Shown here: positions 1-59,586 of the stretch, piece by piece
Layout: the number at the start of each line of letters is the position of its first letter
How positions within the stretch are numbered: position 1 is the first letter of the stretch
Origin: Candidatus Chloroploca sp. Khr17
GTDB taxonomy: Bacteria > Chloroflexota > Chloroflexia > Chloroflexales > Chloroflexaceae
Assembly (NCBI RefSeq): GCF_004138165.1
Contig: NZ_RYFF01000020.1
Coordinates: forward strand, 33,982-93,567
Direction of reading: 5' to 3'
Length of the DNA: 59,586 nt
Position numbers and translations under genes: made by a program
Notes under the pieces: generated by a model
Seen by the model: only the letters and a program-made list of their open reading frames with translations
Databases searched by the model: none
Told to the model about the DNA's origin: nothing

Positions 1-3000
1 CCGGCGGCGGGGAACTGGGTCTGGATTCGCTTCATGCCGGAGAGTGCGGGGAGTCATCTGCGGTATGTGCGGGTGAGTTATGGCGGGAATACCTACGGGC
101 GCAGTCTGGACGTGCAGACAAGCGCCCTGCTGGTCGAAGACAGTACGATTGTTCGGTCGAATGGTAGCGGTATCTATAACGAAGGCGGCACCGTCACGGT
201 GCGCAACAGCGCTCTGCTCGACAGCACCAGTGGGGCGCAGGTCAGCGGGGGCCAGTTGCTGATCGAAAATAGCTTGATCAGCGGCAACAGTGAGGGTGTT
301 GCGGTCAGTGGCTCGCCTGCGGTGACGATTACCAACAGTTCGCTGGCTGACAACAGCAGTTATGGAGTCAACAATAGCAGTACGACCGTGATGGTGCAGG
401 CGGGGAATAACTGGTGGGGCGCGGCTTCGGGGCCGTACCACCCTACGCTCAATGCCGCTGGTCAGGGCGCCCGCGTGAGTGACCGGGTTGTCTTTAGCCC
501 GTGGCTTGGCGCGCCGCCCGCAGGCGTCGAACGACGCTATACCGTTGGTGGGCGGGTGACTTTCGACGGAGTTGGGCTGGCGGGCGTAACCGTCTCGGAC
601 GGTACGCGCAGTGCGGCGACCGATGCGAGTGGAGTCTACCTGCTGAATGCGGTGCCGGTGGGCGACTATACCCTAACCCCGGCCCGCGCTGGCTACAGCT
701 TTACCCCGGCAACCCGGGCGATCAGTGTCACGAATGACCTGAGTGGTCAGGACTTCAGTGCGACGACGACGAGTGGGCCGTCGCCAACGCCGACCGCGAC
801 AGCAACGAGTGTGCCGCCAACGGCGACATCTACCTCTACGGCAACGAGTGTGCCGCCGACGGCAACATCTACCTCCACGGCAACGCCGACGACAACCAGT
901 GTGCCGCCAACCCCAACTGCGACGGCAACTGGTGGCCCGTCGGCGACGCCGACACCAACGATTGTCGCTGCGCCAATCTGTGGCGCAACGGTGCAGGAAG
1001 TCAACGGGACGATCAATGGAGTGGTCACCTGGACGGCGGGCACGGTCTATGTGCTCAACGATGTCTATGTCAACAGCACGGCCACGCTGATCATTCAGCC
1101 GGGTACCGTGATCAAGGGGCGGGCCAACTCGCGCCTGCGGGTTGATGGACGCCTGTTCGCCGATGGAACGGTTGCCAATCCGATCTATTTCACTTCGTAC
1201 TACGATGATAGCCTGTGTGGTGACACTGATGGCAATGGAGCTTTGCCTCCGCCGGCAGCGCAGGACTGGGGCTTCATCCAGTTCAACTCGATCAGCAACG
1301 ATACGAGCAGTTTGACGCGGGCGGTGTTGCGTTATGGTGGCAAGGGTCAGGACACGGCGGCAAGTGGCGTTGTTCGGCTGGTTGATGCCGGGCCGAACCT
1401 GGCGAATCTGAGTATGAGCCAGAACTATCGCAATGGGGCTGAGTTGGTTTATACCGGGTCGGGTTGGAATACCACCACGCTCAACAGTCCCAGTGTCGTC
1501 TACTGGCTGAGCAGTGCGCTGGTGGTGAATGCCAACCAGACCTTGACGCTTGGGCCGGGGGTGAAGGTCAAGGGGGCGGCTCTGTCACGCCTGATCGTGA
1601 ATGGCACGCTCACGGCTGATGGTACCGTGCAAGCACCGCTGGTCTTTAGCTCGGAGAAGGATGACACCGTCTGTGGCGTTGGCGCGTCCGATGAGCCGGT
1701 CTGCGACATGGACAATGCCGTAGCGACACCGACGGCCCAGAACTGGGGCTACATCCAGTTTGGCGCGGGCAGCAACGATATCAGCAGTCTGACGCGGGCG
1801 GTGCTGCGTTATGGCGGGCTGGGCCAAGACACGGCGGCAAGCGGGGTGGTGCGGCTGGTGGATGCCGGGCCGAACCTGGCGAATCTCAGCATGAGCCAGA
1901 ACTACCGCAACGGGGCCGAGTTGTCCTACACCGGGGCGGGCTGGAATACCGCCACGCTCAACAGCCCCAGTGTCGTCTACTGGTTGAGCAGTGCGCTGGT
2001 GGTGAATGCCAACCAGACCTTGACGCTCGGGCCGGGGGTGAAGGTCAAGGGGGCGGCCCTGTCACGCCTGATCGTGAATGGCACGCTCACGGCGGATGGC
2101 ACGGCCCAGGCACCGCTGGTCTTCACCTCTGAGAAGGACGATACCGTCTGCGGCGTTGGCGCGGCTGATGAGCCGGTCTGCGATATGGACAATGCCGTGG
2201 CGACCCCGGCAACCCAGGACTGGGGCTTCATCCAGTTTAGCGCGGGCAGCAACGATACGAGCAGCCTGACGCGGGCGGTGCTGCGTTATGGCGGCAAGGG
2301 TCAGGATACGGCAGTGGGTGGGGTCGTGCGGCTGCTTGATGCTGCCCCGACCTTGAGTTACAACCTGCTGCGCACAAACTATGGTGGCGTCGAGTTGCTC
2401 AACGGTGCGTTGCCAGCACTTACCTGCAACGACTTCGAGCAGAACCAGCAGTTTGGCATGCGGAACGCGCTGCCGGCCACGGCGGTGACCGCCGAGAACC
2501 AGTGGTGGGGCCGTGCGACCGGGCCTACCCACGCCGGCAATGCGGGCGGCAATGGCGATGTGGTGTCGGATGGTGTGGACTACAACCCGTGGCGGAGTAT
2601 GCCGTGTACCTATACCGGTGAGCCAACCCCGACGCCGACCGTGACCACGACGAGCCAGCCAACCGCGACGGCGACGGCAACGAGTGTGCCGCCAACCGCG
2701 ACAGCGACGGCGACGAGTGTACCGCCAACCGCTACCGCGACGAGCGTGCCACCGACGCCAACATCCACGGCAACCTCGACCACTGTGCCTCCGACGCCGA
2801 CGGGCACAGCGACCGCCACCGCGACGAGCGTGCCACCGACTGCGACGGCGACCGCTACCGCGACGAGCGTGCCGCCAACCCCGACAACAACACCGATGCC
2901 AACGGTCGAGCCGGGTACCTGGCAGGCAACGGGCAGCATGCAGACCGGACGGGCCTGGCATACGGCTACGCGCCTGGCCGATGGTCGCGTGCTCGTTGCT

Positions 3001-5646
3001 GGTGGAAGTGCCGGTGCGTGGGGCACAGGGCTGCAGAGCGCCGAGATCTATGATCCGGCCACAGGAACCTGGACGCCCACGGGCAATATGAGCCAGGCTC
3101 GTTTTGCCCATACAGCGAACCTGCTGCCCAATGGCAAAGTGCTGGTTGCTGGTGGTGAAGGTGCTGGTTGGCTTGCCAGCGCCGAGATCTATGATCCGGC
3201 GACGGGCACTTGGAGTAGAACCGGTAATTTGCAGCGTGGACGGTCAATGCATACGGCAACGCTGTTGCCCAATGGCAAGGTGCTGGTTGCTGGTGGGTAC
3301 GGCGGCGGCGATCTTGCTAGTGCCGAACTCTATGACCCGGTCACTGGTCAGTGGAGCACCACCGGGAGCATGAAGACGGCGCGGATGCGCTATCCGGCGG
3401 TGCTGTTGACGAACGGCAAGGTGCTGGTTGCTAGTGGCTCGCAGTTTGGCGGGGGCACCTATCCAACGACGACTGGCGCCGAGATCTATGATCCCGCAAC
3501 TGGTCAGTGGAGTGACACCGGCAGCCTGAATATCTCGCGCCACCATCATCAGGCAGTGGTGTTGCCCAATGGCAACGTGCTGGTCGCCGGCGGCCAGAAT
3601 CTTCCGAATGCGAATAACGTGTTGAGCGCCGAGTTGTATGATCTGGCGAGCGGTCAGTGGAGCATGACCGCCTCGATGCAAGAGCCTCATACCAATATTG
3701 GTCCGATGGCGGTGCTCTTGTCAAATGGTCAGGCGCTGATGAGTGGCGGTGGGGCTCAGGAGTTGGGCAACGCGATTGTGCTGAGTGAACTCTACAATGC
3801 GACGACAGGTACCTGGAGTCGTACTGGTGATCTGCGTGAGGGTCGAAGTTCGCATGCGGTGGTGGTGCTGAACAATGGCTTGGTACTTGCTTCTGGTGGC
3901 TTCACAACCTATGGCGTTGGCCTGGCTACGGCCGAACTCTATGCGGTTGCGCAGAACCCTGGGGCGATCACGGTTGATGCCATCACACCACGCGAAGGTT
4001 CCGCCGGTCAGACGATCCGCGTGACGGTGCAGGGCACTGGTTTTGCCACGACACCGCCACCGACGGCGCGGCTCGTTGGGGTGGCAGGCTCATTTGCGCT
4101 GACCGAGGTCACGGCGCAAGGTGCGACCAGTTTCGCGGCAACGGTGCCGGCGACGGTGCCGCCTGGTGCATATGATCTGGTGGTGGACACAAATGGGCAG
4201 ACCGCGACCTTGCCCAACGCCTTCACGGTGCTGGCCGCCGCCCCGGCGGTGACCAGTGTCTTGCCACCGTCGGCGCTGAATGATGTTGAGACCGAGATGC
4301 TGGTGCAGGGGCGCAACTTTGCGGCAGGCGTTGGCGTGCGCCTCGGCACGACCAATCTTGAGACGACGCGCATTGATGGTGCAACGCTGCTCGCGGTGGT
4401 ACCGGCGGGTCTTGCGCCGGCAATCTACGACGTGGTCGTGACGAATCTCGGTGGTGGCGAGGCGCAACTTGCGCAAGCCTTCACCGTGGTTGATGCGACT
4501 GATGCAACCTTCGATGACCTCTTTAGCAGCAGCGATCAGCTTTGGATCAACCCGGTCTTGCCACGGGCGAATGAGCCTTTTGAGGTGGGTCTGGTGGTGC
4601 AACGCAGTGGGGGCAAGACGACCCTCACTGATATACCGGTCACCTTCCGCCGTGACTCGGTGACTGGCCCAGTCTTGGGCACGGCGACGGTGCCGTTCCT
4701 CGATCCACCGGCGAGCAGCGAGAGTACCACGCCGCTGAGCATCACGCTGCCAAACGCTGGGATCGTGACGCTCTATGCGATCATTGATCCCGAGGGCACG
4801 CTCACCGAAAGCACGACGACCAACAATGTGATCAGCCGGACGATGCTGGTGGCGGTGGCCGCCCGTGACCAGACGCCACCAGTCGTCACTGGCATTGGCA
4901 TCAATGGGGGTGCCGCGACGACCGTCGTGACCCGCGGCATAACGATCAATATCAGCGCTCTTGACCCATCGCCAAATGCCAGCGGGGTGCGGTCAGTCCA
5001 TGTGATCGAGTATGTCTACAACGAAGGCGCGCAGCGCTGGGTGCCGATGGCGAGTTCGGGCTGGTTGCCCTACAACCAGACGCCCGAAAGCTACCGCTGG
5101 ACCCTGGCACCGTTGCCAGGCATGCACTACCTGCAGGTACGGGCGCGAGACATGGCGAACAACATCTCGATCGGCCAGGCGCGTCGCTTGATCACCTACG
5201 AACCAGCAACTGACCGGATCAGGCGACGCCAGACGCGCATCTACCGCTATGAGGTCGGGGCGGGCCAGGAATTCCGGGTCAACCTGGATGTACTCTCGGG
5301 CGATGCGGATCTCTATGTCTGGTCATCTGATCCGCAGCAATCGGCCTGGGTGAGCAACCTGCCAGGCAGCGCCGACGAGCAGGTGAGCATCCCGGCTAGC
5401 CAGGTGGTACCGGGAGTGTACCAGGTCGAGGTCTACGGCTACACGGCGGCAGAATACCTGCTGACCACCTCGCTTGGCGGTACTCCGGCGTCGGCGCAGA
5501 TGTTGGGTGGTGGACTGGCCCAAGCGAAAGATTTGCCTGTAGCACCGTTGTTGCCAGTGAATGCGCAGCCGGATGCGCTGGTAGGCGATGTACCGCCAAT
5601 CGAAGCCGAGGTCTATCGGGTGTACTTGCCGTTGAGCTTGCGGTAA
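1..5646 (+). CDS. Giant secreted multidomain surface protein, 5' end cut by the window edge. Domains: beta-helix repeats, CarboxypepD_reg-like, PT linkers, 3x ~159-aa repeat, 7-blade Kelch propeller, IPT/TIG-like, PPC-like.
   Basis: The frame is open from nt 1, and the residues before the first Met at 34 (PAAGNWVWIRF) continue the repeat pattern. Motifs seen: 'YTVGGRVTFDGVGLAGVTVSDG..GDYTLTP'; PT-rich linkers (ATSVPPTATSTST); seven blades of type 'GRxxHTATLLPNGKVLVAGG'; 'ITPREGSAGQTIRVTVQGTGF'; 'SGDADLYVWS'. The protein ends ...RVYLPLSLR*. Confidence 0.8.
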   Translation, partial: PAAGNWVWIRFMPESAGSHLRYVRVSYGGNTYGRSLDVQTSALLVEDSTIVRSNGSGIYNEGGTVTVRNSALLDSTSGAQVSGGQLLIENSLISGNSEGVAVSGSPAVTITNSSLADNSSYGVNNSSTTVMVQAGNNWWGAASGPYHPTLNAAGQGARVSDRVVFSPWLGAPPAGVERRYTVGGRVTFDGVGLAGVTVSDGTRSAATDASGVYLLNAVPVGDYTLTPARAGYSFTPATRAISVTNDLSGQDFSATTTSGPSPTPTATATSVPPTATSTSTATSVPPTATSTSTATPTTTSVPPTPTATATGGPSATPTPTIVAAPICGATVQEVNGTINGVVTWTAGTVYVLNDVYVNSTATLIIQPGTVIKGRANSRLRVDGRLFADGTVANPIYFTSYYDDSLCGDTDGNGALPPPAAQDWGFIQFNSISNDTSSLTRAVLRYGGKGQDTAASGVVRLVDAGPNLANLSMSQNYRNGAELVYTGSGWNTTTLNSPSVVYWLSSALVVNANQTLTLGPGVKVKGAALSRLIVNGTLTADGTVQAPLVFSSEKDDTVCGVGASDEPVCDMDNAVATPTAQNWGYIQFGAGSNDISSLTRAVLRYGGLGQDTAASGVVRLVDAGPNLANLSMSQNYRNGAELSYTGAGWNTATLNSPSVVYWLSSALVVNANQTLTLGPGVKVKGAALSRLIVNGTLTADGTAQAPLVFTSEKDDTVCGVGAADEPVCDMDNAVATPATQDWGFIQFSAGSNDTSSLTRAVLRYGGKGQDTAVGGVVRLLDAAPTLSYNLLRTNYGGVELLNGALPALTCNDFEQNQQFGMRNALPATAVTAENQWWGRATGPTHAGNAGGNGDVVSDGVDYNPWRSMPCTYTGEPTPTPTVTTTSQPTATATATSVPPTATATATSVPPTATATSVPPTPTSTATSTTVPPTPTGTATATATSVPPTATATATATSVPPTPTTTPMPTVEPGTWQATGSMQTGRAWHTATRLADGRVLVAGGSAGAWGTGLQSAEIYDPATGTWTPTGNMSQARFAHTANLLPNGKVLVAGGEGAGWLASAEIYDPATGTWSRTGNLQRGRSMHTATLLPNGKVLVAGGYGGGDLASAELYDPVTGQWSTTGSMKTARMRYPAVLLTNGKVLVASGSQFGGGTYPTTTGAEIYDPATGQWSDTGSLNISRHHHQAVVLPNGNVLVAGGQNLPNANNVLSAELYDLASGQWSMTASMQEPHTNIGPMAVLLSNGQALMSGGGAQELGNAIVLSELYNATTGTWSRTGDLREGRSSHAVVVLNNGLVLASGGFTTYGVGLATAELYAVAQNPGAITVDAITPREGSAGQTIRVTVQGTGFATTPPPTARLVGVAGSFALTEVTAQGATSFAATVPATVPPGAYDLVVDTNGQTATLPNAFTVLAAAPAVTSVLPPSALNDVETEMLVQGRNFAAGVGVRLGTTNLETTRIDGATLLAVVPAGLAPAIYDVVVTNLGGGEAQLAQAFTVVDATDATFDDLFSSSDQLWINPVLPRANEPFEVGLVVQRSGGKTTLTDIPVTFRRDSVTGPVLGTATVPFLDPPASSESTTPLSITLPNAGIVTLYAIIDPEGTLTESTTTNNVISRTMLVAVAARDQTPPVVTGIGINGGAATTVVTRGITINISALDPSPNASGVRSVHVIEYVYNEGAQRWVPMASSGWLPYNQTPESYRWTLAPLPGMHYLQVRARDMANNISIGQARRLITYEPATDRIRRRQTRIYRYEVGAGQEFRVNLDVLSGDADLYVWSSDPQQSAWVSNLPGSADEQVSIPASQVVPGVYQVEVYGYTAAEYLLTTSLGGTPASAQMLGGGLAQAKDLPVAPLLPVNAQPDALVGDVPPIEAEVYRVYLPLSLR
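1495..2448 (+). repeat. Near-identical in-frame 477-nt (159-aa) tandem duplication inside the giant CDS. A more diverged third copy lies at ~1018-1494.
   Basis: 'gtcgtctactgg' followed by 'gagcagtgcgctggtggtgaatgccaaccagaccttgacgct' occurs at 1495 and again at 1972 (offset 477). The protein units 'VVYWLSSALVVNANQTLTLGPGVKVKGAALSRLIVNGTLTADGT...' are almost identical. Confidence 0.9.
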
Positions 5647-5662
5647 GAGTGCGTTTGGATGC

Positions 5663-5703
5663 CGTGCGTACGGAGGCCAGGGTAACTGGCCTCCGTACGT
5701 ACG
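5663..5703 (+). terminator. GC-rich hairpin 17 nt after the stop of the giant CDS; likely an intrinsic terminator without a U-tract.
   Basis: Arm 'cgtacggaggccag' (5667-5680), loop 'ggtaa', and arm 'ctggcctccgtacg' (5686-5699) are perfect complements. The stem is extendable by a few pairs. Confidence 0.5.
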
Positions 5704-5770
5704 AGGGCAACGGCATTATACGAAACCGGATACAACGGGGCACCCGCAAGGGGTACCCGTACCGGGGTGG

Positions 5771-5840
5771 GGCACCCGCCAGGGGTGCCCCTACAGGGCC
5801 GGGGGGCGGGCCCGGTGTAGGGGCACCCCTGGCGGGTGCC
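5771..5840. repeat. 25-bp perfect inverted repeat with a 20-nt GC loop.
   Basis: 'ggcacccgccaggggtgcccctaca' (5771-5795) is the exact reverse complement of 'tgtaggggcacccctggcgggtgcc' (5816-5840). The right arm runs straight into the 12-nt tandem array. Confidence 0.9.
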
Positions 5841-5960
5841 CTGGCGGGTGCCTTGGCGGGTGCCTTGGCGGGTGCCTTGGCGGGTGCCCTGGCGGGTGCC
5901 TTGGCGGGGTGCCCTGGCGGGTGCCCTGGCGGGTGCCCTGGCGGGTGCCCTGGCGGGGTG
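5827..5960. repeat. Tandem array of about 11 units of a 12-13-nt G-rich repeat (ccc/cct-tggcgggtg).
   Basis: Read directly: 'ccctggcgggtg ccttggcgggtg ccttggcgggtg ...', with two 13-nt variants (ggcggggtg). It is intergenic between two + strand genes. Confidence 0.95.
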
Positions 5961-6005
5961 CATACACGGAAGATGCAATCGCCCTGCGTACGATGTGAGC
6001 TATCA

Positions 6006-6035
6006 TTGACACGAGAACTATAATAAAGATATGAT
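6006..6035 (+). promoter_or_regulatory. Candidate sigma70-type promoter for the 6185 gene.
   Basis: TTGACA at 6006-6011, an 18-nt spacer, then TATGAT at 6030-6035, in the only AT-rich stretch upstream of the gene. Hexamer match only. Confidence 0.35.
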
Positions 6036-6184
6036 GGCTCATCAGGTGATGAAAGGAGACACAACGCACTCAAATCCAGTTGGTTGTAACACACTCACAT
6101 GCATTTATATATCTTTCTCGCTGATGTGAGGTCAGTGATACCTGTTTCTGGGCAGATACCACGGCCACAAACAAGGTGAATATC

Positions 6185-9100
6185 ATGCAAGCCTCGTCGC
6201 GCCCTTCTCTTTCACCACGTTCATTGATCTTTTTGGGTCTGCTTGTTGTTGGTCTTGTGCTTGTTGGCTTTGCGCCCTTTGCCAGAGCCGCGCCGGGCTT
6301 CCCTACGGCCCCCGAGACGTTTGATGGTACCAGTCTTCCTTCTGGCTGGACTGTCGTCAATGTCCGCACTGATGCCCCCTATCCGATTGATGACCCCTAT
6401 CCCTTGCCCAATGATAGCCATGGATGGCGCTTTGATAACCCCGGAGCACGCCGGAATGTGACTGGTGGCACGGGTAATTTTGCCATTGCTGATAGCGACC
6501 ATGCTGGTCGTGGCAAAACGATGGATACGCAGTTACGCACGCCAACGTTCAGCCTCGAGGGCGTTGCTGCGGCCCGTCTCCAGTTCAATACCACCTTTCG
6601 TGCCTATGATCAGTCGACCGGCGATGTCGATCTGAGCATTGATGGTGGGCAAACCTGGACGACGATCTGGCGTACGACGAGGACGGTGCATGGGCAAGTC
6701 AAGGTCACCCTGCCCGCCAGTGCGCTCAATCAAACCAAGGTCAAGGTACGCTTCCGCTACTATAATGCCACCTGGGACTGGTACTGGGCCATTGATAATG
6801 TTGCCATTGTTATGGTTAATCTCCCCAATCCACCCGATGGCTTGCAGGCGACGCTCAAGGGTAGCGAGATTCAGTTGAACTGGAATGCCGCGCCCAATGT
6901 AAGCCGCTATGTCATCGAGCGTTCGCCTGATGGCACGAACTGGGCGACGATCGCTGAGGTTTTTGGTTCCCAGACACGGTTCACCGATACGCAGGGCTTG
7001 GTCTGTGGCCTCCCTTATCGCTATCGCCTGCTGGCGCGCAATGTGGCCGGCCTGTCACAGCCAAGCGCACCCGTAACCGCGACGACCGCCTCGTGTGATC
7101 GCCCGACGACGCTCAATGAGACTTTTACGGCCACCACGCTGCCTAATGGCTGGACAGTCGCGCCATCCTCGGGGGCGACCTGGTCGTTCAATAATCCGGG
7201 TGGACGCTTGAATTGGACCGGGGGGACAGGCAATTTTGCGGGTGTCGATAGCAACCGCGCTGGTGGTGCGTCGGTGGATGCCTCACTTGTCTCGCCTTCC
7301 CTCAACCTGAGCGATCAACCCAGTGTTGTCTTGCAATTCAAGACTTTTTTCTGGGCTTATCGACGGGCGACCGCTGGGGTTGATGTCAGTACCGATGGCG
7401 GAGAAACCTGGGTCAATGTCTGGCGACGAACCGGGTTGTTTTGGGGTCCCGTCACGCTCGATCTCTCTTCACGGCTGGCCGGCAAGAGCGTAGCGATGGT
7501 GCGCTTCAGCTACTCCACTCATGCGTACAATAATTCGTACTGGCAGGTTGACGATGTGCAGTTGCTGGCGATGAGCCCACCTGTCGCGCCGACCAATTTG
7601 CGTGGTTCCCTCCTGACTTCAGGTGACATAAGTCTCACCTGGGATGGCCGTGGGAGCCAGACCTTTGAACTGGAACGGGCGCTCGGCAGCAGTGGCAGTT
7701 TCCAGAAGATTGCCGAACTTGATCACGGCGTCACGAGCTTTATTGATACGACGGTTGCCTCGGAAACGCTCTATCGCTACCGTGTTCGTTCACGCAACGC
7801 GGTCGGCGTCTCGGCTTATAGCAATCTTGTTTCGCTCACCAGTGGCAATCGCAATGTACGAATGATTGACATAACAATTTCGTATTACGCGAATAGTGCG
7901 ACGGCACAGGCTCGCCGCCAGGCGATCGAAGCGAACGTGCGCTACTTTGCCGATAGCATCTACGAGATGTCCAACGGGGCGAATAAACTTCGTCGGGTGA
8001 CGATCTATACGGGTGGTGCCTTTGCCAATCAGGCGGATATTGTCTGGGTCGCGAATTGCTGGCCCAACGCCCATCTTTCAGGCTATGGCACGCCAGGGTT
8101 GCGCATTCAGCACTGTGATACGTTCCATGCGGCCAATTTCATGAACAGTGAGGTTGGCTATCGTCAAGGTGGCTATGTCCTTGGTCATGAAATGGGCCAC
8201 TACTTCTACTCGGTCTACGATGAATATCGGGGCAGCAGCCCGTCGACAGCCTGGATTGGTTTTCCGCGCTTGACTGATACCCCGGTGAATAACTCAGTAA
8301 TGAATAGTCAGTGGTATGCTGTGGACGGCAATCTCAACTGGCTCAACTTCTCGACTCTACGCAACAATACCGGCAATACGGCGCAGCACCGGGTCTATGC
8401 TGCCAGTGCCTGGCAAACCCTTGCCCGCCCCTTGTACCAGGATCCACGCAATGGTACACGGATGACGGCACCGGTGCGCCTCTTCCATCCTGAACTGGCG
8501 GCGGTTGCGCCGGCATTAGGGCAGGCGCCACGGATCGATCTGACCAGTCCCACTGCCCAGGCCAATGCACGCAACGCATTGAATTTCGTCTGGGTTGGCC
8601 AGTCAGGGAGCCCGCGCCTGCAGCAAGCCAATGCTGAAATGGCACTGCAGTTTGTGGTGGACACCTCGACGCAGATGAGCGAGGCGCAACTGGCTTCGAT
8701 CAAGGCGAATCTGAAGAATCTGGTTGACCAGGCGGCTGACACGACGATGATCGGCCTGCTGACCTATGCCGATACGGTGACGGTTGTGCAGCAGCCGGTG
8801 CTGCTCGACAGCGAGGCGAGCCGTACCGCGCTCAAGGCAACGCTTGATGGTCTGATGCTGAGCAATAGCGCTGCCGTGTTGACCGGCGAAGCGTTGGAAG
8901 CCGCGCTGGGGGTTGAGGGTGCTGCCGGTATTCCCGACAACGCGGTGCGTGCGGTCTATCTCTTTAGCGCCGGGATGTATACGGGCGCAAGCCATCCTTT
9001 TGCGCAGGTTGGCGCGTATCAAGATGCCGCCGTTACGCTAGAGACCTTTGATCTGGGACGCGATCCGCAACTTGCGGCAGAACTCTTCCAGATCGCGACG

Positions 9101-10432
9101 GCAACTGGCGGCGACTACTTTAGTGTCGCCGATACGACCGCCCTGCAGATGGGCTTGCGTGACGTGACCCATCGTGTATCACCCGTCGTTGACGTAGGCA
9201 TCGCCACCGGCTCGGGTGAGATGACGAATGGCACGCCGTATGAGGCGACCTTCTATGTTGATGCCAGCCTTGGCACCCTTGATCTCGATGTGATCTTCAG
9301 TGGCCTGCCCGCTGAGGCTACGCTCACGCTCACGCGACCTGATGGCACTGCGAGTGGAGCCATCTTTGCAACCTCTGGTGTTGATGATGGTTTTGGTGGT
9401 CAGTTTACGCTGGCCAGCACGCGCATCACTAATCCCGCCCTTGGTACCTGGACAGTGCGGGTGACCACAACGAGTGCCCGCAGCCGTGTCGCCTTCTGGG
9501 CTGACGGTGCGCCGCAAGCCGATGAAGGCACGTTCTTTGCCCACGTTCGTTCGCTGACGGGCAAGACAATCGCCGCCCCTGAGGCGCTCTTGATCGATGC
9601 GATGGTTGCCCAAGACTTCCCGATCACTGGTGGTGGTATCCGTGGCGAAATCACGCTGCCTGACGGCACGACCGTGCCGGTGGTCTTTACCGATGATGGC
9701 GTGGCCCCCGACTTCCTGGCGAATGATGGGCACTACAGTGCACTGATTGATTACCGGGGTGACGGTGCCTATTCCATTGCGGCCTTTTTCGATAACGACA
9801 ACGGGCAAGCCGTCTTTACCGAAGAGGCGGTTGCCCCATCCACGGCGCCCGATGGCTCCGTCCGGGAAGCTCAGACCTACCCGGTCGAAGGCAACTTCCA
9901 GCGGTACGCCACCACGAAGGTCTTTGTGACGGGATGGCAACCTGACGATCACGCGGATGATATGTTCGCGGCAACGCAGGTGTCGCCCGATAACACCCCG
10001 TTTGATGGGCGCATTGATCGTGCCGGCGACGTTGACATCTTCAAGGTTGACGTACCGGCTGATTACAGCGACGCGCTGGTACTGCGCATCGCGCAACTGG
10101 CCTTGGGCATGGATCCGGTTCTGACCGCCTTTGACACCGATGAGACCTGGTCAATCGACCGCTCGCTCGCCGATGCCACGGGTGACATGATCAGTGTCAG
10201 CCTGCCGAATAGTGCAGGGACAACGGTCTATATTGCGGTCAAGCATCACAACGCCGCCGCAACCACTGGCCTCTACGAGCTATCGGTGGGGCCACTGCTC
10301 GCCAATGAAGTGCCGGGTAACCTTGATCCAAAAGGTGCAGAGAATGCAATCTTCCTGCCCATGCTCCGGGTACCGGCACAAGGTATCCCGAATGCAGTGC
10401 ATGCGGTCTATCTGCCGCTTACGCTCCGGTGA
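6185..10432 (+). CDS. Giant secreted zinc metallopeptidase-like protein. Domains: 2x lectin/MAM-like module plus FN3, HEXXH, vWA-like, PPC-like.
   Basis: ATG 6185 lies 7 nt after 'aaggtga'. Signal peptide 'LIFLGLLVVGLVLVGFAPFARAAP'. Duplicated 'GWTV...F(D/N)NPG...TGGTGNFA..DS' modules are each followed by an FN3-like segment ('LNWNAAPNVSRYVIERSPDGTNW'). 'HEMGH' at 8185-8199. 'LQFVVDTSTQM' is vWA/MIDAS-like. 'RAGDVDIFKV'. Ends ...AVYLPLTLR*. Confidence 0.8.
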   Translation: MQASSRPSLSPRSLIFLGLLVVGLVLVGFAPFARAAPGFPTAPETFDGTSLPSGWTVVNVRTDAPYPIDDPYPLPNDSHGWRFDNPGARRNVTGGTGNFAIADSDHAGRGKTMDTQLRTPTFSLEGVAAARLQFNTTFRAYDQSTGDVDLSIDGGQTWTTIWRTTRTVHGQVKVTLPASALNQTKVKVRFRYYNATWDWYWAIDNVAIVMVNLPNPPDGLQATLKGSEIQLNWNAAPNVSRYVIERSPDGTNWATIAEVFGSQTRFTDTQGLVCGLPYRYRLLARNVAGLSQPSAPVTATTASCDRPTTLNETFTATTLPNGWTVAPSSGATWSFNNPGGRLNWTGGTGNFAGVDSNRAGGASVDASLVSPSLNLSDQPSVVLQFKTFFWAYRRATAGVDVSTDGGETWVNVWRRTGLFWGPVTLDLSSRLAGKSVAMVRFSYSTHAYNNSYWQVDDVQLLAMSPPVAPTNLRGSLLTSGDISLTWDGRGSQTFELERALGSSGSFQKIAELDHGVTSFIDTTVASETLYRYRVRSRNAVGVSAYSNLVSLTSGNRNVRMIDITISYYANSATAQARRQAIEANVRYFADSIYEMSNGANKLRRVTIYTGGAFANQADIVWVANCWPNAHLSGYGTPGLRIQHCDTFHAANFMNSEVGYRQGGYVLGHEMGHYFYSVYDEYRGSSPSTAWIGFPRLTDTPVNNSVMNSQWYAVDGNLNWLNFSTLRNNTGNTAQHRVYAASAWQTLARPLYQDPRNGTRMTAPVRLFHPELAAVAPALGQAPRIDLTSPTAQANARNALNFVWVGQSGSPRLQQANAEMALQFVVDTSTQMSEAQLASIKANLKNLVDQAADTTMIGLLTYADTVTVVQQPVLLDSEASRTALKATLDGLMLSNSAAVLTGEALEAALGVEGAAGIPDNAVRAVYLFSAGMYTGASHPFAQVGAYQDAAVTLETFDLGRDPQLAAELFQIATATGGDYFSVADTTALQMGLRDVTHRVSPVVDVGIATGSGEMTNGTPYEATFYVDASLGTLDLDVIFSGLPAEATLTLTRPDGTASGAIFATSGVDDGFGGQFTLASTRITNPALGTWTVRVTTTSARSRVAFWADGAPQADEGTFFAHVRSLTGKTIAAPEALLIDAMVAQDFPITGGGIRGEITLPDGTTVPVVFTDDGVAPDFLANDGHYSALIDYRGDGAYSIAAFFDNDNGQAVFTEEAVAPSTAPDGSVREAQTYPVEGNFQRYATTKVFVTGWQPDDHADDMFAATQVSPDNTPFDGRIDRAGDVDIFKVDVPADYSDALVLRIAQLALGMDPVLTAFDTDETWSIDRSLADATGDMISVSLPNSAGTTVYIAVKHHNAAATTGLYELSVGPLLANEVPGNLDPKGAENAIFLPMLRVPAQGIPNAVHAVYLPLTLR

Positions 10433-10455
10433 AAGATGGGCGCTGCGTTAGATCC

Positions 10456-10510
10456 ATAATGAATGGGTGGAGACGAGGGGCGTAGCTCCTCGTCTCCACC
10501 CATTCATTAT
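10456..10510 (+). terminator. 23-bp perfect hairpin downstream of the 6185-10432 gene.
   Basis: 'ataatgaatgggtggagacgagg' (10456-10478) and 'cctcgtctccacccattcattat' (10488-10510) are exact reverse complements. No U-tract follows. Confidence 0.5.
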
Positions 10511-10637
10511 AGGCTCATGGTACAATACGAGCCAGCAAGAATTGTGCAAGAAAGATCCACCGAAACGCGCCAATGATCAGCATACGGGCCGGCCAGATGA
10601 GCGGAACAGCGGTGGAACGTGAGAAACAGAGAAGCGT

Positions 10638-13433
10638 ATGAGCGAATGGCTGCAGTTTCATGGCCCCAATGCGGGCTACTTGATGGAGTTGTACGAACGC
10701 TATCAGGCCGATCCTGCGTCGGTTGATGCGGCAACCCGCGACTTTTTTGCGGCGTGGACGCCTCCCGGGGCCGAGGTGCGCGATAGCGAGCACGGGGCCG
10801 GGCTTGATGTGACGCGCATTGTTGGCGCGGCACGCCTGATCCGCTATTTGCGTGAATTGGGTCACGTGGCGGCCCGCATCGATCCGTTGGGGAGTGACCC
10901 GCCCGGCGATCCGGGGTTGGAATTGATCTCGCATGGGGTGACCCAGGCTGACCTCGCGATGTTGCCCGCCCATATTATCCGCGGGCCTGTGGCGACCCAT
11001 GTCCGCAATGCCGCCGAAGGGGTCGAGCGTTTGCGCCAAATCTATTCGGGGGCGATTGGCTATGAGACCGATCAGATCCAGAACTGGGAAGAACGGAACT
11101 GGATCCGTGAGTCGGCTGAGAGTGGTCGCTTTGGCTTTGATCTCGATACCGACCGCCAGCGTGAGTTGCTCGACCGCCTGACTGAGGTCGAGACCTTCGA
11201 GCGCTTTTTGCATAAAACCTTCCCCGGCCAAAAGCGGTTTTCGATCGAGGGCACCGATATGCTGGTGCCCGTGATTGATGCGATTATTCGCAATGCCGCT
11301 GCTGGTGGTACCCGTGAGGTCGTGATCGGCATGGCTCACCGTGGCCGGATCAATGTGCTTGCCCATATTCTTGGCAAACCATATTCGTCAATTCTGAGTG
11401 AATTTCATACGCCAGATTATACAAAAGATACCTATCTGGGCTGGACGGGTGATGTCAAGTATCACCTTGGCGCACGCAAGGCCTATCGTGAGAGTGGTGT
11501 CTCTGAGATGCCGATTACCCTCGCGCCCAATCCGAGCCACCTGGAGTATGTGAATCCGGTGATTGTCGGGCGTGCCCGCGCTGCCCAAGAGAAACGTACG
11601 CGCCCTGGCTATCCCGAGGAGGACGAGAAGGAGTCACTCGCCATCCTGATTCACGGCGATGCGGCCTTCCCCGGGCAGGGGATCGTCGCCGAGACCCTCA
11701 ATATGTCGCGGCTGGAAGGCTATCACGTTGGCGGAACAATCCATATTATTTTAAATAATCAGATCGGTTTTACCACCGATTATCAAGAATCACGCTCAAC
11801 GCTCTATGCTTCTGATCTTGCCCGCGGCTTCGAGATGCCGGTCGTGCATGTCAATGCGGATGACCCCGAGGCGTGCATTTCGGTCGCTCGGATGGCCTGG
11901 GCGTACCGCGATAAGTTCCAGAAGGATATCTTGATTGACCTGGTCGGCTACCGGCGTTGGGGCCACAACGAGGGTGATGAGCCGGAATTTACTCAGCCCC
12001 GGATGTATGAGAAGATCCGCAATCACCCGACAGTACGTGAGATCTGGGCCCGTGAGTTAGAGCGCCGTGGTGTGATTACCCACGAAGAGGCCCAGGCCCG
12101 CGTCGAGGCCGTGATGCAGCGGCTGCAACAAGCATTTGATACGGTGCGTGAGCGTCAGCGCCTCGCGGCCAGCCTGCCACCGACCGAGGAGTTGCCGCCT
12201 GCCCCTCTCGCCAACCCCTTGCGTGAAACGATCTTTGCCAAGCCGATCTCGGCGCAGAAGTTGCTTGAGTTGAATGAGGCGTTGCTCGATCGCCCCGAAG
12301 AGTTTATTGCGCACCCCAAGCTTGAACGGATGTTGCAGCGGCGGCGTCAGACGATCCATGACCACGCTGGGATTGAGTGGGCGCATGCCGAGGCGCTCGC
12401 TTTTGCGGCGATTCTGGCCGATGGTACGCCGATCCGTATGACTGGACAGGATAGTGAGCGTGGTACTTTTAGTCAGCGCCATCTGGTGCTGCACGATTCG
12501 CTGACAGGCGAACGCTTTGTTCCGTTGCACCATATGCCCCAGGCCCGCGCTGCGTTCGCGCTCTACAATAGTCCGCTCTCAGAGGCGGCGGTGCTTGCCT
12601 TTGAGTATGGCTATAGCACCCATGCCCCCGGTACGATGGTGCTGTGGGAGGCGCAGTTTGGCGATTTTGCCAATGGGGCGCAGGTGATCATTGATCAGTT
12701 CATTGTCGCCGGGCGCTCGAAGTGGGCCGTTGATCCTGCTCTGGTGCTCTTGTTGCCGCATGGCTACGAGGGTCAGGGCCCCGAGCATTCGTCGGCACGT
12801 CTCGAACGCTTTTTGCAACTCGCCGCCACGGATAATATCCGGGTGGCGAATCCGACCACGGCGGCGCAGTATTTCCACTTGTTGCGCTACCAGGCGTCGG
12901 CGCTGGCGCTGCATCCGCGCCCGCTGATTGTGATGACGCCCAAGAGCCTGTTGCGCAATCCGCGCTCGAATTCGTCACTTAGCGACCTGACGGCTGGCCC
13001 TTTCAAGCCGGTGCTCGATCGCGGGGCCGATGCGCCTCCTCCCGAAGATGTGACCAGGCTCATTCTCTGTAGTGGCAAGGTCGCAATTGACATGTTGGCC
13101 TCGGGCGAACTCGAACGGGCCGGGGGCAGCGTTGATCTTGTGCGCGTCGAGATGCTCTATCCGTTCCCCGAGCACGATCTGCGGACGACGCTTGAACGCT
13201 ATCCCAATCTGCTCGAGGTGATCTGGATGCAGGAAGAGCCACAAAATATGGGCGCATGGTCGTATATCGCCCCACGGTTGCAGGCGATCCTCGACCCTGA
13301 CCTGACGTTCCGTTATGTCGGCAGAGGTGAGTCGGCTTCAACCGCCGAGGGTATGCATAGTCTCCATGCCCGCGAGCAGCAGCGTATCTTGCGTGAAGCT
13401 GTCGCCGGGGTTGTGGTCAGTACGATAAGGTAA
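10638..13433 (+). CDS. sucA: 2-oxoglutarate dehydrogenase E1 component.
   Basis: 931 aa. The N-terminus 'MSEWLQFHGPNAGYLMELYERYQADP', together with 'RFSIEGTDMLVP', 'MAHRGRINVLAHILGKPY' and 'GDVKYHLG', are hallmark OGDH-E1 segments. It is followed by the E2 gene. Confidence 0.93.
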   Translation: MSEWLQFHGPNAGYLMELYERYQADPASVDAATRDFFAAWTPPGAEVRDSEHGAGLDVTRIVGAARLIRYLRELGHVAARIDPLGSDPPGDPGLELISHGVTQADLAMLPAHIIRGPVATHVRNAAEGVERLRQIYSGAIGYETDQIQNWEERNWIRESAESGRFGFDLDTDRQRELLDRLTEVETFERFLHKTFPGQKRFSIEGTDMLVPVIDAIIRNAAAGGTREVVIGMAHRGRINVLAHILGKPYSSILSEFHTPDYTKDTYLGWTGDVKYHLGARKAYRESGVSEMPITLAPNPSHLEYVNPVIVGRARAAQEKRTRPGYPEEDEKESLAILIHGDAAFPGQGIVAETLNMSRLEGYHVGGTIHIILNNQIGFTTDYQESRSTLYASDLARGFEMPVVHVNADDPEACISVARMAWAYRDKFQKDILIDLVGYRRWGHNEGDEPEFTQPRMYEKIRNHPTVREIWARELERRGVITHEEAQARVEAVMQRLQQAFDTVRERQRLAASLPPTEELPPAPLANPLRETIFAKPISAQKLLELNEALLDRPEEFIAHPKLERMLQRRRQTIHDHAGIEWAHAEALAFAAILADGTPIRMTGQDSERGTFSQRHLVLHDSLTGERFVPLHHMPQARAAFALYNSPLSEAAVLAFEYGYSTHAPGTMVLWEAQFGDFANGAQVIIDQFIVAGRSKWAVDPALVLLLPHGYEGQGPEHSSARLERFLQLAATDNIRVANPTTAAQYFHLLRYQASALALHPRPLIVMTPKSLLRNPRSNSSLSDLTAGPFKPVLDRGADAPPPEDVTRLILCSGKVAIDMLASGELERAGGSVDLVRVEMLYPFPEHDLRTTLERYPNLLEVIWMQEEPQNMGAWSYIAPRLQAILDPDLTFRYVGRGESASTAEGMHSLHAREQQRILREAVAGVVVSTIR

Positions 13434-13480
13434 GCCGTCTCCAAGCTAAACTACTCACCGGTGTGGACAGTTTAGCCCCC

Positions 13481-13534
13481 GGGAGCGCGGGCGGCTCGCC
13501 CGCAAGTGCTTGCGGGCAAGTCGCCCGCGCTCCC
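13481..13534. repeat. Imperfect 26-bp inverted repeat in the sucA-sucB spacer (REP-like element or attenuator/terminator).
   Basis: 'gggagcgcgggcggctcgcccgcaag' / 'cttgcgggcaagtcgcccgcgctccc', with 2-3 mismatches. Confidence 0.6.
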
Positions 13535-13599
13535 AGGCGAAGGGTGAACAGTTACGCTTCAAATAGGGTGTTTTGTGAGTGACTTTGCGGAGCAAGCAT

Positions 13600-14928
13600 A
13601 TGGCATATGAGATCAAAGTTCCAGCGCTTGGTGAGTCGATTGTGGAAGCGATTGTGGCACGCTGGTTGAAGCAAGCGGGTGAAGCGGTTGCCGCTGGTGA
13701 GCCAGTCGTTGAACTTGAAACCGATAAGGTGAATCTTGAAGTTGCGGCTGATCATGCCGGGGTGATCGGGGCGCTGCTGGTGCAAGAGGGGGCGACGGTC
13801 GGCATTGGCGATGTCCTGACGACGATTATCCCCGGTGCTGCCACGACGATCGTGCCCCCGCCGCCTGCCGCTATCGCGCCCCATAGCGAGAATGGTGCGC
13901 ACGCCACGCAAGAAGAAGCGGTGAGTATGCCCGGTGGGGTTGTCGCTACCCCAACGGCCCAGAAAGTGGCCGCGCAGCATGGCATTGACCTGCGTACGCT
14001 CAGCGGAACTGGTCCTGATGGGCGCATTACGAAAGAGGATGTCCTGCGGAGCGTGGAGGCGCCTGCGACCAGTACCATTGCGGTACCTGTGGCACCTGCG
14101 CGCCCCCAACCAGTTGCCCCCCCACGAGCGGCACCGGTAGCACCTGTTCCTCCCATTGCTGCCCCGGCCCCGACCCCTATCGAGTATGCACCAACGCCAG
14201 CCCCAGTGGTCGCGTCGGGGGGCGATGGTCGCCGTGAGGAACGGCAACGCCTGACCCGGCGCCGCCAGACGATTGCCCGTCGCCTGGTCGAAGCGCAGCA
14301 GACCGCTGCGATGCTCACAACCTTTAATGAGGTTGATATGAGCAGCGTGATGGAGTTGCGCAAGCGCCATAAGGATGGCTTCAAAGAGCGCCACGGGGTC
14401 AACCTCGGGTTTATGTCGTTCTTTACCAAAGCCGTAGTCGGGGCACTCAAGGCCTTTCCGACAGTCAATGCCGAAATTCAGGGCGAAGAGGTGGTGATTA
14501 AGTACTACTACGATATCGGGATGGCGGTTGGCGTTGAAGAGGGCCTGGTGGTGCCGGTGGTGCGCGATGCTGACCGCAAGAGCTTTGCGCAGATCGAGCA
14601 AGAGATTGGCGTGCTGGCGGGCAAAGCTCGCAATGGTACGCTGAGTCTCGCTGAATTGATGGGGGGCACGTTCACCATTACCAATGGTGGCGTCTATGGC
14701 TCACTGATGTCCACGCCTATTCTCAATGCGCCGCAAGTTGGCATTCTCGGTCTCCACAAAATCGAAGAGCGCCCGATTGTGCGCGAGGGTCAGATTGTGA
14801 TCCGCCCGATGATGTACCTGGCACTTAGTTATGACCATCGTCTGATTGATGGGAGTACGGCGGTGCGCTTCCTCGTGCGACTCAAAGAATTGATGGAAGA
14901 TCCTGAAGCCTTGCTGCTTGAGGGATAA
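13600..14928 (+). CDS. sucB: Dihydrolipoyllysine-residue succinyltransferase (OGDH E2).
   Basis: Start taken at ATG 13600 ('[17 protein letters not shown]'). Lipoyl-attachment motif 'ELETDKV'. E3-binding segment '[33 protein letters not shown]'. Catalytic '[10 protein letters not shown]'. Confidence 0.93.
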
Positions 14929-14935
14929 TCCGTTT

Positions 14936-14981
14936 GTGCGTCGTGCGCGGTGCCAGCAAGCTGGCACCGCGCACGACGCAC
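14936..14981 (+). terminator. 22-bp perfect hairpin 8 nt after the sucB stop.
   Basis: 'gtgcgtcgtgcgcggtgccagc' - aa - 'gctggcaccgcgcacgacgcac'. Confidence 0.55.
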
Positions 14982-15021
14982 AGGGTAGTCGAAGCGATCG
15001 GCCTATTGAGGAGCAACACTG

Positions 15022-16323
15022 ATGTACGTGTGGCCCGAGACGGTTGCGGTGGGTGATGGGCGGCTCGCGGTTGGGGGATGCGATCTGGTTGCGCTGGCTG
15101 AACAGTATGGGACGCCGCTCTATGTCTTTGATGAGGTGACGCTGCGCGGCGCGATGCGCACCTATCGGGCGGCGTTTGCCGAAGCCTACCCGGCGCAGCA
15201 TCGCGTCCACTATGCAAGCAAGGCGTTGCTCAATACGGCGCTGGCCCAGATTGTTGCCGAGGAGGGCCTCGGCTTGGATGTGGTCTCGGCGGCTGAGTTG
15301 TGCGTGGCCCAGCGAGCCGGGGTGCCGATGGGGCACGTGCATCTGCATGGCAATGCGAAAAGTGAAGCCGAATTGGTGCGTGCGATGACATGGGGCGTCG
15401 GGGCGATCGTCGTTGATAATCTCGATGAGCTTGGCTTGCTCGAGGCGTTGACCAGGCAGTGCGAAGAACCGCAAGGGGTGTTGCTGCGCCTCGCCCCCGA
15501 TATTGCCGCCCAGACGCATGCCCATATTGCGACCGGTAGCAGTGACGCCAAATTCGGTTTACCACGTGAGGCGCTTGACACCGCCGTTAGGCGCATCCTG
15601 GCGGCCCCTGGACTGCATTTGCTTGGTCTGCATGCCCATATTGGCTCGCAGCTCTTTCGGCTTGATCAGTTGCAGGCGACGGTGCAGGTTCTGGTCGAAG
15701 CGGCGGTACAGGTGCGTGATCAGTATGGGTATACTGTGACCGAGTTGAGCCCCGGTGGTGGCCTGGGGGTTCCGTATACGACCGAGCAACCGCCGACGGA
15801 CCTTTGTGGCTACGCGACGATGCTTGCCGCGACCCTGACAGATGCGTGTACGCGGGCGAACTTCCCCCTACCCAGGTTGACGATCGAGCCGGGGCGTTCC
15901 ATTATTGCGCGGGCGGGCGTTGCGCTCTATCGAGTCATCGGACGCAAATATGCGCCCGATGGACGGCTGCTCTACCTGCACGTTGACGGCGGTATGGCCG
16001 ACAATTTACGCCCGGCGCTCTATGGGGCGCAGTATAGTGCGCTGCTGGCCAATCGTGCCGACGAGCCAGCGGATACGGTCGTGGCGGTCGCAGGCCGGTA
16101 CTGCGAATCTGGTGATATTCTGTTGCGTGAGATAGCCCTGCCATCCGGCGCACCTGGCGACATCGTAGCGATTGCTACCGCAGGTGCGTATACGTTGAGC
16201 ATGGCGAGCAACTACAATCTTGTTCCACGCCCCGCCGTGCTCTTGCTCGATGCTGGAACAGTTCGGCTGATCCAGCGCCGCGAGACCGAAGAGGAGTTAC
16301 TTGCGCGTGACATCGTGCTGTAG
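15022..16323 (+). CDS. lysA: Diaminopimelate decarboxylase (PLP-dependent, Orn/DAP/Arg decarboxylase fold).
   Basis: SD 'gaggag' before the ATG. Motifs 'HYASKALLNTALAQIVAEEGLGLDVVSAAEL', 'HAHIGSQ', 'SPGGGLGVPY', 'GRYCESGD'. Confidence 0.9.
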   Translation: MYVWPETVAVGDGRLAVGGCDLVALAEQYGTPLYVFDEVTLRGAMRTYRAAFAEAYPAQHRVHYASKALLNTALAQIVAEEGLGLDVVSAAELCVAQRAGVPMGHVHLHGNAKSEAELVRAMTWGVGAIVVDNLDELGLLEALTRQCEEPQGVLLRLAPDIAAQTHAHIATGSSDAKFGLPREALDTAVRRILAAPGLHLLGLHAHIGSQLFRLDQLQATVQVLVEAAVQVRDQYGYTVTELSPGGGLGVPYTTEQPPTDLCGYATMLAATLTDACTRANFPLPRLTIEPGRSIIARAGVALYRVIGRKYAPDGRLLYLHVDGGMADNLRPALYGAQYSALLANRADEPADTVVAVAGRYCESGDILLREIALPSGAPGDIVAIATAGAYTLSMASNYNLVPRPAVLLLDAGTVRLIQRRETEEELLARDIVL

Positions 16324-16334
16324 CGGGGTAGGTG

Positions 16335-17681
16335 ATGCAAAATCATTTCTTTTATCGTGGCCCGATCCGTGATCGGCGCTACCTCTATGGGCGCGAGCCG
16401 CTGCTCGAGCGTGCGCTCGCCTTCATTACCTCTGGACAGAGTGTGGCGCTGATTGGCCCGCGACGCATTGGCAAGACCTCGCTGCTACTTCAGCTTGGTG
16501 ATCCAGCGTTATATGCGCAGATCGGGCATGAGGTCAGCAGGCTCCATTGTGTCTACCTCGACTGCCAGAGTCTCATTCAGGCTAGCCCTGAGATGATCTA
16601 TGGGCGGCTACTTGCCGCGATCGGCGAAGGATCGGAGGCTGCTTCAGCGGGGTGCCGTGCGGATGGCAGCGAAGGCGTAGCGTTTGCCCAGTTCGAAGCA
16701 GCCATTGAGTACGCCAGCTCCAACGGCTATGCGTTGATTTTTTTGCTCGACGAGTTTGAGAGTTTGCTTGCGAATACGCAGCTTGATCATGCTTTCTACA
16801 CGAGTCTGCGGGCACTAGCTACAACGCAGAGGGTCGTCTATGTGCTTGCTTCGTCGTGCCCCTTGCTTGAACTCGACCATGTGCATCTTGAGGCGTGGAA
16901 CGTCGCGTTGCTCAACGACTTTGCAGTTATTCACCTGGGGTTACTCTCGGTTGAAGCGAGTCGTCTGCTGTTGCAAGAGTTGTCAGCGCGAAGTGGTTTT
17001 GCCTTTGATGAACCGTTGATCGAACAGTTGCTTGAACTGGCCGGCTGCCATCCTCTCTTGCTCCAGATCGCCGGTTACCATGCGATCGATTTGCTGAAGA
17101 CCGATGAGCTCCAGCATTCTTGTGATGTGCAGATGCTCGAGCGTGCCTTTCTGAGCGAAGCCGCCGCACAATGGAGTGCCATGTGGCATCGGTTGAACCT
17201 TGAGAGTAAACAGATGCTGGCCCTCTTTGCGCTGCTCGCCCCGACCTATCCAGCTGCGGTGCGTCGCCTCGAAGCCTGTGGTCTTGTGATGCAGGGGGCC
17301 GATGGGCAACCAACGCTGCTCTCGGTAGCCTTTCGTCGTTTTGTCGCGGAACAAGAGGTTCCCGGCGTGATCCAAGTGCCACCGGTGACGCTTGTGCCGT
17401 CACTCAAGACAGCCCTGTTGCGCGGTGAGCCATTGCCCTTGCCGCCGCAGCAGTTTGAGCTCTTGAGCTATCTGGTCGAGCATCGCCAGCGCATCGTCTC
17501 ACGTGAAGAATTGACCGCGGCGCTCTGGGGGCGTTACGATGCAGCGAGCCTTGAGAGTCTGCGTACCGCGTTGCGCAGTCTGCGCGAGGCGCTGGGCGAA
17601 GACCAGGGCTGTATCCAGATTCTCCGCGGGCACGGCTGCCAGTTTGTTGCGCTCGATCTTCCGGTTTTGCTCCTCCAATGA
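16335..17681 (+). CDS. AAA/P-loop ATPase fused to a C-terminal OmpR/PhoB-type winged-helix DNA-binding domain (transcriptional regulator).
   Basis: Walker A 'GPRRIGKTS' and Walker B 'FLLDEFES'. C-terminus 'LPPQQFELLSYLVEHRQRIVSREELTAALWG...LRTALRSLREAL' is trans_reg_C-like. The start lies 9-12 nt after the lysA stop. Confidence 0.7.
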   Translation: MQNHFFYRGPIRDRRYLYGREPLLERALAFITSGQSVALIGPRRIGKTSLLLQLGDPALYAQIGHEVSRLHCVYLDCQSLIQASPEMIYGRLLAAIGEGSEAASAGCRADGSEGVAFAQFEAAIEYASSNGYALIFLLDEFESLLANTQLDHAFYTSLRALATTQRVVYVLASSCPLLELDHVHLEAWNVALLNDFAVIHLGLLSVEASRLLLQELSARSGFAFDEPLIEQLLELAGCHPLLLQIAGYHAIDLLKTDELQHSCDVQMLERAFLSEAAAQWSAMWHRLNLESKQMLALFALLAPTYPAAVRRLEACGLVMQGADGQPTLLSVAFRRFVAEQEVPGVIQVPPVTLVPSLKTALLRGEPLPLPPQQFELLSYLVEHRQRIVSREELTAALWGRYDAASLESLRTALRSLREALGEDQGCIQILRGHGCQFVALDLPVLLLQ

Positions 17682-17950
17682 TCCGCCAAACTTCCCTGTT
17701 TGCTCCCTCCACAAACTGAGCGGCGATGGGCTATCATAGACTCAATCCCAGCAAAACATTGCTTCCAGATCGCTCCTTGTTCGTGTTTTGGACACTCTTA
17801 TGCTCAGCGAGCCTCCCTGGTTGAGGTGCAACTGCCGCGCCTTCTGCCACTCCCCCTCCGTTGCCCAGGTGCCCCCTTGACAGGGCTTGCAGTTGCCCCA
17901 AACGCCAGCAGCAAGGCCCTGATGAGTACAGCGCAAAGGAATGGGTCAGC

Positions 17951-20134
17951 ATGGGAAGGGAGCAACCCCGTCGGTTCTCTGGTCGCACGTCGGGTCGTTT
18001 GATCGGGTTATGGCTGCTTGTGGTGCTGCTTGGGGGCGCGTTGGCCTTGCCCTCGCTCTTGGCTGCAGCGTCACGTCAGGCGAGTCTCGCCAGTTGTGCC
18101 CAGGTTCCCGTGGTCGAAGCGGGTACCGAGTTGGCGCAGTCTTTCGCCCAGACGGCCTCAGGGGCAGCCTGGGTTCGTTTGATGGTCGAACAGGATCAGC
18201 GCTATCGGCTCGAGGTGAGTGAGGCTGCCGCGCTGCAACTGAGTCTCTATGACCATTGTAGCCGTGGTGGCGCATCGTTTGCATTATCGAATGGCACGCT
18301 TGAGTTTACCGCGCTGCGTGATGGACCACTCTTTTTGCTTGCCGAGCGCAACGGGCGTGCTGTGGCGAGTGAGGCGAGTTTTGCCGTCAGTCTGGCCCCC
18401 GCCGCGCCGCATCGCCCGAACCTCGCCCAGAGTCAAGAGGTGCCCGAGGCGGTGCAACGCCGGGCGATTGAGTTTCTCGAAGAGTTGCGCGGCAGCGACC
18501 TTGCCCCGGAATGGGTCGAGGCTCGCCTGAGCCGCGATGTGCGCATCATCTATCGCCCTGATCTGCAAACTCCAGCCTATTACGAATTTAGTGTTGAAAA
18601 ACCAGGGCCAAATGGCTATGATCCGGCTGGGTTTATTCAGCTTGCCGCCGGCGAGCATGATTATCCGGTAGCGCACTGGGATGTCTCGGGCATGTCGCCG
18701 ACCCAGGAGTTGGCCGAAATTGCGCCGCTCGGGGCGAGACTGACCGAGTTTTACAAGCTCGATGCGCTCTCGTATGCCTCGGAGTATGAAGCGATCACGC
18801 CGGTGGGGATCAGCGCCGTGGTCGATGATGTCGTGAACCTTGGCGATCTGCCGCAACGCATTCCGGGTCTGAGCGATCTGCCGCAGGAAGAAGCCGAACT
18901 GGTGACCGAAGGCGTCGACTCGGAGGGCAATGTGGAGCGTGAAGGCCCCGAAGAATTGCCGCTGAGCGAACAGGAAGAGTGGCCTTCATGGGAAGCGTTG
19001 AAGAAGGAGTATGAGACCGCCTACGCACCGTTGCTTGCCGCCCAGACGCAACGGGTCGAAGAGACCTGGAAACTGGATCAGAACCTGCGCACCAACGGCG
19101 AGACGTTGATTCGTGGGGATCTCCGTGAGGTCTTTGGTTTGCCGAATCAGCCGATTACCGCGATCAATGTGACGGGCGACGGTACCACAGCGCAGTATCT
19201 CCAGCAGGAGCAACTGACCGAAGAGACGCAGTTGCGCGGTGTTCGGCTGGTGGTGCTTGATGAGCCCACCGATCCCGCAACGCTGCTGCCGGTCAATGTT
19301 GAAATTACTTATGGAAGCGGTCTTTCCGAGACAGTCAAGTATGCGATTGCCAACAGTCAGGCCCTTGGTCTGACGGGAAGCAATGTCGTCTATTTGCCGG
19401 TCGTCACGCAGGGTGGTGCTGGTACCGCTGAAGTTGCGCTGAGCCAGACCGGGGCAGAGCTCAACGGATGGGGCCCGTGGCAATACTGGTGGGCCGACGG
19501 CAATGCTGGCGGCATTCGCTACGGCCAGTTTACTACCGGCGGTTGTGCCAGCGGCTGTGGTGCCACGGCCTGGTCGATCCTCTTTGCTTGGGTTGACCGA
19601 CGGGCAGCCGAGAATCACCCGCTCTGGCGCAATCACTGGGGGCTCTACCGCGAAAATGGTGGCCTCGGCAGCAATGCTGTTGCACCGTTGAGCCAGGATA
19701 CCGGTGTGCGCAATATGACGAGCGAGATCCGTGGGCAGATAGGCACCTTCTGTATTGCCGGCAGTGGGGCGACCTGGCCGTGGCGGATGATTGATGCGTC
19801 CAAGTATGTGCGGCCACGGGCAAGCACCTCGTGGCGCATGAATACGCGCTATGATCCGACGGGGCTCTGCTGGTTTGGGGCATGTGACCGCAACCGCAAC
19901 CTTGCCCGTGATCAGATCATCAATCGGCGTGCGCCAGCCGTGGTTGGGACCGGCTGGTTGCAACATTACCCGGTCGCCTATGGCTACGCCCAGCGCCGCA
20001 AGCGCTCATGCTTCCTCTTTATCTGCAATACGAGCTATCAGCGTAGCTTCTATGTCAACAACGGCTGGTATGGCAACAATAACGGCTGGACAAGTGCCGA
20101 TGTCTGGTTTGCTGGGGTCTATAATAATCCGTGA
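17951..20134 (+). CDS. Secreted protein with a C-terminal papain-fold, streptopain (C10)-like cysteine peptidase domain (tentative).
   Basis: Start at ATG 17951 gives a signal/anchor 'LIGLWLLVVLLGGALALPSLLAAAS'. 'GCGATAWSILFAW' (Cys at ~19556) resembles the C10 catalytic 'GCVATA' motif. 'WLQHYPVAYGY' is the candidate catalytic His. 'NNGWYGNNNGW' resembles the C10 'NWGWGG' segment. The protein contains an internal 'VVYLPVVT'. Confidence 0.5.
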   Translation: MGREQPRRFSGRTSGRLIGLWLLVVLLGGALALPSLLAAASRQASLASCAQVPVVEAGTELAQSFAQTASGAAWVRLMVEQDQRYRLEVSEAAALQLSLYDHCSRGGASFALSNGTLEFTALRDGPLFLLAERNGRAVASEASFAVSLAPAAPHRPNLAQSQEVPEAVQRRAIEFLEELRGSDLAPEWVEARLSRDVRIIYRPDLQTPAYYEFSVEKPGPNGYDPAGFIQLAAGEHDYPVAHWDVSGMSPTQELAEIAPLGARLTEFYKLDALSYASEYEAITPVGISAVVDDVVNLGDLPQRIPGLSDLPQEEAELVTEGVDSEGNVEREGPEELPLSEQEEWPSWEALKKEYETAYAPLLAAQTQRVEETWKLDQNLRTNGETLIRGDLREVFGLPNQPITAINVTGDGTTAQYLQQEQLTEETQLRGVRLVVLDEPTDPATLLPVNVEITYGSGLSETVKYAIANSQALGLTGSNVVYLPVVTQGGAGTAEVALSQTGAELNGWGPWQYWWADGNAGGIRYGQFTTGGCASGCGATAWSILFAWVDRRAAENHPLWRNHWGLYRENGGLGSNAVAPLSQDTGVRNMTSEIRGQIGTFCIAGSGATWPWRMIDASKYVRPRASTSWRMNTRYDPTGLCWFGACDRNRNLARDQIINRRAPAVVGTGWLQHYPVAYGYAQRRKRSCFLFICNTSYQRSFYVNNGWYGNNNGWTSADVWFAGVYNNP

Positions 20135-20207
20135 GACAAGGGGGCCATAGGCCCCCTTGTCTCACGTTCAGCCTTCGGCTAGGGAGGTGGGGGCCTACGG
20201 CCCCCAC
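20131..20207 (+). terminator. Two consecutive GC hairpins. The first overlaps the stop codon of the 17951-20134 gene.
   Basis: 'gtgagacaagggggcc ata ggcccccttgtctcac' (20131-20165) and 'gtgggggcc tac ggcccccac' (20187-20207). Confidence 0.55.
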
Positions 20208-20240
20208 GCCCTGCTGGGATAGCGCAGGAGAAGCAGCATC

Positions 20241-23200
20241 ATGACACGGATGACCTCGTATGCGCTTGGGATCACGATGGTGGGCTTGATCGGCCTGCTG
20301 GTAAGCCTGGGAACCGCACTTGGGGCGGCATCGAGTCGTAGCGGGACTCAAGCCTTTGCGCTAGCCTCAGGTATACGAGCGCCCCTCTCTCCTGCCCCTA
20401 TCGGGACGCCCATCGCTGTATCGCACGGTGTGGCGGATACGACGTTGCCGGATCTGGTGATTACGGCGCTTAATCTGACGCCATCCGACCCTGGCGAGGG
20501 AGGTACTGCCGATATTGAGGTGGTGGTCAAAAATCAGGGCACCGCCGCAACGTCGGGCCGCTTCACTATCTATCTCTATGTTGAACCGACCGATGAACCG
20601 CCAACTGAGCAGACTGAGTATACGACCTTTGCTGGCTATGCGCTGACGTTGCCCCCCGGGGGGACGTTTAGCTTTACCCGGTTTGACCAGCAATTTACGC
20701 GCACACCGCCGACGGTCTATGCCTGGGTTGATCCGCCATGGGAAAATTTCATTACCGAGTTAAATGAAGCAAATAATCTCTTTCCACAGGTTGCTACTGG
20801 GGTTGATACCTTTGAAGATGATGATACGTGTGTTCAGGCGAAACCCATTCTAACCGATGGGACGCCACAGAGTCGCAATTTCTTTCCGAATTCGGGGCGT
20901 GAACGTGATGTTGATTGGGTGACGTTCAATGCGGTCGGTGGTGTCACCTATGCGGTCGAAGCGAGTCCGACCGGCGTTGATGCTGATCCAATTATTGAAC
21001 TCTACAGTACCTGTACAGGGGCACCGAGTTTTAGCAATAAAGTCATTACCGAATTCACTGCCCCTGCCGATGGCCCGATCTTTTTGCGGGTTCTTAATAA
21101 CAAGACCGACGCTGGGCCTGATCATCCTTACACGCTTCAGGTAACGAACGATAGCGCCTGCCCGAATTATTTCGAGCCAAATAATAGTGCCGCTACCGCT
21201 GGCGATTTGCCGCTTGCGACCGTGCAAACTCACAGCTTTTGCAAGCCTGCCGATCACGACTGGGTACGCCTGGCGGTTGAGGCGGGGGCCAGTTATCGTG
21301 TGGTTGCGACGAACGTCGGGCCACGAGCGAACGCGATCCTTGAACTCTATCGTACGCTTGAGGCGGCAACGAGTGCGGCAAGCGGGGCTACCATCGAGTT
21401 TATTGCGGCAGAAACCGGCCATGTCTATCTCAAAGCGGCCCAGGTTGAGCCTGAGGTTGCTGGTAGTGGCACTGAATATACCCTGCGCGCCGAGCGTCTG
21501 AGTGCCTCGGGGTGTACGCCGGATAGCTTTGAAGATGACGATACGCTTGAACAGGCCGGTTCAATTGCGGCTGATGGAACCACCCAGACGCGCAATGTCT
21601 GCCCTGAAGGCGATCTGGATTGGATCAGTTTTACGGCCAATGCGGGAACGACCTATACCATCGAGACGCTGAATCTGGGTGAAGCGGCTGATACCGTGAT
21701 GTGTCTGCATACCAGCACTGGTGAACAGATCGCGTGTGATGATGATGGCGGCACCGGCAAAGCCTCGCGCCTGAGCTTTGAACCGCCCGTGAATGGCAGC
21801 TATCTGTTGCAGATCAAGGATTTCTCGCCAACTGTTGCGGGTGATCTGACCAACTACGATCTCAAGGTGACACAACGCATTTGTCAGCCCGATGTCTTTG
21901 AGGATGATAATAGCCGTGATAGTGCGCGGGTCGTTGTTGTTGGAAGCGCAGCAACCAACCGCAACTTCTGCCCGGCAGGTGATGAAGACTGGATCGCCTT
22001 TGTCGCTGACGAAGGCAAAAATTATCTGGTCGATGCGATTGCGCTCGGTGCCGAAGCCGATACGCTCGTTGAGTTGTACGACGCCAACCAGGTCTTGCTC
22101 GCGCTCAATGACGATTTTACCCCCGGTACCAGTTCGCAGGTGAGTCTGGCCGAGGCTCGTGCAGGCAACTATTTTGTCCGGGTACGCCAGTATAATCCGA
22201 GCTACCAGGGCATCGGCACCGAATATTCGTTGCGTGTCCGCGAAGGTACTGCGGTACCTCCGCCGACGCCTTCCCCTGGCCCAACCCAGGGACCCTCGCA
22301 ACCCCCAGGGGAGACCGACGTGCGGACGTTGATCCTCTTCAACGAGACGCGTTTTGGGCAGATCCATAGTGTCGTCGAGGCCACTGAAGTTTTGACGCGC
22401 CTTCAGGCTTTAGCGCAACATCCGCAGGTGAGCGGCGAGCTTGTTTTGCTTGACGATAATGCCCAGGTTCAGGCTGCTTATGCCGCCTGGACGGCCGATC
22501 TTGGCAATGTCGAAAAAGCGAATCAGGTGACGGCCGCCATTCGTGCGGTTGTTCTGACCTATCAGCAACAGCGGAGTGGCCTCGCATATCTGGTGCTGGT
22601 TGGCGATGATCGGGCGCTTCCGATGCGGCGCATCTTCGATACCACCCCACGCTCATCAGAACGAACCTATCCGCATGTCAGTACGAACAATCCCGCCGGA
22701 GTGGCCCTCAAGGAGAACCACTATCTCACCGACGACTACTTTTCAGATCGCGAGCCAGCCGAGGTTAACGGGCGCGAGCTCTTCATCCCTGATCTCGCCA
22801 CCGGACGCCTAGTTGAAACGCCTGCCGAGATCATCGCTCAGCTCGACGCCTTTCTCGCACGCCAGCGCACCACAGTGACCAATACCTTGATCACTGGTTA
22901 CGATTTTGTGCAGGATCTTGCCGCGGCCGATTGCGACGACTGGCGAGCCGATCTGGGCATTCCCCGCATTGATTGCACGCTGATCGGCGATACCTGGACG
23001 GGCGATCAACTGCGTGCGTTGCAACCACGCACAACGTCGCCGTTTAATATTCAAATCTTCAATGGTCACGGAACCCACTATGCCCACGGGGTACCGGTGG
23101 GCAATGCGTTGCGCGCCAACGAGGTTGCCGAGGGCACCGCCGATCTACGTGGTGGCCTGATCTATTCGCCCGCCTGTCATGCTGGACTCAATTTGCCCCC

Positions 23201-24395
23201 GGCCAATGAAACGAACCCGCTTGATCTGCCGCAGGCCTTTGCCGGTCGCGGGGCCAGTTATATTGGCAATACCGGCTATGGCTGGGGTATGCGCAGTGCC
23301 GTCGGTCTCTCGGAACGCATGATCCGGCTCTATACGCAAGAACTGCTCAAAGGCACGCGGGCGAGCATGGGCCAGGCGCTGGCGACAGCAAAAAGCCTCT
23401 ATTTTCAGCAGGGCCAGTCTTTTTCCAGTTATGACGAAAAGGTGATGCAGCAACTGGTCTTTTATGGCTTGCCGATGTATGAAATCGAGACCGGGGCGGT
23501 GCTCTCGGGCCCGGGCAATGAATTCCCCGGGGTCGGGTTCACCCCGATCCTGCCGGGTGGCGGCGCCGCACTGATGAGCAATGGCTCAGTCTTGACCGGC
23601 TCGGTGGCGATTGACTTTCGCAACGCCGAGAATCTTGCGCTGTCAGAGACCGACGATGGCGGCTATTATGCGTTGAATGGTTCGGTGCAGACGGTACCGG
23701 GCTTGCCAGTGCAGCCGTTGCACTTTGGCAACGTGACGGCCCCCAACCTGGAGGCTCGCGGAGTCTTGTTGCTCGAGGCGACCTATCAGGAAGCCGAGCC
23801 GTTCGATCCGCTCATTGCGGCCCCCTTCAACGAATATCAACCCGATAATGAGCCTGGCGAGCTGGCCCAGGCCCGTGGGCTCTTCCCGCTTGTCCCAGTC
23901 TCGATCCAGCGCCATAACCAAACGTCGAGCCTGGTAACGCAACTTGGCCAGTATGATGCGGATCTGGGATCTTTGCGCCTGCTGAACGACGTCAATGCCG
24001 AAATCTACTACAGCCTCTCAGAGGAGCAGTTTTCACGCGAAACGACCGTCATTGACGGCATTACCCGTGTTGGCACTCCTCAGGTCGAAATTAAAGTTGG
24101 TACTGTTGAAGTTGCCGGGATCGAACGAGTTGTCTTGTCGTATATTCAAGACATCAACCAGGCCGCCCGCCAACTGCAATCAATGGATCTCACCTACGAT
24201 CCACGCTCACAAAAATGGGTTGGCTCGTTCCAGGGTGACACCAACTCGCGCTATCTCGTTCAGATCGTTGACAAGGCGGGCAAGATCACCGTTGCCGCCA
24301 ACAAAGGCCAGTATTACACTCCGGGCCTCGTGACTGCCGCACCGGATACGTCGTGTACCGGCCGTTGTGTGTTCCTCCCGCTGGTGAGTCGTTGA
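20241..24395 (+). CDS. Giant secreted clan-CD, gingipain (C25)-like cysteine peptidase with a CARDB-like domain and about five PPC-type domains.
   Basis: SD 'aggaga'. 'LPDLVITALNLTPSDPGEGGTADIEVVVKNQG' is CARDB-like. A repeated 'FEDDDT/N...DxDW(V/I)xF' module occurs five times. His 'FNGHGTHY' (~23064) and Cys 'SPACHAG' (~23175) form a His/Cys dyad in C25 order. Ends ...CVFLPLVSR*. Confidence 0.7.
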   Translation: MTRMTSYALGITMVGLIGLLVSLGTALGAASSRSGTQAFALASGIRAPLSPAPIGTPIAVSHGVADTTLPDLVITALNLTPSDPGEGGTADIEVVVKNQGTAATSGRFTIYLYVEPTDEPPTEQTEYTTFAGYALTLPPGGTFSFTRFDQQFTRTPPTVYAWVDPPWENFITELNEANNLFPQVATGVDTFEDDDTCVQAKPILTDGTPQSRNFFPNSGRERDVDWVTFNAVGGVTYAVEASPTGVDADPIIELYSTCTGAPSFSNKVITEFTAPADGPIFLRVLNNKTDAGPDHPYTLQVTNDSACPNYFEPNNSAATAGDLPLATVQTHSFCKPADHDWVRLAVEAGASYRVVATNVGPRANAILELYRTLEAATSAASGATIEFIAAETGHVYLKAAQVEPEVAGSGTEYTLRAERLSASGCTPDSFEDDDTLEQAGSIAADGTTQTRNVCPEGDLDWISFTANAGTTYTIETLNLGEAADTVMCLHTSTGEQIACDDDGGTGKASRLSFEPPVNGSYLLQIKDFSPTVAGDLTNYDLKVTQRICQPDVFEDDNSRDSARVVVVGSAATNRNFCPAGDEDWIAFVADEGKNYLVDAIALGAEADTLVELYDANQVLLALNDDFTPGTSSQVSLAEARAGNYFVRVRQYNPSYQGIGTEYSLRVREGTAVPPPTPSPGPTQGPSQPPGETDVRTLILFNETRFGQIHSVVEATEVLTRLQALAQHPQVSGELVLLDDNAQVQAAYAAWTADLGNVEKANQVTAAIRAVVLTYQQQRSGLAYLVLVGDDRALPMRRIFDTTPRSSERTYPHVSTNNPAGVALKENHYLTDDYFSDREPAEVNGRELFIPDLATGRLVETPAEIIAQLDAFLARQRTTVTNTLITGYDFVQDLAAADCDDWRADLGIPRIDCTLIGDTWTGDQLRALQPRTTSPFNIQIFNGHGTHYAHGVPVGNALRANEVAEGTADLRGGLIYSPACHAGLNLPPANETNPLDLPQAFAGRGASYIGNTGYGWGMRSAVGLSERMIRLYTQELLKGTRASMGQALATAKSLYFQQGQSFSSYDEKVMQQLVFYGLPMYEIETGAVLSGPGNEFPGVGFTPILPGGGAALMSNGSVLTGSVAIDFRNAENLALSETDDGGYYALNGSVQTVPGLPVQPLHFGNVTAPNLEARGVLLLEATYQEAEPFDPLIAAPFNEYQPDNEPGELAQARGLFPLVPVSIQRHNQTSSLVTQLGQYDADLGSLRLLNDVNAEIYYSLSEEQFSRETTVIDGITRVGTPQVEIKVGTVEVAGIERVVLSYIQDINQAARQLQSMDLTYDPRSQKWVGSFQGDTNSRYLVQIVDKAGKITVAANKGQYYTPGLVTAAPDTSCTGRCVFLPLVSR

Positions 24396-24424
24396 CCTAA
24401 GCTTTGTGACAAAGGGTGACTGTT

Positions 24425-25918
24425 ATGCGTATGTTATTCACGGCCGTGCTGGTCTTTGCCGTCGTTGTGCTCGTTGCGACGACGCGCTATCCAGCCGAAG
24501 CTCAGGGAACCTTGAGCGCCAGTACCAGTTTCAACTACCAGGGTGTGCTGACGACTGATGGAGCACCAGCCAGTGGAAGCTTCGATCTGCGCTTCATTCT
24601 CTACACTGCTGCCACCGGCGGCTCGCAAGTTGGTGCGAGTCTTTTGCGCGAGGATGTCACGGTCAACCGTGGGCTCTTTGTGGTAGCGCTTGATTTTGGA
24701 GATGTCTTTGATGGCGACCCGCGTTTTCTCGAAATTGCGGTGCGCCAGGGTGGTTCCACGGGTGAGTTTACGATCCTTTCGCCCCGCCAGGAACTGACCA
24801 GCGTGCCGATGGCGATCTTTAGCCAGAATAGCGTCAACAGCCAGAATAGCGTCAACAGCCAGAATAGTGTCACGAGCGAAAGCACCAATGCTTTGCGTGA
24901 GCAACCCATCGCCGAGACTGCGCCAACCAGCGGCCAGGTCTTGAAGTGGAACGGGACAGCCTGGTCACCGGCGGCTGACAATAATACAACCTACAGCGCT
25001 AGTACCGGGTTATCGCTTGCAGGCACCACCTTTAGTGTCAACTTTGGTGGCAATGGCAGCTCGAGCCTCATAGCCCGGGCGGATCACACCCATCTTGGCT
25101 CATTGTGGCGCGGTGATGTTGGGTTCACCGCGCTGTGGGTCGAAAACCAGTCGACGGTGAGTGGCGCTTCGGGGGTGGTCGGCATCAGTGTCGCGGCGAA
25201 CGGCTTGAGTGGGCGGAGCACGTCGGGCAACGGCGTGAATGCGGTCAGCACGTCGGGGAATGGGGTGAATGCCAGCAGTTCCACAGGTACCGGTGTGCGT
25301 GGCGTCAGTTCGGCTGACAATAGCGTCGGGGTCTGGGGTCGCAATAGTTCCGGGGGATGGGGTGGCTATTTCGAGGGTCGTGTCACCGTGGTGGGCACCT
25401 TGAGCAAGTCGGGCGGCTCGTTCTTGATTGATCATCCGCTCGATCCGGCCAATCGCTATTTGAGTCACTCGTTTGTCGAGTCGCCCGATATGATGAATGT
25501 CTACAATGGCAATGTCGTGCTTGATGCCAACGGACGCGCCGAGGTCACGTTGCCCGACTATTTCGAGGCGCTCAATATCGAGTACCGCTATCAGTTGACG
25601 CCGATTGGCGGCGCGGCCCCCAATCTGCATATTGCCGAAGAGATCGTTGACAACCACTTTGTGATTGCCGGGGGTTCAGCGGGGCTCAAGGTCTCGTGGC
25701 AGGTGACGGGCATTCGCAATGACCCGTGGGCACGCGACAACCGGATCATTGTTGAGCAGGAAAAGATCCCGGCCGAACAGGGCACCTTCCTCTATCCAGG
25801 GGCGAATCCTGACGTGACAGTACAGCCGCAAACAACGCCTGGCGAGCCAGGGCCAATGGTCCCGGCTTCATCTGGTACGACGGTAGATGTCCCTGCGCCT
25901 GCTGATGTGTCCCGCTAG
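24425..25918 (+). CDS. Secreted tail-fibre-like / repetitive adhesin-like protein with a conserved C-terminal 'IDHPLDP' domain.
   Basis: N-terminal TM/signal sequence. 'FNYQGVLTTDGAPASGSFDLRFILY' and 'GQVLKWNGTAWSPAAD' are motifs I associate with tail-fibre-domain proteins. Gly/Ser/Asn-rich repeats 'TSGNGVNAVSTSGNGVNAS'. C-terminus 'GGSFLIDHPLDPANRYLSHSFVESPDMMNVYNG'. The start is ambiguous (GTG 24416, ATG 24425 or ATG 24431). Confidence 0.6.
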   Translation: MRMLFTAVLVFAVVVLVATTRYPAEAQGTLSASTSFNYQGVLTTDGAPASGSFDLRFILYTAATGGSQVGASLLREDVTVNRGLFVVALDFGDVFDGDPRFLEIAVRQGGSTGEFTILSPRQELTSVPMAIFSQNSVNSQNSVNSQNSVTSESTNALREQPIAETAPTSGQVLKWNGTAWSPAADNNTTYSASTGLSLAGTTFSVNFGGNGSSSLIARADHTHLGSLWRGDVGFTALWVENQSTVSGASGVVGISVAANGLSGRSTSGNGVNAVSTSGNGVNASSSTGTGVRGVSSADNSVGVWGRNSSGGWGGYFEGRVTVVGTLSKSGGSFLIDHPLDPANRYLSHSFVESPDMMNVYNGNVVLDANGRAEVTLPDYFEALNIEYRYQLTPIGGAAPNLHIAEEIVDNHFVIAGGSAGLKVSWQVTGIRNDPWARDNRIIVEQEKIPAEQGTFLYPGANPDVTVQPQTTPGEPGPMVPASSGTTVDVPAPADVSR

Positions 25919-25937
25919 CGATGGAAAGGCAAGCCTC

Positions 25938-28157
25938 ATGCAACGCACATCGCTTTTCGGGGTGATTATTGGTGGCTTGTTGCTCGTGCTGACGATCACG
26001 ATGGTGGCGGCCCAGGCCGGTTTTGGCTTGCCGTGGGTAGCGGTCAGTGGTGGCGGCGGCACGAGTAGCAGCGGCTCGTTTGCGGTTCAAGGTTCGGTTG
26101 CATATGACAGTAGCCCACCCCTGAGCAGTGGCGTCTACACGCTGACCGGCGGTTTCTGGCCCGGCCTCAATGACGAGGCCCCGATGTTGAGTGCCGTCGA
26201 GCCCACGGCAGCGCGCAGTGTGGTGCCAGTTGCGTTGGCGCTGACGGGCAACTATTTTCAAGTTGGGGCGACCGTGACGCTCGGCACGACGGCGCTGGAA
26301 AATGTGACGACGATCAGCGCCTCGCGCATCGAAGCGGTGATCCCCGCCGGGGTAGCTGCCGGGGTCTACGCGCTTGAGGTGCGCAACCCCGACGGGCAGA
26401 GTGTCACGCTTGATGATGCCTTTACCGTCGAATTGCCCAACCTGCGCATTTTGCAAGTCCAACCTGATCAGGGTGCCAATCAGCAACCCGTCGAGATTGT
26501 CATTGCCGGCGAGGATTTCTCGCCAGCGGCTGAGGTTCGGCTTGGTGAAACGCCGCTGACCGTCATCCACGATAGCACGACCCGCATGCGCGCAACGGTG
26601 CCGGCTGGACTTGACCCGCAGGCCTATCCATTGACCGTGATCACGCCCGGGGTCGCTCAGGCAACGCTTGAGAATGCCTATACCGTCGTGGTACAGGCTT
26701 CAGCGGGGGCCGACAATTTTGAGCCAGACAATACCTGTGCGACCGCAAAAACGATTAGCATTGACGGCGTCGCCCAGGCGCGCACGTTTCATCGTACCGA
26801 AGATGTTGACTGGGTCGCCTTCAGCGCCGAAGCAGGACGGCGCTATCTACTGGTAGCTCGCCCACCCGCAGGTTCCCCCGCCAGTCTTGCGGTCGAACTG
26901 TATGATCGGTGCGAGAGCGACCCAACAGGTGGGCAGAATAACACCTTTAGCAACGGCGTCAGCATCTCGTTTGATGCTGCAATCACAGGCACGATCTACC
27001 TCAAGGTGATCAACCGCGATCCAAGCATCTTCGGATCAGAGGTCGCGTACGACCTCTCGGTGCGCGATCTCACGACGATCACCACCGCTGAGGCGCGAGG
27101 TGCAGTGATCATTGTTGCTGGCAAGTTGCGCGACAATGATGATGTGCAACAGCAGATCCACGGGGTCGCACGCAATGCCTATCAACTCTTCCGCGCCAGC
27201 GGGTATGACGACGATCATATTCAGGTACTGGCGACTGATCCAACGCTGGATGGGTACGATGCCCCGGCCACGCTCACGAACCTGCGCAACGCGATCACCA
27301 GCTGGGCGCGTGAACGGGTCGTCTCGAGTAGCCCCCTGACCATCTACATGGTTGGCCATGGTGACGAAAATCGTTTCTATGTTGATGAGACTGCGGGGCA
27401 GCAGCGTCTCGAACCCGAGCAACTCAACGAGTGGCTGAATCAACTCGAAACAGCCCGCCCCGGACTCAAGGTCAATCTGATCATCGAAGCCTGTTTCGCC
27501 GGCAGCTTCATTCTCGACCCGGGCAGCCTCAGCAAAGTCGGGCGGGTGGTCATCGCCTCATCGCCTGCCGACAACGTGGCCTATGCCTCGCCCGAGGGGG
27601 CCTATTTCTCGGATACCTTCCTTGCGTCACTCGCCTCATACAGTCTCTACGAGAGCTTTCTTGACGGCAAAGCGATTGCCCGTGCGACCTATCCCGACCA
27701 GATCGCCTGGCTGGACGATAACGGGAATCGGGTGCCGAACGAAGCCGCCGACGGGCAAGAAGCGCAGCAGCGGAGTTTTGCGCTTGCAACCCTGAGTGAC
27801 GATCTCAACTTCCGCCCGCTCATTGTCGAAGCGACCTTTGTGCGCACCGAGGGCAGCAATGGTACCATCAGTGCGGTGGTACGCGACGATCATGGCGTCG
27901 AAGAGGTCTTTGCCCAGATCTTCCCACCCTCATACCAACCACCCGATCCACAGTCAGGGCTGGTCACGGTAGCCGTACCCTTTGTCACCCTGACCCCGCT
28001 GGGCAATGATCGGTACAGCGTAAGCTACGACGGCTTCACCGAAGAAGGTGACTATCGCCTTGTCATCCAGGCCCGCGACAATGACGGATCCAATGCCTTG
28101 CCCGCTATTGCCACCACGGGCGGGCAGCGGGTCTATTTGCCATTGACGATCAGGTAG
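25938..28157 (+). CDS. Secreted clan-CD, legumain (C13)-like cysteine peptidase with IPT/TIG-like and PPC-like domains.
   Basis: ATG 25938 gives the signal peptide 'LFGVIIGGLLLVLTITMVAAQA'. Two 'P..A.....V.V.LTG..F' IPT-like units. 'FEPDNTCATAKTISIDG...DVDWVAFSA' is PPC-like. 'YMVGHGD' (~27354) and 'IIEACFAGSF' (~27486) match the C13 His/Cys motifs. Ends ...RVYLPLTIR*. Confidence 0.7.
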   Translation: MQRTSLFGVIIGGLLLVLTITMVAAQAGFGLPWVAVSGGGGTSSSGSFAVQGSVAYDSSPPLSSGVYTLTGGFWPGLNDEAPMLSAVEPTAARSVVPVALALTGNYFQVGATVTLGTTALENVTTISASRIEAVIPAGVAAGVYALEVRNPDGQSVTLDDAFTVELPNLRILQVQPDQGANQQPVEIVIAGEDFSPAAEVRLGETPLTVIHDSTTRMRATVPAGLDPQAYPLTVITPGVAQATLENAYTVVVQASAGADNFEPDNTCATAKTISIDGVAQARTFHRTEDVDWVAFSAEAGRRYLLVARPPAGSPASLAVELYDRCESDPTGGQNNTFSNGVSISFDAAITGTIYLKVINRDPSIFGSEVAYDLSVRDLTTITTAEARGAVIIVAGKLRDNDDVQQQIHGVARNAYQLFRASGYDDDHIQVLATDPTLDGYDAPATLTNLRNAITSWARERVVSSSPLTIYMVGHGDENRFYVDETAGQQRLEPEQLNEWLNQLETARPGLKVNLIIEACFAGSFILDPGSLSKVGRVVIASSPADNVAYASPEGAYFSDTFLASLASYSLYESFLDGKAIARATYPDQIAWLDDNGNRVPNEAADGQEAQQRSFALATLSDDLNFRPLIVEATFVRTEGSNGTISAVVRDDHGVEEVFAQIFPPSYQPPDPQSGLVTVAVPFVTLTPLGNDRYSVSYDGFTEEGDYRLVIQARDNDGSNALPAIATTGGQRVYLPLTIR

Positions 28158-28190
28158 GGGCACGGCGGTGCCATGACCCAACGGAAGAAT

Positions 28191-28199
28191 TGGTATAAT
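28191..28199 (+). promoter_or_regulatory. Extended -10 element (TGgTATAAT) upstream of the membrane-protein gene.
   Basis: 'tggtataat' at 28191-28199, about 100 nt upstream of ATG 28300. It is preceded by a small hairpin 'ggcacggcggtgcc' after the previous stop. No clear -35 element. Confidence 0.35.
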
Positions 28200-28299
28200 A
28201 GAGCCATGGCGTTCGCACCCCTTACGCGGGGATGGAAAAGGTGGTATGTGTGTGCTCGTGGCTCTGCCACGAGCACGCACATACCACCTTCACAATGAT

Positions 28300-30030
28300 A
28301 TGTTCTATGCGATTGGCGTGCTTGTTCGGGCACGTTTGCAGATCACACGCAATAATCTCATCCGAAGCTCGCTCGGCAACAAAATTGGCCTGGCTTTCCT
28401 CTTGGTGTTAGGCAGCCTGGCGATGTTGGGGCTCTATAGTTTCACCCGTTTTACGGTGAGCCTTTTACGCGATCCTGAGTTCGCGGCGCTTTTGCGTGAG
28501 GCCGCCGAGACGACCCCCGGGTTGCCTACGGCGATCGCGCCGTTGCTGGCGGCTGTGCCGAGCATGATTATGCTCATAGCGCTGACCCTGCTGATCTTTT
28601 CCAGTTTTACCAGTCTGCTCAATTCCCTCTATTTGGCGGGTGATCTTGATATGTTGCTGGTCGCGCCGGTGCCGATGCGGGCGGTCTTTGTGGTGAAGTT
28701 TTTTGGTGGTTTGCTCACGCAGTATCTCATCCTCTTTGTGCTGCTCGCCCCCGTGCTCGTTGGCTATGGGCATGGGATGGCCTACGGGTTTTTCTATCTC
28801 GTCAGTGTCTTGGTAGCCTTGCTCGTGGTGCCTTTTTTGCCGGCGGGGTTGGGGGCGATGCTGGTGATGGGTGTGGTTCGCATCATCCCCGCCCGTCGCG
28901 CCCGCGAGTTGGTGAGCATCCTGGGCGGGCTCATCGGGGTGACGTTCTTTCTCTTGTCGCAGTTCAGTCGACAATTCATCGCTTCAGTTGCTGGCCCCGA
29001 TACACTTGCCCTGCTGTTGCTCCTTGATATGCCGCTGTTGCCCTCGACCTGGGCAGGCCGTGCGCTCGTGGCGTCCGGCGAAGGTCAGTGGCTGACTCTG
29101 CTCGGGTATGGTTCGCTCTTTCTGGGCACGTCGCTGGCTGTTTTTGCCGCCTGTCTGGTGCTGGCTGAACGACTCTACTATGATGGCTGGAGCAACCTCG
29201 CCAATCAGGGGGGCAAGCTACGGGCGCGCAAGGCGATCGAGCGGAACGCCTGGCTGCCGGGGCGCACCCTGGTCGCGCGGCTCCTCCCGAGTGAAGCCCG
29301 GGCGCTGCTCGCCAAAGATCTGCGGCTCTTTTTTCGCGATTTGCGCAATCTACAGGCGCTCATCTTTCCGCTTGCGCTCGCCGGGATCTGGACGTTCCAG
29401 GCGCTGACCACGCCAAATACGCTTGAGTCCCCCGCCGTCGCGTGGGCGCTCCCATTTGTGCAACTGCTCAGTGCTGGCATTGCTTTTTTCATCTGTCTCA
29501 GCATTTCAAGCGTGCTTGCCGGTACCGGGATCAGCCGCGAGGGCAAGGCCTTCTGGCTCCTCAAACTTGCCCCGATCAGCGCCAGCAGGCTCTTGCTTGG
29601 CAAGATGACCCTGGCCTTCCTGCCCTTTCCGGTGATCGGGACGGCCTTTCTGTTGATTCTGGCGCTGGTTGGGCATCAATCGCCTGGCATCTTCGTGCAG
29701 CAGTGGGTTCTCTTGATGCTCGTAGGGCTCGGCTGCGCCGCCTTTGGCATCGGCCTCGGCGCGGCGTTCCCCCGGCTCGACTGGGAAAATCCACAGCAAC
29801 AGGCGACCTGGCAGAGCGGGTGCCTCAGCACGATCTTCTACCCGCTCTACCTCGGGTTGATGCTGCTGCTCGTCGCGGGTAGCGGGTCGCTCGGTGTGGT
29901 GCTTGGCGGCGGCGTCGCCGGCTTTGGCATCCAGCTCACTGGCTGGTCGGCTGCCGCGATCGTTACGCTGGGTGTGATCTGGAGTGGTCTGAAGATCGGG
30001 GTAAAAGGGTTAGACCGGATCGAATTGTAG
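28300..30030 (+). CDS. Polytopic integral membrane protein (10 or more predicted TM helices), ABC-2/exporter-permease-like, function unknown.
   Basis: Start taken at ATG 28300 ('MFYAIGVLVRARLQITRNNL'), downstream of an imperfect hairpin that covers the earlier ATG 28246. The protein has long hydrophobic segments throughout. No adjacent ATPase gene. Confidence 0.6.
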   Translation: MFYAIGVLVRARLQITRNNLIRSSLGNKIGLAFLLVLGSLAMLGLYSFTRFTVSLLRDPEFAALLREAAETTPGLPTAIAPLLAAVPSMIMLIALTLLIFSSFTSLLNSLYLAGDLDMLLVAPVPMRAVFVVKFFGGLLTQYLILFVLLAPVLVGYGHGMAYGFFYLVSVLVALLVVPFLPAGLGAMLVMGVVRIIPARRARELVSILGGLIGVTFFLLSQFSRQFIASVAGPDTLALLLLLDMPLLPSTWAGRALVASGEGQWLTLLGYGSLFLGTSLAVFAACLVLAERLYYDGWSNLANQGGKLRARKAIERNAWLPGRTLVARLLPSEARALLAKDLRLFFRDLRNLQALIFPLALAGIWTFQALTTPNTLESPAVAWALPFVQLLSAGIAFFICLSISSVLAGTGISREGKAFWLLKLAPISASRLLLGKMTLAFLPFPVIGTAFLLILALVGHQSPGIFVQQWVLLMLVGLGCAAFGIGLGAAFPRLDWENPQQQATWQSGCLSTIFYPLYLGLMLLLVAGSGSLGVVLGGGVAGFGIQLTGWSAAAIVTLGVIWSGLKIGVKGLDRIEL

Positions 30031-30091
30031 CGTCGCATTTCGCATGGCCCACAAGCCAGTGACGCCGCGAGCAACCGGGCGGGCACCCGTC

Positions 30092-30319
30092 AGACCTCAC
30101 AGGTCTTGCAGACCTGTGAGGTCTCGCCCGTGTTACCCATACCGGATTATGTACTGAAAACCATAAGTAGTTTGGAACTAAATCTCCCGGTAGCGCCGCC
30201 GACCACGAAGAACCCTCACGAATATACGAAGCCAGGCTTTGTGACGCAATTATTCGTTGTTTCGTGGCCCCAATTCGTGGACGGCAACACCCTTTGCGCC
30301 TTTGCGCCTTTGCGTCAAA
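30092..30319. repeat. Composite interspersed repeat with three modules: a palindrome, an inverted-repeat 'ccgaccacgaa ... ttcgtgg.cgg' element, and a 'gcgcctttgcgtcaaa' module.
   Basis: The palindrome is 'agacctcacaggtct tgc agacctgtgaggtct' (30092-30124). 'gcgccgccgaccacgaagaaccctcacgaata...attcgttgtttcgtggccccaattcgtggacggc' spans 30193-30285. 'ccctttgcgcctttgcgcctttgcgtcaaat' spans 30290-30319. Each module recurs elsewhere in the window. Confidence 0.85.
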
Positions 30320-30324
30320 TCATC

Positions 30325-31791
30325 TCAGAGACTCGTCACCAAGCCGGGTCGTACGATCACATTCTGCCAGACTTGCTGGCGATCATTCTGCGTTACGACG
30401 ACCGTGTAGCTCCCTGGGGGCAATTCAACGGCCCCAAACCAGCCATCGGCGCTGGCGGTAAGATCGCGCAGCCAGGTGCCTTCGTGGATGAGCGTAACCC
30501 GCGCATCGGGCGTGAGCACGCCGTCAATGGCGGCCATGCCTTGCAGATGGCCGGCGGTCGGGGCGACGATCCAGGGCCAGTCGGGGGCGCGGGCTGGTTG
30601 GGCAAAGACGGTGGCGCGCAGTTGATCCATAAAAGCCCGGCGCGACTCGTCATTGCTGCCGGCAAAGGCCCCTGCATACGAAAAGAAGGCGACCCCAGAG
30701 AGCACGCGCCCTTGCTCATCAGGCGTCAATGCACGGGCAACCTGGCTGATATTCTGCTCGGGCGTATTAAGCCACGAGCCGATCCCAGCGACAATCGTGC
30801 GCCGTCCAGTATTGGCGCGATCAAAAGCCAGCCAGCCATCGTACCACTCACGTGAACGCGGCACGCCTTCGGCAAAATAGTGCATCGGGATCGCCACGTC
30901 AATGATGCCCTCGGCCAACCAGGCAGGCCAATCTTGAAAAACTGTGCTATAGGCCGACGAACGCCCCCAGTTGCCATCGTTGCCCAGGCTCCCCCAGGTA
31001 ATCGTGGCTGCACTCACCTCGATGGATGGCTTGATCGCCTTGGCCCGTAGATAGAGCCGTCGCGCCAGTTCGGTGACACGATCCCGCCGCCACTGGCTCC
31101 ACGCCGGATCACTCGGCTCTGGCCGGCTGTTGAGCGGGCGGCCCGTCGCCCGGTTGAAGCGCTCGACGCTCACCTGATTGTAGCCATAGCTTTGCCCCCC
31201 AAAACGAATATAATCCCAGTGGAGGCCATCGAGCGTAGGGTACGCCCGCAGCAGATGTTCGACCACCCGCTCGGTATGGATAATCGCCTCGGGATGCCCA
31301 AAATCAAAATCGCCGATCTGCTGCCCCGCATACGTCGCCGTCGTCCAGCGGGCCGTGCCCTGCGCCCGTGGGCCGTGGGCAGTACAGACATGATCCGGAT
31401 GGCCCCAGAGCCGATCCGAGGTACGACAGACAACCGAAACGACCAGCCATGCATGAACGCGCAACCCCTCTTCGTGGGCGCGAGCCAGCAAATAGCCAAG
31501 CGGATCAAACTCGGCGGCAGGGGCGAGGCGCGGATCGGCCGCCCGGGGTTCGATGGCATTGTTATACCAGGCGTCCCCGTGGCGACGCACCTGCACAATG
31601 ATCGTATTGGCCCCGGCCCGCTTCACATTCGCCACCAACTCATCGACCTGCGGATGATTATGGAAACCGGGATTGAGACTATCAACCCAAAAGGCCCGCA
31701 TCTGCTGCACCGGCTCTTGTGCCTGTACCCCCGGGGTGGGCAACGCCGTGATCAGCAGCACGAACACGAGCAACGAAAGAATGAATCGCAT
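30325..31791 (-). CDS. Secreted GHL10-type (glycoside hydrolase-like family 10, DUF187/YngK-like) protein with a C-terminal CarboxypepD_reg-like domain.
   Basis: ATG 31791 gives the signal peptide 'MRFILSLLVFVLLITALPTPGVQAQ'. 'MRAFWVDSLNPGFHN..QVDELVANVKRAGANTIIVQVRRHGDAWY' and 'GLRVHAW' are typical of the family as I remember it. Confidence 0.7.
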   Translation of the reverse strand: MRFILSLLVFVLLITALPTPGVQAQEPVQQMRAFWVDSLNPGFHNHPQVDELVANVKRAGANTIIVQVRRHGDAWYNNAIEPRAADPRLAPAAEFDPLGYLLARAHEEGLRVHAWLVVSVVCRTSDRLWGHPDHVCTAHGPRAQGTARWTTATYAGQQIGDFDFGHPEAIIHTERVVEHLLRAYPTLDGLHWDYIRFGGQSYGYNQVSVERFNRATGRPLNSRPEPSDPAWSQWRRDRVTELARRLYLRAKAIKPSIEVSAATITWGSLGNDGNWGRSSAYSTVFQDWPAWLAEGIIDVAIPMHYFAEGVPRSREWYDGWLAFDRANTGRRTIVAGIGSWLNTPEQNISQVARALTPDEQGRVLSGVAFFSYAGAFAGSNDESRRAFMDQLRATVFAQPARAPDWPWIVAPTAGHLQGMAAIDGVLTPDARVTLIHEGTWLRDLTASADGWFGAVELPPGSYTVVVTQNDRQQVWQNVIVRPGLVTSL

Positions 31792-31870
31792 AGAGATTAG
31801 CCTTTGCGCCAAATCATTACAAAACGTACGTTACAGGCTACTTACTGGTCTGTCAACAGAGTTTTCCGAT

Positions 31871-31964
31871 AGCACCGCCGACCACGAATACTGATCACGA
31901 AGAAACGAATATGGGCGTTGCGGTGCGGTATTCGTTTCTTCGTGCCCCCAATTCGTGGACGGCT
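31871..31964. repeat. Second copy of the 'caccgccgaccacgaat ... attcgtggacggc' inverted-repeat element.
   Basis: 'agcaccgccgaccacgaatactgatcacgaagaaacgaatatgggcg...ttcgtgcccccaattcgtggacggc'. It is closely similar to 59219-59307 and 30193-30285. Confidence 0.85.
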
Positions 31965-32000
31965 GAGGACGCCAGAAAACTTAATTCACAAACTACGTAC

Positions 32001-34742
32001 CTACCCGGTTGAACCGAGCCCATCCGCAATCGCGTTGACCGTCAGCAACAGCCGGGTGAGCAAGGTGGCGTCGACTTCAGTGCCTGTGGCCCGCTTGGTG
32101 CGCCACTCACCGAGCAACGTGACTTGCTGACGGTGCAACAGGCGTAGCCCCGGCGTACGAACCTGGATCATGGCATGGACGTTGGGCCGTCGCTGGTCCA
32201 GCGGTGCGCCATAGATCTCTTCCAGAAGCGTGACGGTGCGGTCGTACTCGGTCAAAATGATCTTCTCCAAGCGTTCGCGTAGTGCGCGCTCTTCGACAAG
32301 ATCGCTGTACCAGCCCATAACTTCAGTATCGGCGGTAGCGACGCTGGTAGCTGCGTTGCTGAGGATGTAGTGCAGGGGTGCCCAGGTAATCAGGTGTTCG
32401 CTCAGCGCCGCAAAAGCCGCTTGATCTTCACTTTTCAACCGTTCGAGGGCGCTTCCAACTCCATACCACCCAGGCAGAAAAAAGCGCGCCTGGCTCCAAC
32501 TAAAGACCCACGGGATCGCGCGCAAGTCAGCCAGGGTAGCCTGACCAGACCGACGGGCCGGGCGCGAGCCAATCCGGCTCTCTTCCAACACATCGACGGG
32601 CGTGGCCTGACGATAAAAGCGCAGGAATCCGTCACTACTCAGCAGCGTCGTATAGGCCTCACGACTCCAAGCGGCTAGGCGATCCATCGCCGGTTCGAGC
32701 GGATGGGTTGTCGCCGTACCGAACCGCTCACGCATTGTGGTACGGGTGACACCAGCCAGAAACAGCTCAAGGTTGTAGCTTGCCGTGACGGGGTTGGCAT
32801 ATTTTTGCGCAATCGTCTCACCCTGTTCGGTAATGCGCACATCGCCACCAACTGATCCGGCGGGTAGCGCCTTGAGGAAGCGATGCGTCGGCCCGGCCCC
32901 TCGACTGATCGTGCCACCGCGCCCGTGGAAAAAGCGAATCCGCACGCCCCGCGCCAGGCCGACGGCAGCGAGGGCCGCCTGAGCACGATAGAGCGCCCAC
33001 AGGCTCGCGATCAGGCCCCCATCTTTGTTACTGTCACTATAGCCAATCATCACCTGCTGGATAAGATCCGCCGCGCCGGTCTGGCGCCGTTGCTCTTCCA
33101 GACTGCGCTGGGTCATTGGATGATCGAGAAAGGCTGCAAGAATGCTCGGGCTGCGCTCGAGATCTTCAATCGTCTCGAAGAGGGGCACCACCGACAGCGG
33201 GCAGGCAAGACCATCCGGGGTCGCAACGAGCAAGCCGGTCTCACGCGCAAAGAGATAGACGGTGAGCAAGTCAGCGACATTGCGGGTCATGCTGACGATA
33301 AGCCCGCCCAGACCCGCCGCGCCATAGGTGTGCAAGGCAATCCGGATCGCCCGATAACTACTGAGGATCATATCGGCTTCGGTGCCGACGCCTGCTCGCG
33401 CACGGGTAAAAGGCCGTGGCGAAACGAGTTCGCGGGTCAACAGATCCATCCGACGTGCGACATCCCAGGTTGTCACATCATGATCAGCAAAACCGGCGGC
33501 AGCGAGCAATTGCGCAAGCGCACGGTCGTGAACCGCACTATTCTGGCGAATGTCGAGCCGCGCGAGGTGGAAGCCAAAGGTATGAACATTACGGATAACT
33601 GGTGTCACCAGATGCGCCACGAGGCTCCCTGCCCCGATCATCTCCAGGGACTGCGCGAGGATCTGCAGGTCGCGCACCAGTTCCTCGGCGCGCTGATAGA
33701 CGTGCGCCGCAGGAGCATCAGGGAGGCGTGCGAGCATCAGATTGATCCACTGACGCCACGGCTCATTGGGATTACGGGCAAGCGCGTGCGCCCCTCGTTC
33801 GCCCAATTGGGAGGCGGCGATCGTCATCTGATCGACCAAGAGCTGCGGGGCAGCCTGCAACTGATCAGAGAGACTCAAGTAGCTCGCCAGATCGCTCAAC
33901 TGGTCGTGGAGCAGACCAAGCGCCTGGCGGCGGAGCTCTGCAAGTGTCTCGGTTGTCACCTCGGCGGTCACCAGCGGATGCCCATCACGGTCGCCACCGA
34001 CCCAGGTACCAAACTGGAGCGACGGAAGGGCCTCGGGAGCCTGGAGCAGCGTCGGATTGAAACCAGCTGCTTGCCAAGCCTGGCGCACCCGTGCATCGAG
34101 CATAGGAAGAACGGAGGGAAAAACCGTCCGCAGATAATGAATAATATTGCGTCGCTCTGAAGCAACATCCGGCTTCGCGAGAAAGATCTCGCCGGTACGC
34201 CAGAGCGCAATCAGACGAATCACCGCCTCGTCACGGATCGCCTGCTGCTCATAGGGGGTCCAGTGCGGATTAGCGCGCTTGAGCAACAGCAGATAGAGAG
34301 CACGGTGATGTTCAAGCACCGTCGCACGTTTCGCCTCAGTCGGATGCGCCGTCAGCACAATCTCAACGCGCATCGTTGGCAACGCCGCAGCCAGCGCCGC
34401 CTCATCGAGGCCGTGGGCCTGTAACTGCGCCAACGCCTCACCCCAAAGCGCAGGCACCGCCGCGAGACCAGCGCGGGTCTCGGTCGTACGGCGATACTGT
34501 ACAGCAGCGCGTTGTTCAACCATACTCAACAACTGAAACGCGATCGAAAGCGCCTGCACCAACCGCTCGGGCGGCAAATCGGCGCGAGGAGGATCATCCT
34601 GCGGCGGCGTAATCCAGGGCAACACCCTAGCAAGATCCGGCTCACCAGAGTCAAGCAACGCCTCACGCAGACAATCCATCAGAAAAGAAAGCTCGTCGGA
34701 AAACGTCGCCGGATCAACGGTCGACAAATTCACCAGGGTCAT
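32001..34742 (-). CDS. ppc: Phosphoenolpyruvate carboxylase.
   Basis: ATG 34742 lies 8 nt after 'gggagga'. Motifs 'VLTAHPTE', 'GYSDSNKDGG', 'FHGRGGTISRGAGPTH', and C-terminus '...ADGLGSTG'. Confidence 0.93.
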   Translation of the reverse strand: MTLVNLSTVDPATFSDELSFLMDCLREALLDSGEPDLARVLPWITPPQDDPPRADLPPERLVQALSIAFQLLSMVEQRAAVQYRRTTETRAGLAAVPALWGEALAQLQAHGLDEAALAAALPTMRVEIVLTAHPTEAKRATVLEHHRALYLLLLKRANPHWTPYEQQAIRDEAVIRLIALWRTGEIFLAKPDVASERRNIIHYLRTVFPSVLPMLDARVRQAWQAAGFNPTLLQAPEALPSLQFGTWVGGDRDGHPLVTAEVTTETLAELRRQALGLLHDQLSDLASYLSLSDQLQAAPQLLVDQMTIAASQLGERGAHALARNPNEPWRQWINLMLARLPDAPAAHVYQRAEELVRDLQILAQSLEMIGAGSLVAHLVTPVIRNVHTFGFHLARLDIRQNSAVHDRALAQLLAAAGFADHDVTTWDVARRMDLLTRELVSPRPFTRARAGVGTEADMILSSYRAIRIALHTYGAAGLGGLIVSMTRNVADLLTVYLFARETGLLVATPDGLACPLSVVPLFETIEDLERSPSILAAFLDHPMTQRSLEEQRRQTGAADLIQQVMIGYSDSNKDGGLIASLWALYRAQAALAAVGLARGVRIRFFHGRGGTISRGAGPTHRFLKALPAGSVGGDVRITEQGETIAQKYANPVTASYNLELFLAGVTRTTMRERFGTATTHPLEPAMDRLAAWSREAYTTLLSSDGFLRFYRQATPVDVLEESRIGSRPARRSGQATLADLRAIPWVFSWSQARFFLPGWYGVGSALERLKSEDQAAFAALSEHLITWAPLHYILSNAATSVATADTEVMGWYSDLVEERALRERLEKIILTEYDRTVTLLEEIYGAPLDQRRPNVHAMIQVRTPGLRLLHRQQVTLLGEWRTKRATGTEVDATLLTRLLLTVNAIADGLGSTG

Positions 34743-34981
34743 AGGCACATCCTCCCGCAGTCAAACCGAGCGCAAAGGCACATCTCTCACGCTATGATGC
34801 CACATTCTGGTAGTTCATGCCAGGGGCATTTGCCTGGTGGGAGGGGCGGCAGGCACGAACAGAAGCTGACATCGCTGAGGTTGGAAGAGACCTGTTTCGT
34901 CGATTCGGCGCTGCACGAGAGTGAGTTGGATCTGGGACGAGTCATTCAAAGCCGAGCCAACGCAACAGTTGTTACGCTCCA

Positions 34982-35455
34982 TTATCCCGATGATCTTCTA
35001 TAAGGGGCGCAGTGCCTGGACGTATTCGCTGCAGTGACCGCCAGCGTCATGCCGATCAAACCAGCGGCGAGCAGCATCGCCGCTGGTTCCGGCAAAAAGA
35101 TCCAGGGGATCCCGCTCGCTGACAAGAAAAAGACCAGGATGAGCGGGATGCTGAGGATCACCAGGGCTGCAAAGGCGATCAACGCGATGGTCGCCAGGCT
35201 GTAGAGCGTTGGATCAACCGTTGCAATGACCAGCGCCGAACGCCATTGCGCACGCGAGGAGATATAGCTGAAGCCCAGGGCTACCAGGATGACCGCCATG
35301 AAGAGCCCGTGTGCCAGGGCGGTCGGCAAAAGTACCAAAATACCGAGACTTTCGTGGCCTCCGGGTTCGCCATCCGTAGAGAGCCCATAAATGCAATGCC
35401 TAATCCGGGGTGTGGCATCTTTATTGATGATGCCACACCCTCTCTGGATCGTCAT
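34982..35455 (-). CDS. Small hypothetical membrane protein (3-4 TM). The start is uncertain.
   Basis: Hydrophobic stretches 'LGILVLLPTALAHGLFMAVILVALGF', 'LYSLATIALIAFAALVILSIPLILVFFL' and 'AAMLLAAGLIGMTLAV'. No recognisable motif. Confidence 0.35.
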   Translation of the reverse strand: MTIQRGCGIINKDATPRIRHCIYGLSTDGEPGGHESLGILVLLPTALAHGLFMAVILVALGFSYISSRAQWRSALVIATVDPTLYSLATIALIAFAALVILSIPLILVFFLSASGIPWIFLPEPAAMLLAAGLIGMTLAVTAANTSRHCAPYRRSSG

Positions 35456-35600
35456 CGGCCCATTGCAACAACAAACTAGAGATAAGCTAACGGTAGCGTA
35501 ATGAGGACGTGTGCGTGTCTTTCACCATTCAGCAATCTCATTCGTGATGATCTTCTGCTTGTGGCGGTGGCCGACAACCAGAATTTTCTCTAGTCTCATG

Positions 35601-36859
35601 CTATCGCCAATCGGCGATCATAATAGCGCTACCTCTGGAAGGAATGCCTCCTCCGCCAGCAACTCTTCGGCCATTGCCGTCGAGAACAGTAATAGTCACT
35701 TCTTGACCTACTTGCAAACCACATAAACGAGCATTCCCACCAGTATCAAAGCGACCACTTAGACCAATTCCATCCACCACGAAGTACCAACCTGCAGGAG
35801 TAATACCATTAATTTTAACCGAGATGCAACGAGGATCGTCATTGTAATTCACTACTCTGAACCGAAGCCTCTTAGCTTCAGGTTGAGGTGCTGGTACGGG
35901 TGTTGGTGGAGGTCTGAGACGATCTAAGGCTGCTTGCGCAACTGATGTATTTGAAATAGGGAGAGCGACAGCTTTGGCATAGATGCGTCGAGCATCACTA
36001 AGATTACCTTGCCGTTCGAGTTGTTCGCCATATGCAATGTATGCATCATAGAGCAGAGCATTGCTATCAAGAAAATTCGCTTGTATTGCAGCTAACTCCT
36101 CGAACTTAATTGCTGCATCACGCCATTGACGCTTCTTGTTCAATGCTACTCCATCAAGGTAGAGTACTAAGATTTGCTGCTGAGCAAGAGCCAACTGATG
36201 TGACGGATCAACGGCAAGCGCTGCATTGAATTTATCAAGTGCATCAACTGGCTGCTCTCCCCTAATGAGTTGAATTCCCCAATTGTAGTAGGTAGAACTC
36301 AACTTTTCGGTTACATCTAGATAGTTTCTGTCACTCTGGTAAATGGACTGAAAAGCATCGGCTGCATCACGCCATCGCTCTTTGGTGTAAGCATCGACTC
36401 CTTTCCTATAGTTTAGTGCGTTTACCGTTCGGGTATCTGGGGTTGGAGATCGTGCCGCGATAGAGGTTCTGGACGGAGAAGTTCTGGGTGTAGCTGAGGG
36501 CCTTTGTTGCTCTGGTCTAGAGGTCGGTTGAGTGCGCACCGGTGTAGCGGTATCAGCGCTGGCTACTACTACAGCAGCTGGCTCACGATTAGGCGACTGG
36601 CTAACCTCGGGAGGAGGTGTGCCATTACGCCCAATGATTACACCAATCAGCACCCCCACAATGAGCAAGACACCAACCCCGATTGCGATCACAATTGGTG
36701 GAAAAGTTCGTTGTGCTATGCCTCGTGTAGGCGGTGTTGACCGTTGAACCTGCTTTTCAGGAACATCAATCGGCCCCACCTCTTTCTGCTGGAGATACTG
36801 TTGATACTCTTCATCATTAGCATCGATCTCACCGTGTTTGTTAAATGTGGGCATAAACA
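35601..36859 (-). CDS. Island operon gene 14: single-pass membrane protein with TPR-like helical repeats and a C-terminal beta-rich domain.
   Basis: Start at ATG 36859/36853 ('MFMPTF'). TM 'FPPIVIAIGVGVLLIVGVLIGVIIG'. Repeats carry a W-x2-A-x3-[FL] signature ('WRDAADAFQSIY', 'WRDAAIKFEELA'). The layout matches the ectodomains of 47366-49150 and 50021-52735. Confidence 0.7.
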
Positions 36860-36931
36860 TCCTCGCCTGGCAAAAACGTGCGGTTAATTCCACCACAACT
36901 GACTACAGATAAGAATACATAAGCGTACAAA

Positions 36932-37735
36932 TCAACGTGTTAAAGCGCGTTGAACCATTGCCGAAGGGCGCAGAGCTTGATCACTCTCGAGAAACGCCCG
37001 CGCCATCCGCATGGGTTGGTAGCGGCGCGAACCTACCACCACGACACTATCCTCAAGCGGATCCGCTAGATCCCAACGCCCCAGTCCATGACGTACCAGT
37101 ACCTCGCCGATGTAAGCACCAAATGTACGTACATTGGCTGTAAGCAGATCTTCATCCCGTAGGAATGTACGATGTTCATTGTCTACATTGAACTCGAAAC
37201 GTTCCAGGCTCTCGACGGAGTAGTCGAGAGCAAGATCTTCATAGAGTGCCGTACGAAAACGTTCAGCTAGGGTAGCCGGTTCGAGCTCTTCCGCATCCGT
37301 GTCTTCATCATACGTATCACCATTGAAGGCACGGTAGATGAGCTCAATGGTAGCTTGGAGGTGCGCTATCGTCTGAGTCACTGTTGCGGCCGTGAACGTT
37401 GGTAGTGGACGATCACAGATCAAGCAGAGGTCACGATCATGATCGAAAGATAGACATGCATCCACTAAGTCATTGTTCATTTGGCTCATTATCAATGCAA
37501 GGGGACTGATATCTTCCCCTTCCTCAGCCGCATACAAGGGCGTTATGCAAAAACGCACATACTCATCGCCAAGTGGCCCTATCTGGGGATATGCCATAAG
37601 ACGGAATGTGCCGCTCGTAGTAGGCCCAATCGGACACTCGATGTCGAAATAGATAATAGGTTGATCGCTATCAGGATCTTCAACGTCGTAGACAAGCCCT
37701 GCTGTGGTGAAAGCAGTCGTAAAAGATATAGACAC
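36932..37735 (-). CDS. Island operon gene 13: strongly acidic cytoplasmic protein, possibly a chaperone/immunity-like partner of the basic proteins.
   Basis: GTG 37735 is preceded by AGGAG ('taggagtaagcctGTG'), immediately after the stop of the upstream gene. Asp/Glu-rich runs include 'DVEDPDSD' and 'YDEDTDAEELEP'. The N-terminal half looks YbjN/chaperone-like by eye only. Confidence 0.65.
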   Translation of the reverse strand: MSISFTTAFTTAGLVYDVEDPDSDQPIIYFDIECPIGPTTSGTFRLMAYPQIGPLGDEYVRFCITPLYAAEEGEDISPLALIMSQMNNDLVDACLSFDHDRDLCLICDRPLPTFTAATVTQTIAHLQATIELIYRAFNGDTYDEDTDAEELEPATLAERFRTALYEDLALDYSVESLERFEFNVDNEHRTFLRDEDLLTANVRTFGAYIGEVLVRHGLGRWDLADPLEDSVVVVGSRRYQPMRMARAFLESDQALRPSAMVQRALTR

Positions 37736-37748
37736 AGGCTTACTCCTA

Positions 37749-38390
37749 TTACGGTATCTGACGAATTTCCACATTTTTACGCTTCGCGGCTGTAATACGC
37801 TGCTTGATTATCGCATTTTGTTCAGGTGTGGTGTTCTTTGGCTTTGGAACCGCGACAACAAGATTGCTATTCTTGCTGGATAAAGCGTTTAATTCGGGAT
37901 TTTTATTTGATTTAAACTTCTTGTCCTTATAAGATTTGACTTGTGATATCTTTCTGTTGAGATTTTTTTGATCAACACCAGCGATACCCTTTACCGGTCG
38001 ATAATTTTCAATCAATTCAAATTTAAATTTTTTCGGATCAGTACTCCGCTTTAGCACCCTAAGTGTGTCAACACGTTTTCTATTCTCAAGTGCTACTTCA
38101 GAGAAAACATCTCCGCGCTTAATTTGCTTATAGTTTGGCGGTGTTTTTCCCTGCAAAGTAGTTGCAGACTTCGGTTTGCGATTGTGTAATTTTGCATGGT
38201 AATTTGTGGAGATTTTGTTGAATTTATGTCCATTAGCTGTATTTCGCCGCAGTTGTGTTCGCTTAAGCTCATTTGACGAAGAGACATTGCGTGCGGCAGC
38301 TTTCATTTTTGTTTTGGAGATCGGAACGGAGATGCTACTTCTATTTACTTTGGGTGTGCCATGCGTAGATTTGCTGCCAACTTTTTTCAT
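37749..38390 (-). CDS. Island operon gene 12: extremely basic Lys/Asn/Arg-rich protein of unknown function. It is the lowest-GC gene in the window.
   Basis: SD 'aggggtg' before ATG 38390. 213 aa dominated by K/N/R/S/T ('KKFKFELIENYRPVKG', 'KSYKDKKFKSNKNPE'). In the 60-nt line starting at 37861 I count 18 G+C. Confidence 0.7.
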   Translation of the reverse strand: MKKVGSKSTHGTPKVNRSSISVPISKTKMKAAARNVSSSNELKRTQLRRNTANGHKFNKISTNYHAKLHNRKPKSATTLQGKTPPNYKQIKRGDVFSEVALENRKRVDTLRVLKRSTDPKKFKFELIENYRPVKGIAGVDQKNLNRKISQVKSYKDKKFKSNKNPELNALSSKNSNLVVAVPKPKNTTPEQNAIIKQRITAAKRKNVEIRQIP

Positions 38391-38410
38391 TTCACACCCC
38401 TATACATTCA

Positions 38411-38977
38411 TTACTTCTTACGCACAATCTTTGGTCTGCCCTGGAAACGTCCGAGCCGCCGCGCCTGTTCGATATGCTGTTCGTTGCGCTCTTGCATCTG
38501 TGCAGCTTCAAAATCGCGCAGGATCTCGTCGGGTTTCTGTAGTGGTTCGGCATGGGGCATAAACATGCTGCTGAGTGCTGCCAACCCCACGAGACCATCA
38601 ACTGTCTTCACCGCAGTGTAGGCTTTGGCCTGATTGAACTTGCCTTTGAACCAATTTAGTTTAGATATTTGATTCGGTGTGGGGGATTTTGGCTGATTCG
38701 AGCCACGAACAGTAGGGTGCTGCAGACCTCCTCGCACGTTGCGTGTTGGCAACGTACTGCTTGGCTTCGCCTTAACTTGTTTTAGTGGTGGCGTCCGAAC
38801 CTTTGATGTTGGGTGCTTCGCCAGTTTGCGTGTCGCTTGCTGCAACTTGACTGGTGTAACCCGCTGCCGGGCGGTTGTTGAAGCAACTGGTTGTAGAGCA
38901 CGTACTGGCGGCGTAGGCTTTGGGGTATTGGGGTTGCTCACACCTGCCCCACTTTTAGTACTCCGATTAACCTTCAT
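38411..38977 (-). CDS. Island operon gene 11: basic Pro/Thr/Lys/Arg-rich protein of unknown function.
   Basis: ATG 38977-38975 overlaps the TGA 38976-38974 of the upstream ATPase gene (ATGA coupling). The N-terminal ~110 aa are low-complexity and basic ('KPTPPVRALQ...KHPTSKVRTPPLKQVKAKP'). The C-terminus is helical ('DEILRDFEAAQMQERNEQHIEQARRLG'). Confidence 0.65.
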   Translation of the reverse strand: MKVNRSTKSGAGVSNPNTPKPTPPVRALQPVASTTARQRVTPVKLQQATRKLAKHPTSKVRTPPLKQVKAKPSSTLPTRNVRGGLQHPTVRGSNQPKSPTPNQISKLNWFKGKFNQAKAYTAVKTVDGLVGLAALSSMFMPHAEPLQKPDEILRDFEAAQMQERNEQHIEQARRLGRFQGRPKIVRKK

Positions 38978-41787
38978 GCGCCTGCTCCAATCAACATTTG
39001 CAGCACCTGGGCATCTACGGGTAAGCCCGAGTTGCGCATCCAATCAGCAGCCAAACGCAGGTAGACCCGTCGCACTTCGGCGTAGCGCGGGTGCGCACCA
39101 AATCGTGCCGTACAGATCTGCTCAATCTGGGTATGGTCCAGGGCACGATCTCCATAGCCCCCCAGAACATCTTCAATCGTTTCAGGCAAGCTATACCCAT
39201 CTTGTGCAAGCACCCACTTAGCTGCGGCATGGGGATCGTCCGGTAGGATGCTAACGGTCTGCACTTGGTTTGGCATCGGTGGCTGCCAGAGCGCCGCTGG
39301 CGGCATCTGCAACGGGCGGCGGGCCATCATCGCCTTCACGGCCTCATCGGAGTCATCAAAGATCGGGCGATCATCGGGCGTCTGAAAACGATCCAGGTAG
39401 TTGCCAACCTGCACGAAGATCGGGCGACTATCGGGGCCTCGTACAATCACTTGGCCCTGCCCGAGTGAGCGTACGTATTCGCGCTGACGCTCATTCAGGT
39501 TCATCACCTCACAGAAGAGCTTAAAGCTCTCCTGATCTTCGAGCCGATGCATGATTTTGAGGTTCGTATTGCCTAGCGCACCATTGACCAGTTGGGTTGG
39601 GATCTGCTCAGCGATCAAGATCCCTTCCCCAAACCCGCGCACCTCAGCCAAAATATTGGCGAAATCCTCTCCACCACGACTCCGTGCGTCAGCAAGATCT
39701 TCGCTACCCTTGTGTCCAGCCGACATAAGCCGATGGGCTTCTTCGATCAGAGTCATGTGCAGTTGTTTGCCGCGTTGTTCGGGTGGGAGGCGTTTGTAGC
39801 GGCTCTGCAATTCTTGGGTCAGTTGTACCAACAAAAAGGCCATAATCAGGGCGCTATCTTCGGGGGAGCCAACCCTTCCTAATTCCATGACGGTTGGCCG
39901 TGAGAGCACTACACTGAGCGGGGCTGGAGCCGTGGTATTGACAATTGTCCCTGCATTGAGCAGAAGATCACGCATGCGAATTTCGGCTGATTGGCGTACC
40001 CGGTCTTTGGCCTCCTCATCAAAGCCCGCCGTCATCAACTCGCTCACCGCAACGAGCGTCGTGTAGAACGCAGCCAAGGTGGGGGTGCCTACCCCCGGAT
40101 CGCCCCCCTTGCCCTGTTCGAGATTCCAACCTGCATCGGTATAGACCTGACGCAGGGCTGCGCGATAAATCGCTGGCAGAGGATCCCACATCGAGAAGGC
40201 GGCCATAAAACAGCGCATCAACAAACTGAGATGGGTCTTAAGCAAGATCCCCTCTGCCACGTAGAAGGGGTTGAAGCGGAAAGGCGTGGTGGTTTCATCA
40301 CCCAGCGTAAAAATTAGCAGATCGTCGGCCATTTGTGGGTCGGCCATGAGTAGCCGATAGTCCGGTTTGTCAATTGGGTACATCACCAGGAATGGTACCT
40401 GGTGGTCGGCCCAAAGTTGGGCCAGCATGTGCAGGCATGTGTTAGTTTTACCGCTTCCCGTAGCCCCTGCGATGAGACCGTGGCGGTTAAGGTCACGGAT
40501 CGGAATTTGCATATACTGGCCAGTACGCGTGCCACGATGGATGATCTCACCGAGGTTCAAACAGGGCACGTTGGTGAGCAGGCGATCGGTTGGCAAAACG
40601 AATGGCTCGTCGCGTACCTCAAGCCCGGGTAGATAACCACTCTCGGGGGGGATCGGCAGACGGAAGGCCCCCGCCGCTTGGTCGGTACTGACGAGATAGC
40701 GCAAGCGTACTGTCGCCTGATCAACGCGTGTTGGCCCCCAGGCTCCGTACTCAAGAAACGCAAAGTTATAACGTGCAATCGCCAGATCTTGATCATCCTT
40801 AGGGCTTTCGCTGGCCCATTGACGTGGCTCCGGCGTATTGTTTTGAATCAACTCGGAACCCAGCGCTTCCATTACATCATTAGGTGCATAATCCGATCCT
40901 ATCACTTGGATTTTTATGCGGAATAAATGATTTCTTTTGTTGATCAGAGGCATAAAGGTACGGGAAATATCATCAAAGCGTTCACGGCGATACAAATCAA
41001 ACCATGATTTGGACTCAACTTCTGCTGTGAGATTGCGATAACGTGAGAGCAGTAAGTTAATCTGGAGTAGCTCTTCGTGGAAGAGCACTGTTGGTCGCAA
41101 GCAGATGCTTGCGACACAGGTTTGCTCTTGTTGCACCAGCGTTTCTAAGAAGCGGCCAAAAGCAGAAGCATCAAAAACTGGACTAAAGGGATGTGGGAAG
41201 TAGCCAATGGCATCAGTACCTGCGTATGGATCAAAATCCTCAAACTTGCGAATCTCGACCAATTGGTTCATGCCTACCTGTTCAATGGGAATAGGTAACA
41301 TTGAACGCATGAAGTCGTCTTCGCCTAACGGCTCTAATGGGTAGTTGAAAGGATCTTCGAGAGGGTAGTGACTACGAAACTTGCACCAGAGCTGCCAGCA
41401 CAGATTTTTGGCGCGATTGCGGTTGGGATGGAAAGCCTTGCCAAGAAAGACAATCTCAATGGTTGGGCGATGTCCTGTCACTTGACTTGGTCGAGCAATA
41501 AACCGCAGATCGAAGGCGGCACTACCCTCGGCAATCATCCGAGCGTTGATCAAATCATTCAGGAAGCGGATTTGACGCAGCGTAATCAACCGAATACGAC
41601 TCAGTTCACCTCCACTGAGCGTACGCGTGAAATCGCTGGTTAAAAAACTAGGAATGAACGGCACCCGTGCTGCAAAGATAGCGTGCGCCCCCTGCTGGCG
41701 AGTGACTTGCACCCCACTACCCCCCCAACTCTCGGCATAGTGGAACTCATCGGGATTGCTGACGTAGATGAACGGCTCTTGCAACAT
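38974..41787 (-). CDS. Island operon gene 10: HerA/FtsK-superfamily (DUF87-like) P-loop ATPase with a ~430-aa N-terminal domain of unknown function.
   Basis: SD 'aggaagg' lies 8 nt before ATG 41787. Walker A 'GLIAGATGSGKTN' at 40444-40467. Walker B/sensor 'LHMTLIEEAHRL'. 'ILIAEQIPTQL...NTNLKIMHRL' is typical of HerA-like NTPases. Confidence 0.75.
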   Translation of the reverse strand: MLQEPFIYVSNPDEFHYAESWGGSGVQVTRQQGAHAIFAARVPFIPSFLTSDFTRTLSGGELSRIRLITLRQIRFLNDLINARMIAEGSAAFDLRFIARPSQVTGHRPTIEIVFLGKAFHPNRNRAKNLCWQLWCKFRSHYPLEDPFNYPLEPLGEDDFMRSMLPIPIEQVGMNQLVEIRKFEDFDPYAGTDAIGYFPHPFSPVFDASAFGRFLETLVQQEQTCVASICLRPTVLFHEELLQINLLLSRYRNLTAEVESKSWFDLYRRERFDDISRTFMPLINKRNHLFRIKIQVIGSDYAPNDVMEALGSELIQNNTPEPRQWASESPKDDQDLAIARYNFAFLEYGAWGPTRVDQATVRLRYLVSTDQAAGAFRLPIPPESGYLPGLEVRDEPFVLPTDRLLTNVPCLNLGEIIHRGTRTGQYMQIPIRDLNRHGLIAGATGSGKTNTCLHMLAQLWADHQVPFLVMYPIDKPDYRLLMADPQMADDLLIFTLGDETTTPFRFNPFYVAEGILLKTHLSLLMRCFMAAFSMWDPLPAIYRAALRQVYTDAGWNLEQGKGGDPGVGTPTLAAFYTTLVAVSELMTAGFDEEAKDRVRQSAEIRMRDLLLNAGTIVNTTAPAPLSVVLSRPTVMELGRVGSPEDSALIMAFLLVQLTQELQSRYKRLPPEQRGKQLHMTLIEEAHRLMSAGHKGSEDLADARSRGGEDFANILAEVRGFGEGILIAEQIPTQLVNGALGNTNLKIMHRLEDQESFKLFCEVMNLNERQREYVRSLGQGQVIVRGPDSRPIFVQVGNYLDRFQTPDDRPIFDDSDEAVKAMMARRPLQMPPAALWQPPMPNQVQTVSILPDDPHAAAKWVLAQDGYSLPETIEDVLGGYGDRALDHTQIEQICTARFGAHPRYAEVRRVYLRLAADWMRNSGLPVDAQVLQMLIGAGA

Positions 41788-41806
41788 ACGGGTGCCTTCC
41801 TGATCA

Positions 41807-43195
41807 CTAAGCGTAAGCGGTCATAACGGCTTCGACCAGCACAAGTAGATCGCACTGGGGCGTCCAGTTAGCGAGCGGTTCAGGCATGAAGCGCTGCTCT
41901 TGTCCATCGAACTCTACAAACATAGTTGGAGCCTCTTGGGGATACCGAGCCGTACAACTAAAATAGATGCCGAGGGTGTGCCCAAGCTGATCACGCAGGC
42001 TGACACTGACCAGGAAGACGTTCGCATCTTCGTGTAGGGCGGCGTTTAGTCCCTGTGCTAGCATTGCGCCTATCTCGTTGCGCAGGCGTTCGCCAGCACC
42101 TGCGCCGCTGAAGCGTGCGACGGGTGACGGTAAAGCGGGAACAGTCACACCATACATCCCTCCGAGAGTAGCTGTAGGTGGGGCTACGGCCTGTCCGGTG
42201 AGCGCCCCAAGCAACACCTGTTGAAGGTCATTGCTACCTGCCGCCGATGTCCCCATCGGCAGCATCCCCGCCTTCGCCATCTCGGTCAGGGCCAGTAAGC
42301 GTTGTCCATCTGTTTGCGCTTTATCACCAAAGACACGCGTGTACATGTCTGGATTGGTCAGCAAGAGATATTGCGGTGTCAATTCAATCATGCGCGAGAT
42401 ATTCATCTGTGTGAGCGCCTGTGCCATCGCAATCTCGGCCTGCGAGTTCGCCTGGATCTTCGCGACCTCGGCATCAGTTTGCGCCTCGCGGGTACGCATA
42501 TAAACGTCACGTAATTTCTTGTCCAGTTCTTCAGCACCCGCAATACGCGTGATCTGGACGTTCGAGACTCGTATTCCCAAGTTGTCTTCAATGCCGCGTT
42601 GCTGCAATTGCTGTGCAACCATGTAACCTGCATGACCGCCCGCCTGGAAATCCTGGTATTTAGCAATTGATGCAGTGATCGAACGAATTGATTCCATCAC
42701 CGTATCATAGAGCCTCGTGAGCGGCTGTTCGACGACAAGCGCAACGTGTTCAGGATGAATTATCTGATAACTGACTGCAACATCGAGATCAACTGGCAAT
42801 GCAATCTTCTCACCCTGGGGCGGCTGATAGAAAATCGTAAACTCCTTCGTCGTTGTTATATCCAGCGTGCGCTCACGCGTATTGACCACGTAGAGATCAA
42901 TGCGATTCATCACGGGAAACGAGAGCGCGTGATAACTCCCTTCTTGCAGCACTTCGAGCACTCTGCCATCCCCGGTCACAACGACGGTAGTGCCAGCCAT
43001 AACCCGAAAGATACGAAAGATACTGGTGAAGACATTGTTATGAACACGTACTGGACCAAAGACAAGGGGTGAATTACTTAGATCAGCAAACGGTTCACGC
43101 AGGAAGTCATCAAGCGAGCCCTGTCTGCTCGCTGCTTCCTTATCGTTAACGTGACGACGGTTTAGGGGCATGGTCTGGTCACGGTTAGTTCCCAT
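41807..43195 (-). CDS. Island operon gene 9: SPFH/Band-7 (flotillin/prohibitin-like) domain fused to a C-terminal UEV/RWD-like (non-catalytic E2-fold) domain.
   Basis: ATG 43195 follows 'ggaaggag'. The SPFH-like core runs from 'VVVTGDGRVLEVLQEGSYHA...' through 'VDLDVAVSYQIIHPEHVALVV' and 'GIRVSNVQITRI' to a coiled-coil 'AQTDAEVAKIQANSQAEIAMAQA'. C-terminus 'LGIYFSCTARYPQEAPTMFVEF...NWTPQCDLLVLVEAV'. Confidence 0.7.
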   Translation of the reverse strand: MGTNRDQTMPLNRRHVNDKEAASRQGSLDDFLREPFADLSNSPLVFGPVRVHNNVFTSIFRIFRVMAGTTVVVTGDGRVLEVLQEGSYHALSFPVMNRIDLYVVNTRERTLDITTTKEFTIFYQPPQGEKIALPVDLDVAVSYQIIHPEHVALVVEQPLTRLYDTVMESIRSITASIAKYQDFQAGGHAGYMVAQQLQQRGIEDNLGIRVSNVQITRIAGAEELDKKLRDVYMRTREAQTDAEVAKIQANSQAEIAMAQALTQMNISRMIELTPQYLLLTNPDMYTRVFGDKAQTDGQRLLALTEMAKAGMLPMGTSAAGSNDLQQVLLGALTGQAVAPPTATLGGMYGVTVPALPSPVARFSGAGAGERLRNEIGAMLAQGLNAALHEDANVFLVSVSLRDQLGHTLGIYFSCTARYPQEAPTMFVEFDGQEQRFMPEPLANWTPQCDLLVLVEAVMTAYA

Positions 43196-43229
43196 ACGAG
43201 CCAACTCCTTCCTGAGGCGCACAAGGTTG

Positions 43230-44453
43230 TTAGGTTTGATTGGGTAATATGCTAAGCTGAATGACCGGAAGATCAGCCAAGATGTCCGAAGCTTCGGCGG
43301 CTGCTTCTTGTTCACTCATCTTGAGGCTTTCGGCTACGAAAGCTGAATAGTTGCACACCGGACATTGAGCATTCTTCGGCACATCAATGAAGAGGCTCTC
43401 TAACGGCTGTTGAAAGATCCACTCCGCACGATTACCGAAGAGGAGCCAGTTCGTCGGCAGATCCGGTAGCGTGTTCTGCTTATCGCGCAGAAGCGTTAGT
43501 AACGCCATACGCGCCATTAACAGCGCAATCATACCCACATCAACCCCTAGACCTGGCTGAGCCAGTAATTCTTCCATACGTGCGGGATCTTCGTAACCCA
43601 GCGAGAAATCCTGTGTAGCGGCAGGGGGAGGGCCAAAAAAATCGGCAATGACGGTCTGAAAACAGGCGTAGCAAGCACCCTCGGAGGGAATTGCACGGAA
43701 GATATCACCCCCAAAGGCGCGATTGTAGGCTGCGGCATAGATAGCCGGGATCCCTCTTGGCCAGCACACGGTATTGACCGCCAACTTTGAGTCTTCATGA
43801 TCAGTAGCGACCACAACCAGATCACACCCGGTAACAATGGTAGCTAGTTGATCCTCATGGCCTAACACGTTCAACTCGTAGGTCTCGACGGTAATTGCGG
43901 GCGAGATGTCGTAGAGCAGATCGCGCAGGGCACGGGTCTTATAGCGCCCGATATCGTGGAGGCCACACGCATGACGTGCAATATTGTGAACTTTGAGCCG
44001 ATCAAAATCCACCAACCGCATCTGCCCTACTCCGCAACGAGCAAGCTGGCTCGCCACCACTGAACCACCTGAGCCGAGGCCAATCACGGCAATGCACGTA
44101 TTGGCGAGGCTGCTCACTTCAAAGATGCCGTGCATACGTGAGGCATAGTCAGTATGCAAACGGATGACGTTGCAGGAAATCGTTTCCCATCCAGTAGCCT
44201 TGCTTTGCCAACCAGCAACCTGATCTGGCAACTCATCGTCAATGTTGAGGACTATTTCTTCCGGGGCCAGTTCTGTTGTTGGCGGTACAGGGCTGCGATA
44301 CCAGCGACCTAGGTACGCACCGGACGCCTCAAGGATTCCCCTGATTTGCACGACATCGCCATCGTCATAACGGTAGCCGTAGAGCTTGCCCTCTGTCTGT
44401 GCAGCAGTACCAAGCAACTGGTTAATCAAGCTATCAGGAACGGTAAGAAACAT
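43230..44453 (-). CDS. Island operon gene 8: ThiF/MoeB/E1-like adenylyltransferase with an N-terminal degenerate JAB-like segment.
   Basis: SD 'ggag' lies between the upstream TAG and ATG 44453. Rossmann motif 'IAVIGLGSGGS' at 44061-44081. 'RLVDFDRLKVHNIARH' is the E1 Arg-finger/Asp region. 'GACYACF'. The N-terminal 115 aa align by eye to the two JAB proteins, but with HKH replaced by YRS. Confidence 0.8.
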   Translation of the reverse strand: MFLTVPDSLINQLLGTAAQTEGKLYGYRYDDGDVVQIRGILEASGAYLGRWYRSPVPPTTELAPEEIVLNIDDELPDQVAGWQSKATGWETISCNVIRLHTDYASRMHGIFEVSSLANTCIAVIGLGSGGSVVASQLARCGVGQMRLVDFDRLKVHNIARHACGLHDIGRYKTRALRDLLYDISPAITVETYELNVLGHEDQLATIVTGCDLVVVATDHEDSKLAVNTVCWPRGIPAIYAAAYNRAFGGDIFRAIPSEGACYACFQTVIADFFGPPPAATQDFSLGYEDPARMEELLAQPGLGVDVGMIALLMARMALLTLLRDKQNTLPDLPTNWLLFGNRAEWIFQQPLESLFIDVPKNAQCPVCNYSAFVAESLKMSEQEAAAEASDILADLPVIQLSILPNQT

Positions 44454-44464
44454 CGGCAGACTCC

Positions 44465-45865
44465 CTATTGCAGTGGCTTCCCTTGATCTGGTTGAACCGA
44501 TGTTGGAAATACATAGCTGCGGTTGAACTCAGCGCAGAGGTCAGCCGCACTACGACAGGCCAGTTCAACTTGACGTACGATCAGACGACCTTGAAATTCG
44601 AGCAACTCACCAATGCGCTGGGATGGACGTGGTTGGGTCAAGGTTTCAAGCACATTGCGCACTACATCACGTAGGCGTATATGGGTACGCCAACCACCAG
44701 GAAAGAGTTGTTCAGTCACAATACGTACTACGTTATCATCACTCAACACGACTTGGACTTCAGGCGCTTGCTGCGGAAACTGTGAACCAGGATCAAGCTT
44801 AATAGCTTTGATCTGTAGCGGCTCTGTTTGCGCAACTGGCGCGACATTTACCATCCCCTCCGGCGTTTGCTGGGGTGCTGGGATTATCTCAGGGATATTC
44901 AGGGTCATTAGGGGCGGATGCGTAAAGGTAATCGTATACCAAACTCCGTTATCATCGCGCGTATGTACCTCCAGATGCGCCCCAGATCGCAAGGTCTGGC
45001 AGTACTGTTCCAGATCCTGTTGTTCGCGTGCAAAGCGGCCAGGAAGGGGAGGGATTGGCGGAATGCTTGCATCAGGTGGTGAACCTGAGAAAGGTGGTAT
45101 TTCAGGCGGCACGAAATCAGTCGCTGAACGACGAGTGTAAGAGGAACTTTCTAGATCGATGACCTCCAGGGTATCAGGAGGTTCCACATCTAGTGTGTAA
45201 GGTGAGGTATGTGGCTGCACCGGAGGATGGGAATGCAGATTGGCCCGGGCAGCACGGAGATCGGCCGGGTTGACTCCCCAGCGATCAGCAGTTCCTGATG
45301 TTGCGTGAGGAGGTTTTGGCGCAACTGTCTGTTGTTCTAGCGCAACCAGACCATCCAACAAGACGCGAAGGTCGCCTTCGACAAGCTCACATGGCACAGG
45401 CGTCGCACTCATCGTCTCACGGGGATAGTAGTGCCCATGGAGCAGAAATGTACCATCTTCAATGGTTACAAGTGGGGTGAAGATACCGTGGGGCAAATGA
45501 TAGGACTCATCGCTCAAGATATCGACCACCTGAAGCGTATCACCCGAACTTGGCCGATGCAAACCTGGCGGATGCTTATGCCACTCACCAACATAATCAA
45601 CGTGGTAGGTGGCGTAGTGCTGACGCCACGTTTCCAGGTCGCGTTGGCGAGCAAGTGCATCTGGAGCATAGGTATGCGCCCGTCGGTCGGCATTGCTACC
45701 AGGACCAGAGGCTGCCACAACGACGAGGTGGAGTCCATCGGGGAGTTGGAACATACGTCCAACCAGGATGCCGCCGGTCTCACGTCCAGGGCTCGTACAT
45801 GCCTCGTCGTACATCCGCTGATAGACATCTTGTTGGGCCAGATAGACGGTATTTGGTACTGGCAT
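44465..45865 (-). CDS. Island operon gene 7: JAB/MPN+ (JAMM) metallopeptidase fused to a C-terminal UEV/RWD-like domain.
   Basis: ATG 45865 lies one nt after the E2 stop codon (TAA 45869-45867). 'ETGGILVG'. An intact JAMM motif 'HKHPPGLHRPSSGD' (H-x-H-x7-S-x2-D) at 45539-45580. C-terminus 'IKAIKLDPGSQFPQQAPEVQVVL...GGWRTHIRLRDVVRNVL'. Confidence 0.85.
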   Translation of the reverse strand: MPVPNTVYLAQQDVYQRMYDEACTSPGRETGGILVGRMFQLPDGLHLVVVAASGPGSNADRRAHTYAPDALARQRDLETWRQHYATYHVDYVGEWHKHPPGLHRPSSGDTLQVVDILSDESYHLPHGIFTPLVTIEDGTFLLHGHYYPRETMSATPVPCELVEGDLRVLLDGLVALEQQTVAPKPPHATSGTADRWGVNPADLRAARANLHSHPPVQPHTSPYTLDVEPPDTLEVIDLESSSYTRRSATDFVPPEIPPFSGSPPDASIPPIPPLPGRFAREQQDLEQYCQTLRSGAHLEVHTRDDNGVWYTITFTHPPLMTLNIPEIIPAPQQTPEGMVNVAPVAQTEPLQIKAIKLDPGSQFPQQAPEVQVVLSDDNVVRIVTEQLFPGGWRTHIRLRDVVRNVLETLTQPRPSQRIGELLEFQGRLIVRQVELACRSAADLCAEFNRSYVFPTSVQPDQGKPLQ

Positions 45866-45866
45866 G

Positions 45867-46322
45867 TTAGTCTGCCTCAATTCCAGGCCAATAGGTTTTC
45901 CCTGACTCAAGCCAGGTTTCGTAGGCAAAGAACCAAGCGGCGGCTACCGCGATCACGGTTGCTGCCGTGGTTTGCTGGGCAAACGAACGATCACCAGGGT
46001 AGTAGAGGCATAGGTGTCCATCGTTATACTGGTGCTTGAGGCGGCCTGCTTGCTCGTCCTTCCAGACGGTAATCGCTGGGTTAATGGGATAAACTTTAGG
46101 CGGATCATCGGGAAAGTTGTCAGGATAGTAGAGTGCAATCTCATAGCGCCTTTCGCGATTACTCTCTAAGGTGCCGATCCAGACCAACTGGTTACTATCA
46201 CGCACGAGCTGAAACTGGGGAAAGCGCGTTTCCATAGCTCTCTTTTCCAGTACGAGTCGTGCGGGATTAAGGTCATACCACGCTGCATACCAGCGCATCG
46301 GACGGAGAATAGTTTGGCCCAT
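45867..46322 (-). CDS. Island operon gene 6: E2/UBC-like ubiquitin-conjugating-type enzyme with a candidate catalytic Cys.
   Basis: 'YEIALYYPDNFPDDPPKVYPINP' is the E2 flap motif (46098-46115). 'KHQYNDGHLCLYYPG' has the Cys codon at 46008-46010 (H..N..G.lC, as in E2 HPN...C). A C-terminal helix 'TVIAVAAAWFFAY' follows. Confidence 0.8.
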   Translation of the reverse strand: MGQTILRPMRWYAAWYDLNPARLVLEKRAMETRFPQFQLVRDSNQLVWIGTLESNRERRYEIALYYPDNFPDDPPKVYPINPAITVWKDEQAGRLKHQYNDGHLCLYYPGDRSFAQQTTAATVIAVAAAWFFAYETWLESGKTYWPGIEAD

Positions 46323-46387
46323 CGTAACTACCCTTATTCGTTGCTGCTTAACAGTGCTTTAGATGTCTATGTCCACAAGTGGATCGT

Positions 46388-46588
46388 TTATGCTCGTGTA
46401 AATAGGGCAAACCAGCGCTGCGGTTTAAGCACTGTCTTGCTCTGTGGATCGGTCTGCGCGACCTTGGGATCTTCTGGGACGTGCATCTTGCCATCCGGAC
46501 TGACGACAACTTCCTGTGCGGTGGCAAGACGCTTCTTAAGTTCTTCCAGGCTGGATTGTGGGCTACGAGGGGGTTGTGGCGTGCTCAT
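46388..46588 (-). CDS. Island operon gene 5: 66-aa hypothetical protein, probably disordered, occupying the position where a Ubl gene would be expected.
   Basis: ATG 46588 is preceded by a strong SD ('caggaggtacaccaccATG'). Sequence: MSTPQPPRSPQSSLEELKKRLATAQEVVVSPDGKMHVPEDPKVAQTDPQSKTVLKPQRWFALFTRA. There is no C-terminal Gly and no obvious beta-grasp pattern. Confidence 0.55.
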   Translation of the reverse strand: MSTPQPPRSPQSSLEELKKRLATAQEVVVSPDGKMHVPEDPKVAQTDPQSKTVLKPQRWFALFTRA

Positions 46589-46640
46589 GGTGGTGTACCT
46601 CCTGGGATTTGCTGACACGACTGGTATACGTACAAGGGAA

Positions 46641-47357
46641 TTAGATAATACGTTCGGTATATTGTGCCCAAACCGACTGTTGCGTCGGTGGCTGGTTCGT
46701 GACTTGAGCATAAGAAATGAGGCCCAAAAGGTTGTTGACCACTGCCAGCAGTGAACTATTGCCATTCCAACTGCGCAGAACAGACGAATCAAGTGCGAGG
46801 TGATGTTCGGCTAGTTCACCACAGGCATCAAACCCGAGCATGGTGGCAATGAGCTGCGGTGCGATAATTGGATAGTCATCCGTACAAATGAGATGGATCG
46901 AGACATTCTCCCCATCACTCCGTGCCACCCGGATCTGAACACAGTACTCTTCGACATCCGGGCGCCCGGCGAGGCTCACCGCCTCGTAACCATTACTGCG
47001 TAACTTCGCTACTTCTTGCGTCAAACGTTGCACCACATTTATTGGGGTAACATCAATCACTTGGCGACTTGCAACTGGGGTTCCGGCTGGTGTAAAACCA
47101 CCCGCGCCGGAACTCCAGGTTGGTACCTGCGATGAAAGCGTCGAAGTGTCTTCATGGATTGGCATTGGAGGCGGGCGCATGGTGGGACTAGCCGGTGGGA
47201 GAATGAACGCTTTACCCTGTTTTGATGTTACTTCTGATTGGCTCGTTGTGGCGCGTCGCCCACTCCCGCCTCGTTGGAGTACGAAGACAACGAGGATCAG
47301 GACGACGAGAACGAGGACGCCCCCACCAGCAATGATCAGCAGAATTGATGTATCCAA
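46641..47357 (-). CDS. Island operon gene 4: N-terminal TM anchor, Pro-rich linker and UEV/RWD-like domain.
   Basis: TTG start at 47357 follows GGAGG, which overlaps the upstream TAG ('TAGGAGGcgtcTTG'). TM 'ILLIIAGGGVLVLVVLILVVFVL'. 'VSIHLICTDDYPIIAPQLIATM...SWNGNSSLLAVVNNLL'. Confidence 0.7.
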   Translation of the reverse strand: MDTSILLIIAGGGVLVLVVLILVVFVLQRGGSGRRATTSQSEVTSKQGKAFILPPASPTMRPPPMPIHEDTSTLSSQVPTWSSGAGGFTPAGTPVASRQVIDVTPINVVQRLTQEVAKLRSNGYEAVSLAGRPDVEEYCVQIRVARSDGENVSIHLICTDDYPIIAPQLIATMLGFDACGELAEHHLALDSSVLRSWNGNSSLLAVVNNLLGLISYAQVTNQPPTQQSVWAQYTERII

Positions 47358-47365
47358 GACGCCTC

Positions 47366-49150
47366 CTAGCGGGGTATGATGCGTACCAGATAAGTCGCAC
47401 TGGTACTCAGATCCAGGTTCGCTTCGCCTACCATCGGCAATTCCGCCAGGCTCAGCAAGTAACGTCCACTGGGTAGGGCCGCACTCGCGACACCTGTCTG
47501 ATCAGTCACGATCTGGCGATTGCCGCTCGATCCCACAAGGTTGAGTACCAGATTAGAGGTAGGTGCAATAATCAGCAGATTGACCGGATCGCCATTGATC
47601 TGCGTTGCGAGACGACGATCCGTAAGCAAACGCGTCCATTCAGATGCATCGAGTCGGGTTGTAATGATTTGATAGGCACTCGTGCTTGCAAGCAAAGCTT
47701 CGGCTTCGCGCTTGAGTTGGCGCGCACTTTCCCCACGATCCTCTGCAACCTGAGCAAGGCTAAGTGCGGCGTTGGCCTGAGCGAGCGCGTCGGTGCCAAC
47801 TGTCCCGCCGCGTTCGAGCAAGGCTAGACCGTAACCGACATAAGAATCGTAGAGCCACTGCTCGACGGTGCGTACCGCAGGGTCGCTTGTGTTAGGCCTT
47901 AATTGCACGGCCTGTTCAAGTTCGCTGATCAGGGCGGGCCATGTAGCGACACTTGCATCGCGGAATTGTGTCGCCCGTGCAATCCACTTCAAACGATCAG
48001 CTAGTCCTTCAAGATCTTGCTCCAGAGTTGCAGCAAGTACATAATGCTCGTGAGACTCAATGACATCCGTGGCAAAGAGGAGGTCACCCCATGCCAGCTG
48101 GGCTTGTGCCAAGCGGGTCTTGACGCCTATCGCTGCTTCAGGACTCTGCGCTTCAGGGTGGAGAACATGGATCTGTTCAAGCAGGGCTACTACTTGTGCC
48201 CAACTTGCCGTGGTATTCACTGCCCATAGTTGCTCGGCCTCAGTCCAGAGCGTCTTCGTCCGGGCTTCGATAACAGCAACTAGTCCAGCCTGAGCATCAG
48301 AGGAGGCTGGATCAAGCGCGAGAGCCTGGCGAAACATGGCTTCCGCCTGATCAAGTTGGTTCGCTTCGAGGAGTGCGGACGCATAACGCTCATAGGCGGT
48401 GATGAGCGGGATTGGATTGGCAACCAGGCTACCGCAACTACCACCCACCCCGCTCTGACCACGGTTGTGCATTGCTTCGAGGGTATGGGTTACTTGCGCG
48501 AGGGATTCGCGATCACCGACTGCATAGGCTTGAGCCACGAACTGCTGCTCGGAAGCGCACGGATCGTAGAGCAAGGTATAGTAGAGTAGCAACCCCCCGG
48601 CAATGAGCAGGGTGACACCTCCACCTACCACGGCTAAGATCTTCCCTGTGGCGGAACGACGCGTTGGGGTAGGAAGGGGACGTTCTTCACGAGGTGGCAA
48701 CTCCTTAGGGAATGGCACATCAAGTGGTGGCATGGGGGCCACCGGTTCAGCAATGCGTGCAAGCCGTAGATTGGAACTCTGTACGCTGTCCTGGACTTCC
48801 AGAACGATTTCGTAGAGCATCTGGCGACTCGACCAACTGAGACGGGTTTTTGACTCGACATCAATCGGGAGTTCTTGTAACTCGCCGTAGCTTGTTGTGC
48901 CGGGTGTGGTCACGGTGACCACAAGATTGGGCGCCGTAGCTGGAAAATTTGCATCAAGCTGGAAGTAGAGATGCACCGGCTGTGGCCCTTCGTGCGTGTC
49001 ACGAACCAACTCTACTGTTAAGTAGTAGCGCTGAGCACTCGCGTCCTGCTGGAGGTCGCAAGCATAGCCCATATCACGGATGGCCTTGACCTCTTGACCA
49101 ATGCGCTCAGCGTGACTTTGGTCAGCGGCCATGGGGGGGAGGGATGACAT
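47366..49150 (-). CDS. Island operon gene 3: UEV/RWD-like domain, TM, helical (TPR-like) repeats and a C-terminal CarboxypepD_reg-like beta-sandwich.
   Basis: 'PVHLYFQLDANFPATAPNLVVTV...SWSSRQMLYEIVLEV'. TM 'ILAVVGGGVTLLIAGGLLLYYTLLY'. Repeats 'SWAQVVALLEQIHVLHP' and 'TWPALISELEQAVQLRP'. C-terminus 'DQTGVASAALPSGRYLLSL'. Confidence 0.75.
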   Translation of the reverse strand: MSSLPPMAADQSHAERIGQEVKAIRDMGYACDLQQDASAQRYYLTVELVRDTHEGPQPVHLYFQLDANFPATAPNLVVTVTTPGTTSYGELQELPIDVESKTRLSWSSRQMLYEIVLEVQDSVQSSNLRLARIAEPVAPMPPLDVPFPKELPPREERPLPTPTRRSATGKILAVVGGGVTLLIAGGLLLYYTLLYDPCASEQQFVAQAYAVGDRESLAQVTHTLEAMHNRGQSGVGGSCGSLVANPIPLITAYERYASALLEANQLDQAEAMFRQALALDPASSDAQAGLVAVIEARTKTLWTEAEQLWAVNTTASWAQVVALLEQIHVLHPEAQSPEAAIGVKTRLAQAQLAWGDLLFATDVIESHEHYVLAATLEQDLEGLADRLKWIARATQFRDASVATWPALISELEQAVQLRPNTSDPAVRTVEQWLYDSYVGYGLALLERGGTVGTDALAQANAALSLAQVAEDRGESARQLKREAEALLASTSAYQIITTRLDASEWTRLLTDRRLATQINGDPVNLLIIAPTSNLVLNLVGSSGNRQIVTDQTGVASAALPSGRYLLSLAELPMVGEANLDLSTSATYLVRIIPR

Positions 49151-49207
49151 AGCAACTACTCTCTTGTAAGCGACGCGAATGCCCAGCGTTGACGAGCCTT
49201 ACGAAAC

Positions 49208-50017
49208 TCAGATCCGGCCATAGAGATCAGTAACAATCGTTGCCAGACGACACGAACCGTCCCAGGGGAAGAAGATTCCGGAACCAATATTGAGCGAGGT
49301 GCCATGGCGCTCGACAACCACGGAAGGTGGTTGCTGAGGGTAAGTTGGCTCACACACCATATAGATCGTCGTCCCATCCTGTGGTCGGGTAACGGTTACG
49401 CAGCACGTGCCGTCTTGGAGGGTATTGATCTGGACGGTGCCAAATTGGGCCAGTGCTATGCGCTCACCAGCGATACGCTCGGCGAGATCCAAACTAGGAC
49501 GAGGTGTGGCTCCCCCTACCGTCTGGTGCGGGCTAGGTGGTGGATCAGGTGGTAGTAATGGCCCCGAACTACGTAGCCCAGCAGTAGGGGAGGCGTTCGT
49601 TCTAGCTATGAGTCCGCTCGTCCGGAGATTGCCGTCCGACCTAGAGGCTATAGTAGGCCCGCGGCCCATTGAACTGCCAAGCACGAGGCCAAGCAGTAGG
49701 CCGGGAGCTGTCCCAAGCAGCATTGCCACACTGTACATACGCAAACTCCCAAGGGCTAGTCCTAGATTATCGCTCAGCAGCATATTTAGGACACCACAAA
49801 GCAGCACAAAGACGAGCGCACTAGCTGCGGGGCCAACGAAGATCGCCCAGTGGTAACCTTGTGCGACACGCCCGCGTAAGAGTAGACCTCCACCCAGGCC
49901 CCCGATGATCAGCCCGATCATTGCCAGAGCTAGAACCACCAGCGGGTTCGTGCTGATCAATAGGCCCATGCCCAGGAAGAAGAGACAACTGACGATGATA
50001 ACCATTGCTGCAAGCAT
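49208..50017 (-). CDS. Island operon gene 2: 4-TM Gly-zipper membrane domain, Pro-rich linker and UEV/RWD-like domain.
   Basis: ATG 50017 lies 3 nt after the upstream TAA, with GGAGGA inside the last codons of the upstream gene. TM segments include 'GLIIGGLGGGLLL'. 'TTIYMVCEPTYPQQPPSVVVER...PWDGSCRLATIVTDLY'. Confidence 0.75.
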   Translation of the reverse strand: MLAAMVIIVSCLFFLGMGLLISTNPLVVLALAMIGLIIGGLGGGLLLRGRVAQGYHWAIFVGPAASALVFVLLCGVLNMLLSDNLGLALGSLRMYSVAMLLGTAPGLLLGLVLGSSMGRGPTIASRSDGNLRTSGLIARTNASPTAGLRSSGPLLPPDPPPSPHQTVGGATPRPSLDLAERIAGERIALAQFGTVQINTLQDGTCCVTVTRPQDGTTIYMVCEPTYPQQPPSVVVERHGTSLNIGSGIFFPWDGSCRLATIVTDLYGRI

Positions 50018-50020
50018 GGG

Positions 50021-52735
50021 TTATTCCTCCAGGCTAACAGTAATTTTGTAGTATTTCGATTTCTCGAAGCTAAACTCAATTGCTGTTGATCGAATTTTTG
50101 TTTCACCACCTACTGATTCCACTGTCAGTCTATTGCGGCCATCAATATTCATAAACTTAAAGCTTACACGAATTTCAGAATCTCCTCCTCTTAAAATTGC
50201 ATCACTAGGCCCTACGAGAAGTACATTAACATTTGGAGGCGGCGTTCCACCATTGGCTTCGGTCATCTCATTCTCTGAAATTTCACTAATTGCGATTCTA
50301 TATAGGGGCCATGTAGCTTCCTCAGCCGTTTGGGTTTGGGTTTGGGCTTGCGCCAGAGCCTCCGCTTGTGCGGTAGCAGCAACAGCAGAGGCTGTGGCTT
50401 CAGCATTAGCGGTGGCACTAGCAGCAGCAGCAGCAGCAGCAGTAGCGCTGGCCTGGGCCACAGCCGTGGTCGTTTGCGCCTGTGCGGTTGCGGCGGGGTT
50501 AGGTGTGGGGCGGGGTGTAGAGACATCAGCAGCCAAGGCACGATTAGCACTTTCCTTTAGCTTGGCAACTGTCTCTGCTGTCTCTGCTGTCTCTGCTGAG
50601 CTCGGCCTGACGGCTTCACTACCAAAGTCGTCGAGTTGCTCCAGCAAGCTTAATGCGTCTAAGACCGCACGCCAATCAGTACGATTGAGCGCCTCTTCAA
50701 CTTCAGACCATAACTCATCGGCCTGCGTCTGGGTAGTATTGGCATCATCAATGGACTGATCTAATGCATCATCACCACGCTCATTCGTACGCAAAAAATC
50801 TGCATTTACCCTGGCTTCATTGATCTGAGCCTGTGCATCGTCAAGCTTCCCATCCCGCCAGAGAGCACGGGCATATTTTAGGCGGGTCTCAGACTGGATT
50901 TTAGCCACGTCTGATATGCGTGGATCACCTCCTTGAAATGCAACAGGATCCGGTAAAAGGCCAGTAGTTGCTACAATTTCGTCAAGGATCCTCACCGCCT
51001 GTTGCCAATTACCATCGTCTACTGCTTTATCGTAGCTGGCCCACTCGGCCTCTAACCGCTGCACGTCACCAAGAGCATCAACAGCTTGACGGATCTCAGT
51101 ACGTAGTGCGCTGAGTTCCTCCTGTAAGGAGCGCGAGATTTGGCTGTCATTGCCTTCCGGCCAATTAGTAGATAACAGCGTTCGTGCCTCTACCAGTTTC
51201 TGTGCTTCCACGTTTTCAGTATCAATCTTTGTACGCACCTCGGCCATGAGCACTTTCACGAACCAATCGTTAGCTCGTTGCTTCGCTTCGTCATCCATAC
51301 TCAAAGCAGCACGCTGAGCCTGCTTCGCTACCTCGCGTGCGAGGTCGAACTCAGGTGGCTCAGCAGCAAGATAATCGTTGATTAACAGTAGGCGCGCATC
51401 ATGGATCAATTGCGTGATGTCGCGTCCTCGTGGGTCCGTAGTTTCACCTTCTTTAAGTCGTTCCTGTAACTTAGCAATGCGCTCTGAAAGCGAGAGGTTA
51501 GGATTATCTATTTCGATCCACATAGCGATGGCGGTCTGGGTTTGGGTAGCCTGAAGAGCAGCAGTCGCCGTTGCGTCGCTCGCTGTCTGATCCAGAGTTA
51601 AAGTTGCGCTAGGTGTCTGTTCGATCCCAGTCAATGGTTCCTGGCCCTGTGGTTGACCAACCTGCTCACCACTGGACCAGATCTGCCAACCGACAAAGCC
51701 AAATAAACCAAGCGCTACGAGTGATAAGGCCGCAACGAGAACAACAAAGCCTCCATTCTGGCGTTTCCTTGCCGCAGTTCTCGATGGCGGCGAAACCGGG
51801 CTAGGCGTTGATGGATGCACGACAGGAGCAATGGGCAGTGCAGCGGCGACGGGCATCGCACGAAGAACGCCCTCGACTACATCAACCAAGTGTGAATTGC
51901 CGTTATGATAGGTCCACTGGTTAATCACACCATCATCGTTCTGTGGCAACGCAGTGCCAGCCCGTTCAATGGCTACCAGGGCCGGTGGTACTCGTGGGAA
52001 GTCATTCGGGGCCATCAGATAGATCGTGAGATCAGGATGCTGGTTCGTGCGGACTTCAAAGAAGAAATTCGTATCTTGGCTCTTCAGCGTCACCTGATAG
52101 CCCCGCTCACGAAGCAAACGATGCTCTTCGCCAATACGATCATTGATCGGTGGGCTGCTTGCACCATCAGCTCGCTCGCGCTGGATCAGAGGATGCTCAT
52201 CATCAATTTCATGCACACGTGAAGCCTGAATTTCTACAAAAGGCTCACGCCGTTGCGCCATTTGGCGACTCATGTAGTAGTAACGGATGGTAAACTCACC
52301 GCGATCAACCCAGACAATCGGGTTAATGATCTCATTGATTTTATAGGCCGGATCGCGAAAGACGGCATGGGCAGTGGCGACATCACCCGCACTAAATGTC
52401 TGGTAACGTGCAGGATGTTTATGCCATGTGCCGATATAATCTGTTTTCGGGTAGCGGGCGTGATATTCTTGTAACTTACCGTTAACATAGTCAATGTCGG
52501 GATTAAATTCCACCGGATGGTGATACGCATTTTCACCCGGCCCAGTGGCTGCAATGATCAATAGCTGAACGATCTCTTCCCCATCAAGACGTCGTCCAAC
52601 CAGGATGCCCCCAGTCTCATTTTCCAAACTCGTTGTACTACCTCGCCGGGCTTCCTCTTCAATCAGGCGGCGGGCTGAACGCGTGATATAAATCTTACCA
52701 GGGAGCGGTGACTTCTGGGTACTGAGCTGTGACAT
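50021..52735 (-). CDS. Island operon gene 1: JAB/MPN+ metallopeptidase, UEV/RWD-like domain, TM, ~550-aa helical-repeat region and a C-terminal beta domain.
   Basis: SD 'ggagga' lies 5 nt before ATG 52735. 'ETGGILVG'. Intact JAMM 'HKHPARYQTFSAGD' at 52382-52423. 'LTIYLMAPNDFPRVPPALVAIE' with FPRVPP at 51983-52000. TM 'GGFVVLVAALSLVALGLFGFVGW'. Helical repeats ('NWQQAVRILDEIV', 'DWRAVLDALSLLEQL'), an Ala/Thr/Gln low-complexity stretch, and a beta-rich C-terminus. Confidence 0.8.
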   Translation of the reverse strand: MSQLSTQKSPLPGKIYITRSARRLIEEEARRGSTTSLENETGGILVGRRLDGEEIVQLLIIAATGPGENAYHHPVEFNPDIDYVNGKLQEYHARYPKTDYIGTWHKHPARYQTFSAGDVATAHAVFRDPAYKINEIINPIVWVDRGEFTIRYYYMSRQMAQRREPFVEIQASRVHEIDDEHPLIQRERADGASSPPINDRIGEEHRLLRERGYQVTLKSQDTNFFFEVRTNQHPDLTIYLMAPNDFPRVPPALVAIERAGTALPQNDDGVINQWTYHNGNSHLVDVVEGVLRAMPVAAALPIAPVVHPSTPSPVSPPSRTAARKRQNGGFVVLVAALSLVALGLFGFVGWQIWSSGEQVGQPQGQEPLTGIEQTPSATLTLDQTASDATATAALQATQTQTAIAMWIEIDNPNLSLSERIAKLQERLKEGETTDPRGRDITQLIHDARLLLINDYLAAEPPEFDLAREVAKQAQRAALSMDDEAKQRANDWFVKVLMAEVRTKIDTENVEAQKLVEARTLLSTNWPEGNDSQISRSLQEELSALRTEIRQAVDALGDVQRLEAEWASYDKAVDDGNWQQAVRILDEIVATTGLLPDPVAFQGGDPRISDVAKIQSETRLKYARALWRDGKLDDAQAQINEARVNADFLRTNERGDDALDQSIDDANTTQTQADELWSEVEEALNRTDWRAVLDALSLLEQLDDFGSEAVRPSSAETAETAETVAKLKESANRALAADVSTPRPTPNPAATAQAQTTTAVAQASATAAAAAAASATANAEATASAVAATAQAEALAQAQTQTQTAEEATWPLYRIAISEISENEMTEANGGTPPPNVNVLLVGPSDAILRGGDSEIRVSFKFMNIDGRNRLTVESVGGETKIRSTAIEFSFEKSKYYKITVSLEE

Positions 52736-52900
52736 GCATCCTCCGAGACGACATGGGGTGCGAACGTTAGGACATCACTTTCTGATGAACATAATCTTGA
52801 TTCTTGAATAAGGTTCAGCGTCTTAATCTTGGTGAGCGATCTCTCTCTATAATCTTAGTAACAATCTTTGGAGGTTTGCGCTTGTGTTTTTTGCTCTGGT
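52736..52900 (-). promoter_or_regulatory. AT-rich leader/promoter zone of the island operon (exact elements not resolved).
   Basis: It lies immediately upstream of the first gene and is noticeably AT-rich ('cataatcttgattcttgaataagg', 'tctctctataatcttagtaacaatc'). No convincing -35/-10 pair at canonical spacing was found. Confidence 0.25.
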
Positions 52901-53189
52901 TGATCAAGGTGGTCAGGCTTGAACGCAGGGAAGCAGCGCACGCGGGCATGGTGACCGTGGTCGCTCGGTGAACGAACGAGATTCTTCAGTTCTTGGTTCG
53001 CATATGTACCGCAATTGCAGCTTCGGGCCGTGAACCGCGCGGCTTGTGGGCAGCGAAGGCTACCTGCGTGGCCTGATCCAGCCGACGAAGGTCGGCTTTG
53101 CCATGCGTCGCCGCCGCGTTGACGCCGACGGTCTGGGCGGATGGGTGCGTTCTGCCGGTTGGGGAATTTGCGCGCCTGGCTTTAGTGTC

Positions 53190-53201
53190 GTATCATGATA
53201 C
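53190..53201 (+). promoter_or_regulatory. 12-bp perfect palindrome abutting the hicA start codon (candidate HicB operator).
   Basis: 'gtatcatgatac' at 53190-53201, with the ATG at 53203. Confidence 0.3.
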
Positions 53202-53202
53202 T

Positions 53203-53469
53203 ATGGAGCTAAGCAGTCGCCACCGCAAGATGCTACGGGCCGTTTTTGCTGATCCCGTTCGCGCTGACGTGAAGTGGGCGGACGTTGAGACGCTGCTGCA
53301 TGCGCTTGGTGTCGACATTGGCGAAGGAAGAGGGTTACGCGTCCGGATCCAACTCAACGGTGTGCGCGCCGTCTTTCATCGACCGCATCCTATCCCGGAT
53401 ACCGACAAAGGTGCGCTTAGGTCATTACGACGGTTCCTAATAGAAGCAGGTGTGAAGCCGGAGGAATGA
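53203..53469 (+). CDS. hicA: Type II toxin-antitoxin system toxin, HicA family.
   Basis: 88 aa from ATG 53203. 'HRKMLRAVFADPVRADVKWADVETLLHALG...FHRPHP' matches the HicA-family pattern as I remember it. It lies directly upstream of the hicB-like gene. Confidence 0.75.
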   Translation: MELSSRHRKMLRAVFADPVRADVKWADVETLLHALGVDIGEGRGLRVRIQLNGVRAVFHRPHPIPDTDKGALRSLRRFLIEAGVKPEE

Positions 53470-53472
53470 GCC

Positions 53473-53793
53473 ATGCTGCAGTATAAGGGCTATACGGGTC
53501 GCGTTGAGCTTGATGATGAGGCTGGCATTTTCCATGGAGAGGTGCTCGACCTCCGTGATGTGGTCACCTTCCAGGGAAGGAGTGTGGACGAGTTAGTCCA
53601 AGCCTTTCGTGACTCGATCGATGACTATCTCGACTTCTGCAAAGAACGTGGCGAGGAACCGGATAAGCCTTTCACGGGACGGTTGATGCTTCGCCTGCCG
53701 CCTGAATTGCATCGGAAGGCCTATGTTCGGGCGCAGCGTGAGGGCAAGAGTTTGAACCAGTGGATTAGTGATAAGCTGGCGGAGGTCAGCTAA
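53473..53793 (+). CDS. hicB: Type II toxin-antitoxin system antitoxin, HicB family (with a C-terminal RHH-like DNA-binding tail).
   Basis: SD GGAGGA sits within the hicA 3' end. 'MLQYKGYTGRVELDDEAGIFHGEV...FQGRSVDELVQAFRDSIDDYLDFCKERGEEP' and 'GRLMLRLPPELHRKAYVRAQREGKSLNQWI'. Confidence 0.85.
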   Translation: MLQYKGYTGRVELDDEAGIFHGEVLDLRDVVTFQGRSVDELVQAFRDSIDDYLDFCKERGEEPDKPFTGRLMLRLPPELHRKAYVRAQREGKSLNQWISDKLAEVS

Positions 53794-53920
53794 CCCTGCT
53801 TGAAAGCTGAGTGCGAAACGGTTCTCGGCTGCGCAAACACGTATAATGCAGTGCTAGGGGACTTGTTTGGGGGCCGCGCCCAAGCGACAATCACAAATCT
53901 GCAATCTACAATCCCCCTGC

Positions 53921-53964
53921 CCCTATTCGCTTATTCGTGAGGGTTCTTCGTGGTCGGCGGTGCT
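53921..53964. repeat. Solo arm of the 'ttcgtggtcggcgg' inverted-repeat element.
   Basis: 'ccctattcgcttattcgtgagggttcttcgtggtcggcggtgct' is nearly the reverse complement of 30193-30230. Confidence 0.75.
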
Positions 53965-54152
53965 CCCAGAAAACTTTTGTTACGCACTACTACCTTGTCC
54001 CGCCTAAGCATAGTGTCTAATTCTTAACGGAATCTGCCCCTCTGCTGATGCGTTTCTGCTGTATACTTGCAGGGTAGAAAAGCACGTCTTGCCCTGCCCT
54101 TCGGCAGGGTGCTTCTCACTTCTGGCTCCGGTGTTGAGCGTCGCTTCCCAGT

Positions 54153-54956
54153 ATGAAGAGTGCACCTATGGACTATCAGCATCCCTCCGTCGATCAGATG
54201 ACGTTGCACAAGATAATTGCCCAGTGCAATGCTGAATTTGGGTGGGGGCTCAGTGCAAGTGAGCTTGAGTCTTATGCGCAGTCGCTTGTGCGCTGTCTGC
54301 CTGAGCATGTCGATCAGGTGAAGCTTACGCAGATGGTGCTGTATTATCATCAGGATCATCAGCAGGTTGCGGCGCTGCAAAATAGATCCCATCCAGACCA
54401 TGATCAGTTCTGGACGATCTGGTTGCATGACGTGGCGCAGGTGATTAACCGGGGTAAGATGGCGTCACTTGGCGATCATGCGCTTGATGCTGATGATCTT
54501 GCCCAGACGGCGCTCGATGAAATGTCACGCTCGCTCAAGAATTTCAAATACCAGAGCAGCCTGAAGACTTGGGTGTATAGATTAGTTGTGCAGACTTCCC
54601 GCCGGATGCTGCGCGATCTTCGTGCGAAGAAGCGTCCGCGTGGGGTTGCGTCGTTAGATGAGTTGCCTGAGGAGGCGTTGGCGCTCTGTGATGCTTGTGA
54701 GCCCGATGAAGAAGCATGTGGCGAGATGTTGATTGGGTTGACGTGCGCGTTGCTTGAGCGGATCAAAGATCAACGTATGGCTCAGATCTTCTATCTTGCC
54801 GCCGTTGATGACCTCTCGACTGCGCAGATCGGCAACATCGTGCATCTCCATCCGTCACGGGTGCGGGCGTTGTTGCAGCAGGCTCGCACGTTGTTGCAAG
54901 AACGCCCGGAAATTCAGGCGTGGCTCGCGGATCACGAAGCTTCCCCGTTCGTCTAA
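54153..54956 (+). CDS. ECF-type RNA polymerase sigma-70 family factor with a ~100-aa N-terminal extension.
   Basis: Region 2-like 'LAQTALDEMSRSLKNFKYQSSLKTWVYRLVVQTSRRMLRD'. Region 4 HTH 'LSTAQIGNIVHLHPSRVRALLQQARTLLQ'. The start is uncertain (ATG 54153 or 54168, no clear SD). Confidence 0.75.
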   Translation: MKSAPMDYQHPSVDQMTLHKIIAQCNAEFGWGLSASELESYAQSLVRCLPEHVDQVKLTQMVLYYHQDHQQVAALQNRSHPDHDQFWTIWLHDVAQVINRGKMASLGDHALDADDLAQTALDEMSRSLKNFKYQSSLKTWVYRLVVQTSRRMLRDLRAKKRPRGVASLDELPEEALALCDACEPDEEACGEMLIGLTCALLERIKDQRMAQIFYLAAVDDLSTAQIGNIVHLHPSRVRALLQQARTLLQERPEIQAWLADHEASPFV

Positions 54957-54984
54957 GCCCAATGCGCTGTAACAAAGATGTTTT

Positions 54985-55061
54985 TTTGACGCAAAGGCGC
55001 GAAGGCTTGATGTATCTCCAGTTAAGAGCTCACAGGTCTGCCAGACCTGTGAGCTCTTAAC
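54985..55061. repeat. 'tttgacgcaaaggcgcgaagg' module followed by a 20-bp perfect palindrome. Both are related to modules of the 30092-30319 composite repeat.
   Basis: 'gttaagagctcacaggtctg c cagacctgtgagctcttaac' (55021-55061) shares its core 'cacaggtct...agacctgtg' with 30092-30124. 54985-55005 is the reverse complement of the 'ccttcgcgcctttgcgtcaaa' module. Confidence 0.8.
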
Positions 55062-55280
55062 GCTATGCCTTGCAAACCCGTCTTCGGATCTGTTTTTCTG
55101 TGCTGATTGATTCATATTACTTTGTGACCCTGAATTTCTCATGTTACTCTACGTTCAGGTTTGCAAGCGCTTTTCTGAATAAATTGTTACAAAGAAGGTA
55201 GCGAAGTAGGGTTAGTTGATGCAGCGCATGACATGTGCTATGCTACTCTACCGTTTGAGAAATGAAGATAGAGTGATCCT

Positions 55281-56084
55281 ATGAGTCTTGTAAACGATAT
55301 ATGTACGGACATTCTTGAGTGGCTCGCTGGGCGTCAAGATCCGTCTTCACTGGAATTACCCTCACAAGCGTGGTGTGACCACGTTGCTGTCTGCCCTCGC
55401 TGCCGTGCCGCGTTGCTGTTGCTGATGACGGATCTGCTTGAGGTGCCTCGCGATATAGCCGCGACGTCGTGTGATCAGTGTCAGGATGATCTGGCGGCGT
55501 ATATTGATCTGGAGCGCTACAAAGGGACGCAACAGGCCATCCGTTCCTATCCCCATGTCTGGTGGCATCTCTGGGTTTGCCGTGATTGTTCTGAAACCTA
55601 TCGGATGGTGCTCGCCCTGCAAGAGGCAGAGGCTTCGGGTTTGTTGCCACCGATGCCGCTGGATAAGATGGTTCAACCCGTGACGCCGCAGCCGACGACG
55701 CCCGTGCCTCCACCGGCGACCCAGTTACAACCAACGCTCCGCCATATTACACTGCCCCGCATCTGGTTTGCCCGCATGTTGGCGCCGCAGCTTGGGGTTG
55801 CCTGGGGAAGCGATGATGCTGAGGACGAGACGATTCTGCACGAGGCTGAAGATGCGGGGTACCAGTTCTATGTGGGTATTCACCGTACTGATGACCATTG
55901 GTTCATCGCGGTGACGATTCAACCGCCGCTTAGTGGTGATGCGCTGGTGACGTTTGGTTCAGAGCGTTTTCGTGCGCCGTTTGATCTGCGAGGTGTGGCC
56001 AAGGTTGGGCCGATTCCTCCCGCCTTGCTGACGAGCCCAATTGGCCCGGATATGGCGATTGCACTGGAGGTGGGTGGGGTCTGA
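55281..56084 (+). CDS. Putative soluble zinc-binding anti-sigma factor with two H-x3-C-x2-C (ZAS) motifs.
   Basis: 'CDHVAVCPRC' and 'WWHLWVCRDC' both fit HxxxCxxC. No TM segment is seen. It lies 325 nt downstream of the ECF sigma gene. Confidence 0.6.
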   Translation: MSLVNDICTDILEWLAGRQDPSSLELPSQAWCDHVAVCPRCRAALLLLMTDLLEVPRDIAATSCDQCQDDLAAYIDLERYKGTQQAIRSYPHVWWHLWVCRDCSETYRMVLALQEAEASGLLPPMPLDKMVQPVTPQPTTPVPPPATQLQPTLRHITLPRIWFARMLAPQLGVAWGSDDAEDETILHEAEDAGYQFYVGIHRTDDHWFIAVTIQPPLSGDALVTFGSERFRAPFDLRGVAKVGPIPPALLTSPIGPDMAIALEVGGV

Positions 56085-56217
56085 GGGGGTTTTTAACGCA
56101 GAGGCGGTGAGGTGGGGAGGCGCAGGGATGGGGCGCTTTTTTGAACGCAGAGGCGCATCTGCCGGCGGTGACGGTTGACTCGTGTTGGCGCGAAGTTGCG
56201 CATACAGCTCCATCAAA

Positions 56218-56247
56218 CCTTCGCGCCCTTGCGCCTTTGCGTCAAAT
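56218..56247. repeat. Third copy of the 'ccttcgcgcc(c)ttgcgcctttgcgtcaaat' module, directly upstream of the acetyltransferase gene.
   Basis: Read directly. Degenerate relatives occur at ~56095-56155 ('ttaacgcagaggcgg', 'ttgaacgcagaggcgc'). Confidence 0.75.
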
Positions 56248-56261
56248 AAGGATAAGATGCG

Positions 56262-56726
56262 ATGAATATTCACTACCTCACGGCGGAGGATCTCCCGCTG
56301 ATGGATGGTCTGCTCACCATGTTTGGTGAGGCGTTCGATGATCTGGCAACCTACACCGCGCACTGTCCCGATGCAGCCTATCTGCAACGGTTGCTGAGCG
56401 ACGACACGTTTATCGCCCTGGCTGCGGTGAAGAACGGCACGGTGATCGGCGGGCTTGTCGCGTACGAATTGCGCAAATTCGAGCAAGCGCGGAGCGAACT
56501 CTATATCTATGATCTCGCGGTTGCCGCTGCACATCGCCGCGCCGGCGTTGCGACCGCCTTGATTCGGGCCTTGCAAGCGATCGCGGCCGCACGCGGCATC
56601 ACCGTCATCTTCGTGCAGGCTGACACTACCCCCGACGACGAAGCGGCGCTGGCACTCTATAGCAAGCTCGGCACGCGGGAGGATGTCGTGCATTTTGATC
56701 TGGGGGTTGAAGCAGAGGCCCAGTGA
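56262..56726 (+). CDS. aac(3): GNAT-family aminoglycoside 3-N-acetyltransferase, AAC(3)-I-like.
   Basis: 154 aa. 'FGEAFDDLATYTAHCPDAAYLQRLLSDDTFIALAA', 'KFEQARSELYIYDLAVAAAHRRAGVATALI', and 'VIFVQADTTPDDEAALALYSKLGTREDVVHFD' run parallel to the AacC1/AAC(3)-Ia sequence as I recall it ('[30 protein letters not shown]', '[28 protein letters not shown]'). Confidence 0.85.
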   Translation: MNIHYLTAEDLPLMDGLLTMFGEAFDDLATYTAHCPDAAYLQRLLSDDTFIALAAVKNGTVIGGLVAYELRKFEQARSELYIYDLAVAAAHRRAGVATALIRALQAIAAARGITVIFVQADTTPDDEAALALYSKLGTREDVVHFDLGVEAEAQ

Positions 56727-56754
56727 GATAACCCCCTACAACTGTAGTATTAGG

Positions 56755-56860
56755 GGCTGTCTGAAAAGGGTGGCAGCATCGTTCGCCACCACGTGGTGTA
56801 CCCTTGGAGGGCCGGCTAAAGCCGGCCCTCCGAAGCAAACCGGCGACTTTTCAGACAGCC
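56755..56860. terminator. Nested multi-hairpin element between the convergent aac(3) gene and the peptide gene (bidirectional terminator or structured repeat).
   Basis: Outer arms 'ggctgtctgaaaag' (56755-56768) and 'cttttcagacagcc' (56847-56860). Inner hairpins 'ggtggc...gccacc' and 'ggagggccggc taaa gccggccctcc' (56806-56831). Confidence 0.5.
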
Positions 56861-56932
56861 TTTTAGGGGCGCAGTACCTAGATCTATGAAAGGGAACTGC
56901 TCGACCCTCTCAGAACCCACCAACTCGGCCAA

Positions 56933-57145
56933 CTATGCGTGCATACACACCGCAATGTTGATCACAGCCGGTTCGTTTTCGAGGGTGCCATCGTCGGCGA
57001 CTCGGTGGCGCTCACACCCCCCGCCCTTGAAGAATTTGTCATGCATCGTTGAGACGATGATGCCATCCTCGTCGGGGCAAGCTTGCTGGTCTAACTCACG
57101 CAGAACCGCTTCGAGGCTATACGTGATCGTTGTCGCTACATGCAT
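56933..57145 (-). CDS. 70-aa candidate RiPP precursor peptide downstream of the radical-SAM gene.
   Basis: A strong SD ('agaggaggatgcgATG') 24 nt after the rSAM stop. Sequence: MHVATTITYSLEAVLRELDQQACPDEDGIIVSTMHDKFFKGGGCERHRVADDGTLENEPAVINIAVCMHA. It has a helical leader-like N-terminus, a GGG stretch, and a Cys-containing C-terminal 27 aa. Confidence 0.5.
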   Translation of the reverse strand: MHVATTITYSLEAVLRELDQQACPDEDGIIVSTMHDKFFKGGGCERHRVADDGTLENEPAVINIAVCMHA

Positions 57146-57169
57146 CGCATCCTCCTCTTGAATGAAAGC

Positions 57170-58324
57170 TCAGATGGCAAGCTCGCACAGATCACACGCG
57201 TCGAGTTGGTGATTGATCTGCTCACGCAGCATAAGTACTGCTTGCGATTCCTGCCAGATCTCGCGGAACGAACGCTCGGTCAGCCGACCGAGCGGATAAC
57301 GCGACAGCCGCTTCATCTTCAAGCAGGGCAGCAGGCGACCATCTTCGCAGATCGAAAAAAATGAGAACCCCGCTCGGCAGAGCTTCGGCCTGGGTGGTGC
57401 GGCGTTCGGTCGCGCCTGCGCACGCAGATACTCCTGCAACTGCGACGCATCAAGCCGTTCAACGAGATTGTCCGTCCCGCCGTCATCCCGGGGAAAGATC
57501 TCGGCATCAAAGTGAACCGGTATCCCCATGGGATCACCGATCTCGTCGCGCACCTTGTGGTACGTCGCATAATTCGCCTTCATCACCGAACAATTGATGC
57601 GTAAATCGAAGCCTGCTGCGCGCAAGAGATGCAGCGCGTGCAGGGTTTTGTAATAAGATCCCGGCGCATTGGTGATTTGATCGTGGATCTCTGGCTCGGA
57701 ACTGTAGAGGCTGAGATGAATCCGGTAGATATTGTTCAGTTCCTGTAGGGCACGCACGACCGTTTCGTCGATCAGGGTGCCATTCGAATTGATCCGCACC
57801 ACAAACTTCTGCGCATCCAAGTAACGCAGCAACTCAAGGATATCCTTGCGAAAGAAGAGTTCCCCCCCAGTCAGCACCAAGCCTAGCGTCCCACTGTCGC
57901 GCAGGTCATCAAGAATACGGCACACCTGTTCTGTGCTGAGCGTATCCTGTTTGGTCTCGAAAAGACCGTAACAATGGCGACAGCGCAGATTGCAGCGCGA
58001 GGTCAGTTCGAAGTGGCCGCTCAGCGGAATATGGTTCTTGAACGCCCAGAGATGCAAGGCACCGATATCAATGGTGTGCGCTTGCTCGTCGCGTGCGTTG
58101 GGGTGCGGCCTTGACGGAGGGAGTTCGGCAGGCTCGTCGAGCATACCAAGGTGTTGCAGGCGGGCATAGAGGGGATGGCGACGATCCGGCTCGTCGGCCT
58201 GGACGCACTCCTTCCAGAATTGGAGGGACGGCCCCTGGAGCATGGCGACTTGCCTGGTCTTGACATTCATCAGGACAGCAAGCGCCTCACCATAGATGCG
58301 GTAGACAACGGCTTTCGCAATCAT
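57170..58324 (-). CDS. Radical SAM / SPASM-type peptide-modifying enzyme with an N-terminal PqqD-like (RRE) segment.
   Basis: Start taken at ATG 58324 ('MIAKAVVYRIYGEALAVLMNVKTRQVAMLQGPSLQFWKEC' is PqqD-like). 'ELTSRCNLRCRHCYG' (CxxxCxxC, 57969-58010). 'LVLTGGELF'. C-terminal Cys cluster 'CRAGFSFFSICEDGRLLPC...CDLCE'. Confidence 0.8.
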   Translation of the reverse strand: MIAKAVVYRIYGEALAVLMNVKTRQVAMLQGPSLQFWKECVQADEPDRRHPLYARLQHLGMLDEPAELPPSRPHPNARDEQAHTIDIGALHLWAFKNHIPLSGHFELTSRCNLRCRHCYGLFETKQDTLSTEQVCRILDDLRDSGTLGLVLTGGELFFRKDILELLRYLDAQKFVVRINSNGTLIDETVVRALQELNNIYRIHLSLYSSEPEIHDQITNAPGSYYKTLHALHLLRAAGFDLRINCSVMKANYATYHKVRDEIGDPMGIPVHFDAEIFPRDDGGTDNLVERLDASQLQEYLRAQARPNAAPPRPKLCRAGFSFFSICEDGRLLPCLKMKRLSRYPLGRLTERSFREIWQESQAVLMLREQINHQLDACDLCELAI

Positions 58325-58630
58325 AAGCCCCCCACACGCACTAAAGAACCTGAGAAGGAACGCTGCGCGTCCATCTTGCTGGCACATGCCGCCAGCGTGC
58401 GGCGGTGTGCTGCCGTAGGTGACAGGATGGTGCGTACACAAACCTGTTGTACCAGGATGCGTAACCAGGATGAGGGCCAGAAAATCTGCTTCAAAATTGA
58501 AGACAGATTTCATGATGATTTTATCCTACTACGCTCCGTAGCTCTTGTCAAGTAGTGCGAACACAGAGCTAGGGCTGTTGCAAAGTCATTTCGATCGTTC
58601 GCAGATTACGCAGATTAGGTTTCTACCTTA

Positions 58631-59100
58631 TTGTCGCAATCTGGCTCACCTTGGCCGATGATGAGCAACCCGACAGATACCATCTACGTCAACCGTGGTG
58701 GGCCATACTTCTTTCCAGGAACCGAAGATGCCATCCAGAACTCCTGGAATATGTGGTGGACGGCGTTTGCTGTGCGCAATGGCTTGAATCCCTTTGAAAC
58801 ACCCCTGCTTTACTACCCCGAGGGCGTAGAGCTCTATCTACAAACAGTCAATTACGCGACAACGGTGCTCGTTTTACCCTTATGCGTGCGGAGCATCCGT
58901 CGCTGCTCAATCAGATCGCCCATCAGCAGCCAATCCTCGCTGGCTATGTCGCCAGGGCGCCTCAGCGTTATGATGCGATGAACTATGTCCCACTGATCAA
59001 TGGTTTGGGGCGTATGAAAGCCTGGCCTGACACTAACATTGTGGCAATGGATCAGGCAAGTTATCAAGCACAACAATGCTTTTATCGCCTACGCCACGTT
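58631..59100 (+). pseudogene. Probable remnant of a large membrane-protein gene (N-terminal piece and C-terminal piece in different frames).
   Basis: Frame 2 (58631-58880) reads '...DAIQNSWNMWWTAFAVRNGLNPFETPLLYYPEGVELYLQT'. The text then degenerates. Frame 1 from ~58882 reads 'RAEHPSLLNQIAHQQPILAGYVARAPQRYDAMNYVPLINGL...'. Both look protein-like, but together they are far too short and are frame-shifted. Confidence 0.3.
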
Positions 59101-59586
59101 GTTATAGCCGAACATCTGGTGATAGCAGACGAACGAGCCCAGGTGATGGAGGAGCACCACAGCCTTGTCGGAGGAGCGCCGCGAAGCATCGCTACCGTCG
59201 AGACGCCCGAGACTCGGTCGCACCGCCGACCACGAATACTGATCACGAATAAACGAATAGGGGCGGTGCGCTCTTCGTTGCTTCGTGGCCCCATTCGTGG
59301 TCGGCGGCGCGTTCATCGCCACGTCCAGGGTCACGCTCGCCCCGGCGGTGAGGTTCGGCACGACCTGCTGTGCCCGGATCACCGAGTGACTGGGACGCGG
59401 TTCGGCGGGTGAGGGGTCCGCCGCCCCCGCCTCGTCGAAGTGCTTGGCGAGCAGCGAGAAGTCGCGCAGGTTGATCACCCCATCGCCGCTGAAGTCGGCC
59501 CGCCCATCGTAGCCCGTACTGCCGCTGCTCCGCCCGAAGGTGCTCGCGAGCACCGAGAAGTCGGGCAACGAGACGCGATTGTCATT
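59089..59586 (-). CDS. 3' part of a CDS that continues beyond the window. It has a dockerin-like Ca-binding repeat. The C-terminal tail runs through the interspersed repeat, so the 3' end is uncertain.
   Basis: The frame is open to the window edge. 'LPDFSVLASTFG' and 'DFSGDGVINLRDFSLLAKHF' are dockerin/EF-hand-like repeats. The residues encoded by 59219-59307 ('PPTTNGATKQRRAHRPYSFIRDQYSWSA') are repeat-derived. Confidence 0.45.
   Translation of the reverse strand, partial: NDNRVSLPDFSVLASTFGRSSGSTGYDGRADFSGDGVINLRDFSLLAKHFDEAGAADPSPAEPRPSHSVIRAQQVVPNLTAGASVTLDVAMNAPPTTNGATKQRRAHRPYSFIRDQYSWSAVRPSLGRLDGSDASRRSSDKAVVLLHHLGSFVCYHQMFGYNNVA
59219..59307. repeat. Fourth copy of the 'caccgccgaccacgaat ... 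attcgtggtcggcgg' inverted-repeat element.
   Basis: 'cgcaccgccgaccacgaatactgatcacgaataaacgaataggggcggtgcg...cttcgtggccccattcgtggtcggcgg', nearly identical in its left half to 31871-31910. Confidence 0.85.

Follow-up and report, generated by a model that had tools for sequence, protein, structure and literature searches.

The 59,586-nt stretch of Candidatus Chloroploca sp. Khr17 DNA analysed here (the window) carries an operon in the order E2, JAB, E1, SPFH, HerA-like ATPase, basic genes, acidic gene and TPR membrane protein (Table 1). Three ORFs, termed basic1, basic2 and acidic, form a cassette on the minus strand at the coordinates of the first-pass annotation. Their order and tight spacing are retained in related loci whose ATPases are 61–78% identical to that of the window, and this conservation identifies them as real genes. 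The intergenic gaps are −4 nt (ATPase/basic1), 20 nt (basic1/basic2) and 13 nt (basic2/acidic), and a search for internal promoter-like sites within the gene block found none. The full operon was found again in Oscillochloris and in metagenomes, and Chloroflexus aggregans harbors a minimal version with SPFH, ATPase, a basic protein and an acidic protein. The C. aggregans operon comprises five genes encoding SPFH, a TM protein, the ATPase, a basic toxin and a YbjN protein, and lacks E1, E2 and JAB. A scan of the genome collection with overly specific patterns from the ATPase alignment returned only O. trichoides. A prophage or viral origin was rejected, as neither viral contig relatives nor informative PHROG matches were found.

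Table 1. Features of the cassette and of the surrounding gene block; positions refer to the window.
Feature	Position	Strand	Properties
TPR membrane protein	35601..36854	-	Pfam TPR_2 4.2e-7; last gene of conserved block
Acidic protein	36932..37735	-	GTG start preceded by AGGAG; 267 aa, pI 4.25, net charge -27
Acidic C-domain, residues 170-267 + stop codon	36932..37228	-	Conserved helical, GAYIGEV...RYQPMRMARAFLESDQALRPS, distantly DUF6278-like
Acidic linker, residues 138-169	37229..37324	-	Disordered, 11 D+E, 2 K+R, net -9
Acidic N-domain, residues 1-137	37325..37735	-	T3SS class I chaperone/YbjN ("TY-chaperone") fold; toxin-specific half
basic2	37749..38390	-	213 aa, pI 11.02, net charge +39, K 17%, N 10%
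basic2 C-terminal domain, residues 85-213 + stop codon	37749..38138	-	GC 0.377, GC3 0.357; window GC minimum
basic2 leader, residues 1-84	38139..38390	-	20 K+R, 1 D+E, predicted disordered
basic1	38411..38977	-	188 aa, pI 11.71, net charge +27, 36 K+R vs 9 D+E
HerA/FtsK-superfamily P-loop ATPase	38974..41787	-	937 aa; Walker A GATGSGKT, Walker B TLIEEAH
SPFH/Band 7 protein	41807..43195	-	Pfam Band_7 2.5e-8; C-terminal RWD/UEV-like "YPQEAP" region
ThiF-type E1 gene	43230..44453	-	PADLOC E1-E2 5.7e-41; Pfam ThiF 5.3e-35
Prok-JAB gene	44465..45928	-	PADLOC JAB 2.3e-15; Pfam Prok-JAB 2.5e-8
E2-like gene	45867..46322	-	PADLOC E2 1.9e-24

The first-pass annotation had described two highly positively charged proteins followed by an Asp/Glu-rich one, and this holds in full: among the 35 non-overlapping window ORFs of at least 120 aa, basic1 and basic2 have the two highest charge densities and the acidic protein the single lowest. 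The low complexity ascribed to the basic proteins is confined to their N-terminal ~85–110 residues, whereas the C-terminal parts are conserved and of ordinary composition. The basic2 gene is indeed the most AT-rich gene of the window, with a GC content of 0.391 (GC3 0.37) compared with a window mean of 0.572 and a GC3 of 0.575 in the adjacent ATPase gene, and all lowest-GC 640-nt segments of the whole sequence fall on it. The 60-nt line starting at 37861 contains exactly the 18 G+C counted previously and is tied for the lowest line in the window. GC3 of the toxin gene is below that of the neighboring ATPase gene in five of six loci, and the composition of the toxin gene is foreign.

With 52 K+R in total, basic2 consists of a leader and a C-terminal domain. 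The leader lies on the disordered side by charge-hydropathy, has an AF2 pLDDT below 40 and is of the same kind as the leader of basic1. Fourteen leaders of basic1 and toxin proteins were compared over eight loci; the first 80 residues of each contain 15–27 K+R and 0–8 D+E, and this basic character is independent of the toxin domain behind it. Leaders of two adjacent genes in locus L047 are visibly similar to each other, and several leaders are Arg/Ser-rich rather than Lys-rich (e.g., C. aggregans and L053). Pfam, NCBIfam and PADLOC revealed no trafficking domain in the leaders, and basic2 has no hydrophobic signal (maximum hydropathy 0.05).

The C-terminal domain of basic2 matches the Pfam family CDI_toxin_EC869_like (PF21111) with an E-value of 0.0015 and 19.2 bits, under the gathering score of 27, and the orthologue in L002 does so with an E-value of 0.07 and 13.8 bits. 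The C. aggregans homologue matches NERD (0.065), and the L047 homologue has no match. In an alignment of the four family members D108 is invariant, as are N129, R131, and K134. The second motif, at the (D/E/S)xK position, reads EYK-N in L047, STK-N in C. aggregans and LIE-N in the window and L002. Given L-I-E-N at the expected (D/E)xK position, the basic2 protein of the window could be catalytically altered. An AF2 model based on a two-sequence alignment has a pLDDT of 43, which is too low for a fold assignment, and at this pLDDT its order of secondary structure elements (three strands, helix, strand, helix, strand) can only be called compatible with an Alpha-beta-beta-beta-alpha-beta core. 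Nothing meaningful was found among PDB sequence relatives with the single sequence, the two-sequence profile or the four-sequence family profile. An exhaustive phmmer search of 1.84 billion representatives with the basic2 domain yielded, apart from the domain itself, only the orthologue from L002 and a spurious repeat protein, while a word-indexed search yielded only basic2 itself. Judged by sequence comparison, the domain is an orphan. It is probably a nuclease toxin with restriction endonuclease fold, similar to CdiA-CT EC869/NERD. Since the matches of the window's own basic2 are sub-threshold, they hint only faintly at nuclease activity of this copy.

The acidic partner is chaperone-like, as had been proposed, in that its N-domain (net charge −15; 5 K+R, 20 D+E) has the Alpha-beta-beta-beta-alpha-beta-beta-alpha fold of TY-chaperones over ~130 residues. 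Acidic pI and an adjacent client gene (basic2, 13 nt upstream) are further TY-chaperone features found here. The acidic protein of the window has no match in Pfam (YbjN PF10722, CesT, TY-Chap1), and its orthologues reach YbjN-type profiles at sub-threshold scores (L001 0.0034; L047 0.0051). The positional orthologue in C. aggregans passes the YbjN gathering score (27.4 > 22) and is linked to the acidic family of the window by hhalign (97.3%, E 1.8e-11). Roles of YbjN-family proteins are diverse and poorly understood, and thus the chaperone fold alone is no proof of neutralization. The linker (pLDDT below 50 in residues 141–169) separates two differently evolving halves: across it, between-locus identity shifts from toxin-dependent to uniform, and the linker is a probable recombination boundary of the cassette. 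The C-domain is 45–71% identical in all loci carrying it, with any toxin type, and is missing from the C. aggregans minimal system. It is the system-specific half, and we presume that it docks onto a constant component. Distant relatives from soil metagenomes match DUF6278 with 1.9e-5 (24.7 bits, sub-threshold) and 1.7e-6 (28.1 bits, above the gathering score of 26.4 bits). These soil relatives have no conserved toxin neighbors, and the C-domain was rejected as an immunity domain of wider toxin systems.

The slot between ATPase (or basic1) and acidic gene is occupied by three domain types over eight loci: an EC869/NERD-like domain (window, L002, L047, and L048), a UPF0102-type PD-(D/E)xK domain (L001, at 3e-5 and above the gathering score, L046, and L053), and Tox-GHH (L003, 4.6e-20). 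Between the EC869-like and UPF0102-type domains, hhalign detected no homology. Acidic N-domains share 51–60% identity when the toxin type is the same and 16–28% when it differs, while the identities of the ATPase (61–78%) and the acidic C-domain (45–71%) are uniform whatever the toxin type. Orthologous loci thus carry alternative, unrelated C-terminal toxin domains and a downstream gene that co-varies with the toxin, as in polymorphic toxin-immunity systems. The N-termini show neither a trafficking domain nor a signal of any known secretion pathway, and orphan immunity genes or stand-alone immunity homologues were not found in other genomes, the acidic family occurring only inside this operon. 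The earlier proposal of a basic effector with an acidic neutralizing chaperone or immunity protein as output module is well supported by the fold of the acidic N-domain, by the recognizable nuclease toxin domains in the basic2 slot of sister loci and by the co-variation of the acidic N-domain with the toxin encoded immediately upstream, but the two basic proteins are not equivalent. Most likely, the trio consists of a swappable nuclease-type toxin with a basic leader, a related accessory and a chaperone-fold acidic partner that changes with the toxin.

The presence of bona fide toxin domains at this position in sister loci (Tox-GHH 4.6e-20, UPF0102) also makes it very improbable that the cassette encodes non-toxic nucleic-acid- or ribosome-binding basic proteins and a general YbjN-type stress protein whose adjacency has no toxin/antitoxin meaning. 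Such a role would fit a composition like that of nucleoid and ribosomal proteins, the weak match of the basic2 leader to chloroplast ribosomal protein S31/bTHX (E 0.064), and the lack of a known toxin partner for most members of the YbjN family (PMC5398634). However, it would leave the co-variation of N-domain and toxin type unexplained, and both the foreign composition and the extreme rarity of the families (among billions of sequences, two clusters for the basic2 C-terminal domain and five for the acidic protein) speak against it.

In basic1, a basic, S/T/P-rich and disordered leader (residues 1–112; 22 K+R, 0 D+E) is followed by a conserved module (residues 113–188) composed of the hydrophobic segment AKAYTAVKTVDGLVGLAALSSMFMP, the helix DEILRDFEAAQMQERNEQHIEQARRLG and the basic tail PKIVRKK. 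The module is conserved in the orthologues from L001 (uncalled ORF 8800..9303), L002, L046, and L053 and the leader is not, with dN of 0.25 and 0.73, respectively; synonymous sites are saturated and only the dN ranks are informative. The hydrophobic segment does not qualify as a clear TM helix, since the maximum 19-residue hydropathy of 1.34 is below the usual threshold of 1.6. The start codon of basic1 overlaps the stop codon of the ATPase gene (ATGA), likewise in L001 and L003, and no family match was obtained in Pfam, NCBIfam, PADLOC or PHROGs. Hence, basic1 is a conserved, translationally coupled accessory of the ATPase, and basic2 alone is the variable effector. A 208-aa protein in L047 is equivalent to basic1 by position only. 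For the GHH toxin of L003, a fusion of a toxin with the basic1 C-module was considered and rejected, as hhalign gave a weak match to the leader only (31 residues, 36% probability).

The ATPase is the conserved anchor of the system. It matches HerA_C (4.1e-8), FtsK_SpoIIIE and DUF87 in Pfam, shows partial TraG and TrwB-type matches, and in PADLOC has mad8 as best match (1.1e-18) next to partial HerA models. HerA models cover only ~120 C-terminal residues (E 4.6e-10), and PDB relatives reach merely 0.002–0.005. Homologues fall into at least 268 clusters, mostly from Chloroflexota, and a distant one lies beside BREX genes. Orthologues of the SPFH protein (454–472 aa) always adjoin the ATPase, and the true start of the window's SPFH protein is likely an internal ATG (MGTNRDQ, 462 aa). 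Orthologues of the TPR membrane protein likewise come after the acidic gene in L001, L002, L003, L046, and L053. The protein has a cytoplasmic N-terminus with a conserved start (MPTFNKHGEI), one TM segment, a P/T-rich linker, the TPR region and a C-terminal beta-rich domain. The same block encodes several membrane proteins whose extracytoplasmic parts are large, and the TM protein of C. aggregans shows a weak Colicin_V (CvpA) match.

Just upstream of E2 lies a conserved ORF of 62–66 aa that ends in KPQRWF[A/S] followed by variable tails. The E2, JAB and E1 genes form a CBASS Cap2/Cap3-like conjugation module, with Pfam E2-CBASS matched on orthologues, that is accessory to the core. Because C. 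aggregans does without them, E1, E2 and JAB are dispensable for the toxin/chaperone core. The suggestion that the pair is the output of the operon therefore stands for an output module tied to the SPFH/HerA-like ATPase core and not to E1/E2/JAB. The first-pass annotation had also raised the possibility that the basic proteins are substrates of tagging. In that case, the Lys-rich proteins would mainly serve E2/E1/JAB, lysine tagging would be regulatory, and the acidic protein would merely shield or solubilize them. Consistent with this are the 36 and 52 K+R of basic1 and basic2, leaders described as acid-free, the operon shared by the basic genes with E2, E1 and JAB, and the resemblance of the 62–66 aa ORF to a processed tag precursor. 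Yet we regard such a role as unlikely: in C. aggregans the basic toxin and its YbjN partner persist in the absence of E1/E2/JAB, which excludes tagging as the core function, several leaders are rich in Arg/Ser instead of Lys, and a ubiquitin-like beta-grasp gene was not identified.

PADLOC recognized no known defense system at the locus beyond E1/E2/JAB and partial HerA matches, and a literature search found no paper on this gene combination. Apparently, no toxin-plus-keeper module linked to a HerA-like motor ATPase has been described so far. Among the closest known systems are the T3SS class I chaperone-effector pairs (SycE/YopE, SicP/SptP, CesT/Tir, Spa15) and the TY-chaperone (T3SS and YbjN) superfamily. 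In contrast to these, the host belongs to the Chloroflexota, the ATPase is of the HerA/FtsK superfamily and not of the F1/InvC type, and no T3SS component was found among the Pfam, NCBIfam and PADLOC matches of the nine operon proteins, four upstream proteins and related loci. Moreover, the chaperone domain is fused via an acidic linker to a second conserved, DUF6278-like domain, and as client it has a polymorphic toxin of nuclease type whose leader is extremely basic. Polymorphic toxin-immunity systems include CDI CdiA-CT/CdiI, Rhs and LXG/T7SS toxins (Zhang et al., 2012; PMC3482391). The cassette shares with them variable C-terminal nuclease domains (Tox-GHH, REase-fold) that follow a constant N-terminal part, an adjacent downstream gene for a cognate protein that changes with the toxin, and foreign composition. 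It differs in the short proteins (~200–300 aa) with a low-complexity basic leader and no RHS, filamentous hemagglutinin, LXG or PAAR, in the absence of a known secretion system and of orphan cassettes, and in a chimeric immunity-like protein with a variable chaperone-fold half and a constant half.

HerA-effector defense pairs are known as HerA-NurA, HerA-DUF4297/Cap4-like nuclease and Sir2-HerA. Here too, a HerA-superfamily ATPase adjoins a nuclease-type effector and has a distant homologue beside BREX, but the 937-aa ATPase has a ~400-residue N-terminal region of no recognized type and matches HerA models partially, SPFH is always present, and a chaperone-like neutralizer and a second basic accessory are added. 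As in type II CBASS (Cap2 E1-E2, Cap3 JAB), E1, E2 and JAB regulatory proteins are present with strong CBASS-model scores. In contrast to CBASS, E2 and E1 are separate genes and the module is dispensable for the core. No CD-NTase or cyclic-nucleotide-sensing effector was recognized among the nine operon proteins scanned (35601–46322), and the single "Cyclase" model match falls on the E2-like region of a fusion model. In TAC systems and the effector-chaperone-antitoxin pair AvrRxo1/Arc1, a chaperone-type protein likewise neutralizes an adjacent toxin or assists in doing so. TAC systems, however, use SecB-like chaperones and a separate antitoxin, whereas one two-domain protein is proposed here for both jobs, and the cassette is part of a membrane-associated system of nine or more genes.

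We tentatively favor the cassette as the output of an intracellular, membrane-associated conflict system built on SPFH and a HerA/FtsK-type ATPase, with basic2 as toxin, the acidic protein as keeper and basic1 as accessory. The effector basic2 would combine an acid-free, disordered basic leader of ~85 residues with a swappable toxin domain. The acidic N-domain would bind and neutralize its specific toxin as a cognate keeper, the acidic C-domain would anchor the toxin/keeper complex to a constant part of the machine, and basic1 would serve as constant accessory or adaptor of the motor. Upon a trigger, the ATPase might part toxin and keeper, and the freed toxin would attack nucleic acid within the cell that made it, as an immune-type output of the abortive kind. 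In the version found in Oscillochloridaceae, E2/E1/JAB and RWD-domain membrane proteins would presumably relay the trigger. Several observations argue for action inside the cell: E2, E1 and JAB are of the CBASS Cap2/Cap3 type, HerA and effector pairs are known defenses, a distant ATPase homologue lies beside BREX genes, and the acidic family is confined to the operon, without orphan immunity genes. In addition, published predictions place TY-chaperones in immune systems that act inside the cell (PMC9503650).

The Tox-GHH and EC869 types, T3SS-type chaperones, FtsK-family ATPases and the weakly CvpA-like protein would, however, suit export equally well. In a possible but less probable alternative, the same cassette would deliver an exported toxin that kills competitors, and the chaperone would keep basic1 and basic2 secretion-competent and double as immunity protein. 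The FtsK/HerA-type ATPase would receive the leader-bearing substrates from the acidic chaperone and drive them through a membrane complex scaffolded by SPFH and TM/TPR proteins. Toxin-then-immunity order and co-variation are hallmarks of polymorphic toxin systems (PMC3482391), and the Tox-GHH and CDI EC869-like families were defined from secreted toxins. An acidic partner with T3SS-chaperone fold, an N-terminal leader common to two different proteins, as in secretion substrates, partial FtsK_SpoIIIE, TraG and TrwB-type matches of the ATPase, the Colicin_V (CvpA) match in C. aggregans and the large extracytoplasmic parts of several membrane proteins also point to export. Conversely, the ATPase has no TM segment, an obvious channel-forming protein is absent, and the leader has neither a Sec/Tat signal nor a known trafficking domain; being hydrophilic and strongly basic, it suggests nucleic-acid binding more than export. 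Other genomes contain no orphan toxin/immunity cassettes or stand-alone immunity homologues, and intracellular anti-phage immunity is so far the only setting known for such E1/E2/JAB modules. Export, if true, would amount to a previously unrecognized T7SS-like or T3SS-like protein delivery route in Chloroflexota. In a more speculative and rather improbable version, SPFH, ATPase and the TY-chaperone-like acidic and basic proteins would constitute an unrecognized delivery machine of filamentous Chloroflexota. Structural basic1 and the swappable basic2 toxins would share the basic leader as a novel signal for secretion or translocation, the chaperone would double as immunity, and E2/E1/JAB, possibly with the 62-aa KPQRWF[A/S] protein as non-ubiquitin tag, would gate firing.

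If the intracellular toxin/keeper arrangement is correct, it would represent a new conflict-system architecture, in which a keeper made of a type III secretion chaperone fold and a constant docking domain guards swappable nuclease toxins with an ultra-basic disordered leader. The module would be connected to a HerA-like motor, to SPFH as scaffold and, in some lineages, to ubiquitin-like conjugation without a CD-NTase. The large and poorly understood YbjN family would thereby gain a concrete client-binding role outside type III secretion, and the C. aggregans five-gene operon would offer a tractable case for E1/E2/JAB regulation without a CD-NTase. Furthermore, it would bear on a possible unrecognized toxin-delivery or abortive-infection route in Chloroflexota.

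The three adjacent genes downstream of the HerA/FtsK-superfamily ATPase gene encode two basic proteins, basic1 and basic2, and an acidic protein. Among the 35 non-overlapping window ORFs of at least 120 aa, the basic proteins have the two highest charge densities and the acidic protein the lowest, and the computed pI values confirm the charge anomaly described in the first-pass annotation. The GTG start with AGGAG that it had read for the acidic gene is present, and its manual count of 18 G+C for the 60-nt line from 37861, joint lowest among 60-nt lines, is exact. Its remark on the AT-richness of basic2 also holds: in a scan of the entire window, all lowest-GC 640-nt windows lie in this gene, which has a GC of 0.391 and a GC3 of ~0.37, compared with a mean GC of 0.572 for the window and a GC3 of 0.575 for the neighbouring ATPase gene. 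Lys and Asn codons would not by themselves account for this. The GC3 of the toxin gene is lower than that of the adjoining ATPase gene in five of six loci, which explains the anomaly of basic2, and the effector appears to be an exchangeable cassette of foreign composition.

Coordinates of the features discussed (window positions unless another sequence is named)
Feature	Position	Strand	Details
Lower-GC block	~35500..52800		TPR gene to second JAB protein
TPR membrane protein gene	35601..36896	minus	as listed; start probably 36854 (MPTFNKHGEI), from orthologues
Terminator-like hairpin with T-run	36879..36897	minus	weak; between acidic gene and TPR gene
Acidic gene	37735..36932	minus	GTG start after AGGAG; 267 aa, pI 4.25, net charge -27
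basic2	38390..37749	minus	213 aa, pI 11.02, net charge +39, K 17%, N 10%
S31-like part of basic2 leader	38190..38240	minus	residues ~51-68, TANGHKFNKISTNYHAKL
basic1	38977..38411	minus	188 aa, pI 11.71, net charge +27
basic1 in L001	8800..9303		uncalled ORF
SPFH gene	41807..43315	minus	as listed; start probably internal ATG at 43195 (MGTNRDQ, 462 aa), from orthologues
62-66 aa ORF, window	46388..46582	minus	directly upstream of E2 gene
62-66 aa ORF, L002	570..758
62-66 aa ORF, L046	5296..5484
62-66 aa ORF, L047	4995..5195
Six proteins with RWD/UEV-like region	44465..45928, 41807..43195, 46641..47357, 47366..49150, 49208..50017, 50021..52735
Two small adjacent ORFs	53098..53793	plus	123 + 106 aa; just past the island
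C. aggregans membrane protein gene	9448..9987		L048, CP001337 (1336598-1359390); 179 aa
Distant ATPase homologue and neighbours	8001..18525		L051

All operon genes discussed here are on the minus strand, in the order E2-like, Prok-JAB, ThiF-type E1, SPFH/Band 7, ATPase (937 aa), basic1, basic2, acidic protein and TPR membrane protein. The acidic protein shows 100% identity to a hypothetical protein of Candidatus Chloroploca sp. Khr17 (Chloroflexota). The same gene order is found in Oscillochloris trichoides DG-6 (L001), on the metagenomic contigs L002, L046, L047 and L053 and on the P0013 contig. The ATPase stop codon is overlapped by the basic1 ATG (ATGA), followed by gaps of 20 nt and then 13 nt, and a search for promoter-like sites inside the packed genes found none. 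Terminator-like sites in this region are not above shuffled sequence (5 found vs 3.9 expected). The ATPase family comprises at least 268 clusters, for the most part from Chloroflexota; the acidic family has only five clusters among 5.8 billion and the C-terminal domain of basic2 only two among 1.84 billion representatives. A minimal form in Chloroflexus aggregans (L048) consists of SPFH, a polytopic membrane protein, the ATPase, a basic protein (195 aa, pI 11.4) and an acidic protein (136 aa, pI 4.06), and E1, E2 and JAB are absent from it. Hence, the basic/acidic pair belongs to the SPFH/ATPase core and not to E1/E2/JAB, and this conjugation module is an accessory layer on the core. Tagging of the basic proteins, also proposed earlier, is ruled out as their core function because the conjugation genes are missing from C. 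aggregans.

The C. aggregans membrane protein, encoded between SPFH and ATPase, has a weak Colicin_V (CvpA) match (E 0.0017), and a similar protein is found in L050, a locus with a distant ATPase homologue. The five-gene block of C. aggregans has a GC of ~0.37-0.42 vs 0.51 for its locus. In the window, the GC of the block from the TPR gene to the second JAB protein is 0.42-0.59 per 500 nt, lower than in the flanks (mostly 0.58-0.64), suggesting that the block is an island; the window contains no tRNA genes. The two ORFs just past it look by eye like a putative HicA/HicB-type toxin-antitoxin pair. Downstream of the distant ATPase homologue of L051 (45% identity) lies a gene for a 453-aa protein that is acidic at its N-terminus and contains a PD...ELVDAK motif (PD-(D/E)xK-like). 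The BREX genes PglZ, a PDDEXK_4 protein and BrxL come after it and place the locus in a defence island. The gene after the ATPase in L052 encodes a 368-aa acidic repeat protein (pI 4.05).

Directly upstream of the E2 gene, a conserved ORF of 62-66 aa (MSTPQPPRSPQSSLEELKKRLATAQEVVV...KTVLKPQRWFA), with no Pfam match, has the conserved end KPQRWF[A/S] followed by tails of differing length (none, F, R, LFTRA). A precursor that the JAB peptidase trims would be expected to look like this, and thus the protein could serve E1 and E2 as a non-ubiquitin tag. Furthermore, an RWD/UEV-like region with a 'YP/FPxxxPP' motif recurs at the C-termini of JAB and SPFH, and four membrane proteins encoded upstream, including one with a second Prok-JAB domain, have it in their cytoplasmic portions. 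Of these six proteins, only the 594-aa one has a Pfam RWD match, which is weak (E 0.0031). The motif is also present in L049 and L050, both with distant ATPases, and the region may be a shared adaptor domain.

basic1 is kept in the window, L001, L002, L046 and L053. It combines a weakly conserved basic leader of ~110 residues with a well conserved C-terminal module of ~75 residues, composed of a hydrophobic segment that is not convincing as a TM helix, a helix and a PKIVRKK tail, and has no match to any known family. Its start is always on the ATPase stop codon, an overlap suggesting that basic1 and the ATPase motor might be co-produced stoichiometrically. Both basic proteins had been considered as effectors; basic1 is not one, as its module is conserved and only the basic2 slot is polymorphic.

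This slot holds an EC869/NERD-like, a UPF0102/YraN-type or a Tox-GHH domain, depending on the locus. One aligned family, with weak profile matches, is common to the window, L002, L047 and C. aggregans: the window copy matches PF21111 (CDI_toxin_EC869_like) at E 0.0015 and 19.2 bits, under the 27-bit threshold, the L002 homologue matches PF21111 at 0.07 and the C. aggregans homologue matches NERD at 0.065. L001, L046 and L053 encode a UPF0102/YraN-type PD-(D/E)xK domain (motif HGIDIIAF...VFTEVKGAR; 3e-5 in L001, above the gathering score), which has no detectable homology to the EC869-like domains. The related locus L003 has Tox-GHH (4.6e-20), an HNH nuclease toxin. These matches strongly suggest a nuclease in the GHH and UPF0102 loci. 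For window basic2 the balance tips only a little towards a nuclease, since the (D/E)xK position reads L-I-E-N, compared with E-Y-K-N in L047 and S-T-K-N in C. aggregans, and its AF2 model is unusable. Every slot toxin and every basic1 share one type of leader, S/T/P-rich with 15-27 K+R and 0-8 D+E in the first 80 residues, and the two neighbouring genes of L047 encode leaders with visible similarity to each other. The basic2 leader weakly matches chloroplast 30S ribosomal protein S31 (bTHX-like; motif KTAKGKRFN, E 0.064); the match is probably compositional and hints at RNA binding.

An AF2 model of the acidic protein from five family members (pLDDT 75) comprises an N-domain with alpha-beta3-alpha-beta2-alpha topology (residues 1-137), a disordered acidic linker (141-169) and a helical C-domain (170-267). 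The negative charge resides nearly all in N-domain (-15) and linker (-9). The C. aggregans positional orthologue scores above the Pfam YbjN threshold, touches TY-Chap1 and CesT, and aligns with the window acidic family at 97.3% probability (E 1.8e-11). The name 'TY-chaperones' has been given to this superfamily of peptide-binding chaperones (PMC9503650). The acidic protein is a predicted two-domain, chaperone-like neutraliser. The C-domain is constant across loci, distantly DUF6278-like and missing from C. aggregans; presumably, it docks onto a constant component specific to the larger systems. Elsewhere, distant relatives of this domain show no toxin context and hence provide no functional lead.

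The key result is the co-variation of toxin type and acidic N-domain. Loci with the same toxin type (window-L002; L001-L046-L053) share 66-78% identity in the ATPase, 58-68% in the C-domain and 51-60% in the N-domain. For all other pairs, including window/L002 vs the divergent EC869-like L047, N-domain identity drops to 16-28% and the C-domain retains 45-71%; the ATPase retains 61-75%, a range without the L003 pairs (48-73%), the L003 ATPase being a C-terminal fragment of ~215 residues. N-domain identity follows toxin type, whereas ATPase and C-domain identity do not, suggesting that toxin and N-domain are exchanged together, with the acidic linker as the likely boundary. A cognate neutraliser (immunity or antitoxin/chaperone) would be expected to behave in this way, which speaks against a generic stress protein. 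The initial proposal of a basic effector with an acidic neutraliser is largely borne out for basic2, with the polymorphic slot, the chaperone fold and the co-variation added to it.

In its logic, the cassette resembles a polymorphic toxin/immunity pair but has no known trafficking domain; it also resembles a T3SS effector/chaperone pair, but none of the proteins scanned is a T3SS component. This places it outside both families as defined. E2, E1 and JAB form a CBASS-type module, yet no CD-NTase is among the nine operon proteins scanned, and the ATPase matches HerA models in part only. No account of this gene combination was found in the literature searched. We consider it probable that the genes form a toxin cassette in which binding by the N-domain keeps the toxin inactive; the ATPase would then separate or translocate the toxin. 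We lean slightly towards a toxin that acts inside the producer as an abortive immune output, because of the CBASS-type module, the well documented HerA-plus-effector defence pairs, the distant ATPase homologue beside BREX genes and the lack of orphan immunity genes in the acidic family search. Export from the producer is a serious rival, to which the polymorphic-toxin logic, the T3SS-type chaperone, the leader common to two proteins, the FtsK-like ATPase, the weak CvpA-like membrane protein and the several TM/TPR proteins point. If true, export would be the more novel outcome.

Follow-up and report, generated by a model that had tools for sequence, protein, structure and literature searches.

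A VirB4-like ATPase as the invariant gene of a variable Chloroflexota gene cluster with optional ubiquitin-like enzymes

Background

What does a motor ATPase do among bacterial ubiquitin-like (Ub-like) enzymes? The question is raised by a stretch of 59,586 nucleotides from Candidatus Chloroploca sp. Khr17 (NZ_RYFF01000020.1:33982-93567), referred to here as the window; all features given with coordinates lie on its minus strand. An earlier note had described a HerA/FtsK-type ATPase with an N-terminal half lacking any nameable motif, had placed it in a Ub-like operon, and had proposed its stoichiometric co-production with a basic protein encoded directly behind it. No description of this Chloroflexota cluster was found in the literature searched, and the papers found on bacterial ubiquitination name no ATPase as a partner.

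Here, we present a computational analysis of this ATPase, its neighbours and 62 related loci, 56 of which are non-redundant. Upstream counts refer to the 38 loci with at least 5 kb of upstream DNA and downstream counts to 45 loci. In the related loci, the longest ORFs were taken as genes, a simple heuristic, and the family profiles were made for this analysis.

Results

The ATPase gene (38974..41787) starts with ATG, is preceded by a Shine-Dalgarno-like motif (AGGAAGG) and encodes 937 aa. Since 270 database proteins match it at E<=1e-5, the best with 78% identity over the full length, it is a real gene and not a chance reading frame; OSCT_0926 of Oscillochloris trichoides shows 74% identity. 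The motifs described earlier were all recovered, namely Walker A (GATGSGKT, aa 441-448, 40444..40467), Walker B (LIEEAH, aa 680-685, 39733..39750), IAEQIP at aa 725 and IMHRL at aa 745. Among 61 homologues, G441, G444, G446 and K447 of Walker A and E682, E683, A684 and H685 of Walker B are invariant, and conservation is strong both in the catalytic motifs and in the N-terminal domain (NTD). A Walker A of the form GxxGxGK[ST], a Walker B of the hhhhDE type and a RecA-like core support the assignment to the FtsK/HerA/VirB4 superfamily as an active-looking member. Neither a signal peptide nor a transmembrane (TM) segment is predicted, which indicates a soluble protein.

The ATPase consists of an NTD (aa 1-405, 40573-41787), a P-loop core (aa ~408-800, 39388-40566) and a helical C-terminal tail (aa ~850-937, 38977-39240). 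Sequence searches against Pfam, PADLOC, NCBIfam and PDB matched only the C-terminal half, with HerA/FtsK/DUF87/TrwB-type models, and returned nothing for the first ~405 aa. The structure of the NTD was predicted with a pLDDT of 90.1 and a pTM of 0.90, and this half, for which the earlier note had no name, gave eight Foldseek matches at E<=1e-3, all of them TrwK/VirB4 chains. Its best structural matches are VirB4 and EccE, and structure comparison yielded no HAS-barrel match; the top structural neighbour of the core is DptH-C. The protein shows the two-domain arrangement of VirB4, with a membrane-docking-type NTD of about 400 aa followed by the ATPase domain, and because the predicted NTD fold is VirB4-NTD-like, the whole protein is best described as having VirB4 rather than HerA architecture. 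The superfamily proposed in the earlier note is confirmed. The resemblance to VirB4/TrwK, the hallmark ATPase of type IV secretion (T4SS), is one of fold, with only 8-16% sequence identity (8-9% to TrwK in structural alignment), no match to Pfam CagE_TrbE_VirB or AAA_10 at E<=0.01 and none to VirB4 profiles in NCBIfam.

Upstream, the ATPase shares one operon with E1-, E2- and JAB-like genes, as had been noted. The first gene of the block encodes a 904-aa protein (50021..52735) with a JAB domain (Pfam Prok-JAB 5e-7), a UEV-like domain (UEV profile), a TM segment at aa 330-348 and a long low-complexity or coiled region. It is followed by a 269-aa protein that has three TM segments and, at its C-terminus, a UEV-like domain found with the same profile (49208..50017), a 594-aa protein with an N-terminal RWD/UEV-like domain (Pfam RWD 3e-3), a TM segment at aa 171-189 and a TPR region matched by Pfam (47366..49150), and a 238-aa protein that is anchored by an N-terminal TM segment and carries a UEV-like domain (46641..47357). 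The enzymes comprise an active E2-like protein of 151 aa (45867..46322; PADLOC E2 1.9e-24) with the Cys-containing motif HQYNDGHLCLYYPGD, a JAB isopeptidase with a C-terminal extension (44465..45928, probable start ATG 45865; Pfam Prok-JAB 2.5e-8, PADLOC JAB 2.3e-15) that carries an HKHP...SxxD motif, and a Cap2-like E1 adenylyltransferase of the ThiF family (43230..44453; Pfam ThiF 5e-35, PADLOC E1-E2 5.7e-41). Directly upstream of the ATPase lies the gene of an SPFH/Band-7 protein (41807..43315, probable start ATG 43195; Pfam Band_7 2.5e-8) ending in a UEV-like domain, i.e. an inactive E2 fold.

Compared with UBE2D2/UBE2N/UBE2V2 by hhalign, the UEV profile scored 96.3% for E1-type loci (E 1.7e-9, 101 columns) and 95.5% for Hsp70-type loci; against the operon's own E2 it reached 98.3%. 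The UEV-like domains show the core similarity of the E2/UEV/RWD fold and the YPxxPP motif and lack the catalytic Cys, as read off the alignment and not column by column. No protein of the operon matches a Ubl family, and no small ORF ends in Gly. Directly upstream of the E2 gene, a conserved 66-aa ORF (46388..46588) ends in KPQRWF followed by 0-6 aa. By tblastn it occupies the same position in 8 of 8 E1/E2/JAB-type loci (E 4e-31 to 5e-10) and is absent from all Hsp70-type loci; it has no family match and may serve the E1/E2 pair as modifier or as substrate. A HicA/HicB pair adjoins the operon, and the flanks of the window hold housekeeping genes, e.g. for PEP carboxylase.

Comparison of the related loci identified the ATPase as the single invariant gene of a cluster that is nearly confined to Chloroflexota. 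E1/E2/JAB genes occur in 8 of the 38 loci with sufficient upstream DNA, Hsp70 in 21 and the SPFH protein in 28. In most loci, Hsp70 and arrays of membrane proteins with J-domains and zinc ribbons take the place of E1/E2/JAB. The recurrent parts are the SPFH protein, whose UEV domain is kept even in loci without E1/E2, and arrays of membrane-anchored proteins whose cytoplasmic heads are UEV/JAB domains (together with E1, E2 and the 66-aa ORF) or, alternatively, J-domains and double zinc ribbons (together with a dedicated Hsp70). Paralogous receptor-like membrane proteins differ in their ectodomains (PD40 propeller, BACON, TPR). The minimal locus of the cultured Chloroflexus aggregans consists of SPFH-UEV protein, membrane protein (a polytopic one of 179 aa, just upstream of the ATPase), ATPase, basic protein and a YbjN-like protein, and has neither the E1/E2/JAB nor the Hsp70/J module. 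As the ATPase family is found mostly outside E1/E2/JAB operons and this locus lacks them, the Ub-like enzymes are an optional accessory module and not the defining context of the ATPase. The link is nevertheless not accidental, because the E1/E2/JAB-linked ATPases form one clade and the Hsp70/J-linked ones another.

Downstream, the sequence at the ATPase stop reads GCGCATGAAGG, and the TGA (38976-38974) overlaps the ATG (38977-38975) of a basic protein of 188 aa (38411..38977) in an ATGA, confirming the overlap reported before. This protein (19% K+R, 10% P) consists of a low-complexity N-terminal leader rich in S, T, K, R and P and a C-terminal domain of about 80 aa with a hydrophobic helix; it has no Pfam or NCBIfam match and no recognisable domain, and a homologue was found only in locus L001. 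The following gene encodes a second basic protein of 213 aa (37749..38390), a candidate nuclease toxin with a leader of the same type. Its C-terminal domain weakly resembles a CDI toxin of the restriction-endonuclease fold (Pfam CDI_toxin_EC869_like E 1.5e-3, below cutoff), and at this position L001 encodes a protein with a nuclease-fold domain of the YraN/UPF0102 type (Pfam 3e-5, above cutoff; NCBIfam 3e-8). Next comes an acidic 280-aa protein (36932..37774) whose N-terminal part is similar to YbjN and T3SS chaperones, a candidate immunity protein or effector chaperone. A profile from the YbjN/TY-Chap1 protein of L003 (Pfam 3.5e-5) finds it at 4.9e-10 and also detects its counterparts in L001 and L024, and a YbjN match stands at the same position in C. 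aggregans. The last conserved gene of the block encodes a 431-aa single-pass membrane protein with TPR repeats (35601..36896; Pfam TPR_2 4e-7; TM aa 70-88), with two paralogues at the same place in L001. The GC content is 0.48 over the toxin cassette and 0.60 in the flank. No signal peptides or TM segments are predicted in the toxin-like proteins; partner proteins are TM-anchored.

The 188-aa protein occupies the position of highly acidic proteins in most other loci. Nearly every locus encodes an extremely charged low-complexity protein directly 3' of the ATPase, with a net charge of -13 to -141 in most cases and basic only in the relatives of the window: +24 to +29 in the window (+29 for a 210-aa TTG-start ORF that contains the 188-aa protein), L001, L003 and L024, and +41 in C. 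aggregans. The basic protein is the local form of a family-wide charged protein, and the two basic proteins of the window look like leader-bearing toxins or effectors and not like structural, stoichiometric subunits.

Behind the charged protein, the related loci encode small proteins that combine such a leader with a toxin-type domain at the C-terminus; genes of the immunity or chaperone type come next. Putative toxin-immunity cassettes include a WHH HNH nuclease (2.6e-18) with SMI1_KNR4/SUKH (1e-25) in L011, SUKH with TsiV in L063 and, in 22 of 45 loci, an HExxH...E protein with a conserved partner; other toxin-type proteins occur in 6 of 45, and L008 encodes a papain-like C39/C70 peptidase (1.6e-14). 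The HExxH...E family, the commonest downstream, has no Pfam match better than 0.01 and no PDB match; its invariant motif and the paired small gene are what make it a candidate toxin. The acidic region and the HExxH domain form a single fused protein in L018, L020, L033 and L052. Tandem cassettes stand at a fixed position in L011, L034, L037 and L050, and even a distant family member with 31% NTD identity and other upstream genes has a 201-aa protein, SUKH and TsiV downstream. In the window, the cassette amounts to the sub-threshold nuclease-fold match and the YbjN-like neighbour.

Discussion

Our preferred reading, which we hold tentatively and with a little less than even confidence, is that the cluster encodes a membrane-docked motor for the export or deployment of small toxins with a leader; Ub-like conjugation and Hsp70/J would be accessories that can replace each other. 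VirB4 hexamers are held to VirB3/VirB8 in the membrane by their NTDs (PMC12857230); likewise, the ATPase ring would dock by its NTD onto membrane partners, with the scaffold supplied by the SPFH-UEV protein. Driven by ATP, the ring might thread or hand over the toxins to neighbouring cells or the envelope, their charged disordered N-termini serving as recognition or threading element, while immunity and YbjN-like proteins would protect the producer or chaperone the toxins within it. E1/E2/JAB with the UEV proteins in the window, and Hsp70/J in most relatives, would be swappable modules that load, license or recycle cargo or machine. The two basic proteins of the window would be cargo, and translational coupling would let the motor and its first cargo or adaptor be made together. 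Traits that suit cargo are the extreme charge of the protein behind the ATPase, its fusion to the HExxH domain in four loci, and the lack of predicted signal peptides and TM segments in the toxin-like proteins beside TM-anchored partners.

Polymorphic toxin-immunity loci, reportedly described by Zhang et al. 2012, are alike in that the C-terminal toxin domains vary (WHH, restriction-endonuclease fold, papain-like, HExxH) and small immunity genes such as SUKH or TsiV come directly after them, in some cases as tandem sets. The toxins of this cluster, however, are short, carry extreme-charge low-complexity N-termini in place of PAAR, LXG, RHS, TPS or a signal peptide, and are linked to a VirB4-like ATPase cluster. 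Type VII secretion systems of monoderms (EccC/EssC, EccE, Ub-fold YukD/EccD; LXG/WXG toxins) have three ATPase domains instead of one and helical WXG100/LXG leaders instead of charged low-complexity ones; no FHA or TM segments were found in the ATPase, and no WXG100/LXG leaders, EccB/D or MycP in the cluster. T4SS move DNA-relaxase complexes, in contrast to the small charged-leader proteins that are the putative substrates here, and the ATPase has an extra C-terminal tail domain and other partners (SPFH-UEV, Hsp70/J or E1/E2/JAB). Several points weigh against an export motor. Neither a channel-forming protein nor a peptidoglycan hydrolase nor any further secretion component was recognised, and export as such is what we infer; the toxin match in the window is weak, and no domain could be recognised in its first basic protein; and immunity-type genes can also serve as antitoxins of intracellular effectors. 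A leader that is strongly acidic in some loci and strongly basic in others is, moreover, hard to reconcile with a single fixed threading mechanism.

Clearly less probable, in our judgement, is an intracellular anti-phage or abortive-infection system, in which a VirB4/HerA-like ring would sense or translocate invading DNA or scaffold effectors and set free nuclease or peptidase toxins within the infected cell. In that case the immunity proteins would be antitoxins, E1/E2/JAB would prime or regulate a component in the manner of Cap2/Cap3 in type II CBASS, and the membrane proteins with variable ectodomains would sense envelope attack, a role that suits arrays of receptor-like paralogues. VirB4/HerA-type ATPase domains are also known from the anti-phage systems DptH, Sir2-HerA and DUF4297-HerA and the E1/E2/JAB enzymes belong to the CBASS Cap2/Cap3 type, both of which favour an immune function, and the HicA/HicB pair and the GC dip over the toxin cassette fit as well. 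The best PADLOC matches of the ATPase are defence proteins (mad8 1e-18, several HerA models, PbeA), and PDB sequence matches (8yho, 4d2i, 8xau, 8wiv) and a gene position beside toxic effectors, here candidates, add to the likeness to defence HerA (Sir2-HerA/Nezha, DUF4297-HerA) and to DptH of Dnd/Dpt restriction, members of the same superfamily. On NCBIfam HerA models, however, the ATPase scores 29 and 16 bits against cutoffs of 800; its NTD is the membrane-docking domain of a secretion ATPase and not the HAS-barrel of defence HerA, and the operon has no Sir2, DUF4297 or NurA partner. Defence HerA systems are two-gene modules, whereas this cluster has 5 to 15 genes, is membrane-centred and contains immunity-type genes.

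The best family matches of the window E1, E2 and JAB are type II CBASS Cap2 (E2-E1)/Cap3 (JAB), Bil and Bub, including NCBIfam cap2_3 and Cap3. Here, though, E1 and E2 are separate genes, five extra UEV-like domains sit on membrane proteins, and the 66-aa ORF with its KPQRWF end appears to replace a Gly-terminated modifier, with no recognisable Ubl. By Pfam and PADLOC, none of the operon proteins showed a CD-NTase or cyclase domain, and no other known sensor/effector pairing emerged; the only PADLOC 'Cyclase' match is the E2, against a model of an E2 domain fused to a cyclase. WHH+SUKH, SUKH+TsiV and tandem cassettes at a fixed position are hallmarks of inter-bacterial polymorphic toxin loci and not of abortive-infection effectors.

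Nearest to the idea of the earlier note, in which the motor forms an integral part of the Ub-like pathway, comes a protein unfoldase or segregase. The ATPase would act on substrates marked by Ub-like conjugates and read by UEV domains in the clade of the window, or on Hsp70/J-bound clients elsewhere, as a membrane quality-control or remodelling machine comparable to Cdc48, proteasomal ATPases or SPFH-enclosed FtsH. Two protein-handling modules do alternate beside the same ATPase, SPFH proteins can cage a membrane AAA protease, as HflK/C do around FtsH, and the persistence of the SPFH protein's UEV domain without E1/E2 suggests that it binds a component of the system. We nevertheless regard this as improbable: no ring of the FtsK/HerA/VirB4 class is known to unfold proteins, a Ubl with C-terminal Gly was not found, in the minimal C. 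aggregans locus the charged protein and the YbjN-like gene persist without either module, and quality control would leave the variable nuclease/peptidase domains and the SUKH/TsiV genes unexplained.

Least likely by far is that the gene derives from a conjugative or DNA-transfer element (T4SS, or Ced/Ted-like DNA import), as a remnant or a diverged component, and adjoins the Ub-like operon by chance. In favour of this, both ATPase domains are VirB4-like in fold, NCBIfam gives a weak match to the archaeal DNA-translocating ATPase CedD (5e-13, far below cutoff), and distant relatives (27-36% identity) occur on Priestia, Streptomyces and Rhodococcus plasmids, but the context data largely refute it, with no VirB1, VirB3, VirB6, VirB8, VirD4 coupling protein, relaxase, pilin or hydrolase among the window operon proteins or the neighbours in L005, L007 and L022 (VirB3/6/8 are difficult to detect by sequence; PMC12857230), housekeeping genes on the flanks, strongly conserved catalytic motifs and NTD, and the same non-conjugative neighbourhood with co-evolving modules in dozens of genomes. 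The fused mobile-element fragment that the earlier note had named as the opposing case was thus not encountered; the architecture is chromosomally conserved across Chloroflexota.

Two observations on the ATPase tail fit the preferred reading, the first in its swapping of modules, the second in its charged proteins as cargo. The motif PMxTCxxC...C is retained in the Hsp70/J and 2xSPFH clades and missing in the subclade of the window, and the charge of the tail varies inversely with that of the partner protein (Spearman -0.53, p 2e-4, not corrected for phylogeny).

The ATPase gene and its immediate neighbors

The gene at 38974..41787 (minus strand) encodes an ATPase of 937 aa and starts with an ATG codon downstream of an AGGAAGG ribosome-binding motif. 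Its motifs lie where the earlier note had read them, with GATGSGKT (Walker A) at aa 441-448 (nt 40467-40444), LIEEAH (Walker B) at aa 680, IAEQIP at aa 725 and IMHRL at aa 745. The proposed overlap with the next gene was also found, as the TGA stop codon (38976-38974) overlaps the ATG (38977-38975) of a basic protein of 188 aa (38411..38977, minus strand) with 19% K+R and 10% P. Pfam and PADLOC agree with the earlier assignment of the neighboring genes to a ThiF-type E1, an E2, two JAB proteins and an SPFH (Band-7) protein.

Database searches yielded 270 relatives of the ATPase at E<=1e-5. The best of them share 74-78% identity along their entire length, among them OSCT_0926 of Oscillochloris trichoides DG-6, and the window is accordingly assigned to a Chloroflexales relative. 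The residues of Walker A and Walker B are invariant in 61 aligned homologues, and so are some 30 residues within the first 400 aa. Sequence libraries match the C-terminal half only: Pfam with HerA_C, FtsK_SpoIIIE, DUF87 and TrwB, PADLOC with mad8 and HerA, the PDB with HerA and DUF87 chains, and NCBIfam with CedD and HerA at scores far under their cutoffs. No transmembrane segment is predicted in the ATPase.

Domain architecture and family of the ATPase

The N-terminal domain (NTD, aa 1-405), in which no motif could be named in the earlier note, was identified by structure comparison. An AlphaFold model of aa 1-410, calculated from an input of 61 sequences, reached a pLDDT of 90.1 and a pTM of 0.90, and Foldseek returned eight matches to the NTD model at E<=1e-3. 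Because every one of these is a TrwK/VirB4 chain, the ATPase has the VirB4 plan of NTD and C-terminal domain. In type IV secretion systems (T4SSs), the NTD of VirB4 touches VirB3 and VirB8 and thereby tethers the ring to the membrane (PMC12857230). The ATPase shares 8-16% sequence identity with VirB4 and matches no VirB4 sequence profile; thus, it is built like VirB4 and predicted to work like it, but by sequence profile and gene context it falls outside the VirB4 proteins of T4SSs. A further difference is an additional helical tail at its C-terminus (aa ~850-937). The placement in the HerA/FtsK/VirB4-like clade made in the earlier note stands. With no HAS-barrel and no NurA, Sir2 or DUF4297 partner, the protein does not, strictly speaking, count as a HerA.

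The NTD family is rare: of 1.84 billion cluster representatives, 170 match at E<=1e-3. The majority are proteins of about 900-1000 aa comprising NTD and ATPase, and some consist of the NTD only (about 380 aa; stand-alone forms or fragments). Others of about 1450-1500 aa (P0166, P0168 and P0173; related locus L066) carry a TPR extension of about 680 aa before the VirB4-like NTD and the ATPase.

Relatives also occur on plasmids. On the Priestia megaterium plasmid pN447-3.1 (L068, 8758-11649), a hypothetical protein of 963 aa is similar to the NTD as well as to the ATPase part (27% identity, E 5e-65), and DUF87 proteins of actinobacterial plasmids (the Streptomyces plasmid L069) match the ATPase half at 33-36%. 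The neighbors of these plasmid genes carry no annotation, and no informative gene context was obtained for the distant members, namely the TPR-fused form of 1463 aa, the forms of 902 and 1083 aa and the Priestia and Streptomyces plasmid relatives.

Two alternative modules upstream of the ATPase

Related loci were collected from genomes (23) and metagenomes (39), nearly all from Chloroflexota, and gave 56 non-redundant loci. Their ORFs were called and clustered, and the clusters were labelled by Pfam-checked seeds and purpose-built profiles. In 38 of these loci the sequence upstream of the ATPase extends for 5 kb or more. There, an SPFH protein is encoded in 28, proteins with J-domain, double zinc ribbon and transmembrane segments in 22 and an Hsp70 in 21. 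The Hsp70 is a DnaK paralogue of about 515 aa (Pfam 1e-125), and the J-domain proteins stand in arrays, with 2 to 8 paralogues whose outer domains vary, e.g. PD40 propellers or BACON. An E1, together with E2 and JAB, was found in 8 of the 38 loci, and 6 have none of the two sets, E1 or Hsp70/J.

In a neighbor-joining tree of the ATPases, one clade holds all E1/E2/JAB-linked members (W, from the window, and L001, L024, L002, L003, L011 and L027). The upstream-truncated L026 also falls into it, and L025, likewise E1/E2/JAB-linked, is absent from the tree because its contig stops within the ATPase gene. The sister group of this clade has two SPFH-RWD paralogues downstream instead, and the Hsp70/J-linked ATPases form a large separate clade. 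The co-variation with ubiquitin-like operons that was to be checked according to the earlier note is therefore real, but most of the ATPase family lies outside such operons.

A minimal arrangement was found in the cultured species Chloroflexus aggregans DSM 9485 (L070, CP001337.1 1336598-1359390, locus positions 8074-13813), whose ATPase is 59% identical to that of the window. Its five genes encode an SPFH-UEV protein with two N-terminal transmembrane segments, a polytopic membrane protein of 179 aa, the ATPase, a basic protein (195 aa, net charge +41) and an acidic YbjN-like protein. The 179-aa protein is encoded directly upstream of the ATPase, in the usual position of virB3. Neither E1/E2/JAB nor Hsp70 is present in this locus, and E1/E2/JAB is thus dispensable.

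UEV domains and a small ORF of the window operon

The UEV-like domains (inactive E2 fold) are genuine E2-fold domains by profile comparison: the UEV profile matches UBE2D2/UBE2N/UBE2V2 at 96.3% (E 1.7e-9) and the operon's own E2 at 98.3%, and the SPFH-attached UEV copies of the Hsp70-type loci match at 95.5%. A Gly-terminated ubiquitin-like protein (Ubl) was looked for in the window operon and none was found, so that the operon is not a recognisable Bil/Bub system; nor is it CBASS, because it contains no CD-NTase. A 66-aa ORF (MSTPQPP...KPQRWFALFTRA; 46388-46588, minus strand) lies between the genes of a 238-aa UEV protein and the E2. All eight loci of the E1/E2/JAB type have it at this place (tblastn E 4e-31 to 5e-10), whereas tblastn finds it in none of the Hsp70 type. 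Although it has no C-terminal Gly, it is a candidate for a modifier or substrate of the E1/E2 pair.

In CBASS, the C-terminus of the CD-NTase is the substrate of the E1. The ATPase ends with LIGAGA (38977-39000, minus strand) and its three closest relatives with LLGGAQ, LLGGAK and LVGTTP, endings that resemble a ubiquitin-like Gly motif with a short tail. The ending is not conserved in the other, more distant E1/E2/JAB-linked members, and the C-terminus was rejected as a general E1 substrate.

Charged and toxin-type proteins downstream of the ATPase

The ATPase gene is followed directly, frequently with a short gap or an overlap, by the gene of an extremely charged protein of low complexity in nearly all loci. 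Its net charge is between -13 and -141 in most loci, and basic forms are limited to W, L001, L003 and L024 (+24 to +29) and C. aggregans. The net charge of the ATPase tail correlates inversely with that of this partner (Spearman -0.53, p 2e-4, phylogeny ignored); this holds for the tail alone, as the charge of the NTD or of the core showed no correlation. The tail (aa ~830-937 in W; corresponding tails in L004-L055) also carries the motif PMxTCxxCx(8-10)C, which is kept in the Hsp70/J and 2xSPFH clades and lost in the subclade of the window (W, L001, L024, L003).

The charged protein is followed by small proteins with a similar N-terminal leader and a toxin-type C-terminal domain, each with an immunity- or chaperone-type gene behind it. 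Examples are a WHH HNH nuclease (2.6e-18) with SMI1_KNR4/SUKH (1e-25) in L011, a YraN/UPF0102 nuclease fold (Pfam 3e-5, NCBIfam 3e-8) in L001 and a papain-like C39/C70 peptidase (1.6e-14) in L008. One distant member of the family differs in its upstream genes, which contain vWA, and still has a 201-aa protein downstream, followed by SUKH and TsiV immunity genes. L003 encodes a YbjN/TY-Chap1 protein, a family of T3SS chaperones, and a profile seeded on it finds the 280-aa protein of the window (36932..37774, minus strand) at 4.9e-10. A further family of about 195 aa with an invariant HExxH...E and a conserved partner of about 110 aa was found in 22 of the 45 loci that reach 1.5 kb or more downstream; four loci encode the HExxH domain and the acidic region as a single protein. 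The motif and a match to Pfam DUF6782 at E 0.01 make it a putative metallopeptidase; its profile gave no meaningful match in the PDB and none in NCBIfam. A 146-aa protein of L003, considered as a GH-E HNH nuclease, was supported by neither Pfam nor NCBIfam and was set aside. No signal peptide or transmembrane segment is predicted in the downstream charged and toxin-type proteins.

For the window itself the toxin assignment is weak: the second basic protein (213 aa; 37749..38390, minus strand) has a sub-threshold match to a CDI toxin of restriction-endonuclease fold (1.5e-3), and the first has no recognisable domain. GC content falls to 0.48 in 36001-38000, where both basic proteins and the 280-aa protein are encoded; elsewhere in the operon it is 0.52-0.57, and the left flank has about 0.60. 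The drop is consistent with a recently exchanged cassette.

Possible function of the cluster

The constant core of the cluster is an ATPase of VirB4 architecture with membrane-anchored partners. Two alternative protein-handling modules alternate beside it, and leader-bearing toxin-type proteins with immunity-type genes come after it. All evidence is computational; this architecture, the swapping of modules and the charged-leader rule are robust and unexpected. From these features together we infer a mechanism to which we give a little less than an even chance. The ring would dock via its NTD to membrane partners on an SPFH-UEV platform. Powered by ATP, it would thread the toxins by their charged leaders, or hand them over, so that they are exported or delivered. 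YbjN-like and immunity proteins would protect or chaperone the toxins, and E1/E2/JAB with UEV, or Hsp70/J, would act as interchangeable loaders or gates. More tentatively, the whole cluster may be a new protein-secretion and toxin-delivery system of Chloroflexota, with a VirB4-derived motor devoid of other T4SS parts and small polymorphic toxins recognised via disordered leaders of extreme charge. Interchangeable modules of eukaryote-like type would perform the loading or gating, either an E1/E2/JAB pathway read by membrane-anchored UEV domains on an SPFH scaffold or a dedicated Hsp70 together with J-proteins of the membrane.

Less likely is an anti-phage system within the cell whose effectors are activated by the ring: the affinities to DptH, HerA and Cap2/Cap3 and the sensor-like ectodomains would fit it, but the toxin-immunity pairs are of the classic inter-bacterial kind and the NTD is of the secretion type. 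That the ATPase is a protein segregase serving the Ub-like or Hsp70 modules is improbable. A remnant of conjugation is very improbable, since no other T4SS genes were found in the window's operon or in three further loci scanned, the flanks are housekeeping genes (PEP carboxylase) and the conserved context recurs.

Type IV secretion has VirB4 as its accepted signature ATPase. If both of its domains stand together in a conserved cluster of the chromosome that lacks all other T4SS parts, the motor would have been reused for a different machine. The cluster also couples this motor to toxin/immunity cassettes and to one of two sets, Ub-like conjugation with many UEV domains or dedicated Hsp70/J-proteins, and so amounts to a natural experiment on one core served by two protein-handling modules. 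If the secretion reading is true, prokaryotic ubiquitin-like tagging and UEV recognition would be used for membrane cargo sorting. Should the Ub-like arm serve to sort or license cargo on an SPFH platform in the membrane, bacteria would possess an analogue of ubiquitin/UEV membrane sorting, and their E1/E2/JAB operons would gain a role besides CBASS-type immunity. In the open literature and bioRxiv we found no description of a cluster of HerA/VirB4, SPFH, UEV/RWD, Hsp70/J and toxins, and no ATPase partner of bacterial E1/E2/JAB systems that matches it; an earlier mention in the E2-fold paper of Burroughs et al. 2008 is possible.

Since the cultured C. aggregans carries the five-gene minimal version, the question is directly testable. 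Chloroflexota are abundant filamentous bacteria of wastewater sludge, digesters and microbial mats, and to our knowledge little is known about their competition and defence.

Flanking regions of the window operon

The operon's first gene directly borders a toxin-antitoxin pair of the other strand, HicA (3.9e-7) and HicB (1.4e-21), at 53098-53793 (plus strand). An ECF-type sigma factor and, after it, a Cys-rich protein of 267 aa, possibly an anti-sigma factor, are encoded at 54153-56084 (plus strand). Homologues of the latter two adjoin the Oscillochloris cluster on its other side (L001, 17763-19521), and the operon block has therefore moved relative to its neighbors. Near the right end of the window, a 447-aa ORF unrelated to the operon (57170-58513, minus strand) contains the motif CNLRCRHCY typical of radical SAM enzymes.

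Follow-up and report, generated by a model that had tools for sequence, protein, structure and literature searches.

Why would one bacterial operon carry seven proteins with the same E2-like proline flap when a single one of them has a catalytic cysteine? That catalytically dead members of the UBC fold (UEV, RWD) expanded as adaptors and readers is generally regarded as a step of eukaryogenesis, multiplied E2 variants of this kind have so far been linked mainly to eukaryotes, and bacterial ubiquitin-like operons are commonly viewed as minimal E1/E2/DUB sets. The locus studied here lies in a 59.6-kb stretch of DNA (the window) from Candidatus Chloroploca sp. Khr17, a filamentous member of the Chloroflexi (NZ_RYFF01000020.1 of GCF_004138165.1, positions 33,982-93,567 of the forward strand), where the operon spans 35601-52735 on the minus strand. 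The reading favored here, with a probability of about 0.6, is that six of the seven domains are ancient UBC-fold paralogs that act as non-catalytic docking modules tethering their host proteins around the single E2.

Core genes of the operon and the tag candidate

Judged by its sequence relationships, the operon core is a CBASS-related conjugation set in which a candidate tag of ~65 aa is accompanied by a single catalytic E2, an E1 and a pair of JAB isopeptidases (Table 1). The HKH-x7-S-x2-D motif, read from the translation in P904, is intact in both JAB domains. The E2, P151, is recognized by the PADLOC E2 model (E 1.9e-24), and its AF2 model (pLDDT 87) matches exclusively E2/UEV structures. 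P151 itself has no match in the local Pfam copy, and PF26395 (E2-CBASS) is present in 63/63 of its homologs. The active-site element that had been reported for P151 is indeed present, although its spelling with H-x-N was wrong, since the loop reads HQYNDGHLC, that is, H-x-x-N-x-G-x-x-C. Residues H97, Q98, G102, L104, C105 and L106 are invariant across 38 sequences of the P151 family, and the Asn of the loop varies across homologs. A His loop followed by an invariant Cys before helix 2 is found in P151 only; with C105 invariant in the E2 family and no invariant nucleophile in the other one, the claim that only one of the seven proteins has a catalytic cysteine holds.

The only small ORF in the operon encodes a 66-aa protein whose homologs end in KPxRWF. 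It is preceded by an AGGAGG ribosome-binding site, and six further residues, ALFTRA, extend it beyond its conserved KPQRWF (46409-46426); the ORF terminates exactly at KPxRWF in 13 loci. In every locus of the P151 E2 family, this ORF is located upstream of the E2 or fused to it. No family in Pfam, NCBIfam or PADLOC matches the 66-aa ORF, and the putative tag, non-ubiquitin-like with its KPxRWF end, may represent a modifier that does not resemble ubiquitin at all. The tag is equally conserved in loci with zero inactive domains, so its core function does not depend on them.

The HerA-like ATPase also matches PADLOC mad8/HerA (E 1.1e-18), and loci L001, L007, L009 and L011 contain it along with the SPFH fusion. 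Nuclease toxin/immunity cassettes lie downstream of its gene. In public annotation, the operon genes appear as 'hypothetical', 'TPR' or 'SPFH' proteins.

Table 1. Features of the operon, by position in the window.
Feature	Position	Strand	Evidence
HerA/FtsK-superfamily P-loop ATPase, 937 aa	38974..41787	-	HerA_C E 4.1e-8; FtsK_SpoIIIE E 1.4e-4
D462, inactive UBC-fold domain, residues 366-462	41810..42100	-	flap YPQEAP 41927-41944; family HMM E 6.4e-25; O. trichoides ortholog 65% identical
E1-like adenylating enzyme, ThiF family, Cap2-type	43230..44453	-	ThiF E 5.3e-35; PADLOC E1-E2 E 5.7e-41
D466, divergent inactive UBC-fold domain, residues 274-413	44627..45046	-	flap FPQQAP 44762-44779
JAB/JAMM peptidase domain of P466	45416..45847	-	Prok-JAB E 2.3e-8; PADLOC JAB E 2.4e-15; Cap3 E 2.3e-7
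P151, sole catalytic E2 of the operon	45870..46322	-	HQYNDGHLCL loop 46005-46034; Cys105 codon 46008-46010; flap 46098-46115
66-aa ORF, putative conjugated tag	46388..46588	-	directly upstream of E2
D238, inactive UBC-fold domain, residues 106-217	46707..47042	-	flap 46857-46874
D594, inactive UBC-fold domain, residues 13-124	48779..49114	-	flap FPATAP 48929-48946; family HMM E 4e-25; O. trichoides ortholog 60% identical
D269, inactive UBC-fold domain, residues 176-269	49211..49492	-	flap YPQQPP 49325-49342; family HMM E 1.5e-23; O. trichoides ortholog 42% identical
D904, inactive UBC-fold (UEV/RWD-like) domain, residues 197-295 of P904	51851..52147	-	flap FPRVPP 51983-52000; family HMM E 1.5e-23; O. 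trichoides ortholog 45% identical
JAB/JAMM peptidase domain of P904	52259..52699	-	Prok-JAB E 5.3e-7; PADLOC JAB E 7.6e-18

Homology and fold of the cysteine-less domains

The seven flap hexapeptides listed in the earlier note, including that of P151, all translate exactly on the minus strand, in seven genes of one operon, so that all seven proteins have the YPxxxP / [YF]PxxPP motif typical of the turn between strands 3 and 4 of the UBC superfold. The accompanying two-part signature survives in six of them, the E2 sharing part one only; its literal second half, W-x3-5-L-x2-[VI][VI], is found in 4/7 proteins, with P904 reading W-x8-L, P462 ending in LV and P151 being devoid of the motif. In the six frames of the window the pattern [YF]P..[AP]P occurs nine times, seven at the sites mentioned and two in non-coding frames. 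Those two chance matches, one of them scoring 13 bits against the family HMM, would fit with the shared motif being a coincidental proline-rich linker in unrelated proteins. Such a coincidence has a negligible probability and is refuted by several lines of evidence: the 14 proteins of the operon, when their residues are shuffled, yield a mean of 0.26 matches and a maximum of 3 (2000 shuffles) against the seven observed, the homology extends over ~100 residues (HMM E 1e-23 to 1e-25, with an independent profile-profile E of 4e-11), the UBC-fold model of the inactive domain is of high confidence, and orthologs are kept in other genera. Beyond the motif, the similarity runs from an N-terminal helix (R-x3-E-x3-L) through three strands, the YPxxPP flap and two more strands to a helix that starts with Trp and is preceded in the minimal fold by a short helix.

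These domains are carried by the two JAB peptidases, by the SPFH scaffold and by four proteins that span the membrane. P904 (904 aa, 50021-52735) is predicted to consist of the N-terminal JAB, D904, a TM helix (330-348) and a long extracytoplasmic region. D269 forms the C-terminus of a predicted 4-TM membrane protein (49208-50017), D594 is N-terminal in a TPR protein with a single membrane pass (47366-49150), and P238 (46641-47357) has a single N-terminal TM helix besides D238. D466 is C-terminal to the second JAB peptidase (P466, 44465-45865), and D462 closes the SPFH/Band-7 protein (41807-43195; Band_7 E 2.7e-8). According to TM predictions and the positive-inside rule, all six domains are cytoplasmic, on the same side as the E1 and the E2. 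Pairwise phmmer comparisons link D904 to D238, D269 and D594, and D269 to D904 and D462. D466 is far more divergent than the other five, with an insertion of ~30-40 residues between strands, and it matches an HMM built without it in two pieces (E 2.9e-7). The profile of five D466 orthologs, which alone retrieves nothing meaningful among PDB sequences, aligns over 100 columns with the family profile A3, also built without D466 (97.2% probability, E 4.4e-11), and this profile-profile comparison supports its membership in the family.

Among PDB sequences, the family profile retrieves FANCL, the BRE/BRCC45 UEV, UbcH7, UEV2/Mms2 and Vps37A (2.7e-5 to 1e-3), and it aligns with P151 from helix 1 to the flap (hhalign, 95.7% probability, E 1.1e-8). 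Pfam matches among 67 family members comprise 28 to RWD (E<=0.1, best 1.8e-6), 11 weak ones to UEV and 5 to UQ_con. D594 matches RWD (PF05773) over nearly its full length at E 0.003, but its 18.1 bits stay below the gathering cut-off of 22.8, a threshold that is reached by 0/6 window domains, five of them giving no RWD match whatsoever. By sequence comparison, the family is therefore related to RWD, yet outside RWD by Pfam's criterion, and neither the six domains nor the C-terminus of the SPFH fusion partner belong to any family in Pfam, NCBIfam or PADLOC. Two of the seven domains, P151 and D238, were modeled, the fold of the other five resting on sequence homology. The D238 model is an alpha/beta sandwich in which an antiparallel sheet is preceded by one helix and followed by another, as in the UBC superfold, and places the flap motif between E51-58 and E68-76. 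Foldseek E-values are weak (best 8.9e-3) and the top matches are all of UBC fold. Neither of the two outcomes that the earlier note named as fatal to its claim, non-UBC-like models or a lack of UQ_con/RWD/UEV matches, was observed, and its proposed kinship of these domains with the E2/UEV/RWD fold is supported.

Probable loss of the active site

Across 137 inactive domains, the only invariant residues are P, P and W; no Cys, Ser, Thr or Lys column is invariant, and the HxN-type loop is absent. It is important to remark that the lack of a cysteine does not prove inactivity. The type 6e operons of Iyer, Burroughs and Aravind (2006), now called Bub, contain an 'inactive E2/RWD-like' domain found through weak E2/RWD profiles together with polyUbl and an E1-JAB (PMC1779556), and this domain was later demonstrated to be a working E2 that employs oxyester rather than thioester intermediates (PMC11601596). 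The Bub precedent lends weight to the idea that the domains are active, either as unconventional E2s or as E3-like transferases, and use Ser, Thr or a non-canonical Cys, in which case one operon would hold several parallel conjugating enzymes with different targets. A Ser is indeed found near the vestigial active site, at W-6, in 56% of the members, among them D269, D594 and D238. However, P, L, G or D take its place in the rest, the other three window domains lack it, and in the D238 model it opens a short helix, which would fit a function as helix cap. Likewise, a strand-3 Cys present in 62% of the members gives way to L, T or A elsewhere, and its phase along the strand is that of the buried I and L. 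At the active-site loop of the six domains there is no invariant Cys and no invariant Ser of the kind that Bub uses. Given these substitution patterns, neither residue is likely to be a hidden active site, and parallel catalysis by the six domains is improbable.

Docking, rival roles and known systems

The family comprises 171 representatives in 1.84 billion proteins (exhaustive HMMER search); a word-indexed protein search with the six-domain profile returned a single match, a near-identical copy of P238. Recurrent fusions among 133 representatives are to Prok-JAB (25/133) and Band_7/SPFH (19/133). All six domains have 1:1 orthologs in Oscillochloris trichoides, with 42-74% identity versus 23-30% between paralogs, which indicates that the duplications are old and maintained; the Oscillochloris operon has seven inactive copies. 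In ~20 related loci gathered via E2 alignment, the tag-E2-E1 core is constant and the inactive domains vary from 0 to 7, so that the copies look like accessory docking modules rather than part of the chemistry. In one related locus, L004, a YukD-type Ubl is fused to an inactive domain.

Kinetochore RWD pairs bind each other, and the domains could similarly be RWD-type oligomerization modules that build a membrane complex with no contact to E2 or tag. This alternative seems rather unlikely, as the domain is found essentially only beside the E2/E1/tag core and shares helix-1 and flap homology with the P151 E2. Moreover, hetero-pairing between paralogs would be impossible in loci that show one copy, such as L006, L007 and L019 (contig ends may hide more copies).

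In the docking model, six paralogs of a minimal UBC fold would have lost the catalytic loop and would dock in the manner of UEV, RWD or FANCL domains, their partner being E2~tag, the tag or each other. A host protein with such a domain would be anchored to the one E2, to E2~tag or to the tag, which would place conjugation and deconjugation at an SPFH/HerA assembly on the membrane. A putative recruitment of E2 or tag to membrane proteins, JABs and SPFH agrees with the fusions and with the variable copy number.

Compared with eukaryotic UEV domains (Tsg101/Vps23, Mms2/Uev1, Vps37A, BRE/BRCC45), this ~100-residue domain is bacterial and has no Pfam family, occurs here as six paralogs in one operon fused to JAB, SPFH and membrane proteins, and its putative ligand is a non-beta-grasp peptide or a CBASS-type E2 instead of ubiquitin. 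Unlike RWD domains and the central UBC-RWD of FANCL, it has no RING, WD or kinase partners, and the R-x3-E-x3-L motif in its first helix is closer to that of E2s. The operon's catalytic E2, its E1 and the two JAB domains are members of the type II CBASS Cap2/Cap3 and E2-CBASS (PF26395) families. In E2-CBASS, the substrate becomes covalently attached to E2 through its C-terminal tail and loses a C-terminal extension by cleavage, and some substrates are fused to E2 (PMC12948482); the tag-E2 fusions and short tag extensions observed here are a parallel to this. In contrast to type II CBASS, E1 and E2 have a gene each, and a peptide of ~65 aa replaces the cyclase: no operon protein matches a CD-NTase or cyclic-nucleotide effector model (Pfam, PADLOC, NCBIfam). 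CBASS also lacks the inactive UBC-fold paralogs, SPFH and HerA of this operon. Bub resembles it as a bacterial Ub-like operon with a Cys-less UBC-fold domain, but has a single one, whereas here a canonical Cys-E2 accompanies a six- to sevenfold Cys-less domain. This gene set corresponds to none of the operon types 6a-6e, and the Bil (6d) and Bub (6e) genes that were looked for (C-terminal-Gly beta-grasp Ubl, CEHH protein, polyUbl, E1-JAB fusion) are absent. Identification of the operon as CBASS, Bil or Bub was consequently rejected in each case, the defining genes being absent.

No description of this operon type was found in the literature searched, whose coverage is incomplete. A broader and more tentative proposal is that it encodes an undescribed system, in which a non-beta-grasp KPxRWF tag would be charged on the CBASS-type E2 with E1 help and trimmed or removed by the JAB peptidases, and six or seven UEV-like readers would connect it with an SPFH/HerA-FtsK machine in the membrane, which in turn would control or export nuclease toxins that have immunity partners. 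Bacteria would, if this is true, have independently evolved a multi-reader ubiquitin-like signaling network.

A single bacterial operon holds six anciently diverged and separately conserved inactive copies, seven in Oscillochloris, which mark pathway members from both isopeptidases to the scaffold and the membrane-spanning proteins and define a domain family of ~170 representatives absent from Pfam. This offers a tractable system for how non-catalytic E2 variants organize a conjugation pathway.

Homology of the six domains and organization of the operon

The genes lying on the minus strand from 52735 down to about 35601 are tightly packed in one operon (see table). Its products show 100% identity to proteins of the filamentous Chloroflexales bacterium Candidatus Chloroploca sp. 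Khr17, where they bear the labels 'SPFH domain-containing', 'tetratricopeptide repeat' or 'hypothetical'. Six of these proteins, named by their length in amino acids, carry cysteine-less UBC-fold domains (D904, D269, D594, D238, D466 and D462; the inactive family), and P151 is the single catalytic E2. The earlier note had ascribed to all seven a two-part signature made of a [YF]P..[AP]P flap and a W-x3-5-L-x2-[VI][VI] motif. Each of the seven hexapeptides translates as described there, and together they account for seven of the nine sites that the flap pattern has in the six reading frames of the window; when the operon proteins are shuffled, 0.26 matches are expected, and none of 2000 shuffles gave more than 3. 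The second motif holds only in part: taken as a literal regular expression it is present in four proteins, with two near-misses, and it is absent from the E2. In the alignment the proteins also agree outside the flap, sharing a helix (R-x3-E-x3-L) and three strands ahead of it, and two strands and a Trp-initiated helix after it. D904, D269, D594, D238 and D462 are linked to one another by pairwise phmmer, in which D466 is weak. With an HMM built without D466, its protein still comes sixth of the 564 six-frame ORFs (E 2.9e-7, with the match split by an insertion), and a five-ortholog D466 profile matches the family profile built without it over 100 columns (97.2% probability, E 4.4e-11). Against the family HMM, an ORF in a non-coding frame that includes FPIAPP reaches 13 bits (E 0.002), a value that gauges how far the flap motif alone can reach toward a false match.

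Operon genes and other features discussed (window coordinates unless a related locus is named; TM, transmembrane)
Feature	Coordinates	Strand	Description
P904		-	first gene; JAB peptidase, inactive domain, one TM helix, long extracytoplasmic tail
P269		-	second; four TM helices, then inactive domain
P594		-	third; inactive domain, one TM helix, TPR repeats
P238		-	fourth; one TM helix, then inactive domain
66-aa ORF	46388-46588	-	fifth; putative tag
P151	45870-46322	-	sixth; E2
E2 N-terminal repeat	46280-46322	-	first 14 residues of P151
P466		-	seventh; JAB peptidase, then inactive domain
ThiF-type E1	43230-44453	-	eighth
P462		-	ninth; SPFH/Band-7, then inactive domain
HerA/FtsK-like ATPase		-	tenth; 937 aa, four more genes after
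Cassette region	36932-39043	-	downstream of HerA-like ATPase
K-rich 213-aa protein	37749-38390	-	weak CDI-toxin-like match (1.5e-3, below cut-off)
FPIAPP ORF	31794-32009	+	non-coding frame
HicA/HicB pair	53098-53793	+	abuts operon
ECF sigma factor	54153-54956	+	abuts operon
Seventh inactive copy, L001	4923-6887		N-terminus of 641-aa protein
JAB-bearing ORF, L001	1140-3842		from six-frame scan
Cassette region, L001	17267-19301		REase-fold UPF0102 domain (3.3e-5)
Cassette region, L009	12423-14570		WHH nuclease (2.9e-18), then SUKH-1 immunity protein (1.2e-25)
Cassette region, L011	15149-16041
YukD fusion, L004	11854-12498		YukD-type ubiquitin-like domain, inactive domain
FtsK_SpoIIIE ATPase, L004	2378-5644		1088 aa

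According to the transmembrane predictions and the flanking positive charges, all six inactive domains face the cytoplasm. The operon is bordered by ordinary genes, PEP carboxylase at one end and HicAB together with an ECF sigma factor at the other, and these flanks differ from those in Oscillochloris trichoides (locus L001), which suggests that the operon is a mobile island. Its GC content is 0.48-0.57, with a minimum at 36-38 kb, and that of the window upstream of it is mostly 0.58-0.64.

Fold and loss of catalytic residues

The prediction that these domains adopt the UBC fold is supported by D238, whose AlphaFold2 model (67-sequence alignment; pLDDT 93.1, pTM 0.85) consists of a helix, five strands, a short helix and a helix. 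The top 33 Foldseek matches are all UBC folds, with weak E-values (best 8.9e-3). In structural comparison the model scores 10.2 with FANCL, 10.1 with Tsg101 UEV, 9-10 with many E2s, 9.2 with Vps37A, 9.1 with RWDD3, 8.8 with GCN2 RWD, 8.4 with BRE, 8.2 with Knl1 and 7.7 with Citrobacter BubB. At the sequence level, the family profile likewise retrieves from the PDB FANCL (2.7e-5), BRE (3.7e-5), UbcH7 (1e-4), UEV2/Mms2 (1.6e-4) and Vps37A (1e-3), and at E<=0.1 Pfam RWD, UEV and UQ_con match 28, 11 and 5 of 67 members, respectively. Within the window, D594 alone matches Pfam RWD, below the gathering score, and D904, D269, D238, D466 and D462 give no match to it; judged from these profile searches, the inactive family is hence a relative of RWD and UEV domains that lies outside those Pfam families. 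When 1.84 billion representative proteins were searched exhaustively with the profile, 171 members were retrieved at E<=1e-3, 32 of them reaching 1e-10. A few matches in the weak tail (UQ_con, zf-RING_2, FANCL_C) are apparently true E2 or FANCL proteins and not family members.

In line with the claim of a single catalytic cysteine, the six domains appear to lack a conserved nucleophile: across 137 family domains, Cys, Ser, Thr, His and Lys are not invariant at any position. Only the two prolines and the Trp are invariant; next come, in helix 1, R (82%), E (89%) and L (86%) and, in the last helix, L (90%). The alternative that the domains hide a catalytic activity deserves attention because a type 6e domain described as 'inactive E2/RWD-like' (PMC1779556) later proved to be an E2 using oxyester intermediates (PMC11601596). 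Two partially conserved residues bear on this possibility. One is a Cys four positions ahead of the flap, found in 62% of members; it is in phase with its strand's buried Ile and Leu, and other members have Leu, Thr or Ala there. The other is a Ser six positions ahead of the Trp, found in 56%; it adjoins the position aligned with the E2 Cys in Ubc13, starts the short helix of the model and gives way elsewhere to Pro, Leu, Gly or Asp. Both are read as structural residues.

The active E2 and its putative tag

P151 belongs to the E2-CBASS family (PF26395) and has 63 close homologs, in all of which PF26395 is found; it matches the PADLOC E2 models at 1.9e-24. Its model (pLDDT 87) resembles exclusively E2 and UEV structures. 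H97, Q98, G102, L104, C105 and L106 are invariant in 38 homologs, a conservation pattern that marks C105 as the catalytic cysteine. Comparison of the inactive family with the E2 family by hhalign gives 95.7% probability (E 1.1e-8) from helix 1 through the flap, and the C-terminal halves have diverged. RefSeq lists P151 as 122 aa, a version from which the conserved helix 1 is cut off.

The 66-aa ORF is kept directly upstream of the E2, or fused to it, in every locus of the family (L001-L022). In 13 loci an ORF of about 65 aa ends exactly at ...[VIL]KP[STQ]RWF, in four it bears a short C-terminal extension, which reads ALFTRA in the window and SA in O. trichoides, and in three, L004 among them, it is fused in frame to the E2 N-terminus. 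It has no match in Pfam, PADLOC or NCBIfam, and it looks unlike a beta-grasp protein because a conserved N-terminal segment (LEELKKRL..AQ.V.VD..GRL) is followed by a variable low-complexity middle. In the E2-CBASS family, the E2 becomes covalently linked to the C-terminal tail of its substrate, a C-terminal extension is removed by cleavage, and substrates naturally fused to the E2 occur (PMC12948482). By this substrate logic the 66-aa peptide would be a conjugated tag, which we regard as a lead and not as a result; the ORF looks like either a conjugation tag of non-beta-grasp type or a piece that has separated from the E2. At the start of P151, LRPMRWYA repeats the tag C-terminal motif LKPQRWFA, as if a fusion junction had been duplicated when the gene was split. 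In loci whose tag ends cleanly at RWF, the E2 begins directly after that motif (MAWYE...).

The E1 of the window has a conserved N-terminal domain of about 110 residues (residues 1-110) without a family match, which it shares with the E1s of eight related loci and to which the E2 or the inactive domains may dock.

Distribution, associated cassettes and proposed docking role

The E2 profile, run against 185,579 species genomes, yielded 21 loci. Most belong to Chloroflexota, and a few to Acidobacteriota, a cyanobacterial MAG and Myxococcales. The two most distant matches (L024 and L025), Cap2-like E2-E1 fusions, were set apart from this E2 family. In the loci of this family the small ORF, E2 and E1 are present wherever the contig reaches them, and the number of inactive domains per locus varies from 0 to 7. 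For every window domain, the syntenic operon of O. trichoides DG-6 contains a single clear ortholog (42-74% identity), and paralogs within the window share 23-30% identity. That operon also carries a seventh inactive copy, in a protein whose C-terminal part resembles that of P904, and a JAB-bearing ORF absent from the locus gene table.

The Cap2/Cap3 and E2-CBASS families contain the active parts of this operon. Since no CD-NTase or effector was found in the locus with Pfam, PADLOC or NCBIfam, its identity as a CBASS system was rejected; none of operon types 6a-6e fits the gene set either. Cysteine-less UBC-fold domains in bacterial ubiquitin-like operons have been known in principle since 2006 (PMC1779556), and no description of this gene set was found within the incomplete searchable literature. 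What appears to be new is a distinct, unannotated family whose six to seven copies in one operon accompany a canonical E2 and are joined to JAB, SPFH and membrane proteins.

Among 133 family representatives, Prok-JAB (25) and Band_7 (19) are recurrent fusion partners, and the pair formed by HerA and SPFH with the inactive domain recurs in five loci. Single-case fusions (P0065-P0208) involve YukD, TIR (TIR_2), EAD2 (effector-associated domain 2), PKD and PASTA, the last four hinting at links to conflict or immunity systems. A variant locus (L004) has a YukD fusion and an FtsK_SpoIIIE ATPase instead of HerA, parts that bring type VII secretion to mind. In related loci, variable nuclease/immunity cassettes lie immediately downstream of the HerA-like ATPase. 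In the window, the 213-aa gene sits in the most AT-rich part of the operon and is followed by that of a conserved 280-aa protein of no family; the N-terminal regions of the toxin candidates are of low complexity, Lys/Pro-rich in the window and, in L009, acidic and with TDMG repeats. Given these cassettes and the FtsK/YukD variant, the whole system may, purely as a hypothesis, control or deliver toxins.

The conjugation chemistry evidently runs without the inactive domains, since the core persists in loci lacking them. The domains decorate accessory proteins, retain an E2-like helix 1 and flap, and persist as separate orthologous lineages. Self-assembly of the RWD type is a rival explanation for such domains. 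In eukaryotes, UEV, RWD and FANCL domains are docking modules, and the JAB and UEV-like fusion found here recalls the pairing of BRCC36 with BRE. The most economical reading, which we infer, is that the inactive domains are docking modules as well, each of which would attach its host, be it an isopeptidase, a scaffold or a transmembrane protein, to E2~tag or to the tag itself.

Follow-up and report, generated by a model that had tools for sequence, protein, structure and literature searches.

The locus described here raises the question of what a protein joining an SPFH (Band_7) domain to an E2-like domain does in an operon that also encodes E1, E2 and JAB proteins. The stretch of DNA analyzed, referred to below as the window, comprises 59,586 nucleotides from Candidatus Chloroploca sp. 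Khr17, and an earlier note on it had read such a fusion at positions 41807-43195 and suggested that the E2-like part tethers the conjugation machinery to SPFH assemblies. The gene is present as claimed. A program ORF listing places an open reading frame on the minus strand across 41807..43315, within which the ATG at 43195 gives a 462-aa product; this ATG is preceded by GGAAGGAG 9 nt to its 5′ side and lies 34 nt past the stop codon of the E1 (ThiF) gene (43230-43232), and M-x-T-N-R is found at the identical start position in all homologs of the fusion. The GTG at 43315 was rejected as a start codon because it overlaps the E1 gene and is unsupported by homologs, the ribosome-binding site belonging to the ATG at 43195. 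The 462-aa product is 100% identical to the NCBI entry 'SPFH domain-containing protein [Candidatus Chloroploca sp. Khr17]'. The gene and the segments of its product, termed the SPFH-dead-E2 protein, are as follows:

41807..43195, minus strand: SPFH-dead-E2 gene, 462 aa plus stop
residues 1-60: N-terminal hydrophilic region
42536-43015, minus strand: SPFH domain, residues 61-220
42197-42535, minus strand: helical/coiled-coil region, residues 221-333
42101-42196, minus strand: Pro/Gly/Ala-rich linker, residues 334-365, pLDDT <50
41810-42100, minus strand: UBC-fold domain, residues 366-462

The gene encodes an SPFH protein without a membrane anchor, in which a flexible linker of approximately 30 residues joins the helical region to the C-terminal UBC-fold domain. 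The YPQEAP motif occupies residues 418-423 (41927-41944), exactly where it had been placed previously, and is followed by NWTPQCDLLVLVEAV, likewise as noted before. The full-length AlphaFold model, a monomer based on an alignment of 10 sequences, is of moderate quality (pLDDT 70).

Assignment of the central region to SPFH, as had been read from the sequence, is substantiated by several comparisons. Pfam Band_7 (PF01145) covers residues 65-249 (E=2.7e-8; 34.5 bits against a cut-off of 23.6 bits) and is matched in 32 of 37 members of the SPFH-dead-E2 family, and the family profile, when compared with PDB sequences, retrieves HflK (4.5e-8), the PH (Pyrococcus) stomatin (1e-6) and QmcA (2.6e-6). 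Foldseek aligns the full-length model with erlin, stomatin, prohibitin, HflK/C, QmcA and MVP (major vault protein) at E values of 6e-9 to 6e-5 over 270-310 columns, an extent which indicates that the helices following the SPFH domain are covered as well. The coiled coil noted there previously is represented in the model by five helices (residues 221-262, 266-280, 282-290, 296-308 and 322-333), of which the first, at 42 residues, is shorter than in HflK/C; relative to HflK/C or stomatin, the region as a whole is reduced in length and more interrupted, so that a closed cage is not assured.

We know of no structurally characterized SPFH protein that does not assemble into a ring or cage. Such cages are currently viewed as membrane-anchored organizers of proteases and channels, HflK/C enclosing FtsH hexamers, and an N-terminal membrane anchor (a TM helix or hydrophobic hairpin) is carried by HflK/C, stomatin, flotillin and QmcA. 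The SPFH-dead-E2 protein contains no 19-residue segment reaching a Kyte-Doolittle value of 1.6, and hence no TM helix or hairpin, and of 30 relatives checked about 28 also lack a TM helix. Neither NfeD nor FtsH was detected when every operon product was scanned with Pfam. The role in membrane microdomains and protease regulation that had been attached to the SPFH domain is, therefore, not upheld for this family, none of whose members carries the canonical membrane anchor. Two longer relatives, to which 6-8 N-terminal TM helices are fused, nevertheless argue for the membrane as the place of action.

The C-terminal segment (residues 356-462), when modeled alone with nine homologs, attained a pLDDT of 90 and a pTM of 0.80 and is modeled as a helix, three strands, the YPQEAP loop, two strands and two helices. 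The alpha-beta(4)-alpha arrangement of the UBC fold is present, with the Y/F-P-x-x-x-P motif (here YPQEAP) between strands 3 and 4. FANCL provided the sole confident Foldseek matches, and with the domain sequence profile the matches were to an E2 (6.4e-5) and, at 2.8e-4, to the central domain of FANCL; a single-protein phmmer search of the PDB returned a marginal FANCL match only (E=0.68). Pfam gave no match for residues 356-462 at E<=1, and Pfam RWD (PF05773) was matched in 7 of 37 relatives at E<=0.01 (best 2.6e-4), the gathering threshold not being reached. Across the 37 relatives and the four paralogs described below, Y418, P419 and P423 vary little or not at all, and both the YPxxxP and the W-[ST]-P motifs of E2s are kept.

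Alignment of the domain with the E2 encoded by the same operon (hhalign, 85%, E 6e-6) extends from helix 1 to YPxxxP only, the conserved HLC(105)LYYPGD of the E2 being unmatched. The approximately 14 residues between strand 4 and W-T-P contain no conserved His, Asn or Cys, an HPN-type loop being absent, and in the alignments of homologs and paralogs Cys448 is not conserved and no Cys is kept at the E2 catalytic position. Cys414, which is near-invariant and lies four residues before YP, was considered as a catalytic residue and rejected: it is missing in two family members and three paralogs, and we take it to align with a hydrophobic-residue position in strand 3 of UbcH5 and Ubc13, outside the E2 active-site loop. 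As the HPN loop, the catalytic Cys and a counterpart of HLC(105)LYYPGD are all absent, the C-terminal domain is a catalytically dead E2 of the UEV/RWD type, for which the label 'UEV/RWD-like' is fair. Two outcomes had been set beforehand as grounds for abandoning the fusion, namely a central region without a Band_7 match and a C-terminal segment that does not model as a UBC-like fold; both were checked and neither occurred. RWD and UEV domains serve as docking modules, either pairing among themselves or binding ubiquitin or peptides, RWD pairing being known from kinetochore and FANCL complexes.

The genes surrounding the fusion, all on the minus strand, are listed here in order of coordinates:

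36932..39043, minus strand: three genes downstream of the ATPase, encoding a basic 210-aa, a Lys-rich 213-aa and a 280-aa protein
38974..41787, minus strand: HerA/FtsK-like P-loop ATPase, 937 aa; Walker A GATGSGKT, Walker B LIEEAH
43230..44453, minus strand: ThiF-type E1, akin to the E1 part of CBASS Cap2; PADLOC E1-E2 model 5.7e-41
44465..45928, minus strand: JAB/MPN peptidase, Cap3-like, 487 aa; probable insert-bearing dead-E2-like C-terminal domain
45867..46322, minus strand: active-type E2, 151 aa; HLCLYYPGD with Cys105; PADLOC CBASS-type E2 1.9e-24
46388..46588, minus strand: conserved 66-aa protein; LEELKKRL...DG...P-x-DP-x-VAQ...KP-x-RW[FY] plus a short variable tail
46641..47357, minus strand: single-pass membrane protein, 238 aa; C-terminal paralogous dead-E2 domain
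47366..49150, minus strand: 594-aa protein; N-terminal dead-E2/RWD domain, one TM helix, then a TPR-containing region
49208..50017, minus strand: membrane protein, 269 aa, 3-4 TM helices; C-terminal paralogous dead-E2 domain
50021..52735, minus strand: second JAB peptidase, 904 aa; dead-E2 domain, one TM helix, long helical/Ala-Gln-rich region

Translational coupling is tight, and the GC content of the operon is lower than that of its flanks, 36932..39043 having the lowest in the window (0.48). HicA/HicB genes adjoin the operon on its upstream side. The E2-variant signature had been described as operon-wide, and the dead-E2 domain profile, with Z set to 1e6, does recover four further operon products, of 238 aa (1.3e-9), 269 aa (2.4e-7), 904 aa (8e-7) and 594 aa (1e-6), all four of which are membrane proteins. 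In the 594-aa protein Pfam RWD is also matched below its cut-off (E=3.1e-3; 18.1 against 22.8 bits), and for the 487-aa JAB protein similarity is detected by hhalign only (78%, 1.9e-5) and lies in the second half of the domain. The operon accordingly encodes six or seven UBC-fold domains, one being the active E2 and five or six being inactive.

The E1, E2 and JAB proteins find their nearest models among those of CBASS, with PADLOC JAB matches of 2e-15 to 8e-18 and an orthologous E2 tagged Pfam E2-CBASS. PADLOC matches only E1, E2, JAB and HerA-type components, and no CD-NTase is present in the operon; a match of the E2 protein to cyclase model PDLC00816 was dismissed because it covers model positions 422-537 of 542, outside any cyclase domain. 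The SPFH-dead-E2 protein itself has no match in PADLOC, NCBIfam or PHROGs. A Pfam scan found no ubiquitin-family match in any operon product, including the 66-aa protein, which is not a recognizable ubiquitin-like protein; this 61-66-aa protein is encoded immediately 5′ of the E2 gene in each of the four loci of the E1/E2/JAB type. The HerA-like gene begins 19 nt past the SPFH-dead-E2 stop codon, and its product retains intact Walker motifs as read in the sequence, has no TM segment, and shows no more than distant kinship with HerA proteins of known structure (E about 2e-3 for the best PDB sequence). Its C-terminus (GAGA) was rejected as a candidate activated end, since it is not kept in L001 or L003, two of the related loci described below. 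The earlier note made no mention of this ATPase. Among the downstream products, the basic 210-aa protein is conserved in Oscillochloris, and the Lys-rich 213-aa protein gives a weak PD-(D/E)xK nuclease-toxin match (CDI_toxin_EC869_like, 1.5e-3, below the Pfam cut-off).

A profile search of 1.84e9 representative proteins gave 70 matches, at least 40 of them with both halves, a number so low that ordinary SPFH proteins cannot have been drawn in by the family profile. The SPFH-dead-E2 fusion is, thus, a conserved and rare family, whose named members belong to Chloroflexales and Anaerolineae, the others being metagenomic; the viral contigs scanned contained no relative. A search for related loci with a 13-sequence alignment identified 3 genomes, and a word-indexed protein search identified at least 14 proteins with the broad family profile and none with the dead-E2 domain profile. 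The gene order of the window recurs in L001 (Oscillochloris), L003 (an Anaerolineae MAG) and L009 (a metagenomic contig), the shared order being JAB and dead-E2 membrane proteins, the 61-66-aa protein, E2, JAB, E1, SPFH-dead-E2 and HerA-like ATPase. In every E1-containing locus the E1 gene is directly upstream of the fusion, and only loci with E1/E2/JAB contain the paralogous dead-E2 domains; loci lacking these enzymes yielded no partner for the dead-E2 domain.

Elsewhere, the upstream genes are different. In L007 (37% identical) a CHAT protease gene and a Pepco gene precede the fusion and the HerA-like gene, with no E1, E2 or JAB; Pepco is a pore-forming toxin switched on by a neighboring protease (bioRxiv 10.1101/2025.11.14.688446). 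L013 has unrelated upstream genes and a downstream HerA-like gene, again with no E1, E2 or JAB, and in L014 a TM-fused version and its HerA-like gene have a STAND-type NTPase and transposases as neighbors. In the clade that is most distant (23% identical; L004-L006 and L015), an HSP70-like gene and double-zinc-ribbon proteins occupy the flanks, and the HerA-like gene is located three genes downstream of the fusion. It precedes genes encoding a protein with an Endonuclea_NS_2 toxin domain (1.9e-33 in L015) and a YezG-like immunity protein (6.7e-8 in L015). Nuclease-type genes downstream are thus represented by Endonuclea_NS_2 in L015, by a UPF0102 nuclease-like protein which replaces the 213-aa protein in L001, and by the weak CDI-toxin-like match in the window. 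L003 additionally encodes a YbjN/TY-Chap1 secretion-chaperone-like protein.

Across these changes of upstream module, the HerA-like gene is kept: it adjoins the fusion in the window, L001, L003, L007, L009/L010, L012, L013 and L014 and is three genes away in L006 and L015, and identity across loci is 37-74% for the ATPase against 23-65% for the SPFH protein. The constant element is, therefore, the pair of SPFH-dead-E2 protein and HerA-like ATPase, the conjugation enzymes being one of several interchangeable modules. Since the fusion is retained with no E1/E2/JAB nearby in L007, L013, L014 and L015, tethering of the conjugation machinery, as first suggested, cannot be the primary role of the dead-E2 domain; docking of this domain to other dead-E2 domains or to E1/E2 remains plausible within the Chloroploca operon.

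By analogy with HflK/C around FtsH, we propose that an SPFH oligomer serves as the scaffold of the HerA-like motor and that the dead-E2 domains provide docking sites, a reading to which we give an even chance of being correct. The SPFH and helical parts would oligomerize into a ring or cage, as characterized SPFH proteins do, and the ring would display many dead-E2 copies on flexible tethers while acting as the scaffold partner of a hexameric HerA-like motor. Ring and motor might together form the core of a conflict (defense or toxin) system with nuclease-like output genes; judged by its gene content, the locus looks like a Chloroflexota conflict/defense system. The dead-E2 domain could then act as a docking module for exchangeable inputs, which is the simplest reading of its role and not the only one. 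In Chloroploca, Oscillochloris and the Anaerolineae the predicted input would comprise the Cap2/Cap3-like E1, the E2 and two JABs, the 61-66-aa protein and the four membrane proteins, each of which would bear a cytoplasmic copy of the domain found in the SPFH protein. Pairing of like domains in the RWD manner, or docking to E1/E2, may recruit the anchor-less ring and its ATPase to membrane sensors and conjugation enzymes; the natural partners in this operon would be the four membrane-tethered copies and possibly also E1, E2 or the 66-aa protein. The alternative inputs would correspond to the other upstream modules, i.e., CHAT and Pepco (L007), HSP70-like and double-zinc-ribbon proteins (L004-L006 and L015) and the STAND-like NTPase (L014), in place of the E1/E2/JAB, TM-RWD and small proteins seen in the window, L001, L003 and L009.

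The model implied by the earlier note, in which a UEV-type adaptor binds a modifier or E2~modifier non-covalently and tethers E1-E2-JAB to an SPFH membrane microdomain, is considered rather unlikely. The UBC fold does have UEV and E2 relatives, the E1 gene is the constant upstream neighbor wherever an E1 occurs, and the N-terminal half that aligns with the E2 includes helix 1, the E1-binding face of E2s. However, four or more loci without E1, E2 or JAB have kept the fusion, no ubiquitin-like protein was detected by Pfam in the operon, and an SPFH protein without a TM helix or hairpin cannot by itself define a membrane microdomain. Somewhat less probable is a toxin-export or contact-dependent competition apparatus, as opposed to an intracellular anti-phage system, in which an FtsK/HerA-like ATPase (as is EssC in type VII secretion) would export polymorphic nuclease toxins and the SPFH-dead-E2 protein would form a membrane-proximal scaffold or chaperone platform. 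The toxin domain followed by an immunity protein in L015, the secretion-chaperone-like protein of L003, the several membrane proteins of the operon, and the differing nuclease-like genes that occupy the same low-GC position in the window and Oscillochloris all fit such an apparatus, whereas the ATPase lacks a TM segment, secretion-system signature proteins and signal motifs were not found, and CHAT-Pepco and STAND NTPase neighbors are typical of intracellular immune systems. This alternative concerns the output of the system, and the scaffold role proposed for the SPFH protein is compatible with it.

The Cap2/Cap3 class conjugates the C-terminus of a partner protein rather than a ubiquitin-like protein (PMC10097602), and the presence of Cap2/Cap3-like E1, E2 and JAB genes with the SPFH gene directly after E1 might, therefore, suggest that the fusion is itself the substrate, comparable to the CD-NTase of type II CBASS, its C-terminus being activated by the Cap2-like E1/E2 and ligated, or the protein being modified. 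We regard this as improbable, as the C-termini of family members vary (AYA, AYV, AYS, AFS, AY, AYQ, YYE, YWE, FG and others), the protein ends in a structured helix and not in a flexible Gly/Ala tail, and the fusion also occurs without E1/E2. An ordinary housekeeping SPFH protein, i.e., an HflK/C- or stomatin-like protease regulator with a lineage-specific C-terminal decoration that has no role in the system, would be consistent with the Band_7 match and with the label 'regulator of protease activity HflC' found among the source annotations. This reading is already disfavored, and in our view highly improbable, given that the family profile passes over generic SPFH proteins, that neither a TM anchor nor an NfeD or FtsH neighbor is present, that gene order is kept across Chloroflexales, Anaerolineae and metagenomes, and that five other operon proteins share the C-terminal domain.

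Among known systems, the SPFH and helical region finds its best profile and fold matches in HflK/C-FtsH, QmcA-YbbJ and the erlin, prohibitin and stomatin cages, and, as for HflK/C-FtsH, an SPFH gene stands beside a hexamer-type P-loop ATPase; in contrast to HflK/C-FtsH and QmcA-YbbJ, the fusion has no N-terminal TM anchor, NfeD or FtsH, and where HflK/C has a C-terminal cap segment and an AAA+ protease partner, the fusion has a linker with a UBC-fold domain and a HerA/FtsK-class ATPase. Relative to other UEV/RWD domains (FANCL double-RWD, GCN2, RWDD, Mms2, TSG101 and VPS37A), the C-terminal domain is bacterial, SPFH-fused, and retains an E2-like W-T-P together with the near-invariant Cys four residues before YP. 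Inactive E2/RWD-like domains have been proposed as modifier binders in prokaryotic polyubiquitin-like ('6e') E1/JAB operons (Iyer, Burroughs & Aravind 2006, PMC1779556), which resemble the present operon in placing catalytically inactive UBC-fold domains in a bacterial E1/JAB context. The '6e' operons, however, encode poly-ubiquitin-like proteins and a JAB-E1 fusion. In the present operon Pfam detects no ubiquitin-like protein, the Cap2/Cap3-like E1, E2 and JAB are encoded separately, dead-E2 copies number five to six, and an SPFH fusion and a HerA-like ATPase are added. The beta-grasp modifier gene that defines Bil, Bub and '6e' operons was, likewise, not found in the operon by Pfam scan. Type II CBASS supplies the models closest to the E1, E2 and JAB, but the operon has no CD-NTase or cyclic-nucleotide effector, its E1 and E2 are separate genes, and its two JABs are fused to other domains.

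Pairing of a HerA-class ATPase with effector genes is shared with the HerA defense complexes (Sir2-HerA and DUF4297-HerA), from which the locus differs in its very divergent ATPase and its lack of Sir2 or DUF4297. Band7-like domains have been described as multimerizing scaffolds in conflict systems of multicellular bacteria (Kaur et al. 2020, PMC7159879), and the modular systems of that study are similar in their exchangeable inputs (protease with Pepco, STAND, HSP70), shared adaptor domains and filamentous Chloroflexota hosts; an SPFH-dead-E2 partner and a set of dead-E2 paralogs are described neither there nor in the HerA-complex papers. The domain combination had been flagged as unfamiliar, and it proves to be a real, conserved fusion which, together with its HerA-like linkage and this type of operon, is undescribed in the literature searched (coverage of which excluded Burroughs et al. 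2011).

A soluble SPFH family with a tethered dead E2 and a fixed genetic linkage to a HerA-class motor, if confirmed, would extend the SPFH-cage picture to bacterial conflict systems, and the capacity of one core to take other inputs (protease and pore-forming toxin, HSP70-like protein, STAND NTPase) suggests that it may be a general scaffold of modular immunity in filamentous Chloroflexota. For the study of bacterial ubiquitin-like pathways, the operon combines Cap2/Cap3-like enzymes with neither a CD-NTase nor a detected ubiquitin-like protein, unites a single active UBC-fold domain with five or six inactive ones, and has a conserved 66-aa protein in the usual place of the modifier gene; it represents a concrete and testable case of E2-variant domains as adaptors outside eukaryotes. 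A more elaborate scheme, which we consider speculative and distinctly unlikely in its entirety, would have the SPFH ring and HerA-like hexamer form a cage-and-motor complex as the P-loop counterpart of HflK/C-FtsH, with a crown of dead-E2 domains as its landing platform. In Chloroploca-type operons the Cap2/Cap3-like enzymes would make no use of a ubiquitin fold and would conjugate, or be recruited by, the 61-66-aa helix-hairpin protein in a Pup-like manner; this peptide module also occurs joined to the CHAT protease of the E1-less variant. Seven UBC-fold paralogs, of which one is active and six are dead, would connect membrane sensors with a nuclease output.

A second, truncated SPFH-type gene lies upstream of the CHAT-Pepco genes in locus L007, and two rare long family members are P0017, in locus L014, and P0022.

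L007 9-629: second SPFH-type gene, truncated
L014 7435-9567: P0017, long family member

The L007 gene and the SPFH-dead-E2 gene share a nearly identical helical region, whereas the C-terminus of the former is a different, beta-rich domain in place of the dead-E2 domain (a UBC fold without the catalytic Cys), and the C-terminal module of the SPFH scaffold may, therefore, be exchangeable. In the long forms, P0017 and P0022, six to eight N-terminal transmembrane helices are fused onto the SPFH-dead-E2 body, whereas every other family member checked lacks any membrane anchor.

Within the dead-E2 domain of the SPFH protein, a cysteine is located four residues ahead of the YP of YPxxxP, in the pattern Y-F-x-C-x-x-x-Y-P.

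Window 41954-41956: SPFH protein, Cys414

This residue is conserved in >90% of the family, whose members are otherwise 20-30% identical, and a Cys at this position is also found in the 238-aa and 269-aa paralogues. Although such conservation is striking, the role of Cys414 is probably structural, because it corresponds to a hydrophobic position in UbcH5 and Ubc13.

Two membrane proteins of the same operon have the appearance of candidate transmembrane sensors.

Window 47366-49150 (-): 594-aa protein
Window 50021-52735 (-): 904-aa protein

Each harbors a single transmembrane helix with a dead-E2 domain to one side, accompanied by a JAB domain in the 904-aa protein, and, on the opposite side, an extensive TPR or helical region rich in Ala/Gln/Thr, a topology assigned from charge distribution only.

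The downstream genes have a counterpart in the Oscillochloris locus L001.

Window 36932-38390 (-), counterpart L001 14722-16209: genes including those for the 213-aa and 280-aa proteins

The Lys-rich 213-aa protein weakly matches CDI_toxin_EC869_like (PD-(D/E)xK), its slot in Oscillochloris being taken by an unrelated UPF0102 nuclease-like protein, while the adjoining 280-aa gene is conserved between both loci. The GC content of this segment is 0.48, compared to about 0.60 in its flanks. The nuclease-like gene at this position looks like a swappable nuclease effector.

Directly upstream of the operon is a HicA/HicB pair, followed by a sigma factor gene, a homologue of which also adjoins the Oscillochloris operon.

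Window 53098-53793 (+): HicA toxin (3.9e-7) and HicB antitoxin (1.4e-21)
Window 54153-54956: ECF-type sigma factor

In the left half of the window, whose genes are unrelated to the SPFH-dead-E2 finding, genes for very large surface-type proteins alternate with housekeeping genes, for example that for 2-oxoglutarate dehydrogenase E1.

Window 34-30030 (+): surface-type proteins, including Kelch/beta-helix (1870 aa), VWA+fn3 (1418 aa), PPC/CARDB (1384 aa) and TIG+peptidase C13 (756 aa)
Window 32001-34748: PEP carboxylase, housekeeping
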